Origin: Octopus bimaculoides | Lineage: Eukaryota | Assembly: GCF_001194135.2 (NCBI RefSeq) | Contig: NC_069008.1 | Location: 16,204,565 to 16,268,564 of the forward strand | Direction: 5' to 3' | DNA length: 64,000 nucleotides | Shown: piece by piece, positions 1-64,000 of the stretch | How the letters are laid out: each line of letters starts with the position of its first letter | How positions within the stretch are numbered: position 1 is the first letter of the stretch | Program-made: the position numbers and the translations under genes | The notes under the pieces: model-generated | What the model was told of the DNA's origin: nothing | The model's input: only the letters and a program-made list of their open reading frames with translations | The model's database searches: none

Positions 1-544
1 AAAAACGTCATCCGGCTAAATAGTCATTACGTCTCAACAAGAGTGTCTTCGCGTAGTCACTGAACCTGCTAAAATAGCAGCCAAATATTTCTGACATCAT
101 TACATCTTAGTATTAGAATGCATATAATCGTATGTTTGTTCATTAAACAGACATATTGATTAGAAACACAGTAGGTGGTGTTACCTACGCCTATATCAGG
201 GGCCGCCAAACTTTATCGACCATCGAATCCCAATTAAAGCGGCTGACATGGCGGAGATCTAAACGGAACGTTTCCAGCCTTTGAAAATTATTGTTTTTTT
301 TTCTTTTTTTCTTTACGGAATCCCATGCTTTAAGTTATGGAAATTCCGATGCTGAAAGAAAATTCTAAAAAATCGTATCGCCAAAATTTCAATCCCGCAC
401 CCGTTTTCTTCATTTTTTTTTTCCACCTCTTCCTGAAATGAATGGGGAAAGGGTTCCTGTTACGGCGGAGGTAAAGATAATGGAACACTCAGACTCTGGG
501 ATGGTTTTTTTTTGTTTTGTTTTTACACCAACCCACGTCATTGA

Positions 545-1025
545 GTGCGGAGATTCCGAATCTACAAAAACAATCTGCATTTAAAATTTTTTATCTCCCC
601 ACCCAATTTCTGGATCTGTTTTATTTGGCGGGCGCCACTTTTTATCTATGTTTTATTTAGTGTTTTTCAACCGAAACACTTTCAAACTTCGTATACTTGT
701 ATATTTTGTGTTATAGAACACAATTTTGTATTCGAAGTTATTTCATGTAAAAAATTGTATTTCGGAAATTTCAACCAATCACTGACGTCTATTGAAGTGA
801 AAACAATTACTGCTATGGATTGTCAAGAAAATGTTGTGCGGTGTAATGGGATCTTTTCCCTTGAATAAAATTAGTGCCGTTGTTTGTCATTAAGTATCGG
901 CGGTACTGTTATTTGTGACATCGTTCGTGCGTTTGTACTGGTTTTAGCTTTAGGGTTCGGGTTTAAGAGTTTGGTTTAGGGTTAGGGTTAAGGTTATAAG
1001 TATTTTTTCCATAACCTTAACCCTA
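545..1025 (+). repeat. Non-autonomous repeat ending in a degenerate (TTAGGG)n tract (possibly Helitron-like)
   Basis: Motifs caaacttcgtatactt...ttcaaccaatcactgacgtc recur at 41.9 kb, 42.2 kb and 45.1-45.3 kb; TTAGGG-like tract at about 945-1025. Confidence 0.55.
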
Positions 1026-1029
1026 GTCT

Positions 1030-1530
1030 TGCATGTGAGGTGATAGAATTGTGGGACCGTCTCTCGTATTGAGCTGAGGACAGCAAACCAGCTGATGGCT
1101 TCCTTAAGGTCAAGTTTGAGGATGACAATGGGTGATAAAGAGGGCAAGTTGGCTTAGGCTCTGGTAGTGTGGACGGTAGCTTTACATCCCATTTTGATGC
1201 TCACTCCTAGCTGGGTAGCGGTAAATCCCTCCTTTTATAAGCTAGAAACCGATTGTAAACACCTTTGCAGTGAGACGGTGAAGGGTGCAGCCGACCGCAA
1301 TGGTGTGCAGGTCTAGATTGGGTTTGGTGAGTTCGAAGAATAGTGGGTGGATATAAGAGAGGACGTTCTCTAAAGAGAACTGCTTCACAAACTAAGTGGA
1401 ATTGTCCAAGAGCTCAAATTCGGTATCATCGGCCGATAAAGAGATACCATCCTTGAGGTGTTGATGAAGGTCATCAATTCCTGCACCTGAACTAGCAACG
1501 AAGGATGAAATTGCCTTTGTGATGTTATCA
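1030..1530 (-). mobile_element. Decayed non-LTR retrotransposon reverse transcriptase fragment, CRE-like clade
   Basis: Minus-strand translation across frameshifts gives ITKAISSFVASSGAGIDDLHQHLKD...HPLFF...IAVGCTLHRLTAKV...SLSPIVILKLDLK, matching the recalled CRE-type RT motifs GSAGGPDGLRPQHLKD, RPIAVGCTLRRL and LKLDFxNAFN. Confidence 0.7.
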
Positions 1531-2002
1531 CAGGTGAAGACTGATCTCAAGTATTCTGGGGGGATGGGACCAGTTTATTTGATTATCAGTGGATGCTGGT
1601 GGGTGCTTCTGTTTCAGACGTGTAAGAGACTCAGACTCACATGGAGAGAGGGAGGATAGAGAAGAAAAGAGACAGACAGCTCCTTTTATGACAAATTCGC
1701 TGAATTTGGCATTGACTGGGCACTTAAGGTTTATCGGTTGCCTGTCGCTAGGCAACGTGCTCGATGTCAAATTGAGGTTTTCATGGTTAGAAAATGTGCA
1801 AAGCGCATCATATTACTGGAATATCTTTTATTGGAATTGAAAATATCAGTGTGAGAGTCTGGTATGGCGTTGACAAAGTATATATTTATGTATATAGACA
1901 TGTTTGTGTGTGGGGGGGTGTACCTTTATATATATGTATTAGCCCTTCTCTGTCTCTTTCTTGTACACACACACACACACACATATATTTTCTCTCGTTG
2001 TT

Positions 2003-2228
2003 TCTTTTTGTGGAAGAGCGTAGATTCGAAACGTTAAAGACCTTTTCACTTCCCGAACATTAAACTAATACATCTGTTTGTGTCTACACCACCTGACTTC
2101 GTCTTTTGTTAATTCTCCCCCTATATATGTAACCTGGTGGACATCGTTGGCGATTTTTTCTTCCTCCGTTTTTCCCTTCTTCGGACTTTCCTTGTTTCCG
2201 ACGAAGAGCTCCGCTCGAAACGTTATAT
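2003..2228 (+). ncRNA. Tandem pair of degenerate minimal hammerhead-like motifs in a repeat
   Basis: 2003-2040 TCTTT-TTGTGGA-A-GAGC-gtag-ATTC-GAAA-CGTT-AAAGA; 2194-2228 GTTT-CCGACGA-A-GAGC-tcc-GCTC-GAAA-CGTT-ATAT. Both cores carry substitutions. Confidence 0.45.
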
Positions 2229-3589
2229 TCTCTCTCTTTCCTTTCCTGAGCGTCCAGTAACATAATCTGTACCACGTCCTCACGTTGTTTTTTGTTGTTG
2301 TTTTCTTGTCTTTTTCCTTTTTGAACTTATATATATATATATATATNNNNNNNNNNNNNNNNNNNNNNNNNNNNNNNNNNNNNNNNNNNNNNNNNNNNNN
2401 NNNNNNNNNNNNNNNNNNNNNNNNNNNNNNNNNNNNNNNNNNNNNNNNNNNNNNNNNNNNNNNNNNNNNNNNNNNNNNNNNNNNNNNNNNNNNNNNNNNN
2501 NNNNNNNNNNNNNNNNNNNNNNNNNNNNNNNNNNNNNNNNNNNNNNNNNNNNNNNNNNNNNNNNNNNNNNNNNNNNNNNNNNNNNNNNNNNNNNNNNNNN
2601 NNNNNNNNNNNNNNNNNNNNNNNNNNNNNNNNNNNNNNNNNNNNNNNNNGTATTTTTCTCTTGTTAATAATTAGCACGGTAAAAATGGATAAATAGTTAC
2701 AAGGGTAGCAAAAAATCACACAAGTAAAAAGGTTGTAACTCCTTCTTTTTAAAGGTAGAAACTCCGGGTATACGTGAAATATTTTGTATGATATGAATAA
2801 ATAAATGGAGTTAAACGCAGTTGTTATTCAAATTGTTTTACTTCCGACGCATGTTTCGAAGATATCACTGGTATTATTCCAAAGGAATAAAATGGTGTAA
2901 AACAATGTAATCTTCTTTTCTGGAAAATGAAGAAATATAACTGGTCAATAAGACATTTTAACAGAAAATGACGGATATGTGTAGTGATTAAGTGAACGCT
3001 AATAAGTTTGTTTCAAAAAAACGTTAGAGGAGGAGGAATTTCAACCATGTTTCGTGGTTTGCTACCACAACTGCTCCTTTATAGGATCCAGTTAGCTCAA
3101 GACATCATCAGGAGGAACCACGTCCGGTTTCGGCCCCCACTCCTCTACCGTTTTGACGTTCCCCCCCTCCTTTCGGAGGTGTCTCCAGCTCTGGTGTTGG
3201 GTGCATGTCTTCTTTCTTCTATTCCCTGGCCTCTTCGATGCAGCATCAACGAATGTCAGCGTCCGACTGACTGTCTTGTCAAATTCCCCTATAATATAAT
3301 ATCAAAGGTAGCCTATAGAAAGAGGAGGGCTGAAGGAAAAAATAAACCTCCAAGGAAATGAGAAGCATATAACTATATGTAAATTAAATAAAACCATATA
3401 GACTTGGAAAAAGATATATCTATTGAATATGAATCGCCACCATCACAAACAATCATTTCTTCAATAATTCCTCCGACGAATCACACCACCACCATTAAAC
3501 CACTTAGTAATCTGTAAGAATTATGAAGATTCGTTTATCATAACGAGATGGTAACCATGGTAACTTTGGTAAATCATATCAATCTTTTT

Positions 3590-3767
3590 TGTTTTTCTTA
3601 ACTGGAGAGCAGAGACTGTAATTTTCTCCCTTGATGCTATGTACTTCCGTTTCCGCTGCAATTATTGTGGACGAAGAACAACAATAATTTGTTTTGTATC
3701 TTTTGAGGGAAATTTGGTGAAATTAAATCTATTTTCACACTAAATATTGATTTGTATATTATAACAG
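3590..3767 (+). promoter_or_regulatory. Promoter module and non-coding exon 1 of G1
   Basis: ACTTCCGTTTCCG at 3643-3655 and donor CAG|GTAAGA (GT at 3768). The same module occurs before G4-G8. Matching acceptor tttcag|att at 5490/5491. Confidence 0.7.
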
Positions 3768-5897
3768 GTAAGATATACATACATATTTATCTATATACAC
3801 ACAGTAGCGGACATCTTATGCGGCTTCTAGAAATCCCGGAATACTCTGCAATAATATGTATTAATTAGGCACGTGCACGTCTCATAATTTCTTTAGTCAT
3901 AATTGACCTGAAACTAGCAAAAGGCTCAACCAAAATATATTTTGATATGGAGTTCTCTTGCGTCTCCCCACTCGGGTGAGGATCTTTCGAATATTCCTCT
4001 AACTGTTTTTTTTTTTTTTTCTTGGAATTTTCGCAAAATGTTTGTGTCTTTGCATTGTGACTCCGGAATTAATAGGATCGGGCAAAAAAAAAATTCCAAT
4101 TCTTTCGCAATGAGGAATCGAATAAAATGCTTAAAAATAACGGAGGATGAAGTTAGTGGTGGTTGCAGTTCGAAATGCTTGATTAGGGTGAAGGGTCAAA
4201 AGTTTAAAATATGAATTTTAAAATAATTTTGGATTTTTGAGAAACAGCTTGTCTCCTTCCTCCGTTTTCCACAATATAGAATACAATGACATGAGAGTGG
4301 GGGTGTAAAGGTGATGACTATTGTAAAGGCATAAGGAGTGGGGGCAGTGTTTTAAAATGATGCATTTTAAACATTTCTGTTTTAGAAAAAGGTTTCGCTC
4401 ATTATTTTGAAAAGCGTAGTACCAAAAATAGTTTGAAAAATCCTGTCGAAAATAAAGAAAATCCAACATAGTTGGAAGTTATTCCAAAAGTTCAATCGGC
4501 AATCCAGAACGAAGCTATGCCGTGTTCATTCTTGTAATTAATCAAAACAGATGAATCTTTTAATTAACCAAGTGACTTGTGAAGAGAAAAGAAATACAAA
4601 TGTTAATTAATATCAAGCTATTTAATAAGTGAAGCATTTAATTTAAAAGAGGAATTCAAAAAATACATATTACCGTGAGGATATTTAAGATATTGTCAAA
4701 AGAATATTTTCTTTTTTCCTGCAAGTACTGAAAAACCATTTCTGACAAGCTTCACTTTTAATTAAAATAATAGATAGGCTTTTATGGTGGTCTACCTTAG
4801 TGTAGTGAAACAGGAAAATTGAGATTTCATTCAAAACGGTTTCTGTTTTATCCTAAGAGTCCCTCTGGGCCTTACTTCCCTATGAAATTCATTTTCATCA
4901 TCACAAAAAGAAATGGAGATAATTGTAAACAACCACCTCCTTCACCAATCGTAATCTGTCCCCTTTTTATGGGACCATCTTCCATACCAATATATCCTGC
5001 TCACACACAAGACAAATGTTTTAGCTTTTTTTCATTCAGTTGAAGTTTCGTTGTTCATCTATGTTTTTGCTTGATTTACATGTGGCCACTTCAGCTGCTA
5101 GAAACAACAGCTAAATCCTATGGGTTTTGAAAATTGAACACTATTTGTTGATGTAATCCAGAACGCATAATGTCAGAAGGAACTACAGGATTGTCATGGC
5201 TGGAATGTCATTCACCATAAATGTGCTCAGTCAGGACTGATTTGCTAAACAACAATGACAAATATTATTTTACACTAGTGAAGAATGTTGGTGTCCACTA
5301 TTTCAATATGTATGCATAGAAAAATATATATAGATAGATAGATAGATACCAATTTGAAGGTGTAGCTATAGTTTAGAAATATGTTGATTTCACCCAATGT
5401 TATATGATGTCATTTGTTAATAAAGAAATGTTGGAACATTTCCATTTTGATCTCTCCTCTATATCTAATACTGTTTCTTTATCATTTCAGATTAACGGAT
5501 GACATTGGCACAAAACAACTTTTTTAACATTGGACACATCTGGAATATTTATTACTTTTTCTGAGACTAAAGGAGACTGTTTCACACAATAGATATAAAA
5601 ACACAACTACAATAAATCTGTGGTTGAATTACTGTGAAATATTTGCTCTGATTGAAGATTCATAACAACATTTCTCCATCTCATTATTTCGTGCTTTTGC
5701 ATTCTAATTAAACTTGGATAGATTTATGTTTTGACGGCATCTTTAGATATCAGAGTTGATAGCAATTGATATTTCTAAGGAATCTATTATAAGAAGAACA
5801 AGGAGAAAACTATTTGAAGTGGTGAGAAAAAGATAAAGAAAAACTTTAATACTGTGAGAAACTTCAATGATTAGGTCTGTTTTTATCCCTTAAAAAA

Positions 5898-7094
5898 ATG
5901 TCGAAAGAATTAGGGAAATCATATCACTGTAATATCTGCACTAAATCATTCTCTGAAAAACGTAATCTAACAATTCACAAATGTTTTCATACAAAAAGGA
6001 AGCCTTTTGACTGTGTTACCTGTGGTAAATCATTCACAGAAAATGCTGACTTGACTAAACACAAACGTATTCATACAGGAGAGAAACCATATCACTGTGC
6101 TATCTGTGGTAAGTCATTCTCTCAAATATCTAACTTGACTAAACACAAACGTATTCATACGAACGAGAAGCCATATTGTTGTGATATCTGTGGTAAACCA
6201 TTCTCTCAAATATCTAACATGAATTCTCACAAACGTGTTCATACAAAAGAGAAGCCATTTCACTGTGCTACCTGTGGTAAATCATTCTCTCAAATATCTA
6301 ATTTGACTTCTCATAAACGTATTCATACAGGTGAGAAGACATATCACTGTAATACCTGTGGTAAATCATTCTCTGCAGGTGGTGACTTAACTACTCACAT
6401 GCGTATTCATACTGGAGAGAAACCATATCACTGTGATGTCTGTGGCAAAGCATTCACTACAAGTAGTGCTTTAACTTCTCACAGACGTATTCATACAGGT
6501 GAAAAGCCATATCACTGTGATACCTGTGGTAAATCATACCGTAGAAGTGGTGACTTGACTAAACATACTCGTATTCATACAGGTGAGAAGCCATTTCATT
6601 GTGATACCTGTGCTAAATCATTCTCTGAAAACGGTGCCTTAACTAAACATAAACGTATTCATACGGGAGAGAAGCCACATCACTGTGATGTCTGTGGTAA
6701 ATCATTCTCTCAAATGTCTAACTTAACTTCTCACAAACGTATTCATACAGGAGAGAAGCCATTTCATTGTGAAATATGTGATAAATCATTCTCTGCAAGT
6801 ACTGCATTGACTTCTCACATACGTATTCATACAGGAGAGAAGCCATATCACTGTGGCATTTGTGATAAGTCTTTCCCTGTAAGCAGTGCCTTAACATTTC
6901 ATGAACGTATTCATACAGGAGAGAAGCCATTTCACTGTGATGTCTGTGGTGAATTGTTCTCGGCAAGTGGTGCTTTAACTTCTCACAGACGTATTCACAC
7001 AGGAGAGAAGCCATTTCACTGTGATACCTGTGGTAAATCATTTTCTCAAAAAGGTAACTTAAAGACACACATGTCTATCCATACAAAGTTATGA
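5898..7094 (+). CDS. G1: C2H2 zinc-finger protein, 14 fingers, 398 aa, no effector domain
   Basis: Intact ORF of CxxC-12-HxxxH repeats with TGEKP linkers and an 8-aa leader; entire CDS in exon 2. Confidence 0.95.
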
Positions 7095-7540
7095 TTGTAT
7101 CATTTTGAAATTTCTTCACAACACACAACCAACCAACCTTTGAAAACAACTTTTTTTTTCCTGTGCTATGTAAAAAATATCTTGTATAACCACAAATGTA
7201 TTCACATGTGAAAGATGATTTAGCAGTGTGATATTTTAAATAAAAGAATTCTCGTATATATTCCATATCACAAATTTCCATCAAAAATATACTAGACTGT
7301 AAAAATAAATATTTCATCATACTTTTGTAGAACAGTGCTTCTCAAAGCGGTGGTCTGTGGACCGGTGCCGGTCAACAAACCATCAACTGCCAGTACATGG
7401 TGAGTTTCCAGAAAAGAAAGAAACATTATAAAATGCTTATGTAATATTGTATTATTTGTTTACAAAATAAATATAAGATGAAAAATATCAACTTTTATTA
7501 TATTCATTATGTAAATTGTTTCTGGTATAAATTAATATTG

Positions 7541-7861
7541 TGGAGGCGCAATCGCCCAATGGTTTGGGCAGCGAACTCGCGGTCATTGTGAGTGTTTATT
7601 GAGCGAAAACACCTAAAGCTCCGGCAGGGGATGGTGGCGAACCCTGCTGTATTCTTCCACCGAACCCTGCTGTATTCTTCCACCACAACTTTCTCTCACT
7701 CTTACTTCCTGTTTCTGTTGTGCCTGTAATTCAAAGGGTCAGCCTTGTCACACTGTGTCACGCTGAATATCCCCGAGAACTACGTTAAGAGTACACGTGT
7801 CTGTGGAGTGCTCAGCCACTTGCACGTTAATTTCACGAGCAGGCTGTGCCGTTGATCGGAT
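7541..7861 (+). mobile_element. tRNA(Arg)-like SINE, family A (compatible with octopus OR-type SINEs)
   Basis: Head tggaggcgcaatcgcccaatgg and a body shared with copies at 12.4, 23.4, 28.0, 37.6 and 44.2 kb; runs into a gap. Confidence 0.8.
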
Positions 7862-8659
7862 NNNNNNNNNNNNNNNNNNNNNNNNNNNNNNNNNNNNNNN
7901 NNNNNNNNNNNNNNNNNNNNNNNNNNNNNNNNNNNNNNNNNNNNNNNNNNNNNNNNNNNNNNNNNNNNNNNNNNNNNNNNNNNNNNNNNNNNNNNNNNNN
8001 NNNNNNNNNNNNNNNNNNNNNNNNNNNNNNNNNNNNNNNNNNNNNNNNNNNNNNNNNNNNNNNNNNNNNNNNNNNNNNNNNNNNNNNNNNNNNNNNNNNN
8101 NNNNNNNNNNNNNNNNNNNNNNNNNNNNNNNNNNNNNNNNNNNNNNNNNNNNNNNNNNNNNNNNNNNNNNNNNNNNNNNNNNNNNNNNNNNNNNNNNNNN
8201 NNNNNNNNNNNNNNNATATACAAAGTGTTTTGGAATGGGGGTGGGGGACAATTTTCGGAAATTCCAACAGAGTCCACTTAAATTCTTCTTAACTTTCATG
8301 AAAATTAATATTTTTTCGTGAAATTTTCTACAAATATACCTTGATGTATGTACATTTCGAGCATGTAGGAATTTTGAAGGAAACAACTGCAGGTTATTTT
8401 TGAGAAGCGTTCCCCACTCGGTGGTGTTTCGGAGCAAGTCGTCCATAATTGTTTCATTTTTCTCTATTATGTGCATCCGTAGATTTCTATTGAAATAATA
8501 AGCAGAAAAGAGAAGCCGTCATAAGAAAACTTACGTTAAAAATAACATGCACACGACTTCTTTTTTCTCAATAGAAGTAAATTCCAAAGTTAACGTTTCT
8601 AGTATATGTGTGTATGTATATATAAGTATACATATAAGTATATATTTATGCATGTATAT

Positions 8660-8800
8660 AGGTACAGAAGTGGCTGTGTACTTAAAAGCTTGCTTCCCAA
8701 TCACATGGTTTTCGGTTCAGTCCCACTGCGTGGCACTCGGGCTGACCAAAGCCTTGTGAGTGGAATTGGTAGACAGAAACTGAAAGAAGCCCGGTGTATA
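8660..8800 (+). mobile_element. tRNA-derived SINE, family B, 5' part
   Basis: agtggctgtg...ggttcagtcccactgcgtggcac...gaaactgaaagaagcc, the reverse complement of 60040-60210 and 42835-43000. Confidence 0.7.
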
Positions 8801-8811
8801 TATGTATATAT

Positions 8812-9354
8812 ATATTCGATGTGTTATACTTCAAACCGTAAGATCGCCAAAATGGCGACCTTACGAATATTCTTCATTTTCAACGTCGTATATCGTACGA
8901 ACTAGGGATTTTAACCTTTAAATTTTGGAGAAAAATGCCGATTTATACTCAAGGATTTACGGTAGAAAGATAAATAAATAGATAGATAGATAGAGAGAGA
9001 GAGACAGAAAGAAAGATAGATAGACGCATTCACACAAACACATATGAACGCACGCATTCTCACAAACACGTACACTCACATGAACGCACGCATTCACACA
9101 AACACATGAATAAGTACACACGTTAACTATGACAGAGTTGTCTCCCTTGCACCACAAATTTTTCTCTTTCCCTCAGACGAAATCTGACAAACCCCTTTCT
9201 ATATTCGATGTGCTTTAGCTCAAACCGTAAGATCGCCATTTTGGCGATCTTACGATTATTTTTCATTTTTAACCTCGTATATCGTACGCCCTAGGGATTT
9301 TGACCTTTAAATTTTGGAGAAAAGATGCAGATTTATACTCAAGGATTTACGGTA
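8812..9354. repeat. Two direct copies (8812-8964, 9201-9354) of a pogo/Tigger-like MITE end
   Basis: Both copies end gatttatactcaaggatttacggta and contain an internal palindrome (cgtaagatcgcca/tggcgatcttacg in copy 2, imperfect in copy 1). Confidence 0.5.
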
Positions 9355-10319
9355 GACAGGCAGAAAGATAAATAAATAGATAAATAGATAGATAGATAGA
9401 CAAATAGATGGATAGATAGAGGGAGAGAGAGGGACAGACAGTGGGTGGGGACAAACAGATACAAAGACACACACACACATATATGCGCGTGCGCGNNNNN
9501 NNNNNNNNNNNNNNNNNNNNNNNNNNNNNNNNNNNNNNNNNNNNNNNNNNNNNNNNNNNNNNNNNNNNNNNNNNNNNNNNNNNNNNNNNNNNNNNNNNNN
9601 NNNNNNNNNNNNNNNNNNNNNNNNNNNNNNNNNNNNNNNNNNNNNNNNNNNNNNNNNNNNNNNNNNNNNNNNNNNNNNNNNNNNNNNNNNNNNNNNNNNN
9701 NNNNNNNNNNNNNNNNNNNNNNNNNNNNNNNNNNNNNNNNNNNNNNNNNNNNNNNNNNNNNNNNNNNNNNNNNNNNNNNNNNNNNNNNNNNNNNNNNNNN
9801 NNNNNNNNNNNNNNNNNNNNNNNNNNNNNNNNNNNNNNNNNNNNNNNNNNNNNNNNNNNNNNNNNNNNNNNNNNNNNNNNNNNNNNNNNNNNNNNNNNNN
9901 NNNNNNNNNNNNNNNNNNNNNNNNNNNNNNNNNNNNNNNNNNNNNNNNNNNNNNNNNNNNNNNNNNNNNNNNNNNNNNNNNNNNNNNNNNNNNNNNNNNN
10001 NNNNNNNNNNNNNNNNNNNNNNNNNNNNNNNNNNNNNNNNNNNNNNNNNNNNNNNNNNNNNNNNNNNNNNNNNNNNNNNNNNNNNNNNNNNNNNNNNNNN
10101 NNNNNNNNNNNNNNNNNNNNNNNNNNNNNNNNNNNNNNNNNNNNNNNNNNNNNNNNNNNNNNNNNNNNNNNNNNNNNNNNNNNNNNNNNNNNNNNNNNNN
10201 NNNNNNNNNNNNNNNNNNNNNNNNNNNNNNNNNNNNNNNNNNNNACAGAGAGAGAGAGAGAGAGAGAGGAATGGATACAGAGGAGAGAAACATAAAAATG
10301 TATATTTTAAAAGATGAAT

Positions 10320-10585
10320 TGATTGACCACCATTCAAGTGTGGTCGTTACCAGTGCCGCTGGACTGGCTCTTGTGCCGGTGGCATGTAAAAAGCACCATT
10401 CAAGCGTGGCTGATGCCGGTTCCACTTGACTGGCCCTCGTGCTAGTGGCACGTAAAAATCCCGGCGTTAGAACAGATCAGATTGGAGCCTGGTGTAGCCA
10501 TCTGGTTCACCAGTCCTCAGTCAAACCGTCCAACCCATGCTAGCATGGAAAGCGGACGTTAAACGACGACGATGATGATGATGCT
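10320..10585 (+). mobile_element. SINE/LINE-tail family D with about 65-bp tandem units and a (GAT)n tail
   Basis: ccatgctagcatggaaagcggacgttaaacgacgacgatgatg; related copies at 11040-11250 (-) and 46857-47047 (+). Confidence 0.65.
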
Positions 10586-10599
10586 GATGTGTGTGTGTG

Positions 10600-10812
10600 T
10601 TTGTATTTGTTAGTTGTATGTTGTCCCCCCACCATCGCTTGATAACCGATGTTGGTGTGTTTACCTCCCCATCACTTGATGGTTCAGCAAAAAGAGACTG
10701 ATAGAATAAGTACTAGGCTTACAAAGAATAAATCCTGGGGTTGATTTGCACGACTAAAAGGTGGTGCTCCTGCATGGCCACAGTCAAGTGACTGAAACAA
10801 GTAAAAGAATAT
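10600..10812 (+). mobile_element. SINE family B, 3' half
   Basis: Reverse complement of 59800-59990; ends gactgaaacaagtaaaaga. Confidence 0.7.
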
Positions 10813-11258
10813 ATCTTTACATAAGTTTATATATGTGTGTTTATGATTATATGTGATTATTCTTTTCTTTCATTCTTATATTTGTTTCAGTCATTCTGTC
10901 TGTGGCCATGCTGGAGCACCACCTTTTAGTCGTGCAAATCTCTCTCTCTCTCAGGTAATTAGTGAGTAAGGCGCACCATTCATTACCTTGCACATGTAAA
11001 CGAAAGCAAAGGATTGTCGTCACTTGTTTATCTGTGTCATCATCGTCATCGTCTGCTTTCCATGCTAGCATGGATTGGACAATTTGACAGCGGACTGGCA
11101 AGCCAGATGGCTGTACCAGGCTCCAACCTGATCTGGCAAGGTTTCTACAGCTGGAGGCCCTTCCTACGCCAGCCACTCTCAGAGTGTAGTGGGCACTTTT
11201 TACATGCCACTGGTATGAGGGCCAGTCAAGAGGTACTGGCATCGACTATGCTCAAATA

Positions 11259-11289
<31 letters not shown>

Positions 11290-11749
11290 GTAAGGCTATA
11301 TGTATGTATATATTAAATTATATATATGCATACATACTTATACATTATACAGCAACAGGTTTATCTGCATACATATATACATACTAATTATGCTATCTAT
11401 CTATATATATATGTGTGTGTGTACAAATACCAGCACACCTTTTTCATGTCTTTCTCTTTCTGTAGAAGCTTAACGCAGTGCAATGTTTAATAGACACTAG
11501 ATTCCTGACCACGCTGCACAGAAGAGGCACAACTGGATGAAATTATCAGCAATATATGAATGTTAAAGATTATTATTAAAAGAAAAATTAAAACAAATAA
11601 AAGTCAAATAAATGCATTAAAACAATTTACTTTATTTCTTTCAAATTTTTTTAATGGGGGGAAAAAAAAATGGATTACAGGCAAACGTATTTTCTCTCTC
11701 AGCAGATCAGAACAATGAACAGGATTATATAAATAATAACAGTTATCCT

Positions 11750-11960
11750 TTCTACTATAGGCACAAGGCCTGAAAATTGGGGGGAAGGGGCCAGTTGATT
11801 AGATCGACTCCAGTATGCAACTGGTATTTAATTCATCGACCCTGAAAGGATAAAAGGCAAAGTCAACCTCGGTGGAATTTGAACTCAGAACGTAAAGATA
11901 GGCAAAATACTGCTAAGCATTTCGCCTGACTTGCTAATGATTCTGCCAACTTGCCGTCTT
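11750..11960 (-). mobile_element. tRNA-derived SINE, family C
   Basis: gaaaggataaaaggcaaagtcaacctcggtggaatttgaactcagaacg; related copies at 15713-15900, 44585-44750 and 45885-46075. Confidence 0.7.
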
Positions 11961-11984
11961 CATCGTTTTCTACAATGGGTACAA

Positions 11985-12146
11985 GACATTATTTACATTT
12001 GACAGATATTTGTCTTCATCTTGTTTGTTGTTAACACAACGTTTCGGCTGATATACCCTCCAGCCTTCGTCAGGTGTCTTGGGGAAATTTCGAACCTGGG
12101 TTCTCATTCCTAACGTTGTTACTATTATATTATTATTATTATTATN
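11985..12146 (-). mobile_element. Hammerhead-containing SINE (family H), 3' body; head lost in the gap
   Basis: (TAA)n linker followed by ttaggaatgagaacccaggttcgaaatttccccaagacacctgacgaagg...; same body as 27.7, 38.9 and 53.3 kb. Confidence 0.8.
12033..12078 (-). ncRNA. Minimal type-I hammerhead ribozyme motif
   Basis: GACAC-CUGACGA-A-GGCUG(GAGGGUAUAU)CAGCC-GAAA-CG-U-U-GUGUU: complete core, 5-bp stems I and II, palindromic AACGUU stem III. Confidence 0.7.
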
Positions 12147-12403
12147 NNNNNNNNNNNNNNNNNNNNNNNNNNNNNNNNNNNNNNNNNNNNNNNNNNNNNN
12201 NNNNNNNNNNNNNNNNNNNNNNNNNNNNNNNNNNNNNNNNNNNNNNNNNNNNNNNNNNNNNNNNNNNNNNNNNNNNNNNNNNNNNNNNNNNNNNNNNNNN
12301 NNNNNNNNNNNNNNNNNNNNNNNNNNNNNNNNNNNNNNNNNNNNNNNNNNNNNNNNNNNNNNNNNNNNNNNNNNNNNNNNNNNNNNNNNNNNNNNNNNNN
12401 NNN

Positions 12404-12745
12404 TTCCAGTTGATCCGATCAACGGAACAGCCTGCTCGTGAAATTAACGTGCAAGTGGCTGAGCACTCCACAGACACGTGTACCCTTAACGTAGTTCTCG
12501 GGGGATATTCAGCGTGACAAGGCTGGACCCCTTTGAATTACAGGCACAACAGAAACAGGAAGTAAGAGTGAGAGAAAGTTGTGGTGAAAGAGTACAGCAG
12601 GGTTCGCCACCATCCCCTGTCGGAGCCTCGTGGAGCTTTAGGTGTTTTCGCTCAATAAACACTCACAACGCTCGGTCTGGGAATCGAAACTGCGATCCTA
12701 TGACCGTGAGTCCGCTGCCCTAACCACTGGGCCATTGCGCCTCCA
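12404..12745 (-). mobile_element. tRNA(Arg)-like SINE, family A
   Basis: Reverse complement of the family A consensus, including A box tggcccagtgg and B box gtttcgattccc. Confidence 0.85.
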
Positions 12746-13723
12746 CATTCATTGTATTACCTTATTTGGTATTCTCTGGCACCTTTTCAATCAACAGCTT
12801 TATCTCTCTTTCCAGATCTACATCAGTTCCGCAAAGCCATTTTTATATAATGTTGAGTAGCCAGTGTATAATTGTCTGCAACACCAAACTTGCTCTCCTG
12901 TCCCTGACCTCAAACTGCATAATCTTACACCGCTATCAAAGCTACATTAATTTCCTGAAGCCTGCTCNNNNNNNNNNNNNNNNNNNNNNNNNNNNNNNNN
13001 NNNNNNNNNNNNNNNNNNNNNNNNNNNNNNNNNNNNNNNNNNNNNNNNNNNNNNNNNNNNNNNNNNNNNNNNNNNNNNNNNNNNNNNNNNNNNNNNNNNN
13101 NNNNNNNNNNNNNNNNNNNNNNNNNNNNNNNNNNNNNNNNNNNNNNNNNNNNNNNNNNNNNNNNNNNNNNNNNNNNNNNNNNNNNNNNNNNNNNNNNNNN
13201 NNNNNNNNNNNNNNNNNNNNNNNNNNNNNNNNNNNNNNNNNNNNNNNNNNNNNNNNNNNNNNNNNNNNNNNNNNNNNNNNNNNNNNNNNNNNNNNNNNNN
13301 NNNATATATATATATATATTCCATTTATATATTTGTTTTGCAAGATTTTTGATGTGAAATCGTGTGTTGAAACAGATGTTGTTGTACTTGGGGATGGTCA
13401 TATTGCCAGTTTAGCCAATAAAATCACACGCACTATATTTGGTGTTAATTTGCTTCAGCTTTATATTACATTAATCCTATTTCGGCCAGAGTTCTTTTGT
13501 CACACTCTGTGACCTCATCAGTGGTCCTTTGCTTTCTTCTTTCTTATGTGTGTCCCACCTTGCTAACTGTCAGCTATTTTGTATTTTGTATGAGTATGGT
13601 TACTGTCAGGGGGTCAGTTTTTACTGCAAAGGGCACAAAAGTTAAGCCATGATTTAGCAGGGGAAACGGTTTTAAAATATTGGTGACTGTGGGATGTTCT
13701 AATGAATTTTGACAATGGTACAA

Positions 13724-14458
<735 letters not shown>

Positions 14459-15712
14459 TCACCACAGCATATAATTTCTTCTTTCTTGTTATAATTTATT
14501 CCTTAGAAATATTTCTACTGATATCAACTGTGATTTTATCGATATCTAAAAGTCTGCAAACTCCTTTGCAAATATATTCAACTTTAATTAGAATGCAAAA
14601 GCACCAGATAATGAGATGCAGAAATGGTGCTATGAATCTTCGCTCAGAGCAAATATTTCACAGTAATTCCAGTCTAGATTTATAGCAGTTGGGTTATTAT
14701 ATCTGTTCTCTCAAACGTTTTCTTTTAGTCTTTAAAAAAATTATAAATATTCCATATGTATCCAATGTTAAAAAAGTTATTTTGTGCCAAAGTCATCCAT
14801 TAATCTGAAATAATAAAGAAACAGTATTAGATATAGAGGAGAGATTAAAATGGAAATGTTACAACATTGATTAACAAAAGACATCATTTAACATTGGGTG
14901 AAATCTAAACATTTGTAAACTACAGCTACACCTTCACATTGTGTAACACACATATCTATATAAATCGCAGTGTCTTCAGAGTTCATCTGGCTCTGATTTC
15001 CAGTACTGTAATTAACAACTAAAGTTGTCGTGAGTGTGTCATTCCATGTCCTTTGGTGAAACTTAGTCTACTTAGGAACATTCTGCTCAACATGGCTCAC
15101 TGTAGCGTAGTGTTGTGTGNNNNNNNNNNNNNNNNNNNNNNNNNNNNNNNNNNNNNNNNNNNNNNNNNNNNNNNNNNNNNNNNNNNNNNNNNNNNNNNNN
15201 NNNNNNNNNNNNNNNNNNNNNNNNNNNNNNNNNNNNNNNNNNNNNNNNNNNNNNNNNNNNNNNNNNNNNNNNNNNNNNNNNNNNNNNNNNNNNNNNNNNN
15301 NNNNNNNNNNNNNNNNNNNNNNNNNNNNNNNNNNNNNNNNNNNNNNNNNNNNNNNNNNNNNNNNNNNNNNNNNNNNNNNNNNNNNNNNNNNNNNNNNNNN
15401 NNNNNNNNNNNNNNNNNNNNNNNNNNNNNNNNNNNNNNNNNNNNNNNNNNNNNNNNNNNNNNNNNNNNNNNNNNNNNNNNNNNNNNNNNNNNNNNNNNNN
15501 NNNNNNNNNNNNNNNNNNNNNNNNNNNNNNNNNNNNNNNNNNNNNNNNNNNNNNNNNNNNNNNNNNNNNNNNNNNNNNNNNNNNNNNNNNNNNNNNNNNN
15601 NNNNNNNNNNNNNNNNNNNNNNNNNNNNNNNNNNNNNNNNNNNNNNNNNNNNNNNCCTTTGAGATGATATTCTAAAAGATATATTTTATACTTCATTGTG
15701 ATTAACAATGCA

Positions 15713-15900
15713 TAAGGCGGCGAGCAGCCACAATCGTTTATACTGTGGACGGAATGCTTAGTGGTATTTCGCACGTCCCTATGTACTGAGTTCAAACTCC
15801 GCCGACGTCGACTTTATTTTTCATCCTTTTGGGGGTCGATGAAATAAGTACCATGGAAATACTGGACTCTGTGTAATCGACTCATTCCCTTCTCCCTCGT
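15713..15900 (+). mobile_element. tRNA-derived SINE, family C
   Basis: aaggcggcgagc...gagttcaaactccgccgacgtcgacttt...gggtcgatgaaataagtacc. Confidence 0.7.
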
Positions 15901-16796
15901 GGCATAATTTGAAACCATTACTATTAACATTGCTCAACTTGTATTCATCGTCACCAGTCTGTGAAGTATATTTTAAACACACAAGCTTGCACTCTCTCGT
16001 TGACTACCTTCAGACATCAAAGTCAATGGGAAATTAATTACAGGTATGAAATGCCGTGTTCTGGCATGACTTTCGGCAACCTTGTGGAACGTAAAGTTTT
16101 AGCGAATGTTGGCGGGGATAATTGGACGTAGAAATGTCCGAAAAGCGGTCACTCATCCTCTTTGTATAAACCGGACAAAACCTTCCGAATGGAAGGTGTT
16201 TCTGCATGTATTAACACATTAAGCGCGAAGGGCCACCATCGTGGCCGTCAAGCACAGGTCGACAGGCTACGATCGTGGCCCAGATAGATGCATTTAAGGG
16301 CGTTCGTTGGGGTCTAATGTCACTCAAACGCTCCAATACCCCGCCCCCAGAATGCGAGAAGACTAACAGTTCAACTAATGGCTTTTCAGATTATGTAAAA
16401 CTTACCACCATTATATACTAAGATATTTTAAACTATTCGTTGTTTTTTATGTGTGCACGGTAGTCTCATCTTCATAAAATGTGCTCAGCAGTCCATGCTG
16501 TGTAAATGCAAATCCCATCGCTTTATATGTTAAATCAGTGGTTCCCAAAGTGGGTGGTGTTGCCCATCTGGGGCGGTGGAAAGTTCCAAGGGGGCACTGA
16601 AGAAAAGTGGGATGATAATGGGGGGGGGGGGAGTGATTCATGTGAAAACAAAATAACAGAACTACGATGACTAAGATTAAAGTGAAGGCTTTACAGATTA
16701 CTGTGAAGCCCACAGGACTAACTCAGGGTCAATCAGGGAAAAAGACCTTAAAATGTTGGTTGTTAAGAGATGCAATGAATTTTGACAATGATATAG

Positions 16797-17050
16797 TTAC
16801 ACTTTTGTATGGATAGATATATATTTGGTTAAGAGAGAGAATGATTTACCACAGAAATCACAGGGATATGGTTTGTCCCTTGTATGAATACATTTGTGAT
16901 TCATGACATTATTATATGTGAATGATTTACCACAGACATCACAGTGAAATGGACTCTCTCTCGTATTAATATATTTGTATTTAGGCAACGTTTCTGAGTG
17001 AAAGACCTTTTAAATATGCTAATGGCAGTTTCCCTTTCAACATGTCTTCA
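16797..17050 (-). pseudogene. ZNF relic A (about 3 decayed terminal fingers)
   Basis: [50 protein letters not shown] with deletions, no leader or promoter; paralogous to relic B. Confidence 0.8.
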
Positions 17051-19410
17051 GTCGTCCCTTATTTTACTTTAACCAGCACATCTGTGGATACATTTCCTGT
17101 TTTTGTTCTACAGATCTAGTCTCTCTCATTCACAAAATGAACCCCTTTTAATTTTGCTCAGATTGCATTCAATCTGGGTGCATCGATGGAACTCTGAAGT
17201 TTGATTACGATCAACAAATTCCTTCATTTCATAAATTAAAGAATCTAGTGCTGTTTGGAATTAAAGTCGAGGAATTTGGCTAACTTTAGCCAATCAACAG
17301 ACAGCAAGGCATTAACAGCTTGTTACCATGACAACTACACATTATGTTGGTTCTTCACACCATGAGATTTACTTCACCCATGTTTTAATAAAAATTTATA
17401 ATTTATCAATTAGAATCTTATAGATATTTTTTATTCAATTCTCTTAATATTTTTCACATATAATGAGAGTTGTTTATGATGTTTATACAGTTTCTTGGCA
17501 TTGTGAAGGTGAATTAAACATGTGAACTTACTACAGATAATTTGACATTATTTTTGAATTCTGCAAAAAACCTAAGATACAGATATTCTTTTCCTTGGGA
17601 CAAATTCTTTGTTGACCAGTGTTATTCTTATTGTAGTTTACAAATCCAAGCATGGAAACTTTCCTCAACTTCGAAGTTTTGGAGACAGACGCCTCCTTTT
17701 CACACACACACATATATTAATGATGTACACAAATACATGACAGGTAATACATAAGGAAATATGCATAAAGTAAACACATGCAGACAAATATAATCAATAT
17801 AACAATAATTTTTGAAAAGTAATTAAGCCATACAATCAATGAAGAGACAAAAGAAACAGTAAGATGGTACATGTTGATTTTATTAGGTATTTCAGTTTAT
17901 TTACAAACCTACAATGAAGATTCATTTCACTGAGACTAAACCACAAATTTCAAGAGTACAACTATGAAGTTGACATTGCTCTGCTAAATGCAGAAAATTT
18001 CTGTCTCGCTACTGGATAAAAATACAGTTTTTATGATTTTTAAACCTCTAATTTTTTTCTTCACAACATTATACCTTCATAGCAATTAGACTGGGAAACT
18101 ATATTATTATAGCCAAGTTTCAGATTTTGTACTGTCTTTTAAAAAATGCATATTTTGCAAATGGAAAGAACTTAGATCCATTATTCCTCACAAACATTGC
18201 TTTATGCTATCTTTCCATCGACAGTAATCCTTCTTGATATCTGAGAAGATTCTGAAATTATCCAAGTTTAACTTCATTACAAAATCTTGTAGACATTCCA
18301 AATATTGCAGAAGAGAAATGTTGCTATCAATCTTAGCTGAGAAGAATATTTCACTGGAATTCTCTGGAGTTGGGCTTTCAATGCCTTCTTGCCTTCACCG
18401 TGAATAACACCTGACCTTTCTACCTTCACTTTCAGAAGACAAGCAAAAGAATTTTCAAAGACTGACTCAGAAAAGTAGAAAAAAAAAAATAATGTAAAAA
18501 ATTCCCAGCATAAAATCAGCATCATTTTCATGTATATCGCCAGTTTCTGAAGGAAGAGGGGAAATAAGCTGGCAAATTTCTTAGTGATATTTCATTTGTC
18601 CTTATGTTCTGCGTTCAGACTCTGCAGGGGTCAACTTTGCCTTTCATCCTCTCGTGGCCAATTATTGAATCACCAATTCAGATTTAGATGAAGATACCGA
18701 AGCCTTTCGATTTCAATTTCCAGTCATCTTCTGCTCTGAAATGTCTCCAGTCTCAACAAATTTGGACAAGATGTCACAGGAGAGCTTATTCCGTCAATTG
18801 AAGATATCCACAGTTATGGTTCATGGCATTTGCATTCTTCTTCATTCACCCAATTCTCTTATGACTGTGAATCACATGTTTATGACAAAATTTGATTTGT
18901 ACAGAGAAAATATCCAGATTCTCGTCTTTGGTAAAGATCCTAGGCTGATTTATTTTCACTAAACTCTCCACAAATTCAAGAAATGGTTTATCCACAACCT
19001 TATGCTTTTTCTTGGGAGTGTAAGGAACAACATTTCCCTATCTTCTTTCTTCTCACCTCCAAAACACAATCTTCAACTTGGTCCCTTCCTTCATTTCTTT
19101 CCATAACTTTATAAACATGGATGAAATGCTGATAGGAATTTTTACCAGACATGCTAGCAACTCTGCCAACTTGCCATCTTATTATTTACTCACAACATTA
19201 AATATAATGACAGTATCTTTCCTATATCCATGAAGTATGTTATATGGAATAGATATACAACAATCTGATACATGAAACAGGTATGGTTACTGTCAAGGGG
19301 TCAATGATTACTGTTAAGGGCACAAAAGTTAAGCCATGATTTAGCAGGGGGAATGGTTTTGAAATATTGGTTGTTGTTGGGTGTTCTAATGAACTTTTAC
19401 AATGATACAA

Positions 19411-21097
<1,687 letters not shown>

Positions 21098-23428
21098 TTC
21101 TCTAAGGGATACAAAGAAACCCAACCATTGAAGTTTCTCACAGTATTAAAATTTTCCCTTATCTTCTCTCACCACAGCATATAATTTCCTTTCTCTTCTT
21201 CTTCTTCTTGTTATAATTTATTCCTTAGAAATATTTCAAGTATTATCAACTGTGATTTTATTGATATCTAAAATTCTGCAAACCCCTTTGTAAATATATT
21301 CAAGTTCAGATCAGAGCAAATATTTCACAGTAATTCCAGTCTAGATTTATTGCAGTTGGGTTATTATATCTCTTCTCTAAAGCATTTTCTGTTAGTCTTT
21401 AGAACATGATAAATATTCCAGATGTATCCAATGTTAAAAAAGTTGTTTTGTGCCAAAGTCATCCATTAATCTGAAATAAAGAAACAATATTAGATATAGA
21501 GGAGAGATTAAAATGGAAATGTTGCAACATTTCTATACTGATTAACAAATGACATCATATAACATTGGGTGAAATCTAAAAATTTGTAAACTCCAACTAC
21601 ACCCTCACAGTGTGTAACATTTTATCTGTCAGGCACACTGTGGCCACCAACAGAATGTTATAGTCAAATCTTCTGAGTGTCTGACAATATATGCTTAGAT
21701 TGCAAATAAAAGTGTAAGGGGGGGGGGGCTAGCTGTTTGCATGATGATAGCATTTATTGTTTAATCTCCAATCATCATCAACCAAGGGGCAACAGTTTGG
21801 CGTGCAGCTGTCTTCAAGAATTTTGCGTTTCTCATTTTCACCGTCTCTTCGTTGCATGGTGTGTCGTTTTAGATTTCACTCTTTTACTTGTTTCAGTCTT
21901 TTGACTGTGGCCATGCTGGAGCACCGCCTTTAGTCGAGCAAATCGACCCCAGGACTTAGTCTTTNNNNNNNNNNNNNNNNNNNNNNNNNNNNNNNNNNNN
22001 NNNNNNNNNNNNNNNNNNNNNNNNNNNNNNNNNNNNNNNNNNNNNNNNNNNNNNNNNNNNNNNNNNNNNNNNNNNNNNNNNNNNNNNNNNNNNNNNNNNN
22101 NNNNNNNNNNNNNNNNNNNNNNNNNNNNNNNNNNNNNNNNNNNNNNNNNNNNNNNNNNNNNNNNNNNNNNNNNNNNNNNNNNNNNNNNNNNNNNNNNNNN
22201 NNNNNNNNNNNNNNNNNNNNNNNNNNNNNNNNNNNNNNNNNNNNNNNNNNNNNNNNNNNNNNNNNNNNNNNNNNNNNNNNNNNNNNNNNNNNNNNNNNNN
22301 NNNNNNNNNNNNNNNNNNNNNNNNNNNNNNNNNNNNNNNNNNNNNNNNNNNNNNNNNNNNNNNNNNNNNNNNNNNNNNNNNNNNNNNNNNNNNNNNNNNN
22401 NNNNNNNNNNNNNNNNNNNNNNNNNNNNNNNNNNNNNNNNNNNNNNNNNNNNNNNNNNNNNNNNNNNNNNNNNNNNNNNNNNNNNNNNNNNNNNNNNNNN
22501 NNNNNNNNNNNNNNNNNNNNNNNNNNNNNNNNNNNNNNNNNNNNNNNNNNNNNNNNNNNNNNNNNNNNNNNNNNNNNNNNNNNNNNNNNNNNNNNNNNNN
22601 NNNNNNNNNNNNNNNNNNNNNNNNNNNNNNNNNNNNNNNNNNNNNNNNNNNNNNNNNNNNNNNNNNNNNNNNNNNNNNNNNNNNNNNNNNNNNNNNNNNN
22701 NNNNNNNNNNNNNNNNNNNNNNNNNNNNNNNNNNNNNNNNNNNNNNNNNNNNNNNNNNNNNNNNNNNNNNNNNNNNNNNNNNNNNNNNNNNNNNNNNNNN
22801 NNNNNNNNNNNNNNNNNNNNNNNNNNNNNNNNNNNNNNNNNNNNNNNNNNNNNNNNNNNNNNNNNNAACCCTGTAGTTATGCCAAAAAGAGTACATACTT
22901 GTTGTAATTTGGTTATCTATAGTCCGATGATATTTCGGAATTACAATTCCTTCTTCAGATCTTCTTAGCTGGAGTCTCAATAATTTATAGAATTAAACAG
23001 AAGCGTGCTTTCCGGAATACGGTGCAGAAGCATTTCATGATGGGGTAAAACAATGTCCTAAATGAATGAGAGTTTACAAATCCAAAGAAAGTGTACGCAG
23101 CAGAATAAAACATCACTTACTGTTACGAAACAATGTGGAACATGATAAATGTTCAAATAATCCGTAGACAGTTATCAAGTTCTAGAATATTCTTCTATTA
23201 TATATTTTCTCCGTGGGATTGAGTTGAGACACAAATATAATACATATTATTCGCTTGACATCCTCGTCAACAAGAGACAGGAGGTAGCGTGTATCTATGC
23301 GCGATGCTGGCTGTTGATTGAACCAACCAAATCACGCAGAGCTGGATGCAGATATTGACAAAGGGAAAGTAGTCCTCCAACAGGTTGAACGAAATCTACT
23401 TTATTTATATGTAGTAATTATCATGTTA

Positions 23429-23779
23429 GTGGAGGCGCAATGGCCCAGTGGTTAGGGCAGCGGACTCGCGGTCGTAGGATCGATTCCCAGACCGGGCGTT
23501 GTGAGTGTTTATTGAGCAAAAACACCTAAAGCTCCACGAGGCTCCGGCAGAGGATGGTGGCGAACCCTGCTGTACTCTTTCACCACAACTTTCTCTCACT
23601 CTTTCTTCCTGTTTCTGTTGTGCCTGTAATTCAAAGGGTCAGCCTTGTCACACTGTGTCACGCTGAATATCCCCGAGAACTACGTTAAGGGTACACGTGT
23701 CTGTGGAGTGCTCAGCCACTTGCACGTTAATTTCACGAGCAGGCTGTTCCGTTGATCGGATCAACTGGAACCCTCGACG
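23429..23779 (+). mobile_element. tRNA(Arg)-like SINE, family A, with TGTTA target duplication
   Basis: Flanked by tgtta at 23424-23428 and 23780-23784; the paralogous empty site is at about 60938-60950. Confidence 0.88.
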
Positions 23780-24054
23780 TGTTAAGGTGAACGTTAGTGT
23801 TTGTGAATAAGATGGGGGAGACTTAAGTATTTCAGGGTCGGTGTAGCATCACATTCATGATTAACTATTTCATTTCATCATAACTTTACATCGTTAATTG
23901 GTTGTTCCCTATTTTGCAGGACAGGGGAAATGACTTTTAATTAACAACAAATCAATCAATAAACTTTCCACACCCTTCTCTACTTTTCAGCTGGAATTTA
24001 AATCGAAAGCACAACTTTTTACGTCGCTATTGTTGCATATATAGTAGCACGTTT

Positions 24055-26720
24055 CTACTGCTCTGCAGTCTTGAATAATCGTCCCCGCCGCTTAATTTTT
24101 CAGACCCCCGACTCTTATTTATTTTTCAGATTTCTTGCCCACCACATCCGCTTTTATCCCCGCACCACTCCACACGCTTATTAATTTCTAAGATTCTCTT
24201 CTGCCCCACTTTTATTCAAACCCTTCCCCCCTATTAAATTTTAGTAATCTACCTCCGGTGAAATTTTATTGTAAGCTATTTGTATTGATGCAACAGCTGG
24301 CAGATCTAATAATTTTATTTTACTTTAAAATCGTCATACATATATGACAAAAAAAAAAAACATTACAAATTATACCATGTTATAAAATGAACAGGATATA
24401 TAAACTAAAATAATTCTGGGTTTAAAAAAACCATCAAGGGTGACAGCCCTTCAACATTTTAGGGCATTCATAACCTTTAACCCTAAGAAAAACAATCATT
24501 TCAAGACACAACACAGGACATATTATAAACTGGGAAAATGCTGTCAGAAAATATGCATTATATCCAGCCAGAGTCTATAAAGACTTGAGGCTGGATAACT
24601 GCCCCAGTCTGCAACATATGTGTGAGTTTGCTGCAACTCCACACTGTAGTAAACAAATCTTCATTTTCAATTTCTCTACCACTCACCGACACAAATTCCC
24701 TGCAAACTAAGAACTTCAATGACGAATTGTTTATCCTTACAGGACAAGCTTTTGACAAAATAAGGATTTAACAACATAAACACGACTCAAGTAATTTCTT
24801 TTTGACCTTTTTTCATAATATCTTGACAGAGAAAAGTGTATTTCGTGCTGCGACGTATGGAAATTCTTCTATAAAAGAAAAGCAAGCCGTTGCTTTCGTG
24901 GTAAACAAATGCAAAGAAGAGTATGATTCTAAATTAGAGCAAATATAAGGGGAAACTCATTGGGATACTGAAAGGAAACCCCATATCCCAGACACCCCAA
25001 TACACAGGTATCTCGCCAAAGAAGTTCATTTGTTTTTACTCAAATTTGGCCGGTGTCAAAAACTCTGATGGACTATTTGGGTTCTGCTGTTAAAATAGCT
25101 AAACACTTCTATGAAAAATATCTGAAAAGCAAACTTCACAGCACTGAAAGAAATCCAAAGAAACATTTCAGAGTCGCTGGAGGAGATCGTAAAACAAAAA
25201 GCACCAGGTATGAGAGATACCTTGTTTGAAGTGGTTTGTGGATGTTAAAGCATTACTGCATGTGAGATTACCACAAGCTCTTTTCCTATTAGAGGCTGAG
25301 AAATTTTATGAGGAGTGGATTCGCCAACGCCCAGACACACCAACTGAGGACAAGCTTTGTATTTCAAGAAGCTGGATGAAAGGTTGGCAAAAAGAGTATG
25401 GGGTATCACTGAAATTTCTAAACAAATGCATTTGAATCTCCAAAGAGCAATGTGTTGGGTGCATTCAGGATTATTTGAAGAACATATGATGTGTGCATCA
25501 TTATTTCCTTGACAAATTTGGTGTAGATCAAATGTCCTTGCACCAGAATAAAAGTGGCAGACAATCTACTTTATCGTTCAGAAATCAAGATACGTTCATC
25601 AAAGAAAACCATCATTTGTCCAGGGAACGTATCACAGTGTTCACCCAGGTTAGCAATGATGCCAAAATCAATCTTATCCCAGAGTTTGTATTTAAAGGAA
25701 CTGGAACAAGACCACCACTACTGAATGCCGAGCATACAATGAAATATCAAGAGGTTCCTATAAATTAGAACAGCCGCTCTGTACTATTGAAAACCTTCCA
25801 AACCATTTCAATATGTTTTCACATGCAAATTTGCCGTTTATGTGCTTGGTGATTACATGGTGCATTTGATGCCGGAGGTGAGAGATACCCTCTGGAAAAG
25901 GGTTATGTGCTAGTGAGCATCGGTAGTGGTATCATCCGATTTCTTCAAATTAGCGACACATACTTTCACAAACAATTGAAAGCAAAATATGGTGAAATAG
26001 AGAAACGAAAGATGCTAAAGAAATTAGTTCAAACACCGAATAAGACACTCACGCCCCATCAATCTGAGATGATGCAGATGCTACAACAGACACATGCAGA
26101 TTGCAATATTGATGTCGAAGCTGATTTCAAGTCGACGTGGGACACAAACACTTCGAATGGGTCTGAAGATTATAAGCTGTCAGACCGAATCATGCACCTT
26201 GTCGGTCCGTCGACGCGAGAGTTTTGTCTAGAGATGACTTGAAAACCCTGCCCAAATACTATTCAGAGAGTCATTAAGAACTTAATTCCACTGAAAGGGG
26301 TCAAATGTGGAAACAATATTCAAGGCTCAGAGCTATTTGATGGTGACAGCATTGAGGAAAAAGCTGCCAAAAAGTGAGTCAGAAGATGAAAGCAAGCCAT
26401 CTGGGACTCTTTTGGAGGTGATTGACCCATCTGGAGGAATCACCATGGAGATTTCGCAGGAACCAAAGCACGGTCGGCCAAACATGATGACAGTAAGCTC
26501 TATTTCTTTTGTTGGAAGCAGCAGTGACGACCAGGTTAATAAAGTTGCCCTGTTCCTAGCAAAAAATACAGAAGGTGTCGGATGAAAACACGACTTCTAC
26601 ACTTTTTTTGCCATACAGAAACAAACTCATGTCAACTGCCAGTGAAGCATGGCGATCCATAAAGAAGCGAATATCGAAACCAAGAAACCTGCAGAGGGAC
26701 AGTGATGAAAAATCATGAGT
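24055..26720 (+). mobile_element. Decayed pogo-like (Tc1/mariner superfamily, DDE_1-type) DNA transposon
   Basis: Fragmented ORFs: KHFRVAGGDRKTKAP, WFVDVKALLHVRLP...WMKGWQKEYGVSL, DQMSLHQNKS...KENHHLSRERITVFTQVS...PEFVFKGTGTR, LQISDTYFHKQLKAKY...NGSEDYKLSD. The block is absent from the paralogous flanks at 38.1-38.3 and 52.5-52.75 kb, which sets the approximate boundaries. Confidence 0.75.
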
Positions 26721-27429
26721 CTATAGCGGCTGTTGTTGGCTGTTATTAAATGGAAAAAAAGGTTACTATGAATCATGCTAAAACAGTTTCGTGTATAAAT
26801 ATAATGTTTATTCTGTGCTCACCTTTTGTGGTGGAAGCATGTAGTTTGATACAAAAACATGTGTGCTTACATACAAAGAAAGTTTTGATTTTTGCTTTTG
26901 CACTGAAAGAAGTAACATATAATATTTGTATTACAGTATCTATGCATGTGTGTGATGAGAACAGTCATTTTGAGAATGTGTGTGTGATAACAAAATATCT
27001 TCATTTACAAAATATCTTATGTCAAGGTGAATAGACATGTAACATGTGTGAAGCTGCAGTGGAGACGTGTGTCTTTGACCAAGGCCTGGCAGTAACTGAG
27101 ATCGTTTCTGCAGTGTAGCTCAGAACGAGGCTACTGTATCAAAGCGAGGCTAGCTACATCGATATGTTTGTCTGCTGTGCAGGACGACTGTAGCGCCTCT
27201 GGTCACACGTTATTACACCTCAGTTATGTCGCTATGATACATAGCTTCCTGCTAGACTTGAAAAAGTCAAAAAGAGGTAACGAAATGGCGTATGCAAATA
27301 TGCAGTGCAGAATGCAGGTAAGAACATGGAATACAAGCAGAAGAATGCAATGCAACAAAGAATGAGAAACTAAAATGAGAAAGCAGAGTATGGTAAGGGT
27401 AAACAGAACATGAACACAAAGAGATAAGT

Positions 27430-27613
27430 AAAATGTTCAATACAGTTCTATATTTAAGAGATGAGGAATTATTTACATTATTTACATTATTTACATTTGA
27501 CGGATATTTCTCCTCATCTTGTTTGTTGTTAACACAACATTTCGGCTGATATACCCTCCAGCCTTCGTCAGGTGTCTTGGGGAAATATCGAACCTGGGTT
27601 CTCATTCCTAACA
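27430..27613 (-). mobile_element. Family H body (inverted copy) with hammerhead at 27531-27576
   Basis: Reverse complement of the family H body; CUGACGA core intact, stem III reads GAAAUGUU. Confidence 0.8.
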
Positions 27614-27614
27614 A

Positions 27615-27842
27615 TGGCGTAGTGGTTAAGAGCGCGGGCTACTAACCCCAAGGTTCCGAGTTCGATTCACGGCAGCGACCTGATTAATTATAATAATAAT
27701 AGTAACATCGTTAGGAATGAGAACCCAGGTTCGAAATTTCCCCAAGACACCTGACGAAGGCTGGAGGGTATATCAGCCGAAACGTTGTGTTAACAACAAA
27801 CATGATGAAGAGAAATATCCGTCAAATGTAAATAATGTAAAA
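27615..27842 (+). mobile_element. Family H SINE: tRNA-derived head, (TAA)n linker, hammerhead body
   Basis: A box TGGCGTAGTGG 27615-27625, B box GTTCGATTC 27660-27668, then ttaggaatgagaacccagg...gtcaaatgtaaataatgt. Confidence 0.85.
27746..27791 (+). ncRNA. Minimal type-I hammerhead ribozyme motif
   Basis: GACAC CTGACGA A GGCTG gagggtatat CAGCC GAAA CG T T GTGTT. Confidence 0.72.
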
Positions 27843-27989
27843 TGTTCAAGTCAATTAAAGTTCGAAGGAATACTGTGAAGAACAAAAATGCATCGTTGGT
27901 GATATGTGTTGAAGAGTGTTTGGTAAGTTCACAGGTAGTTTATTATAGTTCGGATGCATATAGTTTTAGACAGCTTGGTGGACCAAAGT

Positions 27990-28165
27990 TATTGTTGGCA
28001 CTCCGTCGCTTACGACGTCGAGGGTTCCAGTCGATCCGATCAATGGAACAGCCTGCTAGTGAAATTAACGTGCAAGTGGCTGAGCACTCCACAGACATGT
28101 GTACCCTTAACGTAGTTCTCGGGGATATTCAGCGTGACACAGTGTGACAAGGCTGACCCTTTGAA
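27990..28165 (-). mobile_element. SINE family A, 5'-truncated, abutting the gypsy integrase relic
   Basis: ttcaaagggtcagcc...gacggagtgccaacaa; junction microhomology ttcaaa. Confidence 0.8.
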
Positions 28166-29175
28166 ATCCGTCCAGTGAGAAAAACTTTGGCAACAGATTC
28201 TGCAGTGATGTCTACTAAAGGAATAGCTTCCAGCCAAAATGTGAAGTGATCAATGCAGATGAGAAGGTAGATTGGTCATGATCAATGTGTACATGGTTGA
28301 AATGCACATCTAGTGTTGAATGTGCCAAGGAGATGTTTGGGTCTGTGGTGAAAAAATGCATGGTTGACCGCTGGATGCTGCAGAGAATGTGCCATGCTCA
28401 ATTTTCTGGTTGGTCATTTTCCTGTTGAGAAAAAGTACAGGGTTGGGTACACTTATGTGCTGAAGCTCCAAACTTGGCATGATACCAGCATATAGATGAA
28501 TGAGTGGGGGACAAAGGATAGCAAGGTGAGAAAGATCAATCGAAAGAACGCCTTCTGAGTGAACGTGACCTGGAAGTGCAAAGAGCTGCACTCTCTCCCT
28601 TTAATTCAAGTATTGCCTTCAGGCTTGCAGCCAAGGCAAGGTCCTTATCAGTGGAAACCGATGCTACTGATGGCTGTGCAGATGTATACAGTGGTCAGCT
28701 TGGTGGGACTGCTGGAAGTCTCTATGATTCTGTTGGCGATGGAGGCTATTTGTTTGACGGGAGTTGTCTCCACTATAGAGGCTAGGATGGCTTGAATGTT
28801 AGAGGGCAACCAGGAAAAGACAAAGAATTTCAATAAAGCACTATTGGCAGGTGCATTTTGGGCCCATTCCTTCATGCGGTGTAGAAGTTGCAAGGGATTA
28901 CGGTCGCCCAAGTGCTCATCATTTATGAGGGTTTGAAATTTTCTTTCTTCCGACAAGAACGTGCGTCGAACAATCTCATGCTTAATGCTCCTATGCATGG
29001 CATCATGTGATGGTTTGGTTACCAGGTCCCTCACAGTGGCTATATCAGACGGTGGTATTGCGCCAAATAATACATGGAGCCGTTGGTCTTCGGAGGCAAT
29101 ATTGTTTGCGGCAAACGTCGATTCAGTCTGTGCGATATACACTTTCACATCACCCATGAAACAAGGTAAGGAACT
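28166..29175 (-). mobile_element. Internally deleted Ty3/gypsy LTR retrotransposon: gag (DUF7041-like) plus integrase fragment
   Basis: Gag LPCF...AQTESTF...IPPSDIATVRDLV...EHLGDRNPLQLLHRM...LPSNIQAILAS and knuckle ICWYHAKFGASAHKCTQPC; integrase LGTF-TLDVHFNHVHID...YLLICIDHFTFWLEAIPLVDITAESVAKVF. Protease, RT and RNase H are absent. Confidence 0.85.
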
Positions 29176-29205
29176 GTGTTCTAATGAATTTTGACAATGA
29201 TACAA

Positions 29206-29901
29206 TCACACTTTTACATGGAGAGATGTATGTGTATTTAAGTTACTTCTCTGAGAGAATGATTTACCACAGAAGTCACAGGAATATGGTTTCTCTCCTG
29301 TATGAATACGTTTGTGTTTAGTTAAGCTAGAGTTTTCAGAGAATGACTTACCACAGATATCACAATTATATGGCTTTTCTCCCGTATGAGTACGTTTGTG
29401 TTTCATCAAGTCACTACTTGCAGAGAATGATTTACTACAGACATCACAGTGAAATGGTCTCTCTCCTGTATGAATAAGTTTGTGTGTAGTTAAGTTACCT
29501 TTTGTTGAGAATGATTTACCACAGATAACACATTGAAATGGCTTTTCTGCTGCATGAATACGTTTGTGTGTAGTTAAGCCGCTGTTTGCAGAGAATGATT
29601 TACCACAGATCACACAGTGATATGGTTTCTCTCCTGTGTGAATACGTTTGTGATTGCTTAACTGGCTATTCTCAGTGAATGCTTTGCCACAGATATCACA
29701 GTGATATGGTTTCTCTCCTGTATGAATACGTATATGTTTACTTAAGCTACCATTTTGAGAGAATGATTTACCACAGGCATCACAGTGAAATGGCTTCTCA
29801 CCTGTATGAACACGAATGTGTTTAACCAAGTTACTACATGTAGAGAATGATTTACCACATATTTTACAATGATATCCTATGTTCACTAATTCTTTTGACA
29901 T
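29206..29901 (-). CDS. G4: C2H2 zinc-finger protein, 8 fingers, 231 aa
   Basis: Intact ORF MSKELVNIG...HTSLHVKV; acceptor 30231/30232; exon 1 at 33442-33574. Confidence 0.93.
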   Translation of the reverse strand: MSKELVNIGYHCKICGKSFSTCSNLVKHIRVHTGEKPFHCDACGKSFSQNGSLSKHIRIHTGEKPYHCDICGKAFTENSQLSNHKRIHTGEKPYHCVICGKSFSANSGLTTHKRIHAAEKPFQCVICGKSFSTKGNLTTHKLIHTGERPFHCDVCSKSFSASSDLMKHKRTHTGEKPYNCDICGKSFSENSSLTKHKRIHTGEKPYSCDFCGKSFSQRSNLNTHTSLHVKV

Positions 29902-32489
29902 TTCTCTAAGGGATACAAATAGACACAACCATTGAAGTTTCTCACAGTAATAAATTTTCCCCTTATCTTTCTTCTCTCACCACAGCATATAATTTCCTTT
30001 TTCTTGTTATAATTTATTCCTTAGAAATATATCTGCTGCTATCAACTGATTTTACCAATATCTAAAATTCTGCAAAAGCACCAGGTAATGAGATGAAGAA
30101 ATGTTGGTATTTATCTCAAGTCAGAGCAAATCTGCTCTCTAAAACATTTTCCTTTGGTCTTTAAAACATGATTAATATGTCAGATGTATCCAGTGTACAA
30201 AAGTTGTTTTATGCCAACGTCATCCATTAATCTGTAACAAAAAAGAAACAGTATTAGATATACAGGAGATATCAAACTGGAAGTGCTGCAATATTTCAAA
30301 TGACATCACATAATATTGGGTGAAATCTAAAAATTTGCAAATTACAATTACACCTCCACATTGTGTGTGTATATATAGCAGTTGAATAAATTTAAAACAT
30401 ATTCTGGTTTTCACATTTTTTATTATGGTATTTTAGCAAAATTAGCGCTTTCATGCATAGTATACTCATGAGATTTCTAATGTGTTTAACTGACAGTTGA
30501 GTTCTTGACAACTTTAGTACCTCTTAGAACGCACCAACCAGCTGAATTTTTCAAATACCTTTTGATCAATCCGCAATAAAAACAACACCACAATCACAAC
30601 TGATATTTATTACAGACACACAGACACACCAGTATCCAGATTTAAAATCATGTCACCTAACACACACAAAATGCAACATCCCATACTGTCTAACCAGGAA
30701 AATTTGTACTATAGTTTAATGATGCAAATACCAGAAACACATGATTTATAGAACTCAAAGGGTCTCTGCTCAAGCAAAATTACCCTCTCCTACTTATAGA
30801 AAATACTATACAACAGCCGACAGCATGAAAATAGGTCATACAAATTGTTATTAATATTGGAAAAAATTCTAAGTTTCCAACATTTTTATGATAGAGAGTT
30901 AAGAGAAGTTATATTGTGTAAGAGAGTGAATTCAATATGTATTTCAGTTCCAAATGTTATGAAGCACGCGTTATGGTTAAATTACTTTATACAGTTATAA
31001 TATTTAGACAATGGTTTCTTCAAAATGTTAGGATTAAGAGAAAAACCAAGAATGAATAGTGAGAGAGGGGTTTGGAGGAGTAAAGTTGAAAAAAGTGTGA
31101 CACACTGACAATTGCTTTCGCATTTATTATTATAGATATGAATGTTTTGAAAATCATTAGCAAAATCTAAAACGACATACCACGTAACGAAGAGAGGGCA
31201 AAAATGAGACAGAAAAAATTCTCAAAGACAGCTGCATGCCAAACTATTGCTCATTGCTTGATGATGATGATTAAAATTTAACCAACAAAACACGATCACC
31301 ATGCAAACGGCAACGGCCCTCTTACACTTTCATTCGCAAACTAGGCATATAGTCAGACATGCAGTAGGCTTGACTATAACATTCTGTTGTTGGTCACTGC
31401 ATGCCTGACTATATATATGTATATATATATATATATATNNNNNNNNNNNNNNNNNNNNNNNNNNNNNNNNNNNNNNNNNNNNNNNNNNNNNNNNNNNNNN
31501 NNNNNNNNNNNNNNNNNNNNNNNNNNNNNNNNNNNNNNNNNNNNNNNNNNNNNNNNNNNNNNNNNNNNNNNNNNNNNNNNNNNNNNNNNNNNNNNNNNNN
31601 NNNNNNNNNNNNNNNNNNNNNNNNNNNNNNNNNNNNNNNNNNNNNNNNNNNNNNNNNNNNNNNNNNNNNNNNNNNNNNNNNNNNNNNNNNNNNNNNNNNN
31701 NNNNNNNNNNNNNNNNNNNNNNNNNNNNNNNNNNNNNNNNNNNNNNNNNNNNNNNNNNNNNNNNNNNNNNNNNNNNNNNNNNNNNNNNNNNNNNNNNNNN
31801 NNNNNNNNNNNNNNNNNNNNNNNNNNNNNNNNNNNNNNNNNNNNNNNNNNNNNNNNNNNNNNNNNNNNNNNNNNNNNNNNNNNNNNNNNNNNNNNNNNNN
31901 NNNNNNNNNNNNNNNNNNNNNNNNNNNNNNNNNNNNNNNNNNNNNNNNNNNNNNNNNNNNNNNNNNNNNNNNNNNNNNNNNNNNNNNNNNNNNNNNNNAT
32001 GATTATCATGATATATAGATGAAATCATATACATATATCTATCCATTTACCCCTCTCTCTCTTTTCGAAAAATGTTTTTTTTTTTTTCTAATCCCTTTCC
32101 CATCTTCCTCTCTGGACCGATTCTGATTAATTTTGTGGCCACTACACGATTAAAAACTAGAGGAGAAGCCTTTTTAGAAAAAAAAAAAAAAAATTCTGGC
32201 GAAAGCGCGTGTGATTTAATGGAAGTTTGGTCGTTGTTTCTAGCACATCCCATGACCGGTAAGGTGTAGTAGGGTTCATAAAATCAAAAATTTTCAAAAC
32301 AATTTCTTAATAGCATAATTGAATTTCTGCTATTAACGGGGAGAAAATACTGAAAACCATCAACCAATACTTGTCAAGAGTGACAAAGAAACGAGGAAGG
32401 TGGCAGTTGGATATGCTAGAAGCAACAGTCAAATCGCCCTTTAACCACACCCCTTTACGTACGAAAACATTTACTGTTTTTACCGAAAA

Positions 32490-32773
32490 GGCTTCGGTGG
32501 AGATGGAGTATGTAATCTAGGTATAGGCTATGGAGATTCCGATTCTGAAAAAAAAATTTTCAAAAGTCTCAATTTCAAAATTTCGATCCCCCACCTCCGG
32601 TTTTATATAGATCCACAGGGTAAACCTAACCCTAACTCAAACCCTAACCCTAAACTTAACCTTAACACTAGTTTTGTGAGATTTGGCTGTTATTTCTAGC
32701 ATGTAAATAGCCTGCTTGGTGGGGGGGGGGAATTGAAATTTTTCAAAATCGGAATCTCCATAGCCTAAAACGT
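32490..32773. repeat. TTAGGG-bearing non-autonomous repeat in the G4 intron
   Basis: aggctatggagattccgattctgaaaaaa plus a CCCTAA tract; related to 49380-49647 and 51360-51890. Confidence 0.55.
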
Positions 32774-33441
32774 NNNNNNNNNNNNNNNNNNNNNNNNNNN
32801 NNNNNNNNNNNNNNNNNNNNNNNNNNNNNNNNNNNNNNNNNNNNNNNNNNNNNNNNNNNNNNNNNNNNNNNNNNNNNNNNNNNNNNNNNNNNNNNNNNNN
32901 NNNNNNNNNNNNNNNNNNNNNNNNNNNNNNNNNNNNNNNNNNNNNNNNNNNNNNNNNNNNNNNNNNNNNNNNNNNNNNNNNNNNNNNNNNNNNNNNNNNN
33001 NNNNNNNNNNNNNNNNNNNNNNNNNNNNNNNNNNNGGTTCACTGCAACAAGAATACTTATGGAATTCATTGATGCAATTTAAACTGTGAATTGATTTTAC
33101 GGATTGTAAAATAGGAAATTATCCCGTGTTGTCCTGTGTGTGTCATTCCATCTGTCCTTTGGTGAAACTTAGTCTACTTAGGAACATTCTGCTCAACATG
33201 GCTCACTGTAGCGTAGTGTTGTGTGCTCTGGAGTAAAGCAATCTGAATTAGATATGACCAGAGAAGCGAAAGAGATGGGGGTGACAGCACGGAAGGCCAC
33301 AGTCCCCCGGGACCCACAAAGTGTAAAGCTGAAAACCTGGACATCTTCAGAGACAGGAAGGGCGGAGCCGACGGATTTCTGGAAACCAGATAAGAGATCC
33401 GGCACGTACGATCAATCGATGGATAGGTGTGTATATCTTAC

Positions 33442-33690
33442 CTGTTATGCTATACAAATCAATATTTAGTGTGAAAAATATATTTACTCACATCAAAATC
33501 TCCGTGAAAACACAAAAACACGTTATTGTTTATTCTTTCTTTCAAGTCAAAAATGTTGAAACGGAAACGGAAGTACGGTGTGAAATATGACAACTGTAAA
33601 CCCACCGCTCTCTAGTAATTAAAACCAAGAATATTAATTATTATGATATCGCTTCCTGAAATATAGTAAAAAACAAAAATTTAGGTTTAT
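33442..33690 (-). promoter_or_regulatory. Promoter module and non-coding exon 1 of G4
   Basis: cggaaacggaagt at 33562-33574; donor (cttacctg) with exon end at 33442; upstream TACTAGAGAGC box. Confidence 0.75.
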
Positions 33691-33739
33691 TCTTTGCCAA
33701 GAGGCGTGCGTGCCATAGGTTGCTTATGCCTGTTTAAGA

Positions 33740-33999
33740 ACATCACCACCAAGGCCGCTCAGGACAATAATGAACATTCGTTTATCATTGCTTCAAAATA
33801 TTATTGTTTCATTTCTGGTTTTATTTACTCGAGAGTAGTGAGATGACTTTTGTCACATGACACACCATACTTCCGTTTCCGTTACAATCTTTTTTGACTC
33901 TGGGGGAAAATAACGATAACGTGTTTTTCTGTTTTCGCGGAGGTTTGGTGTGAGTAAATATATTTTTCACACTAAATATCGATTTGTAAAGCATTGCAG
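33740..33999 (+). promoter_or_regulatory. Promoter module and non-coding exon 1 of G5
   Basis: GTCACATGAC E-box-like site, ACTTCCGTTTCCG 33869-33881, donor CAG|GTAAGA at 33999/34000; acceptor 35197/35198. Confidence 0.75.
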
Positions 34000-35621
34000 G
34001 TAAGATATACACACCTATCTATCGATTTATCGTACTTACCGGACCTTTTGTCCGACTTACAGAAATCCACGAGAGTATTCGGTTTTCCCCACCCGTCTCT
34101 GAAGGTGACCGGGTTTCCCGCTTTACACTTTGTGGGTCCTGAGGGACTGTGGCCTTCCGTGCCGCCTCCCCCTCTCTTTAGCTTCTCTGGTCATATCTAA
34201 TTCAGATTGCTTTACTCCAGAGCACACAACACTACGCTACAGTGAGCCATGTTGAGCAGAATGTTCCTAAGTAGACTAAGTTTCACCAAAGAACAAGTGG
34301 AATGACACTCTAAAGACAACACAAGTAATTTCCTATTTTATGTCCGTATAATAAATTCACAATTTAAATTGCACCAATATGTATGTATATATATATATGT
34401 ATATATATAAACATATACATACACATACAGATTTATATATACATATATATNNNNNNNNNNNNNNNNNNNNNNNNNNNNNNNNNNNNNNNNNNNNNNNNNN
34501 NNNNNNNNNNNNNNNNNNNNNNNNNNNNNNNNNNNNNNNNNNNNNNNNNNNNNNNNNNNNNNNNNNNNNNNNNNNNNNNNNNNNNNNNNNNNNNNNNNNN
34601 NNNNNNNNNNNNNNNNNNNNNNNNNNNNNNNNNNNNNNNNNNNNNNNNNNNNNNNNNNNNNNNNNNNNNNNNNNNNNNNNNNNNNNNNNNNNNNNNNNNN
34701 NNNNNNNNNNNNNNNNNNNNNNNNNNNNNNNNNNNNNNNNNNNNNNNNNNNNNNNNNNNNNNNNNNNNNNNNNNNNNNNNNNNNNNNNNNNNNNNNNNNN
34801 NNNNNNNNNNNNNNNNNNNNNNNNNNNNNNNNNNNNNNNNNNNNNNNNNNNNNNNNNNNNNNNNNNNNNNNNNNNNNNNNNNNNNNNNNNNNNNNNNNNN
34901 NNNNNNNNNNNNNNNNNNNNNNNNNNNNNNNNNNNNNNNNNNNNNNNNNNNNNNNNNNNNNNNNNNNNNNNNNNNNNNNNNNNNNNNNNNNNNNNNNNNN
35001 NNNNNNNNNNNNNNNNNNNNNNNNNNNNNNNNNNNNNNNNNNNNNNNNNNNNNNNNNNNNNNNNNNNNNNNNNNNNNNNNNNNNNNNNNNNNNNNNNNNN
35101 NNNNNNNNNNNNNNNNNNNNNNNNNNNNNNNNNNNNNNNNNNNNNNNNNNNNNNNNNNNNNNNNNCTATATCTAATACTGTTTCTTTATTATTTCAGATT
35201 AATGGATGACATTGGCACAAAACAACTTTTTTAAGTTTGGATACATCTGGAATATTGATAATTTTTTTAAAGACTAGAGGAAAATATAGAGAACAGATAT
35301 AATAACCCAACTGCAATAAATCTAGACTGGAATTACTGTGAAATATTTGCTCTGAGCGAAGATTCATAGCACCATTTCTGCATCTCATTATCTGCTGCTT
35401 TTGCATTCTAATTAAACTTGAATATCTTTGCAAAGGAGTTTGCAGAATTTTAGATATTGATAAAGTCACAGTTGATAGCAGTTGAAATATTTCTGGGGAA
35501 TAAATTATAACAATAACAAGAAGAAGGAAATTATATGCTGTGGTGAGAGACGAAGGATAAGGGAAAAATTTAATATTGTGAAAAACTTCAATGGTTGGAT
35601 GCATTTGTATCCCTTAGAGAA

Positions 35622-36401
35622 ATGTCAAAAATATTAGGAAAATCACAACATTGTTGTGAAATTTGTGGTAAATCATTCCCCGCAAGTAGTGACTTGGTTA
35701 AACACATTCGTTTTCATACAGGTGAGAAGCCATTTCACTGTGATACCTGTGGTAAATCCTTCTCTCAAAACTGTAGCTTAAGTAAACATATACGTATTCA
35801 TACAGGAGAAAAGCCATTTCACTGTGACACCTGTGGTAGATCATTCTCTCAAAAGGGTGACTTAACTAAACACATACGTATTCACACAGGAGAGAGACCA
35901 TATCATTGTGATGTCTGTGGCAAATCATTCTCTGCACACAGTACCTTAGTTATACACAAAAATATTCATTCAGCGGAAAAGCCATATAATTGTGATATCT
36001 GTGGTAAGTCATTCTCTCTCAGGAACAGCTTAATTAGTCACATACGTATTCATACAGGAGAGAAACCATATCACTGTGATATCTGCGGGAAGGCATTCAC
36101 TGAGGATAGTCACTTAAGGAGACACAGACGTATTCACACGGGAGAGAGACCGTATCACTGTGATTTCTGTGGTAAATCATTCTCTGGAATTACTGACTTG
36201 ACTACACACAAACGTATTCATACAAAGGAGAGACCATATACTTGTGATATCTGTGATAAATCATTCTCTGACAACTCGAACTTAACTCGACACAAACGTA
36301 TTCATACAGGGGAGAGACCATATCCCTGTGACATCTGTGGTAAAACATTCTCTCGGAGAGGTAACTTAACTACACATGCATCTGTCCATGTAAAAGTGTG
36401 A
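35622..36401 (+). CDS. G5: C2H2 zinc-finger protein, 9 fingers, 259 aa
   Basis: Intact [12 protein letters not shown]...HASVHVKV. Confidence 0.93.
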
Positions 36402-37397
36402 TTGTATCATTGTAAAAGTTCATTAGACCACCCAACAACAACCAGTATTTGCCAACATGGTGAACTATTCTGCAGGCAATGTTGCAGTTGTAAGAGATGA
36501 AGATGAATCTAATCCCACTACTAGCCAGCAAAGCAACGACCGACTCTGCCAGACAGGAATGTCAGTCAAGTGTTGCTGGAATGAAGCGTAAAGAGATGCT
36601 CCACTGTGTTTCTCAAAGTCTGAACACAAACAACAACCATAAGGAAAACAACAACAAGAACAAGTACAGCAATAACAACAAAAGTGTTTTCTTATGTTTA
36701 CATACATACATCAATACATATGCATACATCTTTTTGGTATGTACATGTGTGTGTGTGTGTGTGAGAGAGTGAGTGAGTGTACATGTGTCTTCTCATGTAT
36801 GTGTAAGTGGCACTCTCTCTCTCGCACACACACACACGTCCATTTCATATACATGTTCATACATTTTTCACTCTCCTCTCTTTCACCTTAAAACAAAATT
36901 AAATAAAAAAAAAATTTACAGAAATTAATGAACAAACAGCTGATCCCGTTGACATTTCTTTGACAACTTTGAGAGTTATAACGAAACATAGCCACTGCTT
37001 ATTATCTATCTCCCAAATGAACTGTTTTTCACTCAGCGACTCTTTTTTTACAACTGAAATAACCTCAGTAACTACGTGGGGCACACAGTTTTGCGGTCAT
37101 TTATGGACAATATTTCAATTTGCTTCTAATGTTTCATTTTTGTCCATTGTTTCATGCATGCGTAGAATTCTACCTGGACAAACATTTATGAAAACACACA
37201 CATAAATATTGTAATAAAATAAGCCACAATAAAAAAAATTGCATTAAAAAAACATCCATTTCTGTATATGTTATGAGGAAATACAGTCACTCTCTCTCCC
37301 TCTCTCATGCACAGGTCGAAGGTAAAGAATACACACTCCCAGTGTTTAGGGTTTGGGTTACGCCGAAAACAGGTGGTGTACGTGTACATGAAAGATA

Positions 37398-37428
<31 letters not shown>

Positions 37429-37562
37429 CGAGTGAGTGACACTTACACATACATGCAAAAAAGTTGTTACTTCACAATACACACCTTCACTCGCTCTCTC
37501 TCAGACACACACACACCTCCGTTTCATATACATCTACGTCTTTCACATTCTTCTCGCTTTTA

Positions 37563-37798
37563 CAGTGTGACAAGGCTGACCCCCTTTGAATTACAGGTAC
37601 AACAGAAACAGGAAGGAAGAGCGAGAGAAAGTTGTGGTGAAAGAGTACAGCAGGGTTCGCCACCATCCCCTGCCGGAGCCTCGTGGAGCTTTAGGCGTTT
37701 TTTCTCAATAAACACTCACAATGCCCGGTCTGGGAATTGAAACTGCGATCCTATGACCGTGAGTCCACTGCACTAGCCACTGGGCCATTGCGACTCCA
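37563..37798 (-). mobile_element. tRNA(Arg)-like SINE, family A, 3'-truncated
   Basis: Reverse complement of the family A head and body. Confidence 0.8.
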
Positions 37799-38779
37799 CA
37801 AGTATAAAAAAACAACGAAAAAGTGAAGGTATGTATAAATAGTTGAACTAAATCTAATTATATGTAATAACTATTTTGTGTTAAGGTGAACGCAAAGGTA
37901 TGTAAATAAGACAGGATAACCTATGTATTTCAGGGTCGGCGTTCCATTACCTTCGTGATGAAATATTTGATCACAGCATTACAACGTTAATTAGTTTGTC
38001 CCCTATTTTACAGGATAGAGTTAAATGGCTTTTAATCAACAACAAATCAATCAATGCACTTTCCTCACCCTTCTGGGATTCTTTCATCTGGACTTAGAAA
38101 GCAAATTATTTGCGCCGCTATTGTTGCATGTATATTGTAGCAGGCTTCCATTAACTGAATTCAAATGAGGACTCGGTCACCGAGAAGTATTCTAATGGTA
38201 AATACAAAATGTATTGGTGTATGATATCTAAAGCAAGAAGCTGAACCATAATTACATACCATCTTATAGAGGCTGCCATTGGCTGTTCAAGTGCGTATTA
38301 TTAAATGGAAAAACAGTATGAATCACCACAAGACATTTTTGTGTATAAATATGTTTATTCTGTTTTCACCTTTTGTGGTGGAAGCATGCAGTGCGATACA
38401 AAAGCGTGTTTACATAAAAAGAAAGTTTTTGTACTGAAAGAAGTAACATATAATATTTGTATTACAGTATGTAACAACCATTCTGAGGATGTGTGATGAA
38501 ATATCTTTGTTTACAAACCATATATCTTGTGTCGAGGTATACAGACATGTGAGTCACACATGGAAGATTTCGCATGGAGCTGCAGACGACCGAAGCCTGG
38601 CAGGAACTGAGAGTTGCTACAGTATAGTTCAGAACGAGGCTAGATGCCTCATCAACATATTCCTCTGCTGTGCTGGTAGACTCACATATCACTATGTAAT
38701 ATGTCGCCGTTCTACAGTTTCAAATGTTTGTCAGCTATAACATAGGACACTTCTAACATGACTATTCTTAATATAGATT

Positions 38780-39055
38780 TACAACTACAGTTCTATATTT
38801 CAGAGATGACGAATTATGTACATTATTTACAGTTGACGGATATTTGCCCTCATCTTGTTTGTTGCTAACATGTTTTGACTGATATACCCTCCAGCCTTCA
38901 TAAGGTGTCTTGGGAAATTTTTGAACCTGTGTTCTCATTCCTAATGTATTTTTCGAAGTTATCATTTTTATTATTATTATCACTCGGGTCAATGTTTGGA
39001 ATTGAACTCAGAATGTTGTGGTTAGTAGTCCACACTCTCAACTACTACGCCATAT
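38780..39055 (-). mobile_element. Family H SINE (head, linker, body) with an inactivated hammerhead core
   Basis: atggcgtagtagttgagagtg...gagttcaattcc head; core reads CUUAUGA...AAAA instead of CUGAUGA...GAAA. Confidence 0.8.
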
Positions 39056-39114
39056 GTCCTTGTGCCACTTCTTGGAGAGAATGGCTTACCACAGATAACA
39101 CCGTGATATGGTTT

Positions 39115-41310
39115 CTATTCTGTATGAATACGTATGTGTCTACTTAAGGAATTCTTTTCAGAGAATGATTTTCCACAGGTATCACAGTGAAATGGCTTCT
39201 CACCTGTATGAATATATTTGTGTTTAATTAAGTTACATTTTACAGAGAATGATTTACCACAGATATCACAGTGATGTGGTTTCTCTCCTGTATGAACACG
39301 TATGTGTCTACTTAAGGAATTCTTTTCAGAGAATGATTTTCCACAGGTATCACAGTGAAATGGCTTCTCACCTGTATGAATATNNNNNNNNNNNNNNNNN
39401 NNNNNNNNNNNNNNNNNNNNNNNNNNNNNNNNNNNNNNNNNNNNNNNNNNNNNNNNNNNNNNNNNNNNNNNNNNNNNNNNNNNNNNNNNNNNNNNNNNNN
39501 NNNNNNNNNNNNNNNNNNNNNNNNNNNNNNNNNNNNNNNNNNNNNNNNNNNNNNNNNNNNNNNNNNNNNNNNNNNNNNNNNNNNNNNNNNNNNNNNNNNN
39601 NNNNNNNNNNNNNNNNNNNNNNNNNNNNNNNNNNNNNNNNNNNNNNNNNNNNNNNNNNNNNNNNNNNNNNNNNNNNNNNNNNNNNNNNNNNNNNNNNNNN
39701 NNNNNNNNNNNNNNNNNNNNNNNNNNNNNNNNNNNNNNNNNNNNNNNNNNNNNNNNNNNNNNNNNNNNNNNNNNNNNNNNNNNNNNNNNNNNNNNNNNNN
39801 NNNNNNNNNNNNNNNNNNNNNNNNNNNNNNNNNNNNNNNNNNNNNNNNNNNNNNNNNNNNNNNNNNNNNNNNNNNNNNNNNNNNNNNNNNNNNNNNNNNN
39901 NNNNNNNNNNNNNNNNNNNNNNNNNNNNNNNNNNNNNNNNNNNNNNNNNNNNNNNNNNNNNNNNNNNNNNNNNNNNNNNNNNNNNNNNNNNNNNNNNNNN
40001 NNNNNNNNNNNNNNNNNNNNNNNNNNNNNNNNNNNNNNNNNNNNNNNNNNNNNNNNNNNNNNNNNNNNNNNNNNNNNNNNNNNNNNNNNNNNNNNNNNNN
40101 NNNNNNNNNNNNNNNNNNNNNNNNNNNNNNNNNNNNNNNNNNNNNNNNNNNNNNNNNNNAGAATGATTTACCACAGGTATCACATTTAAATCGCTCATCA
40201 CCTGTATGAATATAAGTGTGTGCAAGTAAGTTACAGTTTGTAGAGAATGATTTACCACAGATACAATGATATGGTTTCTCTCCTGTATGAATACGTATGT
40301 GTTTAGTTAACCTATTCTTTTCTGAGAATGATTTACCACAGGTATCACAGTGAAATGGCTTCTCACCTGTATGAACATACTTGTGTATAATTAAGCGACG
40401 TTTTGCAGAGAATGATTTACCACAGGTATCACATTGAAATGGCTTCTCACCTGTATGAACATATTTGTGTGTAAGAAAGCTACCCCTTCCGGAGAATGAT
40501 TTACCACAGGTATCACAGTGAAATGGCTTCTCACCTGTATGAATATATTTGTGTGTAAATAAGCTACCGCTTCCGGAGAATGATTTACCACAGGTTTCAC
40601 AGGAAAATGGCTTCTCACCTGTATGAATATATTTGTGTATAAGTAACTGACGTTTTGCAGAGAATGATTTACCACAGGTGTCACAGTGAAATGGCTTCTC
40701 ACCTGTATGAATATATTTGTNNNNNNNNNNGTAACTGACGTTTTGCAGAGAATGATTTACCACAGGTGTCACAGTGAAATGGCTTCTCACCTGTATGAAT
40801 ATATTTGTGTGTAATTAAGCTACCTTTTCCAGAGAACGATTTACCACAGATATCACAGTGATATGGTTTCTCTCCTGTATGAATACGTATGTGTCTACTT
40901 AAGGAATTCTTTTCAGAGAATGATTTTCCACAGGTATCACAGTGAAATGGCTTCTCACCTGTATGAATATATTTGTGTTTAATTAAGTTACATTTTAGAG
41001 AGAATGATTTACCACAGGTGTCACAGTGAAATGGCTTCTTTCCTGTATGAATACGTTTGTGTTTAGTTAAGTGATAGCTTTGCGAGAACGATTTACCACA
41101 GATATCACAGTGATATGGTTTCTCTCCTGTATGAATACGTATGTGTTTACTGAAGGTACCGTTTTGAGAGAATGATTTACCACAGGTATCACAGTGAAAT
41201 GGCTTCTCACCTGTATGAACACGAATGTGTTCAACTAAGATACTATTGTTAGAGCATGATTTACCGCAAATTTCACAACGATATTGTAATTTTCCTAATG
41301 CTTTTGACAT
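39115..41310 (-). CDS. G6: C2H2 zinc-finger protein, at least 16 visible fingers, two gaps, premature TAG in a linker
   Basis: ATG 41310 (MSKALGKLQ). Fingers continue across the 10-N gap (40721-40730) and gap 39384-40169 to ACA GAA TAG at 39115-39117. Acceptor 41637/41638. Frame across the gaps is not verifiable. Confidence 0.8.
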
Positions 41311-41824
41311 TTCTCTAATGGATAAACATATATCCAACCATTGAAATATTTAGAAATATTTCTACTGCTATTAAGTTATGGATATCCAAAATTGTGCAAA
41401 CTGCTTTGTAAATATATTCAAGTTTAATTAGAATGCAAAAGCACCATGTGATAAGAGGGAGAAATGTTGCTATGAATCTCAGCTTAGGGAAAATATTTCA
41501 CAGTAATTCAACCCTAGATTAATAGCAGTTTATATCTGTTCTTTAAAACATTTTCCTTTGGTCTTGAAAAAGATGGTAAATATTCCAGATGTATCCAAAC
41601 TTAAAAAAGTTGTTTCATGCCAAAGTCATCCGTTAATCTGAAATAATAAAGAAACAGTATTAGATATAGAGGAGAGATCAAAACGGAAATGTTTCAATAT
41701 TTCTTTATTGATTAACAAATGATATCACATAACATTGGGTGAAATCTAACGATTTGTAAACCACAACTACACCTCCAACTTGTGTTTGTGTGTCCGTATC
41801 AACGTTCAGAAGAGCAGAGAAGAA

Positions 41825-42420
41825 TATACGGATCTATTTTAAAACGGGGTCCACATTTTTCATTAATGTTTTACGTAGTCTTTTTGGTACGGAAAGACTT
41901 TCAAACTTCGTATACTTATCTATTTTGTGTTATAGAACAGAAAAATATTTTTGTATTCAAATTTATTTCATGTAAAAAATTGTCTTATTTCGATAATTTC
42001 AACCAATCACTGACAAGTATTCAGTTGTTTACATTTACTCCTTTGGCTGATTAAGCGATGTAAAGCGTATTTAATCTCCATACCTTCGTTTTATTTGCTT
42101 TTTTCATTTTAAATTTGCTTTAACCCTAACCCTATGGTTAGGGTTAGGGTTAATTGTTTCAGAATCGTTTGTTTATGTAGTCGGCACTTAATGTATATCG
42201 GCTGAATGGACGTCAGTGATTGGTTGAAATTACAGAAATACGACAACTTTAACATGGAATAACTTATGGATTTCTTTTTTTTTTTTAAGAAGACTAAGAG
42301 AAAAAGATGTTTTATATGACACATTCTACCAGTGTTCCAAGTTTCAAAGTGTTTCGTTAATGAAAACTGGTGCCCCCGTTTTAAAAAAGATCCGAATATA
42401 CTTTTCTCATAAAAAATATT
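41825..42420. repeat. Two inverted TTAGGG-family repeats converging on a CCCTAA/TTAGGG palindrome in the G6 intron
   Basis: 41830-42020 (+) and 42120-42420 (-) share ttcaaccaatcactgac; taaccctaaccctatggttagggttagggtta at 42121-42152. Confidence 0.55.
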
Positions 42421-43102
42421 ACCATTCTTCTTTACCACCGGATCAGAAATGACCGAACATACTTAAGTTCAAAGACATTCCATCCATGACTCTTCCGTTC
42501 TTCCATCTGACATTATATATTCAGGATTACATCAGCAAGTACAGTCTTCAATTCTCAGGACCAGAAAATTTAAATTGAATAGAATTTAGTTGTTGTTACT
42601 AGCATAAGGTAGTGTCCATATTTTGATCAAACAAAAAGAAATACTGATGAACAAGTAACATTCAATTGAATGTTTTCTTTTGTATGTTTCAGGAATTTCG
42701 CTGCACTCACGCTAGAGCACCCCATTAAGGGGTTTCAGTCGAAGAAATCAACCACAGGAATAATTCTGTATAAGCACACACACACGCACCGGCAACAGCT
42801 GTAACGTGATTCCGGGGGAGGGCGGGGACAGACCCAGACACATTAACAGAAATACATATACGACAGGCTTCTTTCAGTTTCCATGTAACAAATCCACTCA
42901 CAAGCCCTTGGTCGGCCGAAGGCTGTAGTAAAAGACACTTGCCTACGGGACCACGCGGTGGAATTGAATCTCGACGTATGTGGATGGGCTGCAAGCCATG
43001 TTGGAATCTATTGCGAGATAGGATATACATATATAAAAGCAGAAGAAATCTGGAAAATCCCTATCGTAATGGAGAAAATCCACCTTTTGCGGGCCATTTA
43101 TC

Positions 43103-43281
43103 GGTACTACTAAAGCAGTGTGGTCCCGAACGCGCAGTCGCGCGTCCGGGCTAGCTAGTCGTGAGTGGTAGATCCTATCCCTAACCCTAAACACGTATTC
43201 GTTTGCACACGCGCACCTTTTGTAGGATCGACCACTCTCGACTAGCTAGCGCGGACGGGACCACGCTGCTTTAGTAGTACC
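43103..43281. mobile_element. MITE with GGTACTACTAAAGCAG terminal inverted repeats
   Basis: TIRs at both ends; related copies at 44759-44952 and 58631-58721. Confidence 0.8.
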
Positions 43282-43887
43282 CTGGAATTAATGTCTCCCT
43301 GATATATTCACGCACCATATGGTTAAAGAGAAGAATTCTCACAGGTGCCGAACATGAAACGTGGACTTATAGAGACATGAACGACGTTAAAACGTGGTTG
43401 CAGTAATATGTACAAAAACAAAGCGAGTATTCGTCAAGGCAGTTGGTTCGAAAACAGGCATCTTACTTTCTTCAACATCATCCTTCTATCATATTGCTAG
43501 GCCGACGACTTCTCTCTAAAAGACATTTCCGAAAGTAAAATAGGAAATTATCCCGTGTTGTCCTGGGTGTGTCATTCCATCTGTCCTTTGGTGAAACTTA
43601 GTCTACTTAGGAACATTCTGCTCAACATGGCTCACTGTAGCGTAGTGTTGTGTGCTCTGGAGTAAAGCAATCTGAATTAGATATGACCAGAGAAGCTAAA
43701 TAGATGGGATGACAGCCCGGAAGACCACAGTCCCTCGGGACCCACAAAGTGTAAAGCGGGAACCTAGTCAGAGACAGGAAATGGGAACGAACACTCAATA
43801 CACGGTATAAGTATTCCCGGATTTCTGGAATCCAGATAAGAAGTCCGGCATGTACGATCAATCGATGGATATGTGTGTATGTCTTAC

Positions 43888-44110
43888 CTGTGATTTAGTG
43901 TGAAAATATATTTACTCACCAAATGTCCGTGAAAACAGCAGAAGCACGTTATTGTTATTCGCCCGTGTCAAACAGATTCTAGCGGAAACGGAAGTAAGTT
44001 ATGTCATGTGAGAATGTGAAGCCATCGGTCTCTAGTAAATAAAACCAAAATGTTAAGATAAGGCGGTAAAAGAAATAATATTTCGATGCAAATCACCATG
44101 GTTACTGTGG
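43888..44110 (-). promoter_or_regulatory. Promoter module and non-coding exon 1 of G6
   Basis: Donor with exon end at 43888; cggaaacggaagt 43983-43995; octamer ATGCAAAT 44086-44093. Confidence 0.75.
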
Positions 44111-44187
44111 ATAATATCTAACTATGATAAATGAATCTTCATTATTGTCAGCAACAGCCTTGTTCTAAAAGACATATTTTATACTTG

Positions 44188-44544
44188 TGGAGGCGCAATG
44201 GACCAGTGGTTAGGGCAGCGGACTCGCGGTTTCGATTCCCAGACCGGGCGTTGTGAGTGTTTATTGAGCGAAATCACCTAAAGCTCTACGAGGCTCCGGA
44301 AGTGGATGGTGGCGAACCCTGCTGTATTCTGTCACCACAACTTTCTCTCACTCTTACTTCCTGTTTCTGTAATTCAAAGGGTCAGCCTTGTCACACTGTG
44401 TCACGCTGAATATCCCCGAGAACTACGTTAAGGGTACACGTGTCTGTGGAGTGCTCAGCCACTTGCACGTTAATTTCACGAGCAGGCTGTTCCAGTTGAT
44501 CGGATCAACTGGAACCCTCGACTCGTAAGCGACGGAGTGCCAAC
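44188..44544 (+). mobile_element. tRNA(Arg)-like SINE, family A, near full length
   Basis: tggaggcgcaatggaccagtgg...gacggagtgccaac; the paralogous site at about 51325-51340 is empty. Confidence 0.88.
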
Positions 44545-44758
44545 NNNNNNNNNNNNNNNNNNNNNNNNNNTGTGGTTACCATTGCTTAAGCCGGCGAGCT
44601 GTCAGAATCGTATGCTTAGTGGTATTTCGCCAGACTCTACAGCCTGACTTGCGATTCCTCGTCGGCCGACTTCACCTTTTATCCCTTCAGGGTCGATGAA
44701 ATAAGTAATAACGGAACTCTGATATCGATGTAATCGACTCGTCCTCTCCTCACCAATC

Positions 44759-44952
44759 CGGTACTACTAAAGCAGCGCGGAACCGAACGCGCAATCGCGC
44801 TAGCTAGTCGTGAGTGGTCGATCCTAACCCTAACCCTAAACACGTATTCATTTGCACACGCGGGTTAGGGTTAGGGATAGGATCGACCACTCAAGACTAG
44901 CTAGCGCGGACGCGCGACTGCGCGTTCGGGTCCGCGCTGCTTTAGTAGTACC
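44759..44952. mobile_element. MITE (GGTACTAC TIR) with inverted telomere-like repeats and an 8-9 bp TSD
   Basis: caccaatc at 44751-44758 and 44953-44960; element is almost fully palindromic. Confidence 0.85.
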
Positions 44953-45884
44953 CACCAATCGTTGCCCTTGTTGCAAGATTTAAAACCATTATGATTAACA
45001 TTACTAACCTTATATTCACTGTCACCAATCTGTTAATCCCACACTGAAATGTATTTAGGGTTAGGGTTACGCAGTCTAGTTAGGGTTAGGGGATTAATAC
45101 GATATACACCGTTACAGCGCTAACTGTTTTCAACTGAATAGACGTCAGTGATTAGTAGAAATTATCGAAATAAGACAATTTTTTACATGAAATAAATTCG
45201 AATACAAAAATATTTTTCTGTTCTATAACACAAAATAGATAAGTATACGAAGTTTGAAAGTCTTTCGGTACCAAAAACACTACATAAAACATAAATGAAA
45301 ACTGGTGCCCCCGTTTTGAAATAGATCCATGTGTACATTTTCATAAATGTTTCCACGGGGTCCGCGCAAAATTGAAGTTGTGCAAACAGCAAGCACGTAG
45401 AAATATGTCGATAGAAGTGTCGAAAAGTGGTCACTCGTCCTGTTTGTATAAATCGAATGTAATCTTCCGAATTGAAGGTGTTTCTGAATGTTGGAATCTC
45501 TTAACTTACGTCACTGATGTCGTTGAAACGAAGGGAAAAAATCAGATTCTTAACGCCACTGCCAATTGTGCGTGTATTTAATTAGCAGAGCTAAGCTAAT
45601 TAATTATGGGATCAGTCTGGTTAATAAACAAACATACGATCGAAATCCTTCTTTCAATATTACGTGATAGCAGGGGTATTTGGCTGCTATTTTAGCAGTT
45701 CCATTGACCATGCCAAGACTCCCTTCTTCATACGAAATTATTTAGCTGTGATTCTCTCCCCTACTCCGTTTTTTACGCTTATGGACTGCGTTCGATTTCT
45801 GTTTTACTCGTAGGAACAACAACAGCCATTCTTTGATTAAAATATTATGTATTTATAATTCAATATTCTTTTCCATTCTAGGCA

Positions 45885-46075
45885 CAAAACCTGAAATTCT
45901 TGTGGAGGTGGCCAGTCGATTAGATCGACTTCAGCATGCAACTGGTACTTAATTTATCGACCCCGAAGGGATGAAAGCACAGTTGACCTCGGCGGATTTT
46001 CAAGTCAGAACGTAAAGACGAAATACCAAGCATTTCGCCCGGTGTTCTCGCGCTCCTACAACCTCGCCGCCTTTT
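45885..46075 (-). mobile_element. tRNA-derived SINE, family C
   Basis: Matches 11750-11960. Confidence 0.7.
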
Positions 46076-46684
46076 TTATAACCAAATTTTATTAGGGATT
46101 GTATATAAAAAAGAAAATTGCTAAAATAGTTTACAACTTGATCCGGAAATGAAAATCAGAAAAAAATAGTGCAATGTGTGGGAAAGGAAAAAAAAAAAAT
46201 GCGAGCAAACAAAGGAAAGGACCTCGGAAAATTCACAACATCCTAGTTTTTCCCTCGTAACTTTTTTGGAAAATAGGTTTTTTTTCAATGATATTTCATA
46301 GAAATACCTTTGAAACGGCATACAATATGATTATAAAGAAATTTGCTGGGAAAATATTTATATCTATACTGTTCAGTATCTTTGCGTTGAATAAGATTTA
46401 TCTTTCTACTTGTTCTATAATATATATAATATTGCCTTATGACCCCAACCAGTCTAGTCTGCATTCATACTGTACAGTGATTACACTGTTTTCCCCTCAG
46501 TTCTAACACTTTCTTCCCAATCAGTCATAATAAGTATATTTATAATGAATTATAAATATATAGGTATACTCCGTACCCCCTACCAACTATATGATTCTAC
46601 ACTAACTCAGGGTCCATCAGGAATAAAAAAACATTTTAATATGTTGGTTGTTATGAAATGCAATTCATTTTGACAATGATATAG

Positions 46685-47180
46685 TAACACTTTTGTATAG
46701 ATAGATATATATTTAATTGAGAGAATGATTTACTACAGAAATCGCAATGATATGGCTTGTCCCTTGTATGAATACATTTCTGATTAATGACAATGTTATT
46801 ATAACAGATATCACAGTGAAATGGATTCTCTCCCGGATTAATATTTGCATTTAGATTCGTGCGGGTGACACGTAAAAGCACCCACTACACTCTCTGAGTG
46901 GTTGGCGTTAGGAAGGGCATCCAGCTGTAGAAACTCTGCCAAATTAGACTGGAGCCTGGTGTTGCCATCCGGTTTCACCAGTCCTCAGTCAAATCGTCCA
47001 ACCCATGCTAGCATGGAAAGCGGACGTTAAACGATGATGATGATTATGTTTCTGAGTGAAAGACTTTTTCCAGATATGCTAATTGTGCTTTCTCTTCCAA
47101 CATGTCTTCTGTTGGCCATTATTTTACTTCAATCACCACAACATCTCTGGATACATTTCTGGTTTTTGTTCTACAGATTA
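46685..47180 (-). pseudogene. ZNF relic B, interrupted by a family D element (46857-47047)
   Basis: [39 protein letters not shown] with indels; the sequence on both sides of the insertion aligns to relic A. Confidence 0.75.
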
Positions 47181-47583
47181 TTAAGGACATTTGCAGTTAT
47201 GGTTCATGGCATTTGCATTCTTCTTCATTCAACCAAGTCTTTTATTACTTTTCATCACGAAAATCTTCAACTTGGTCATTTCCTTCATTTCTTTTCGTAA
47301 CTTGTTAATAACCATTTTACCAGACATGCAAACAATTCTGCCACCTTGCTGTCTTATTATTTACTCACAATATTAAATATAGCAACAGTATCTTTCCTAT
47401 ATCCTTGGAGTATGTTATATGGAATAGATATAGAAGTATGTTTATACCTGAAACAGGTATGGTTGCGGACAAGGGTTCAATGATTATTGTTAAGGGCACA
47501 AAAGTTAAGCTATGATTTAGCAGGGAAAATGGTTTTAAAATATTGGTTCTTGGGTGTTCTAATAAATTTTGACAATAATATAA

Positions 47584-48936
47584 TCACACTTTTACATGGA
47601 TAGATGCATGTGTAGTAATGTTACGTTTCTGAGAGAATGATCTACTTGATCTCAGCTTTTCTCTTGTATGAATATGTTTGTGTCTAGTTAAGGTGCCTTT
47701 TATAGAGAATGTTTTTCCACAGGTATCACAATGAAATGGCTTCTCACCTGTATGAATATATTTGTGTGTAATTAAGCTATTTTTTGCAGAGAATGATTTA
47801 CCACAAATATCACAGTGATATGGCTTCTCTCCTGTATGAATACGTTTGTGACTACTTAAGTGATTCCTTTGAGAGAATGATTTACCACAGGTATTACAGT
47901 GAAATGGCTTCTCACCTGTATGAACATATTTGTGTTTAATTAAGTTACATTTTACAGAGAATGATTTACCGCAGGTATCACAGCGAAATTGTTTCTCACC
48001 TGTATGAATATATTTGTGTCTAATTAAGCTACCTTTTGCAGAGAATGATTTACCACAGATATCACAGTGATGTGGTTTCTCTCTTGTATGAACACGTATG
48101 TGTTTATTTAAGGAATTCTGTTCAGAGAATGATTTACCACAGGTATCACAGTGAAATGGCTTCTCACCTGTATGAATACGTATGTGTCTGTTAAAATTAT
48201 TCTTTCTAGAGAATGATTTACCACAGGTATCACATTTAAATGGCTCATCACCTGTATGAATATAAGTGTGTGCAAGTAAGTTACAGTTTGTAGAGAATGA
48301 TTTACCACAGATACAATGATATGGTTTCTCTCCTGTATGAATACGTATGTGTTTAGTTAACTTATTCTTTTCTGAGAATGATTTACCACAGGTATCACAG
48401 TGAAATGGCTTCTCACCTGTATGAACATATTTGTGTATAATTAAGCGACGTTTTGAAGAGAATGATTTACCACAGGTATCACATTGAAATGGCTTCTCAC
48501 CTGTATGAGTATATTTGTGTGTAAGTAAGCTACCCCTTCCGGAGAATGATTTACCACAGGTATCACAGTGAAATGGCTTCTCACCTGTATGAATATATTT
48601 GTGTGTAATTAAGCTATTCTTTTCAGAGAATGATTTACCACAGAAATCACAGTGATATGGTTTCTCTCCTGTATGAATATGTTTGTGTTTACTTAATTTA
48701 TTCTTTTCACAGAATGATTTACCACAAATATCACAATGATATGGTTTCTCTCCTGTATGAATACTTAAGTGCTGACTTAAGCCATTCTTTTGAGAGAATG
48801 ATTTACCACAGGTATCACAGCGAAATGGCTTCTCACCTGTATGAACACGAATGTGTTTAACCAAGTTACTACTTGTAGAGCTTGATTTACCACAAATTTT
48901 ACAACAATATCGTAATTTTCCTAATGCTTTTGACAT
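47584..48936 (-). CDS. G7: C2H2 zinc-finger protein, 450 aa, 15 fingers (one CxC) plus a Cys-less terminal finger
   Basis: Intact [12 protein letters not shown]...HASIHVKV; acceptor 49262/49263; exon 1 at 51054-51157. Confidence 0.93.
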
Positions 48937-49379
48937 TTCTCTAAGGGATACAAATAAATCCAACCATTGAAGTTTCGAAATATTTCTGCTGCTATCAAGT
49001 TATGGATATCTAAATTTGTGGAAATTGCTTTGCTAATATATTCAAGTTTAATTAGAATGCAAAAGCACCAGGTGTTATGAGGGAGAAATGTTGCTATGAA
49101 TCTCAGCTTAGGGAAAATATTTCACAGTAATTCAACCCTAGATTTATAGCACTTTATATCTGTTCTCTAAAACATTTTCCTTTCATCTTCAAAAAACATG
49201 GTAAATATTCCAGATGTATCCAATGTACAAAATGTCGTTTTATACCAATGTCATCTGTTAATCTGAAATAATAAAGAAACAGCATTTAAATACAAAGGGG
49301 AGATCGATATGGAAATGTTATAACATATATTGATTAACAAATGATATCATGTAACATTGGTTGAAATCTGAAGGAGTAG

Positions 49380-49647
49380 AGACGGACTATATGTAATCTG
49401 AACCTTTACCCCCCCCCCTTATTTATTAATTTTTTAAATGGAATCCCACATTTTAGGCTATGGAGATTCCGATTCTGAAAAAAAAATTGTTTGAAAAATT
49501 TCAATCCCCTCCCCGCCAAGCAGGCTATTTACATGCTAGAAATAACAGCCAAATCTCACAAAACTAGTGTTAGGGTTAGGGTTAGAGTTAGGGTCAGGGT
49601 TAGGGTTAGGGTTTGAGTTAGGGTTAGGTTTACCCTGTGGATCTATA
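49380..49647. repeat. TTAGGG-bearing repeat with an interstitial telomere-like tract (49569-49630)
   Basis: About 10 degenerate TTAGGG units running into a gap; reverse complement of 32580-32770. Confidence 0.6.
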
Positions 49648-51053
49648 NNNNNNNNNNNNNNNNNNNNNNNNNNNNNNNNNNNNNNNNNNNNNNNNNNNNN
49701 NNNNNNNNNNNNNNNNNNNNNNNNNNNNNNNNNNNNNNNNNNNNNNNNNNNNNNNNNNNNNNNNNNNNNNNNNNNNNNNNNNNNNNNNNNNNNNNNNNNN
49801 NNNNNNNNNNNNNNNNNNNNNNNNNNNNNNNNNNNNNNNNNNNNNNNNNNNNNNNNNNNNNNNNNNNNNNNNNNNNNNNNNNNNNNNNNNNNNNNNNNNN
49901 NNNNNNNNNNNNNNNNNNNNNNNNNNNNNNNNNNNNNNNNNNNNNNNNNNNNNNNNNNNNNNNNNNNNNNNNNNNNNNNNNNNNNNNNNNNNNNNNNNNN
50001 NNNNNNNNNNNNNNNNNNNNNNNNNNNNNNNNNNNNNNNNNNNNNNNNNNNNNNNNNNNNNNNNNNNNNNNNNNNNNNNNNNNNNNNNNNNNNNNNNNNN
50101 NNNNNNNNNNNNNNNNNNNNNNNNNNNNNNNNNNNNNNNNNNNNNNNNNNNNNNNNNNNNNNNNNNNNNNNNNNNNNNNNNNNNNNNNNNNNNNNNNNNN
50201 NNNNNNNNNNNNNNNNNNNNNNNNNNNNNNNNNNNNNNNNNNNNNNNNNNNNNNNNNNNNNNNNNNNNNNNNNNNNNNNNNNNNNNNNNNNNNNNNNNNN
50301 NNNNNNNNNNNNNNNNNNNNNNNNNNNNNNNNNNNNNNNNNNNNNNNNNNNNNNNNNNNNNNNNNNNNNNNNNNNNNNNNNNNNNNNNNNNNNNNNNNNN
50401 NNNNNNNNNNNNNNNNNNNNNNNNNNNNNNNNNNNNNNNNNNNNNNNNNNNNNNNNNNNNNNNNNNNNNNNNNNNNNNNNNNNNNNNNNNNNNNNNNNNN
50501 NNNNNNNNNNNNNNNNNNNNNNNNNNNNNNNNNNNNNNNNNNNNNNNNNNNNNNNNNNNNNNNNNNNNNNNNNNNNNNNNNNNNNNNNNNNNNNNNNNNN
50601 NNNACATTAGGTTAGCACAATTTTGTGTGATTTGGCTGTTATTTCTAGCATGTGGCTAACCTGCTTGAAAGCCTGAGGTATAAATACTGTTTTTTAAATA
50701 TTTTTTTTTTTTGAAAAATTGAAATTTTACAAATTTCTCTCAAAATCGTAATCTTCGTATTTTTCTACGTATTTCACACACACACACACAAAAGAGAAAT
50801 TTCTAGAAAAAGTGAAAAATAAATGGTATTCTTTTGATATGAATTAGATATGACCAGAGAAGCTAAAGACAGCACGGAAGGTCACAGTCCTTCGGGACCC
50901 ACAAAGTGTAAAGATGAAAACCTGGACATCTTGAGAGACAGGAAGGGCGGAACCGAATACTCAATACACGGTATAAGTATTCCCGGATTTCTGGAAACCA
51001 GATAAGAGATCCGGCATGTACGATCAATCGATAGATAGGTGTGTATATCTTAC

Positions 51054-51245
51054 CTGTTATGCTATACAAATCGATATTTAGTGTGAAGATATATTCAATC
51101 ACACCAAAACCTCCGTGGAAACATACAAGTCAAAGAGATTGTAAGGGTAACGGAAGTACAGCTCTCTAGTAAATAAAACAAAAAATGTTAAGATAAAGTG
51201 AGGAAAGAAATAATATCTTGATGCAAATCACCATGGTTACTGTGG
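51054..51245 (-). promoter_or_regulatory. Promoter module and non-coding exon 1 of G7
   Basis: Donor with exon end at 51054; single cggaagt 51151-51157; ATGCAAAT 51221-51228. Confidence 0.7.
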
Positions 51246-53244
51246 TAAATATCTGGCTGTGATAAACGAATCTTTATTATTGTCACCAGCGGCCTTGGTG
51301 GTGATGTTCTAAAAGATATATTTTATACTTTGTGATTAATATTGCTTAAGGCGGCGAGCGGTCCAGATGGATAATATGTAAACGGAACCCCCCCCCTTAA
51401 TTTTATTATTATCNNNNNNNNNNNNNNNNNNNNNNNNNNNNNNNNNNNNNNNNNNNNNNNNNNNNNNNNNNNNNNNNNNNNNNNNNNNNNNNNNNNNNNN
51501 NNNNNNNNNNNNNNNNNNNNNNNNNNNNNNNNNNNNNNNNNNNNNNNNNNNNNNNNNNNNNNNNNNNNNNNNNNNNNNNNNNNNNNNNNNNNNNNNNNNN
51601 NNNNNNNNNNNNNNNNNNNNNNNNNNNNNNNNNNNNNNNNNNNNNNNNNNNNNNNNNNNNNNNNNNNNNNNNNNNNNNNNNNNNNNNNNNNNNNNNNNNN
51701 NNNNNNNNNNNNNNNNNNNNNNNNNTATTATTATCTTTTTTTTTGTTTTTACGGAATCCCACGTTTTAGGCTATGGAGATTCCGATTCTGAAAAAAATAA
51801 TTGTGTGTAAAATTTCAATTTCCCCACCCCCAAGCAGGCTACTGACATGCTAGAAATAACAGCCAAATCTCACAAAACTGCGATAACATAAAGCAAGAAA
51901 TGTGTAATCAATCTGCTCACCTTTCTGTAGAGATTTCTTTCAGAGTAATTTCTCGCAGTAATATGAAATTAGAGCGTTTTTTTTTGTTTTTTTTTTAATT
52001 TCAGAAATATAACAGTTTTGTAGAGAAGTGTCTTTGGGGAATCCGTGCTGGTGGAGTTGAGGGGAGGGGGATAAACTTCCGTAATGTGTTCGAGAAATGT
52101 ATAGAAATTCTCGAAGTTTTTGAATATACGCCACCGATGCCGTTCAAGCAAACAACAAATTATCAACGAAACTGACCATTAGGTGTGTTTGGTAGTTAGA
52201 AAAGGAAATAAAATTATGAGGGAATTAACATAAATAAGTCAACTTACTGTTAAACGACTTACACCTTCGCTATAGCAACCAAAAAGTGAACAAATGTATA
52301 AATAGTTAAAACTATCTTGTGTTAAGGTGAACGTTAATGTTTGTGAATAAGACAGGGCAACCTACGTATTCCAGGGTCGGCGAACCATTACTTTTGGGAT
52401 TAAATATTTGATTGTAGTATTAAGTCGCTAATTGGTTGTCCCCTATTTTACGAGACAGTGGTAAATGGCTTTTAATCAACAAATCAATCAATGCACTTTC
52501 CTCTCCCTTCCGGAATTTTTTCATCTGGACTTTAAATAGAGAGCACAAATTAGTTTCATCGCTATTGTTGCATGCTTCCACCAATTGAGTTCAGGAGAAG
52601 ACCCGGTCGCCAAAAAGAAAAAAAAAATTCTAATGATAAGTAGAAAATGTATTGGTCTATAGATAGCAAATGTTCCACTTGTATGAAGAGAGGTGTATGA
52701 TATCGAAGACAAGAAGCTGAACCATAATTACATACCGTTTTGTAGCAGCTTTCGTTGGCTGTTTAAATGCGTGGTATTAAATAGAAAAACAATAAGACAT
52801 TTTTGTGTATAAATATATTGTTTATTGTGATCACCTTTTGTGGTGGAAGCATGTAGTTTGATACAAAAAAGTGCTTATATACAAAGAAAGTTTTGATTTT
52901 TGCTTTTGCACTGAAATGAGTAACATATAATATTTGTATTACAGTATGCATGTTTATGCGTAAGGAGAACGGCCATTTTGAGAATGATATATCTTGTGTT
53001 GAGGTGAACAGACACGTGAGTCACATGTGGGAGATTGCGCGTGCAGGAAATGAGTTTCTACAGTTTAACTCAAAAGGCTAGATGCCTCATCAATATATTC
53101 ATCTGCTGTGCTGGTAGACTCATCTATTACGATGTAATATGTAGCTCTTCCACAATTTCAAACGTTTCTCAGCTTACAAGCAATTCCTGGAGATATAACA
53201 TAGGAAACTTGTAACACAACTATTTTTAATATAGATTTACAAGT

Positions 53245-53500
53245 ACAGTTCTATATTTGAGACATGAGGAATTATATACACTATTTATATTTGACGGATA
53301 TTTGTCTATAACTTGTTTATTGTTAACACAACGTTTCGGCTGATATACTCTCCAGCCTTCATCAGGTGTCTTGGGGGAATTTTCGAACCTGGGTTCTCGT
53401 TCCCATGGTATTTTTCAATGTTGTTGTTATTATTATTCAGGTCACTGCCTAGAATTCAAATCAGAATCTTTGGTTTAGTAGTGGGCTACTAAACCAAAGA
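53245..53500 (-). mobile_element. Family H SINE with an intact hammerhead (53325-53370) and a rearranged 5' end
   Basis: GACAC-CUGAUGA-A-GGCUG(GAGAGUAUAU)CAGCC-GAAA-CG-U-U-GUGUU; head truncated into foldback hairpins. Confidence 0.8.
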
Positions 53501-55148
53501 TTCTGATTTTAACTACTTTTAGTAGCCCATGCTACTAAAAGTAGTTAAAAGTAATGTAACATGTGGAAGAGAGCACATATGTGGTTATTGTTGTTGGTAG
53601 CTGTGAAACTGCATTAGTTTTGTTGATTCTGTTGTTTTTATTGTTGTTGTTTGTGTTGAGACTTTGAGAGCCACAGTGGAGCATCTCTTTCGACCCGATT
53701 CCAGCCACACATGACTGACATTCCTGTCTGGCAGAGTCGGTCGTTGCTTTGCTGGCTAGTAGTGGGATTAGATTAATCTTCATCTCTTACAACTGCAACA
53801 TTGCCTGCAGAATAGTTCACCATGTTGGCAAATATCTATAGGTTTGAGAGATAAAATGAAGACTGGATGAATCTGGAATGAGTACAGAAGCCCATTCCGT
53901 ACATAATGTATGAAGGTGTGTATTTCTGAAAGTGCAACTTTCGTTTTTGGGCCTTTCTTATGACCACTTGACCCTCCTTGAGTGTCACAATTTGCTCTCT
54001 TTTATTTAATGGATAATTCAGCAGGGAAAGGAGGAGGCTAGTTTGTGTGTGTGTGTGTGTACTCATCCACAGTTCCTGATGTTGTTGCTGTAATGTGGGT
54101 AGTAAATGGGTCGGAGTTGTTTTCATACAGGGAAAGAATGCCTTCTTGCCTTCACCATGAATAACACCTGACCTATCTACCTTCATCTTCAGAAGAAAAG
54201 CAAAACAATTTTCAGAGACAGACTCAGAAAAGTAGAAAAAAAATAATGTAAAAAATTCCCAGCATAAAATCAGCATCATTTTCATGTATATCGCCAGTTT
54301 CTGAAGGAAGAGGGGAAATAAGCTGGCAAATTTCTTAGTGATATTTCATTTGTCCTTATATTCTGCGTTCAGACTCTGCAGAGGTCAACTTTGCCTTTCA
54401 CTCTTTCGTGGCCAATTATTGAATCACCAATTTAGATTCAGATGAAAATCAAGAGCTACCAAAGCCTTTCGATTTCAATTTCTAGTCATCTTCTGCTCTC
54501 AAATTTCTCCAGTTTCAACAAATTTGGTCCAGATTTTGCTGCAGAACTTATTACTTCGACTATGGTTCATGGCATTTGCAATCTTCTTCATTCACCCAAG
54601 TCTCTTATGACTGTGCATCACAACATGTTTGACAAATGGGACTTGTACAGAGAATATTCAGATTCTCCTCCTTGGTAAGGCTCCTAGGTTAATTTACTAA
54701 AGTCTCCACAGATTCGAGAAATGGTTTATCCACAAACTTATGCTTCTTGGGAGTGTAAGAAACAACATTTCCATATCTTTCTTTTCTTTCTGGCTCCAAA
54801 ACACAATCTTCAACTTGGTCCCTTCCTTTGTTTCTTTCCATAACTTTATAAACATGGATGAAATGCTGATAGGAATTTTTACCAGACATGCAAACAATTC
54901 TGCCACCCTGCTGCCTTATTATTTAATCTCGACTTTAAATACAGCAACAGTATCTTTCCTATGTCCTTGAAGTATGTGATATCGACTATATATAAAAGCA
55001 TGTTTATACTTGAAACCTATATGATTACTGTCAAGAGGTCAATGATTACAGTTAAGGGCACAAAAGTTAAGCAATGATTTAGAAAAGAAAATGGTTTTAA
55101 AATATTGGTTCTTGTTGGGTGTTCTAATGAATTCTGACAATGATACAA

Positions 55149-56339
55149 TCACACTTTCACATGGATAGACTTATGTCTAGTTAATTTACTTCTTTGAGAG
55201 AATGATTTACTACAGACATCACAGTGATATGGTCTCTCCCCTGTATGACTACGTTTGTGTATAGTTAAGTTGGGCCTCTGAGAGAATGATTTACCACAAA
55301 TATCACAGTGATATGGTTTTTCACCGGTATGTATACGATTATGTATCGTTAAGGCATACCTTTGAGTGAATGACTTGCTACAGATATCACAGCGATATGG
55401 TCTCTCTCTTGTATGAATACGTTTGTGTTTAAACAAGTCAGAGATAACAGAGAATGATTTACCACAGATATCACAATCATATGGTGGTTCTCTCGTATGA
55501 ATAAGCTTGTGTCTAGTCAACTGACTACTCACAGAGAATGATTTACCACAGACATCACAATGAAATCGCTTTTCTCCAGTATGAATAAGTTTGTGCGTAG
55601 TTAAGCTACATTTTGCAGAGAATGATTTACCACAGATATCACAATGATATGGTTTCTCTCCCGTATGAATACGTCTGTGTTTAGTCAAGTCACCAATTCG
55701 AGAGAATGATTTATCACAGACATCACAGTGAAATGGCTTTTCTCCTGTATGAATACGTATGTGTTTAGTTAAGCTACCTTTTGTAGAAACTGATTTACCA
55801 CAGATAACACAGTGAAATGGCTTTTCTCCTGTATGAGTACGTTTGTGTGTAGTCAAGTCATTACTCCTAGAGAATGATTTACCACAGATAACACAGTGAA
55901 ATCGCTTTTCACCTGTATGAACATATTTGTGCGAAATTAAATAATCTTTTGTAGAGAATGAGTGACCACAAATAACACAGTGAAATGGCTTCTCTCCTGT
56001 ATGAATATGCTTGTGTCTTTTTAAGTTACCTTTCAAAGAGAATGATTTACCACAGGTATCACAGTGAAATGGCTTCTCACCTGTATGAATACGCATGTGT
56101 TGTCTTAAGTTATCGTTTTGAGAGAATGACTTACCACAGGTATCACAGTGATATGGTTCCTCTCCTGTATGAATACGATTGTGTATTCTTAATTTAGCAT
56201 TGTGACAAAATGATTTACCACAGATAACACAGCGAAATGGCTTCTCACCTGTATGAACAGGACTGTGTTGAATCAAATTACTATGTCTAGAGAATGATTT
56301 ACCACAAATTTTACAATGATATCCCAATGCGTTTGCCAT
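55149..56339 (-). CDS. G8: C2H2 zinc-finger protein, 14 fingers, 396 aa
   Basis: Intact ORF MANALG...HKSIHVKV; acceptor 56757/56758; exon 1 at 59232-59360. Confidence 0.94.
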
Positions 56340-56903
56340 TTCTCTAAAAGATACAAATAAATCCAACCATTCAAGTTTTTCAAAGTATTAAATTTTTCCC
56401 TTATCCTTCTTTTCTCAACATAGCGTATAATTTTCGTATTCTTGGTTTTGTTATAATTTATTCCTAAGAAATATTTCTGCTGCTATCAAGTTATGGATAT
56501 CTAAAATTGTGTAAACTGTTTTGCAAATATATTCAAGTTCAATTAGAATGCAAAAGCACCTGATAATGAAATGGAGAAATGCTGCTATAAATCTCAGCTC
56601 ACAGGAAATATTTCATAGTAATTCAAACCTATATTTATAGCAGTTGGGATATCATATTTGCTCTCTAAAACATTCTCGTTATGGTTTTCAAAAAACATGG
56701 TAAATATTCCAGATGTATGCAACGTACATTTTTTCTGTGCCAATGCCATCCATTAATCTGAAATAATAAAGAAACAGAATTAGATATAGAGGAGAGATCA
56801 AAACGGAAATGTTCCAACATTTCTTTATTGATTAACAAATGACATCATATAACAGGGTGAAATCTAAAAATTTGTGAATCACAACTAGACCTAGACATTG
56901 AGT

Positions 56904-56934
<31 letters not shown>

Positions 56935-57399
56935 CATAAACAATTAAGTATTTATACACGAAAGAGGTGACCTTTGATAGGATATCTCTTTCATATTTCA
57001 ATACTTAAAATGTTTAAGCACTATTATATATGAATATATGTTATCTATTGACTAAAATTTTTCTAAATTTTTTACCCTTATTNNNNNNNNNNNNNNNNNN
57101 NNNNNNNNNNNNNNNNNNNNNNNNNNNNNNNNNNNNNNNNNNNNNNNNNNNNNNNNNNNNNNNNNNNNNNNNNNNNNNNNNNNNNNNNNNNNNNNNNNNN
57201 NNNNNNNNNNNNNNNNNNNNNNNNNNNNNNNNNNNNNNNNNNNNNNNNNNNNNNNNNNNNNNNNNNNNNNNNNNNNNNNNNNNNNNNNNNNNNNNNNNNN
57301 NNNNNNNNNNNNNNNNNNNNNNNNNNNNNATTAACATGTCATGTTTTTACAAATCACCTATTTTCATCTACTTCAATAGATTCTTCAGATTTAAATTGT

Positions 57400-57830
57400 G
57401 CGAAGGGAGTTGTCTCTTTTTATAGGGTTAAGTGAGTCTCAAGAGCAATGAAACTGGACATCACAGAACTCAGAACTCCTAAAAAGAAAAACAAAGAAAA
57501 CGTCAGCCCATTCATAAACACACACAACCATGGCGTTACCAACATGTTTCAAATTATACAATCAAACTTACCAATAGTCCTACAAAGCCACCAAATGAGA
57601 AACCTATTAAATAAATACTGCATAAGAAACAGTAAACGCCCAGAGAAAAAGCTGGAAAAAACAACTGACAAGAGTGAAATTCTCATCAGAGAATGAAACC
57701 GAAATCTTTGTGAGAGAATGTGATGTGGGATCTGCAGTAAAGCTATCTACAAATATATAGAGGGGAACAAACAGATAAAATTTAAGAGAGGACACATTCA
57801 AAGGAAATGCGAACATGAATTGCAACCAGA
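57400..57830 (+). mobile_element. Penelope-like element ORF fragment (RT-to-GIY-YIG linker region) in the G8 intron
   Basis: SRAMKLDITELRTPK...PFINTHN...FQIIQSNLPIVLQ...NSKRP...LTRVKFSSENE...EGNKQIKFKRG...NANMNC, resembling recalled PLE motifs PFVSTHNP, KSKRQPKNLK and NANMNC. Frameshifted. Confidence 0.65.
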
Positions 57831-58630
57831 ATTCACCGACAACATATCCGACAGGGAGAGCTACAAAAAATTCCACTAAGTAAACACAAAGAAGCATGTG
57901 GAGAAGGAAGATTCACGATCTTTCCCTTCTAGAAATGTCCAAGGCATGACATCTTCAGAAAAAAAAAANNNNNNNNNNNNNNNNNNNNNNNNNNNNNNNN
58001 NNNNNNNNNNNNNNNNNNNNNNNNNNNNNNNNNNNNNNNNNNNNNNNNNNNNNNNNNNNNNNNNNNNNNNNNNNNNNNNNNNNNNNNNNNNNNNNNNNNN
58101 NNNNNNNNNNNNNNNNNNNNNNNNNNNNNNNNNNNNNNNNNNNNNNNNNNNNNNNNNNNNNNNNNNNNNNNNNNNNNNNNNNNNNNNNNNNNNNNNNNNN
58201 NNNNNNNNNNNNNNNNNNNNNNNNNNNNNNNNNNNNNNNNNNNNNNNNNNNNNNNNNNNNNNNNNNNNNNNNNNNNNNNNNNNNNNNNNNNNNNNNNNNN
58301 NNNNNNNNNNNNNNNNNNNNNNNNNNNNNNNNNNNNNNNNNNNNNNNNNNNNNNNNNNNNNNNNNNNNNNNNNNNNNNNNNNNNNNNNNNNNNNNNNNNN
58401 NNNNNNNNNNNNNNNNNNNNNNNNNNNNNNNNNNNNNNNNNNNNNNNNNNNNNNNNNNNNNNNNNNNNNNNNNNNNNNNNNNNNNNNNNNNNNNNNNNNN
58501 NNNNNNNNNNNNNNNNNNNNNNNNNNNNNNNNNNNNNNNNNNNNNNNNNNNNNNNNNNNNNNNNNNNNNNNNNNNNNNNNNNNNNNNNNNNNNNNNNNNN
58601 NNNNNNNNNNNNNNNNNNNNNNNNNNNNNN

Positions 58631-58721
58631 NAACCCTAACCCTTGGGTTAGGGATAGGGTTAGGATCGACCACTCAAGACTAGCTAGCGCGGACGCGCGA
58701 CTGCGCTGCTTTAGTAGTACC
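58631..58721. mobile_element. MITE (GGTACTAC TIR family), right half
   Basis: ggatcgaccactcaagactagctagcgcggacgcgcgactgcgctgctttagtagtacc. Confidence 0.75.
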
Positions 58722-59231
58722 AGCAACTGTTCCAGTCACCTACTTGAAAATATTCACTTCCTTTATTCTGTTCAAAACACTTCCTTTCAGATACAGGCAC
58801 ACACACGCACATACATGCAAACACATACTCTCCCTCACTCCACCATCTCCCTCTTTTCCTACATTTTACACTCCACATTACTCCCCCACCCCAACCTATT
58901 CACTAATACTATAAAAAGAGACGAATAGCTTCACACAGTTGGCGATCTGTTCTTCGGTCAAAGTTTGTCTACTTAGGAACATTCTGCTCAACATGGCCCA
59001 CTGTAGTAAATCAATCTCAATTAGATATGACCAGAGAAGCTAAAGAGAAAGGGTGACAGCACGGAAGGCCACAGTGCCCCGGGACCCACAAAGTGTAAAG
59101 CGGGAACATAGTCAGAGACAGGAAATGGGAACGAACACTCAATACACGGTATAAGTATTCCCGGATTTCTGCAAACCAGATAAGAGATAGGGCACGTACG
59201 ATCAATCGATAGATAGATGTGTATATCTTAC

Positions 59232-59480
59232 CTGTCATGCTATACAAATCAATATTTAGGGGCAAAATATGTTTACTCACATCAAAATATCCGTGAAAAC
59301 ATACAAAAAGACGTTATTATTATTCACCAAATTGAAACAGCTTTTAGCGGAAACGGAAGTTGTGTCTATCACGTGACAAGAATAAACCCACCGCTCTCTA
59401 GTGAATAAGGCCAAAAAACTTACGATAAATGTAAAGAAAAGAAATAACAAAAATAATAGTTTGATGCAAATCACCATGGT
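59232..59480 (-). promoter_or_regulatory. Promoter module and non-coding exon 1 of G8
   Basis: Donor with exon end at 59232; cggaaacggaagt 59348-59360; TCACGTGAC E-box; ATGCAAAT 59464-59471. Confidence 0.75.
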
Positions 59481-59796
59481 TACTGTGGTTAATAACTGAC
59501 TATGCTAAGCGAATGTTCATTATTGTCAGCAGCGGCCGTGGTGGTGATGTCCTAAAAGATATATTTTGGGTACTATTTCAGGAGAGTGTACCCGACGGGC
59601 GCACCCGATTTAGTCAGTGGACGGGCGCACACACGCAAGTCAGGTGCACTCCGAGAAAAAAAAAACAAAAAAAACCTCCACACGTATAAAGATTGTAAAC
59701 AGCAAATTGGGTGGGGGTGGGGACTTAAAGTATGTATCTGTCTATCTATCTATCTGTCAATCTCTAATAAAACAAATAACGAATTGAATGAATCTC

Positions 59797-60002
59797 TTTT
59801 ACTCTTTTACTTGTTTCAGTCTTTTGACTGTGGCCATGCAGGAGCACCGCCTTTAGTCGAGCAAATCGACCCCAGGACTTATTCTTTAGAAGCCTAGTAC
59901 TTATTCTATCGGTCTCTTTTGCCGAACCGCTAAGTTACGGGGACATAAACACACCAGCATCGGTTGTCAAGCGATGTTGGGGGGACACACATACAAACAT
60001 AT

Positions 60003-60035
<33 letters not shown>

Positions 60036-60210
60036 CACATATACGACGGGCTTCTTTCAGTTTCCGTCTACCAAATCCACTCACAAGGCTTTGGTCAGCC
60101 CGAGGCTATAGTAGAAGACACCTGCCCAAGGTGCCACGCAGTGGGACTGAACCCGGGACCATGTGGTTTGTAAGCAAGCTACTTACCACACAGCCACTCC
60201 TACGCCTATG
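59797..60210 (-). mobile_element. SINE family B, full bipartite copy with an internal microsatellite
   Basis: tRNA-like head aggagtggctgtgtggtaagtagc...gggttcagtcccac, internal (TA)n(TG)n, 3' half ending in (GTAAAAGA)n. Confidence 0.8.
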
Positions 60211-61084
60211 AATGAAAATAAAACGAATTTTGAATTTGATAAGATGTTACTTAAAGGTTGTCAAAAAGGAAGGTGAAAACAATGAAATAAAAAATGTTAT
60301 TTAAAAGAGAACCATTCTGAAAGATGTTTTAGAATGTTCTGAAAACGTTCAACCCCAGTTTTCCCTCCAAAGAAACTCAGTCGGGAAAAATGCAAATTGT
60401 AGATTCACGAGTATGATGAGAGCACACAAAATCCCCACCTCCCCGATTTACTGTTTAAACCGCTTGACAGCCTGGCTCGAATTGATTGAGACATTCCGCG
60501 TCAACAATGGACAGGAGGCAACGTGTATCTATGCGCGATGCTCGCAGTTGGTTGAACCAACCAAATCACGCAGAGCTGAATACAGATCTGGCAAAGGGAA
60601 AGTAGTCCTCCAACAAGTTGAACTAATAAAACATCACTTACTGTTACGAAACAATGTGGAACATGATAAATGTTCAAATAATCCGTAGATAGTTATCAAG
60701 TTCTAGAATATTCTTCTATTATATAGTTTCTTCGTGGGATTGAGTTGAGACACAAATATACATATTATTCGCTTGACATCCTCGTCAATAAGAGACAGGA
60801 GGCAGCGTGTATCTATGCGCGATGCTGGCTGTTGGTTGAACCAACCAAATCACGCAGAGCTGGATGCAGATATTGACAAAGGGAAAGTAGTCCTCCAACA
60901 GGTTGAACGAAATCTACTTTATTTATATGTAGTAATTATCATGTGTTAAGGTGAACGTTAGTGTTTGTGAATAAGATGGGGGAGACTTAAGTATTTCAGG
61001 GTCGGTGAAGCATCACATTCATGATTAACCATTTCATTTCTAGAAAGGAATGAGGCTGGTTTTCTGTTCTGGGTGTGTTATGTA

Positions 61085-61295
61085 AGTGTACATATTTGAT
61101 AGAGTTCTAGTGTTTTCAGAGAGAATTTAGCGGAAGAGGAATTAGATGCTGTGTGCAAGAGAGAAGACTGCACTGGTTTGATATTGTGATGCCGAAGGAT
61201 GCAGATAGCTCCATAAAGAACTGCTGGTCTCTCAAAGTAGATGGAATATGTGGAATTGAGAGACTGAGGAAGACATGGGATGAAGAACTGAAGAA
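61085..61295 (+). mobile_element. RTE-clade LINE ORF2 C-terminal fragment
   Basis: CVQERRLHWFDIVMPKDADSSIKNCWSLKVDGICGIERLRKTWDEELK resembles the RTE motif RLRWYGHVMR...GRGRPRKTW. Confidence 0.7.
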
Positions 61296-61929
61296 TGTCT
61301 CCAGTTTCAACAAATTTGGTCCAGATTTTGCTGCAGAGCTTATTACTTCGACTATGCTTCATGGCATTTGCATTCTTCTTCATTCAACCAATTCTCTTAT
61401 GACTGTGCATCACAACATGTTTGACAAATGGGACTTGTACAGAGAATATTCAGATTCTCCTCCTTGGTAAGGCTCCTAGGTTAATTTACTAAAGTCTCCA
61501 AGATTCTTTCATCTTGGCTTCAAAATACAATCTTCAACTTGATCATTTCCTTCGTTTCTTTCCATAACTTAATAAAGACAAATGAAATGCTGATAAGCAT
61601 TTTACCAGACATGCTAACAATTCTGCCAGTTTGCTGTCTTATTATTTACCAAAGACATTAAAAATAATGACAGTATCTTTCCTATATCCATGAAGTATGT
61701 TATATGGAATTGAAACATGTATGGTTACTGTCAAGGGTTCAATTATTATAGTTAAGGGCACAAAAGTTAAGCAATGATTTAGAAGAGAAAATGGTTTTAA
61801 AATATTAGTTCTTACTGGGTGTTTTAATAAATTTTGACAATAATATAATCACACTTTTACATGGATAGACTTATGTCTAGCTAAGTTATATCTCTGATAG
61901 AATGATTTACTACAGACATCATAGTGATC

Positions 61930-62964
61930 TCATGTCTCTCCTGTATGAATACGTTTGTGACTAGTTAAGCTGTTGCTCTGAGAGAATGATTTACCACAGA
62001 TATCACAATGATATGCTTTTTCTCCCGTATGAGTACGTCTGTGTTTAGTCAAGTCACCAATCCTAGAAAATGCTTTACCACAGACATTACAGTGAAATGG
62101 CTTTTCTCCAGTATGAATATGTTTATGTTGAATTAAATGAGAAATTGTGCAGAATGATTTACCACAGATATCACAATTATATGGTTTCTCTCCTGTATGA
62201 ATACGTCTGTGTTTAGTCAAGTCACTACTCCCAGAGAATGATTTATCACAGACATCACACTGAAATGGCTTTTCTCCTGTATGAATACGTATGTGTTTAG
62301 TTAAGCTACCTTTTGTAGAAACTGATTTACCACAGATAACACAGTGAAATGGCTTTTCTCCTGTATGAATCCGTATGTGTTGACTTAAGCTACTGGCATG
62401 AGAGAATGATTTACCACAGGTATCACAGTGAAATGGCTTTTCACCTGTATGAATATATTTGTGCGTAATTAAGTAATCTTTTGTAGAGAATGATTCACCA
62501 CAGATAACACAGTGAAATGGCTTTTCTTTTGTATGGAAATGTTTGTGTCTTTTTAAGTTACCTTTCGTAGAGAATGATTTACCACAGGTATCACAGTGAA
62601 ATGGCTTCTCACCTGTATGAATATAGTTGTGTGTAATTAAGCTATCTTTTGCAGAGAATGATTTACCACAGGTATCACAGTGAAATGGCTGCTCACCTGT
62701 ATGAATATTTTTGTGTGCAATTAAGCTACCTTTTGAAGACAATGATTTACCACAGGTATCACAGTTGTATGGTTTCTCTCCTGTATGAATACGTATGTGT
62801 TTAGTTAAGTTACCGTTTTGACAGAATGATTTACCACAGGTAACACAGCGAAATGGCTTCTCACCTGTATGAACACGAATGTGTTTAACCAAATTACTAT
62901 GTGTAGAGAATGATTTACCACAAATTTTACAATGATAGCCTAATTTCTCTAATGCTTTTGACAT
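61930..62964 (-). CDS. G9: C2H2 zinc-finger protein, 12 fingers, 344 aa; 13th finger lost to a nonsense codon
   Basis: ATG 62964 (MSKALEKLG); TGA in the linker; remnant finger continues in frame to the ancestral stop at 61849-61851; acceptor 63383/63384; exon 1 is inferred to lie beyond the window end. Confidence 0.9.
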
Positions 62965-63529
62965 TTCTCTAAGAGATACAAATAAATCCAACCATTCAAG
63001 TTTTTCAAAGTATTAAAGTTTTCCCTTATCCTTTTTTTCTCAACACAGCGTATAATTTTCTTATTCTTGGTTTTGTTATAATTTATTCCTAAGAAATATT
63101 TCTGCTGCTATCAAGTTATGGATATCTAAAATTGTGTAAACTGCTTTGCAAATATATTCAAGTTCAATTAGAATGCAAAAGCACCAGACAATGAAATGGA
63201 GAAATATTGCTATGAATCTCAGCTCACAGCAAATATTTCACAGTAATTCAACCATAGATTTCTAAAGGTTGGGTTATTATATCTGTTCTCTTAAACGTTT
63301 TCCTTTAGTCTTTAAGACATGATAAATATTCCAGATGTATCCAATGTTAAAAAAGTTGTTTCATGCCAATGTCATCCATTAATCTGAAATAATAAAGAAA
63401 CAGTATTAGATATGGAGGAGAGATCAAAACGGAAATGTTCCAACATTTCTTTATTGATTAACAAATGACATCATATAACATAGGGTGAATTCTAAAAATT
63501 TGTGAATCACAATTACCCCTAGCCATTGA

Positions 63530-63535
<6 letters not shown>

Positions 63536-63593
<58 letters not shown>

Positions 63594-63610
63594 ATGTGTG
63601 TGTGTATATA
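63536..63610. repeat. (AT)n/(GT)n microsatellite
   Basis: Directly visible; similar tracts border most assembly gaps. Confidence 0.95.
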
Positions 63611-64000
63611 TTTACATACATATAAACAATTAAGTATTTATACACGAAAGAGGTGACCTTTGTTAGGACACCTTACATGCTAGAAAGGGCAGTCAAAGCC
63701 CAAACTACGAATAAAAGCAATTCCAAAGGGAATGAAAATATAAAATATTTTTGTAGTTATCCTCAAACTCGAGTTTCTGTATCATTGTGCAAATAAATTA
63801 ATTTGCGATCCATTCTTCATCAGTGCCATGGATTTGAGAATGATAATGCATAAGTATGTAACATGTGTGATTTTGGTGCAATTTGCTGCATAAATCTGCA
63901 TTAATTTTTGCGAACCTCACTGATGAAGGACGGATTGCAAGAGTTTGGTAACTACAATTTTTTTTTTATTTTCATTCCCTTTGAAGTTGCTTTTATTCGT

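What the first reader, a model, noticed from the sequence alone, without database searches (positions are those of the whole stretch)
27615..27842. tRNA-headed SINE carrying a hammerhead ribozyme: candidate Penelope-dependent SINE
Seen: a tRNA-like head with A and B boxes, a (TAA)n linker and a roughly 150-nt body recur at 27.6 (+), 38.8-39.05 (-) and 53.2-53.5 kb (-), with body-only copies at 12.0 and 27.5 kb. The body folds as a type-I hammerhead: stem I GACAC/GUGUU, core CUGA(C/U)GA, one extra A, stem II GGCUG/CAGCC, GAAA, minimal stem III within the palindrome AACGUU, cleavage after GUU. Among the core-intact copies, variation falls at the free N7 position, in loop II and once in stem III. 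Established: Penelope pseudo-LTRs encode minimal type-I hammerheads with palindromic stem III that act as dimers, and an extra A after A9 occurs in the CChMVd viroid hammerhead. Inference: a Pol III SINE captured a Penelope terminus and ribozyme, possibly to define its 3' end, making it a SINE/retrozyme hybrid. SINEs normally borrow LINE tails; I do not know of this combination being described, but could not check.
Basis: partly seen in the sequence, partly recalled or inferred. Interest (0 to 1): 0.85.

Follow-up and report, generated by a model that had tools for sequence, protein, structure and literature searches.

The report
Octopus SINE with Penelope-type hammerhead
A short tRNA-headed mobile element in the Octopus bimaculoides genome carries the minimal hammerhead-ribozyme motif typical of Penelope-like retrotransposons and is inserted in the way Penelope elements are, so it is probably a SINE that parasitises Penelope elements; this is a variant of things already known (schistosome Sm-alpha SINEs, animal retrozymes).

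Summary
Five copies of one element lie in the window, from three independent insertions. Each has a tRNA-like head with A and B boxes, a (TAA)n-like linker and a 127-nt body. Some copies carry a further 34-43-nt tail.

Four copies hold an intact minimal type-I hammerhead. My strict descriptor found three of them, against 0 hits in 300 shuffles. The motif also has every extra trait described for Penelope-like-element (PLE) hammerheads: one extra nucleotide after A9, a G10.1-C11.1 pair, a palindromic 15.2/16.2 pair with no loop III, and a short helix I with a long helix II.

New here: the 27.5/27.6 kb pair is a single 396-bp insertion flanked by a 13-bp target duplication. An inverted 5'-truncated copy abuts the full copy, and only one end carries the tail. 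That is the published PLE insertion signature.

PLE dependence is therefore well supported, but no autonomous partner could be looked for.
- The cleavage site lies 50-93 nt inside the element, so it does not define the 3' end.
- No tandem copies occur, so this is not a retrozyme.
- tRNA-derived SINEs with hammerheads are already known (Sm-alpha, Sj-alpha).

Verdict: a new variant of a known kind, of moderate interest.

The parts
27428..27440 (.). Left copy of the target-site duplication, GTAAAATGTTCAA
   Evidence: Perfect 13-nt direct repeat with 27837-27849, exactly at the outer borders of homology to the other copies. It is a direct repeat, so it cannot derive from the inverted arms.
27441..27483 (-). 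3' tail extension of the inverted copy (...AAATAATGT AAATAATTCCTCATCTCTTAAATATAGAACTGTA). It includes one extra 9-nt TAAATAATG unit.
   Evidence: Shared with the 38.8 and 53.3 kb copies. Absent from the 27.6(+) and 12.0 kb copies. The 9-nt tandem is at 27468-27497.
27484..27612 (-). Inverted, 5'-truncated copy (body only). It starts at the linker/body border and holds a hammerhead at 27531-27576 with C15.2 changed to U.
   Evidence: Inverted repeat 27481-27616 / 27706-27841: 136 nt, 96% complementary. Found by the relaxed descriptor.
27613..27683 (+). tRNA-like head: box A TGGCGTAGTGG at 27615-27625, box B GAGTTCGATTC at 27658-27668
   Evidence: The strict A+B pattern occurs once in the window against 0 in 300 shuffles. 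Rfam tRNA match 14.3 bits at 27615-27672.
27684..27709 (+). AT-rich (TAA)n-like linker, variable between the old and young subfamilies
   Evidence: Alignment A1
27710..27836 (+). Body (3' module) of the full-length copy, short 3' end ...AAATGTAAATAAT
   Evidence: No run of T4 or longer on the sense strand.
27746..27791 (+). Minimal type-I hammerhead: helix I 27746-50 / 27787-91; core CUGACGA 27751-57; extra A 27758; helix II 27759-64 / 27773-78; GAAA 27779-82; C15.2-G16.2 27783-84; U16.1 27785; U17 27786. Predicted cleavage after 27786.
   Evidence: Descriptor hit, 0 in 300 shuffles. Helices I and II form in the local minimum-energy fold.
27837..27849 (.). Right copy of the target-site duplication
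   Evidence: family D2. The first GT is ambiguous with the element's end, so the TSD is 11-13 bp.
11986..12145 (-). Young copy: linker + body, short 3' end, intact hammerhead at 12033-12078. Its 5' side runs into an assembly gap.
   Evidence: 96% identical to the 27.x copies.
38786..39055 (-). Old copy: head + linker + body + 34-nt tail. Hammerhead core decayed (G5 to U, helix II and III hits), CpG-depleted head.
53244..53482 (-). Paralogue of the 38.8 kb copy: partial head + linker + body + tail, intact hammerhead at 53325-53370 (U7). The 5' part of the head is replaced at a palindromic breakpoint.

Best explanation
This is a family of tRNA-derived SINEs of Octopus bimaculoides. Its 3' module (127 nt, plus an optional 34-43-nt tail) is of Penelope-like-element (PLE) type and includes a PLE-style minimal hammerhead.

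Inferred life cycle: RNA polymerase III starts from the A and B boxes of the head and reads through the linker and the 3' module, which contains no T4 terminator. A PLE reverse transcriptase / GIY-YIG endonuclease, supplied in trans, recognises the 3' module and copies it at a staggered target cut. Priming can occur from both nicks. That would give the head-to-head composite seen at 27441-27836, with both 3' ends facing outwards, a tail on one side only, and an 11-13-bp target duplication.

The hammerhead most likely came along as part of the borrowed PLE terminal module, much as ordinary SINEs borrow LINE tails. It may serve in recognition or folding. As a monomer it cannot form helix III, so any cleavage would need two RNAs pairing through the palindrome AACGUU.

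Shown: the anatomy, the motif, the insertion architecture and the TSD. Inferred: Pol III transcription, the PLE partner, and any ribozyme activity.
For: Motif:
- The min-HHR descriptor gives 3 hits, all in this family, against 0 in 300 shuffles.

Insertion architecture:
- A single 396-bp insertion with a 13-nt direct repeat at its outer borders encloses an inverted 5'-truncated copy next to the 5' end of the full copy. The tail is on one end only.
- This is what Craig et al. 2021 describe for PLE insertions, and they say it is not seen with LINE-type priming.
- Both arms carry the same 130 nt, which argues against twin priming.
- 3' ends come in two forms, short and long, in independent insertions.

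One unit: head, linker and body occur in the same order in two independent insertions and inside one TSD.

Promoter: A and B boxes at tRNA spacing, 0 in 300 shuffles. No T4 run on the sense strand of any copy.

Context:
- Octopus genomes hold active Penelope families and hundreds of unclassified SINE families.
- An O. vulgaris locus has an ORF with weak RT and GIY-YIG matches 180 bp from another min-HHR-like motif.
- Non-autonomous PLE derivatives that share their partner's 3' end are known in Chlamydomonas.
Against: - No autonomous PLE sharing the body or tail was found. None could be searched for, because no octopus genome is searchable by DNA here. The window itself yielded no PLE ORF among the ten longest non-zinc-finger ORFs scanned.
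- There are only three independent insertions, and only one has both ends visible.
- The copies show no covariation: 0 compensatory pairs. The hammerhead is no better conserved than the rest of the body between the old and young subfamilies.
- Rfam hammerhead models do not match.
- The tRNA model score is weak.
- Lack of a T4 run is expected in 21-25% of random stretches of this length.
- No tandem (pseudo-LTR) arrangement was seen.
- No further copies occur in 43 kb of other octopus DNA.
Confidence: 0.58

Rival explanations
1. An ordinary LINE-dependent tRNA SINE (for example with an RTE, CR1 or Dong partner). The hammerhead-like stretch would be an inert coincidence or an old relic, and the inverted composite a rare double-priming accident.
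For: LINEs are the most abundant autonomous retroelements in octopus, at 12.9% of the O. vulgaris genome. No PLE partner was identified. There is no covariation and no Rfam hammerhead hit. Only one composite insertion was seen.
Against: The motif occurred in 0 of 300 shuffles, and it carries four PLE-specific traits that the descriptor does not require. 3' ends are variable, and the one-sided tail is described as absent from LINE-type priming. Both arms duplicate the same 130 nt, unlike twin priming. None of about six copies of the other SINE family in the window forms such a composite.
Confidence: 0.15
2. Two elements rather than one. A simple tRNA-head-(TAA)n SINE received, in its microsatellite tail, a separate PLE-derived hammerhead element (a solo pseudo-LTR or retrozyme-like unit). 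The body would then be the real mobile unit, and the head only an occasional passenger.
For: PLEs show an insertion bias for microsatellites. The inverted arm starts almost exactly at the linker/body border. The linker differs between subfamilies while the body does not. Dispersed solitary min-HHRs are common in animal genomes.
Against: The 13-bp TSD encloses head and body together. Head, linker and body occur with the same order and orientation in two independent insertions of different age. The two young copies share the junction AGTAACAYCGTTAGG. This scenario fits better as the origin of the family than as its present state.
Confidence: 0.17
3. An active self-cleaving element of the retrozyme kind: transcripts are cut by the hammerhead, circularised, and copied as circles.
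For: The hammerhead core is intact in four copies. Retrozymes and PLEs coexist in invertebrates.
Against: No tandem copies occur in the window, so no unit-length RNA can be excised. The hammerhead is minimal and lacks helix III, and such motifs cleave poorly even as dimers in vitro. In the composite the two hammerheads lie on opposite strands. No element end coincides with the cleavage site.
Confidence: 0.05
4. The 27441-27836 block is a foldback or MITE-type DNA transposon with 136-bp terminal inverted repeats.
For: Inverted arms 96% complementary, with a flanking direct repeat.
Against: The arms are asymmetric: a tail on the left only, and the head only beside the right arm. The other copies are single-armed and carry the head. 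An 11-13-bp TSD is not typical of TIR transposons (this last point rests on general knowledge).
Confidence: 0.03

Closest known systems
Minimal hammerheads of Penelope-like elements (Cervera and De la Pena 2014, PMC4209133; Lunse et al. 2017, cited in PMC6765202)
   Same: Type-I topology. No loop III, with a palindromic 15.2/16.2 pair. An extra nucleotide between A9 and G10.1. A G10.1-C11.1 pair. Helix I of 5 bp and helix II of 6 bp. Pairs of motifs on opposite strands a few hundred bp apart, and dispersed solitary copies.
   Different: Here the motif sits in a roughly 225-260-nt non-coding element headed by a tRNA-like Pol III promoter, not in the pseudo-LTR of an element with an RT/GIY-YIG ORF.
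Sm-alpha / Sj-alpha SINE-like retroposons of schistosomes (Ferbeyre 1998 and Laha 2000, as described in PMC2770079, PMC6765202, PMC8490949)
   Same: tRNA-derived (tRNA-Gln-like), Pol III-type, short, non-coding, high-copy elements that carry a type-I hammerhead.
   Different: Sm-alpha has a canonical hammerhead that cleaves multimeric transcripts and often occurs in tandem arrays. The octopus element has a PLE-type minimal hammerhead, is dispersed, and shows PLE-type insertion architecture. It is also in a different phylum.
Animal non-LTR retrozymes (Cervera and de la Pena 2020, PMC7229834; Li et al. 2026 preprint, 10.64898/2026.07.22.740005)
   Same: Short non-autonomous elements with type-I hammerheads, proposed to be mobilised by PLEs.
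   Different: Retrozymes are tandem repeats of 170-400 bp with canonical hammerheads, expressed as circular RNAs, and no tRNA head has been reported for them. Here there are no tandems, the hammerhead is minimal, and a tRNA head is present.
Non-autonomous PLE derivatives such as MRC1 of Chlamydomonas (Craig et al. 2021, PMC8557442)
   Same: Non-coding elements thought to depend on PLE machinery, with PLE-type complex insertions.
   Different: Those lack a Pol III head, form pseudo-LTRs, and mostly lack hammerheads.
Octopus CORE-SINEs OR1/OR2 (Ohshima and Okada 1994, as cited in PMC4758252 and PMC4824008)
   Same: tRNA-derived SINEs of octopus.
   Different: The only hint is a 10-nt match of the tail (TTCCTCATCT) to the CORE domain as I remember it, which is not a test.

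Membership tests
PLE-type minimal hammerhead (min-HHR) | Catalytic boxes CUGANGA and GAAA, U16.1, H17, and helices I and II in type-I order | tested here: met
   Descriptor hits at 27746-27791, 12033-12078 and 53325-53370; 0 in 300 shuffles
PLE-type minimal hammerhead (min-HHR) | [quoted passage not shown] | tested here: met
   A at 27758 in all copies; criterion
PLE-type minimal hammerhead (min-HHR) | G10.1-C11.1 pair; palindromic 15.2-16.2 with no or a palindromic loop III | tested here: met
   G27759-C27778; C27783-G27784 within the palindrome AACGUU
PLE-type minimal hammerhead (min-HHR) | Located in the pseudo-LTR of an element with an RT/GIY-YIG ORF | not testable with these tools
   No DNA search of octopus genomes is available. 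No PLE ORF among the ten window ORFs scanned.
PLE-type minimal hammerhead (min-HHR) | Self-cleavage as a dimer | not testable with these tools
   Needs an experiment. Folding only shows that helices I and II form.
Rfam Hammerhead_1 / HH9 / HH10 and related models | Match to the covariance model at the gathering score | tested here: not met
   No hammerhead hit at the gathering score or at E <= 10 on 27400-27900. This is expected if those models require a helix III hairpin (my assumption; I did not inspect the models).
tRNA-derived SINE | Internal Pol III promoter (box A, box B) in a tRNA-like 5' head | tested here: met
   Boxes at 27615-27625 and 27658-27668; strict pattern found in 0 of 300 shuffles. 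The tRNA model match is weak, 14.3 bits.
tRNA-derived SINE | Short, non-coding, dispersed copies flanked by target-site duplications | tested here: met
   Three independent insertions; a 13-bp TSD around 27441-27836. TSDs of the other copies could not be determined.
tRNA-derived SINE | Transcribed by RNA polymerase III | not testable with these tools
   Only compatible evidence: no T4 run on the sense strand, which is true of 21-25% of random stretches.
tRNA-derived SINE | 3' end shared with an autonomous partner | not testable with these tools
   No partner found in about 105 kb of octopus DNA. No genome-wide search was possible.
PLE-mobilised (non-autonomous PLE) element | Inverted 5'-truncated copy directly upstream of the full copy | tested here: met
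   27441-27612(-) abuts 27613-27836(+) inside one TSD; criterion
PLE-mobilised (non-autonomous PLE) element | [quoted passage not shown] | tested here: met
   A 34-nt tail (43 nt with one extra 9-nt unit) at the left end only. The same tail is on the 38.8 and 53.3 kb copies and is absent from the 12.0 kb and 27.6(+) copies.
PLE-mobilised (non-autonomous PLE) element | Partial tandems forming pseudo-LTRs | tested here: not met
   No tandem copies in the window
Animal non-LTR retrozyme | Tandem repeats of 170-400 bp, each with a canonical type-I hammerhead; circular RNA | tested here: not met
   No tandems; minimal hammerhead without helix III or loop-loop contacts. Circular RNA is not testable here.
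Sm-alpha / Sj-alpha | Sequence homology to the schistosome elements | not tested
   No Sm-alpha sequence was at hand. The resemblance is architectural only.

The most novel reading that the evidence does not exclude
This would be a clear case of a true Pol III, tRNA-headed SINE whose retrotransposition partner is a Penelope-like element rather than a LINE. The minimal hammerhead would then be part of the module the PLE enzyme recognises.

If so, PLEs have SINE parasites just as LINEs do. Part of the thousands of 'orphan' dispersed minimal hammerheads in animal genomes, and part of the hundreds of unclassified octopus SINE families, would be PLE-dependent SINEs.
Probability: 0.3. Interest if true: 0.65.

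Novelty: new variant of a known kind. Interest (0 to 1): 0.5.

Why it matters
SINEs are defined by their dependence on LINEs. PLEs form a separate retrotransposon order whose transposition cycle and hammerhead function remain unclear.

A SINE that carries a PLE terminal module would do three things:
- It would give a compact, high-copy reporter for what the PLE enzyme recognises, and for whether the hammerhead is needed.
- It would explain why most minimal hammerheads in animal genomes are solitary and far from any PLE ORF.
- It would help classify the very large unclassified SINE fraction of octopus genomes.

The idea that hammerhead-bearing short elements depend on PLEs is already in print for retrozymes, and tRNA-derived hammerhead SINEs are known from schistosomes. 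The advance would therefore be incremental, not a new category.

Tried and rejected
Searches for more copies that found nothing:
- I translated the open frame of the body and searched the protein database, hoping to find spurious ORFs from other copies. No hits.
- The two other protein searches gave only one O. vulgaris and one O. bimaculoides protein. Their loci, L001 and L002 (43 kb), hold no copy.
- Exact-pattern scans for the helix II / core stretch in metagenome, prokaryote-genome and viral collections gave 0 hits.
- Looking up the right-edge zinc-finger ORF to extend the window failed.

Tests that were negative or uninformative:
- Rfam hammerhead models: no match.
- Covariation: none, because the stems do not vary among intact copies.
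- Pfam scan of ten non-zinc-finger ORFs of the window: only DUF7041, no RT or GIY-YIG domain.
- Ferbeyre 1998 and Lunse 2017 are not held in the paper library. The supplement of Cervera 2014 is not held either.

Ideas considered and rejected:
- That the sequence shared beyond ...CTGTA by the 38.8 and 53.3 kb copies belongs to the element. It is flank of a segmental duplication.
- That the 13-nt repeat derives from the arms. It is direct, not inverted.
- L1-type twin priming. Both arms carry the same 130 nt.

Full report
Origin of the window. A zinc-finger ORF of the window (5898-7094) maps exactly to Octopus bimaculoides assembly GCA_001194135.2, chromosome CM046628.1. This puts the window at about 16,204,565-16,268,564. 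It is a tandem cluster of C2H2 zinc-finger genes with 8.5 kb of assembly gaps.

The observation. blastn and nhmmer find the element five times and nowhere else in the window: 11986-12145 (-), 27441-27612 (-), 27613-27836 (+), 38786-39055 (-) and 53244-53482 (-) (sequences; alignment).

A full copy has four parts:
- a 70-nt head with box A (TGGCGTAGTGG) and box B (GAGTTCGATTC) 43 nt apart;
- an AT-rich (TAA)n-like linker;
- a 127-nt body ending ...CCGTCAAATGTAAATAAT(GT);
- in some copies, a further 34-nt tail, ACATAATTCNTCATCTCTNAAATATAGAACTGTA.

The strict A+B box pattern occurs once in the window and in none of 300 dinucleotide-preserving shuffles. Rfam's tRNA model matches the head only weakly (14.3 bits), and ARAGORN calls nothing. 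The head is therefore tRNA-derived in the way SINE heads are, not a tRNA gene.

The hammerhead. The body reads GACAC-CUGACGA-A-GGCUGG(AGGGUAUA)UCAGCC-GAAA-CG-U-U|GUGUU. I wrote a descriptor for the minimal hammerhead of Cervera and De la Pena. It requires the core boxes, 0-1 extra nucleotide, a G10.1-C11.1 helix II of at least 4 bp, a Watson-Crick 15.2-16.2 pair with no loop or a palindromic one, U16.1, H17, and a helix I of at least 4 bp.

It hits three times in the window, always in this element, and never in 300 shuffles. A relaxed version adds the 27.5 kb arm, where C15.2 has become U by a CpG transition. The relaxed version gives 0.005 hits per shuffled window.

The motif shows all four features that those authors list as emerging independently of their descriptor:
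- a G10.1-C11.1 pair;
- a palindromic 15.2-16.2 pair;
- a short helix I (5 bp) with a long helix II (6 bp).

Rfam's hammerhead models do not see it, even at E <= 10. This is expected if those models require a helix III hairpin, which I assume but did not check. Helices I and II form in the local minimum-energy fold.

Among the five copies there is no compensatory change. This says nothing either way, because the stems do not vary in the intact copies. The old subfamily (38.8 and 53.3 kb) has U at the free position N7 and the young one has C. The rest of the body is almost as well conserved between subfamilies as the core. I therefore cannot show selection on the ribozyme itself.

How many events. 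The 38.8 and 53.3 kb copies lie inside a 1.2-kb segmental duplication (37844-39029 against 52287-53482, 72% identity), so they represent one old insertion. The 12.0 kb copy is young, 96% identical to the 27.x copies, and its linker runs into an assembly gap.

The 27.5 and 27.6 kb copies are two arms of a single insertion. A perfect 13-nt direct repeat, GTAAAATGTTCAA, sits at 27428-27440 and 27837-27849, exactly where homology to the other copies ends on each side. Because it is direct, it cannot come from the inverted arms.

Inside this duplication, the left part is an inverted copy truncated at the linker/body border, and it carries the tail. The right part is the full copy, and it ends in the short form without the tail. 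Both 3' ends face outwards, and the same 130 nt are present twice.

What this architecture means. Craig et al. [quoted passage not shown] They state that these features are not observed in LINE-type target-primed reverse transcription. The 27441-27836 insertion matches this description point by point.

The occurrence of short and long 3' ends in independent insertions fits as well. Twin priming by a LINE enzyme would not duplicate the 3' module in both arms. None of the roughly six copies of the other SINE family in the window forms such a composite.

Together with the PLE-type hammerhead, this makes mobilisation by a PLE enzyme the best explanation. Octopus genomes do hold active Penelope families (30 families with recent insertions in O. 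vulgaris) and 893 unclassified SINE families.

By chance, the O. vulgaris locus L001 contains an ORF at 19267-20697 with weak RVT_1 and weak GIY-YIG matches, both below Pfam's own cut-offs. Another min-HHR-like motif lies on the opposite strand 180 bp upstream, and the block is bounded by (TA)n on both sides. So octopus PLEs probably carry such motifs, but that one is not similar in sequence to the SINE body.

What the ribozyme does. The predicted cleavage site (after 27786) is 50 nt from the short 3' end and 84-93 nt from the long one. None of the visible element ends coincides with it, so the ribozyme does not define the 3' end of the inserted copy. Cleavage of a monomeric Pol III transcript would cut the promoter-bearing head from the tail.

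There are no tandem copies, and in the composite the two motifs are on opposite strands, so a retrozyme-like excision and circle cycle is not supported. PLE pseudo-LTRs correspond to the 3' portion of the PLE unit and hold the hammerhead. A SINE that borrowed a PLE 3' end would therefore inherit the motif. I consider this the most likely reason for its presence. A role in enzyme recognition or folding is possible but unshown. In vitro, PLE minimal hammerheads cleave weakly and only as dimers.

What is known already. Sm-alpha and Sj-alpha of schistosomes are tRNA-Gln-derived, apparently Pol III-transcribed, SINE-like elements with a type-I hammerhead. Animal retrozymes have been proposed to depend on PLEs and have been called a new kind of SINE (and the 2026 preprint). 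Non-autonomous PLE derivatives exist in Chlamydomonas. Cervera and De la Pena noted thousands of solitary minimal hammerheads and pairs on opposite strands, and ascribed them to truncated PLEs.

I found no paper that describes a tRNA-headed SINE with a PLE-type minimal hammerhead and PLE-type insertions, in cephalopods or elsewhere. However, Repbase, Dfam and SINEBase could not be consulted. I therefore class it as a new variant of a known kind.

Limits. All attempts to obtain more copies, or a partner element, failed for lack of a DNA search of eukaryotic genomes. Pol III transcription, the PLE partner and ribozyme activity all remain inferences.

Noticed in passing
window 5898-7094, 13724-14446, 19691-21124, 29206-29928, 35595-36401, 39312-41337, 47584-48963, 55149-56366, 61930-62991: Tandem cluster of single-exon C2H2 zinc-finger ORFs, 75-88% identical to each other at the DNA level. 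The window maps to O. bimaculoides chromosome CM046628.1.
   Followed up: partly
window 37844-39029 and 52287-53482; palindromes at 53455-53512 and 53507-53550: A 1.2-kb segmental duplication carries the old SINE copy. Its breakpoint at 53482 lies at the centre of a 27-nt near-perfect palindrome made from part of the SINE head. A second, perfect 20-nt palindrome follows directly. This suggests a fold-back type of rearrangement.
   Followed up: partly
window 7586-7861, 12404-12747, 23429-23786, 27994-28165, 37562-37809, 44177-44544: A second, unrelated SINE family. It has a tRNA-like head (TGGCCCAGTGGTTAGGG... at 23441) and a body containing GTGCAAGTGGCTGAGCACTCCACAGACA, which looks Deu-domain-like from memory. 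It twice lies within 300 bp of the hammerhead SINE, and is never in an inverted composite.
   Followed up: no
window 22926-22961 (-): A solitary min-HHR-like motif, GAU-CUGAAGA-A-GGAAU(UGUA)AUUCC-GAAA-UA-U-C|AUC, also with the extra A but with a helix I of only 3 bp. It is not part of any repeat in the window and lies next to an assembly gap. The relaxed descriptor gives 0.005 hits per shuffled window.
   Followed up: partly
L001 (O. vulgaris OX597841.1) 18890-20770: ORF 19267-20697 has weak RVT_1 and GIY-YIG matches, both below Pfam's cut-offs, and looks like a 5'-truncated Penelope-like element. A min-HHR-like motif (CUGACGA-GAGG..CCUC-GAAA-CCGG-UC) lies on the opposite strand at 19045-19086. 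The block is bounded by (TA)n microsatellites on both sides. A LINE-type RT ORF lies at 15975-17729.
   Followed up: partly
window 28648-29205 (-): A 185-aa ORF with a DUF7041 domain starts in frame directly after the stop codon of the zinc-finger ORF 29206-29928. Its only database relative is an O. bimaculoides protein at 60% identity.
   Followed up: partly
window 12146-12400: The assembly gap begins exactly in the (TAA)n linker of the 12.0 kb copy. Complex inverted PLE-type insertions are reported to break short-read assemblies, so the gap may hide a second composite.
   Followed up: no
3' flanks at window 11977-11985, 27428-27440, 38777-38785, 53235-53243: The DNA just beyond the 3' ends of the copies begins CTTGTA, TTGAAC, GTTGTA and CTTGTA. 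This may be a target-site preference, but it rests on only three independent events.
   Followed up: no
window 27452-27468, 38797-38813, 53255-53271 (-): The tail contains TTCCTCATCTNTNAAAT, which resembles the 3' part of the CORE-SINE domain as I remember it. Octopus OR1/OR2 are CORE-SINEs. In the window the motif occurs only in these three copies. The resemblance is from memory and is untested.
   Followed up: partly

Follow-up and report, generated by a model that had tools for sequence, protein, structure and literature searches.

Genes with known stop-codon readthrough carry a leaky stop context (UGA-C, often CUAG) or a downstream RNA structure, together with conserved extensions. The SCAN domain of vertebrate zinc-finger (ZNF) genes, in turn, is established as a captured gypsy capsid (stated in a passage of PMC6525542 that cites Emerson & Thomas 2011). 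A survey of the cephalopod C2H2 expansion (PMC12513265) makes no mention of gag, retrotransposon or effector-domain fusions.

We analyzed a 64,000-nucleotide stretch of the Octopus bimaculoides genome (contig NC_069008.1, positions 16,204,565 to 16,268,564; hereafter the window), in which tandem C2H2 zinc-finger genes form a cluster with many N gaps and highly similar paralogs. One of these genes, G4, is followed behind its stop codon by an in-frame Gag capsid-like sequence, and an initial annotation had proposed an incipient ZNF-Gag fusion. Our analysis supports a plainer account with high confidence: a decaying gypsy gag/pol remnant very probably replaced most of the G4 3′UTR through a microhomology-associated rearrangement, and is passively transcribed, with no sign of selection.

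Results

The G4 gene and its junction with gag

The C2H2 paralogs in the window share an N-terminal start, and most of them end in ...HVKV-TGA. The G4 frame (Table 1) has its first ATG at 29901-29899, and its protein has the C-terminus ...SLHVKV. An exact-product look-up found the G4 ORF product not on record; a protein search with the G4 ZNF was dominated by vertebrate ZNFs, with the best Octopus match only 61% identical. The protein made from G4 is best explained as an ordinary 8-finger ZNF ending at the TGA.

Table 1 Features of G4, the junction and the transposon remnant in the window.
Feature	Position	Strand	Basis or remark
G4 C2H2 zinc-finger ORF, 8 fingers	29209..29928 (with stop: 29928..29206)	minus	Pfam zf-C2H2, E 3.3e-51, 8 stretches
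G4 stop codon TGA, next base T (UGA-U)	29206..29208	minus	Ancestral stop, common to all paralogs
Kept 30 nt of family-wide conserved 3′UTR, TTGTATCATTGTCAAAATTCATTAGAACAC	29176..29205	minus	Paralog alignment
Junction 29176/29175, imperfect microhomology	29170..29181	minus	Pair alignment with L001; paralog contigs break at 29176
Gag capsid-like region, 160 codons, ancestral gag frame, in phase with G4	28696..29175	minus	Pfam, homologues, L001 alignment, AF2
Out-of-frame tail of the 185-codon ORF, past the 8-nt deletion; ends TGA 28650-28648	28648..28695	minus	L001 alignment
Rest of gag, shifted frame, stop at 28400-28398	28398..28694	minus	Homologue comparison
Pol vestige: short protease-start-like stretch fused to integrase-core fragment (28269-28174, ~100 nt)	28166..28397	minus	
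High-copy SINE-like repeats ending the gag/pol remnant, inside the transcribed 3′UTR	27440..28165	.	
Distal single-copy part of the G4 3′UTR	26880..27439	minus	RNA coverage ends ~26,880-26,900

We defined the junction by alignment of paralog 3′ flanks, using six paralogs and then eight. The first 30 nt past the TGA (TTGTATCATTGTCAAAATTCATTAGAACAC) were almost invariant across the aligned paralogs, and in most of them a further conserved block of ~100 nt followed these 30 nt of 3′UTR. G4 had exactly the 30 nt in common with its paralogs and diverged from 29176/29175 on; contigs of four independent DNA runs spanned this position, and paralog contigs showed loose ends exactly at 29176. The cut 30 nt past the G4 TGA that the initial annotation had placed at 29175/29176 is thereby borne out by both the paralog alignment and the DNA contigs. 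If read through, the kept 30 nt would encode a stop-free linker, LYHCQNSLEH.

At the join, the UTR (TAGAACAC/CC) and the gag start (ATGAACAGC/AGTTCC) have an imperfect microhomology in common (GAACA.C), suggestive of end joining or a deletion and not of integration. A search from G4 to the next assembly gap did not recover the remaining canonical 3′UTR; since it was found nowhere in this interval, the locus is not described by a clean insertion beyond which the UTR picks up again, and a simple insertion with target-site duplication was rejected.

Identity and predicted fold of the gag sequence

The TTG at 29205-29203 opens a frame of 185 codons in the G4 phase, ending with the TGA at 28650-28648; in five other paralogs, the post-stop frame is open for only 32-72 codons. 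ORF residues 21-94 (28924-29145) matched Pfam DUF7041 (PF23055) with an E-value of 7.6e-11 and 42.7 bits, in a scan at E ≤ 1 and against a curated threshold of 28 bits. A phmmer search for gag homologues gave 3071 matches, 670 of them at or below 1e-10. Long homologues (P0012, P0016, P0097 and others) had the architecture DUF7041-RVP-RVT_1-RT_RNaseH-Integrase_H2C2-rve, and as this is the Ty3/gypsy gene order, the designation as gypsy gag is supported. One member of the gag family, P0148, matches Pfam PNMA. A literature search on DUF7041 found no papers.

The closest protein was that of O. bimaculoides LOC106870529 (P0001; 60% amino-acid identity), whose locus (L001) shows 81% DNA identity over window positions 29181-28341. 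The closest public relatives of the transposon piece come from Octopus bimaculoides. Comparison of the P0001 N-terminus, MNSSSLPCF, with the window sequence EH/SSLPCF indicates that the transposon-derived sequence begins 3 codons past the gag ATG, with neither leader nor LTR. The downstream piece is a 5′-truncated Ty3/gypsy gag of the DUF7041 type. Both the joining of the UTR to the start of such a gag (PF23055 match, beginning 3 codons past the P0001 ATG) and the 185-codon open frame directly past the TGA in the phase of G4 (29205 to 28648) had been called in the initial annotation, and both are confirmed.

An AF2 (AlphaFold) model of the gag ORF, built with 72 homologues, was all-helical with a pLDDT of 84.8, and its last predicted helix comprised residues 150-164. 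The top Foldseek matches in the PDB were all capsids (Arc 7r23_A with a probability of 0.96, MLV, HIV, the Arc C-lobe and the PEG10 CA C-terminal domain), with E-values of 0.18 or worse; the best TM-scores, 0.55-0.61, belonged to single-lobe matches (Arc C-lobe, PEG10 CTD). Matches in a viral structure library were to retroviral Gag and caulimovirid coat proteins. As far as a model with such weak E-values goes, the gag piece is consistent with a predicted capsid fold, short of proof. SCAN (PF02023) gave no match in the Pfam scan at E ≤ 1, which returned only DUF7041 and a weak CNOT11, and was absent among the 49 PDB fold matches of the gag model. In the structural comparison with SCAN and CA that had been proposed as a check, the matches were to capsids (Arc, MLV, HIV, PEG10; weak E-values), with none to SCAN.

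Lesions, pol vestige and downstream repeats

The first disabling lesion in gag was an 8-nt deletion relative to L001 at ~28693, past the last predicted helix; since it shifts the frame, the 185-codon ORF ends in ~15 codons that do not encode Gag. The shifted gag frame carries a TGA nonsense codon at 28538-28536 and a knuckle-like motif, CWYHAKFGASAHKCTQPC, at 28490-28437 (family pattern CxYHxxFGxxAxxCxxPC, present in 51/150 homologues). From pol, the protease, RT, RNase H and the integrase zinc domain are deleted, with ~1.85 kb missing versus L001, and the surviving element amounts to ~1 kb in total (29175-28166). An intact element has LTRs, a PBS and a complete gag-pol; here, nothing of the element lies before gag codon 4, gag contains a frameshift and a nonsense codon, and pol is deleted. 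At 28165, we observed hundreds of reads with loose ends, and word depth up to 2e5. A search for an LTR pair in the relative locus L001 and a tRNA scan of the repeat region found none, and Pfam scans gave nothing significant for neighboring small ORFs, the knuckle fragment or the integrase fragment.

The damage is distributed as first described: the earliest frameshift or stop falls only past the capsid-like region, beyond the helix at 150-164, and pol is deleted and broken, with only the ~100-nt integrase-core piece at 28269-28174 left.

Transcription across the stop codon

Three genuine RNA-seq runs showed continuous low coverage from ~26,885 to ~30,250 and none outside this block, with no drop at the G4 stop. 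Raw RNA reads in X43 were unbroken over 28950-29250 at ~8x or more. At the contig level, eight RNA runs from five studies yielded a contig from 28138 (or 28422) to 29205-29213 that crosses the junction and mostly the stop too, and the depth of this gag-crossing contig equaled that of the G4-specific contig 29186-29269 (69 vs 60, 16 vs 18 and 7 vs 11). Because RNA was continuous across the stop, the junction and gag and ended at ~26,880, gag is part of a ~2.3 kb 3′UTR; it is passively transcribed as the 3′UTR of G4. An AATAAA is located at 26812, near the transcript end.

RNA-seq coverage from G4 into gag had been named as a check on the fusion proposal, and polyadenylation of the G4 mRNA before gag as an outcome that would speak against it. 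Coverage was continuous and of equal depth, with reads across both the stop and the junction, and the mRNA ended at ~26,880 instead of before gag. RNA reads, at low depth over the stop, contained no splice that skips it.

Stop codon context and selection

The context of the G4 stop, UGA-UUG, is unfavorable for readthrough. The RNA of 123 nt from the stop on had a folding energy of -17.8 kcal/mol vs -23.2 kcal/mol for shuffles (z +1.71), i.e., it was less stable, and G4 has neither a leaky context nor a stimulatory downstream structure. The caution in the initial annotation that TGA-T is a weak readthrough context holds (UGA-U, no downstream structure, z +1.7). A-to-I editing of the UGA, which would appear as T>C at 29206, was not seen in RNA reads at a depth of 8 or less.

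The post-stop region of the paralogs had 11/10/15 variable sites per codon position, with no codon periodicity. Family-wide readthrough, with paralog frames open for 32-72 codons, was rejected on this lack of periodicity and on a second frame of the conserved post-stop sequence that, by our own reading, appears similarly open. Judged from these sequences, the ZNF paralog family does not appear to use readthrough.

We then compared the window gag with L001 and with the wider family. The dN/dS value was 0.63, for paralogous transposon copies in which selection before and after insertion is not separable. Differences at codon positions 1/2/3 were nearly flat (0.19/0.16/0.25), so that the substitution pattern looks close to neutral. 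A relative-rate count gave 12 vs 12 private departures from family-majority residues for the window copy and the clearly defunct L001. The window copy retained 60% of conserved columns vs a family mean of 81% (sd 11%), and the changes W23Y, F24I, Y71H, L114W and R132W occur at positions 83-96% conserved in the family. The change of WFAQ to YIAQ, already noted as a point against the fusion proposal, stands, with further substitutions beside it. Within the ORF, a single SNP was detected (28711 G>A, synonymous AGC>AGT), which gives no population-level power. No C2H2-DUF7041 fusion protein occurred among the best 150 family representatives, and a word-indexed search gave only P0001.

Chance expectation of the in-phase configuration

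The chance of being in phase is 1 in 3, and that of a stop-free 10-codon linker ~0.6. Under simulated neutral divergence of 5-17%, a stop-free gag of 160 codons has P 0.48-0.10. These values indicate that the in-phase, stop-free configuration is real but statistically unremarkable; chance is the best explanation both for the shared phase of gag and G4 and for the 160 gag codons that survive. Of the 260 gag codons, the first 160 are free of lesions and the last ~100 contain both (P ~0.15 that both land there), a clustering that is a weak hint of non-randomness.

Discussion

Origin of the G4 3′UTR

The downstream sequence is most likely what is left of a Ty3/gypsy LTR retrotransposon with a DUF7041-type Gag, truncated at its 5′ end, deleted internally and decaying. 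The LTR and leader, the gag ATG and the remaining UTR were probably lost through a deletion or rearrangement, either non-homologous or mediated by microhomology, and the remnant would thereby have taken the place of all but the first 30 nt of the G4 3′UTR. With the canonical UTR gone, G4 transcripts continue across the gag remnant and the SINE-like repeats and end at ~26,880, and the gag sequence, judging by its substitution patterns, probably drifts like a pseudogene.

The gag-derived sequence might instead be kept for a role in RNA, the replaced UTR altering post-transcriptional regulation through a lost UTR element or small-RNA targeting. The proximal 3′UTR of the family is more conserved than the coding-sequence end (29% vs 41% variable sites), and its loss is therefore likely to change regulation; G4 with its new UTR is expressed in many runs, and the junction was present in all four DNA runs examined. 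However, expression alone does not show function, and the remnant, with its deletions and SINE insertions, gave no evidence of constraint. A regulatory consequence of the swapped UTR is plausible, and we consider both it and the retention of gag for such a role unlikely.

A functional or nascent ZNF-capsid protein would arise from UGA readthrough or from A-to-I editing to UGG, giving a product in which a 10-residue linker joins the 8 fingers to a two-lobed CA for SCAN-like self-association. Its anatomy is real: the frame is open and in phase, the predicted CA-like fold is complete up to its last helix, gag lies on the same mRNA as G4, and the exaptation of SCAN from a gypsy capsid is an accepted precedent (again in that passage of PMC6525542, after Emerson & Thomas 2011). 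Against it stand the UGA-U context without downstream structure, the absence, at low depth, of T>C at 29206 and of a stop-skipping splice, paralog post-stop regions without coding periodicity, a gag that decays as fast as a dead copy, with conserved positions substituted and a dN/dS of 0.63, and the lack of an annotated C2H2-DUF7041 protein among the best 150 representatives and in the word-indexed search. We regard such a protein as very unlikely. With in-frame gag on the mRNA and 8 or fewer reads at the stop, low-level readthrough or editing at the G4 UGA is possible; that some tissues (e.g., neural tissue, with its heavy A-to-I editing) recode the UGA to UGG, or read it through at a low rate, and so place a C-terminal capsid on the 8 fingers, seems to us a long shot. 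If read through, G4 would yield a junction peptide, …HVKV-X-LYHCQNSLEHSSLPCF…, and the peptides LYHCQNSLEHSSLPCFMGDVK or VYIAQTESTFAANNIASEDQR would be expected.

The fusion proposal of the initial annotation accordingly divides. That one stop mutation or readthrough would yield 8 fingers plus a Gag capsid-like domain is a correct description, the frame being open and the linker stop-free, and the anatomy stands, with a gag of predicted capsid fold in phase and one stop away from an 8-finger plus CA protein. An incipient functional fusion has no positive evidence, and the idea that it supplies an oligomerization domain found no support (UGA-U, no T>C, dN/dS 0.63, 12 vs 12).

A domesticated gag of the Arc/PNMA/PEG10 kind, translated independently from an internal ATG at ORF residue 17, could draw on a transcribed ORF of ~170 codons with a predicted capsid fold. 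However, this gag has no promoter or transcript of its own and follows a complete ORF on one continuous mRNA, with coverage of equal depth; its native ATG is lost, its substitution pattern is relaxed and no called protein is on record for the ORF. We consider independent translation extremely improbable. An assembly chimera, in which a draft with many N gaps and highly similar paralogs would have joined ZNF and gag falsely, has practically no chance of being correct and was rejected, as DNA and RNA reads span the join and 29175/29176 is crossed without mismatch by contigs from four DNA runs and eight RNA runs and by raw RNA reads.

Comparison with known systems

Like programmed readthrough genes, G4 has an in-frame extension behind a UGA; unlike them, it combines UGA-U with no structure and no demonstrable conservation of the extension. 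The remnant resembles the domesticated genes Arc, PNMA and PEG10/RTL in that the gag model matches the capsid domains of Arc and PEG10 best, with weak E-values. Those genes, however, function autonomously: they have a start codon of their own, lie in conserved synteny and are under purifying selection. Nothing of this kind is shown for the window gag: its native ATG is lost, it is transcribed only as a continuation of G4, and it stands at 12 vs 12 against a dead copy.

The locus resembles SCAN C2H2 proteins in the physical linkage of a tandem C2H2 array to a gypsy sequence of predicted capsid fold. SCAN, in contrast, is N-terminal, translated and conserved, and consists of one CA lobe, the C-terminal CA domain of gypsy Gag, whereas the window gag is a full predicted CA with both lobes, lies 3′ of the stop and would be C-terminal. 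It also differs in lacking a SCAN Pfam match and any sign of being translated or constrained, and the RNA reads show no splicing around the stop. Were a fusion product real, the locus would be a snapshot of the first step in the capture of a SCAN-like oligomerization module by C2H2 arrays, independently in cephalopods; demonstrated translation past the stop would make it a living intermediate for SCAN-type capture of a Gag capsid by zinc-finger genes, and the present evidence points otherwise.

As Ty3/gypsy Gag, the sequence is well placed by its DUF7041 profile match above the gathering score and by its PR-RT-RNaseH-IN homologues, and it resembles Metaviridae Gag in its predicted two-lobed helical capsid fold and the downstream CxYHxxFGxxAxxCxxPC motif. 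The window copy nevertheless has no LTRs, leader or ATG and lacks most of pol, and is a remnant, not an element. The locus is likewise similar to TE-derived 3′UTRs, in which the terminal portion of a host mRNA is transcribed from a transposon fragment. It represents an ordinary case of a transposon fragment turned host 3′UTR, and a documented example within the octopus ZNF expansion: a rearrangement can strip a paralog of the conserved 3′UTR of its family and set an ORF of predicted capsid fold one nucleotide change away from fusion.

Conserved 3'UTR start among the ZNF paralogs

We compared the 3' flanks of the ZNF paralogs, and found that the 30 nt retained behind the stop of the eight-finger gene G4 have counterparts directly 3' of the stop codons of other cluster genes on both strands (table below). 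Coding-sequence identity among these paralogs is only 76–83%, yet the start of the 3'UTR is better conserved than the coding end: variable sites make up 29% of its first 30 to ~130 nt, vs 41% at the end of the coding sequence. Codon periodicity is absent from this conserved stretch. These results suggest either that an element in the UTR is under constraint or that gene conversion has kept the copies alike.

Two of the ZNF ORFs, 61930-62991 and 19691-21124, stop 81 nt and 280 nt short, respectively, of the family's canonical stop/UTR block position, and an in-frame TGA was seen in the alignment at about 61,9xx. Both are candidate pseudogenes, probably interrupted by an early stop codon or a frameshift.

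Coordinates of the features
Feature	Position	Strand or setting	Basis or annotation
Conserved 3'UTR start, G4 copy	29176-29205	minus	paralog 3' flank alignment
Counterparts directly 3' of stops	13729, 19416, 47589, 55154, 61854, 16802	minus	
Counterpart directly 3' of stop	36396	plus	
SINE-like repeats, very high copy	27440-28165	inside G4 3'UTR	word depth, read breaks
LOC106870529 (protein P0001)	L001 6001-7685	O. bimaculoides CM046611.1	'uncharacterized protein'

Repeats and variation downstream of G4

The SINE-like repeats reach a word depth of up to ~2e5 in RNA and DNA runs alike, with hundreds of read breaks at their edge (28165), and ARAGORN detected no intact tRNA within them; such repeats additionally lie near 7780-7850 and 12400-12520. 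In the open frame behind the G4 stop, 28711 G>A is synonymous (AGC>AGT); it appears homozygous in one DNA run, and also occurs in two RNA runs.

Farther downstream, 26779-26978 matches 52793-52986, behind the paralog at 55149, in equal orientation with 87.5% identity over 200 nt, at a nearly equal distance from the stop (2228 nt for G4, 2163 nt for the paralog). This segment may have survived from the unit that was originally duplicated, or it may simply be one more repeat. Just past the transcript end, on the strand opposite G4, two adjoining ORFs of 111 and 92 codons (25907-26585, plus) gave no Pfam match and had no RNA coverage.

Relatives of the gag remnant

P0001, encoded by the remnant's nearest relative, is itself a decayed gag, with part of a reverse transcriptase fused to it; its locus carries a 15-nt deletion of its own, and the gene model extends over 1685 nt although the product has 257 aa. 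LOC106870529 is probably not a host gene but a pseudogene of transposon origin. Another homologue, P0148 (1865 aa), contains two DUF7041 stretches together with a Pfam PNMA match (E 2.7e-5), a hint that Gag proteins of the DUF7041 type and capsids of the PNMA type may be connected.
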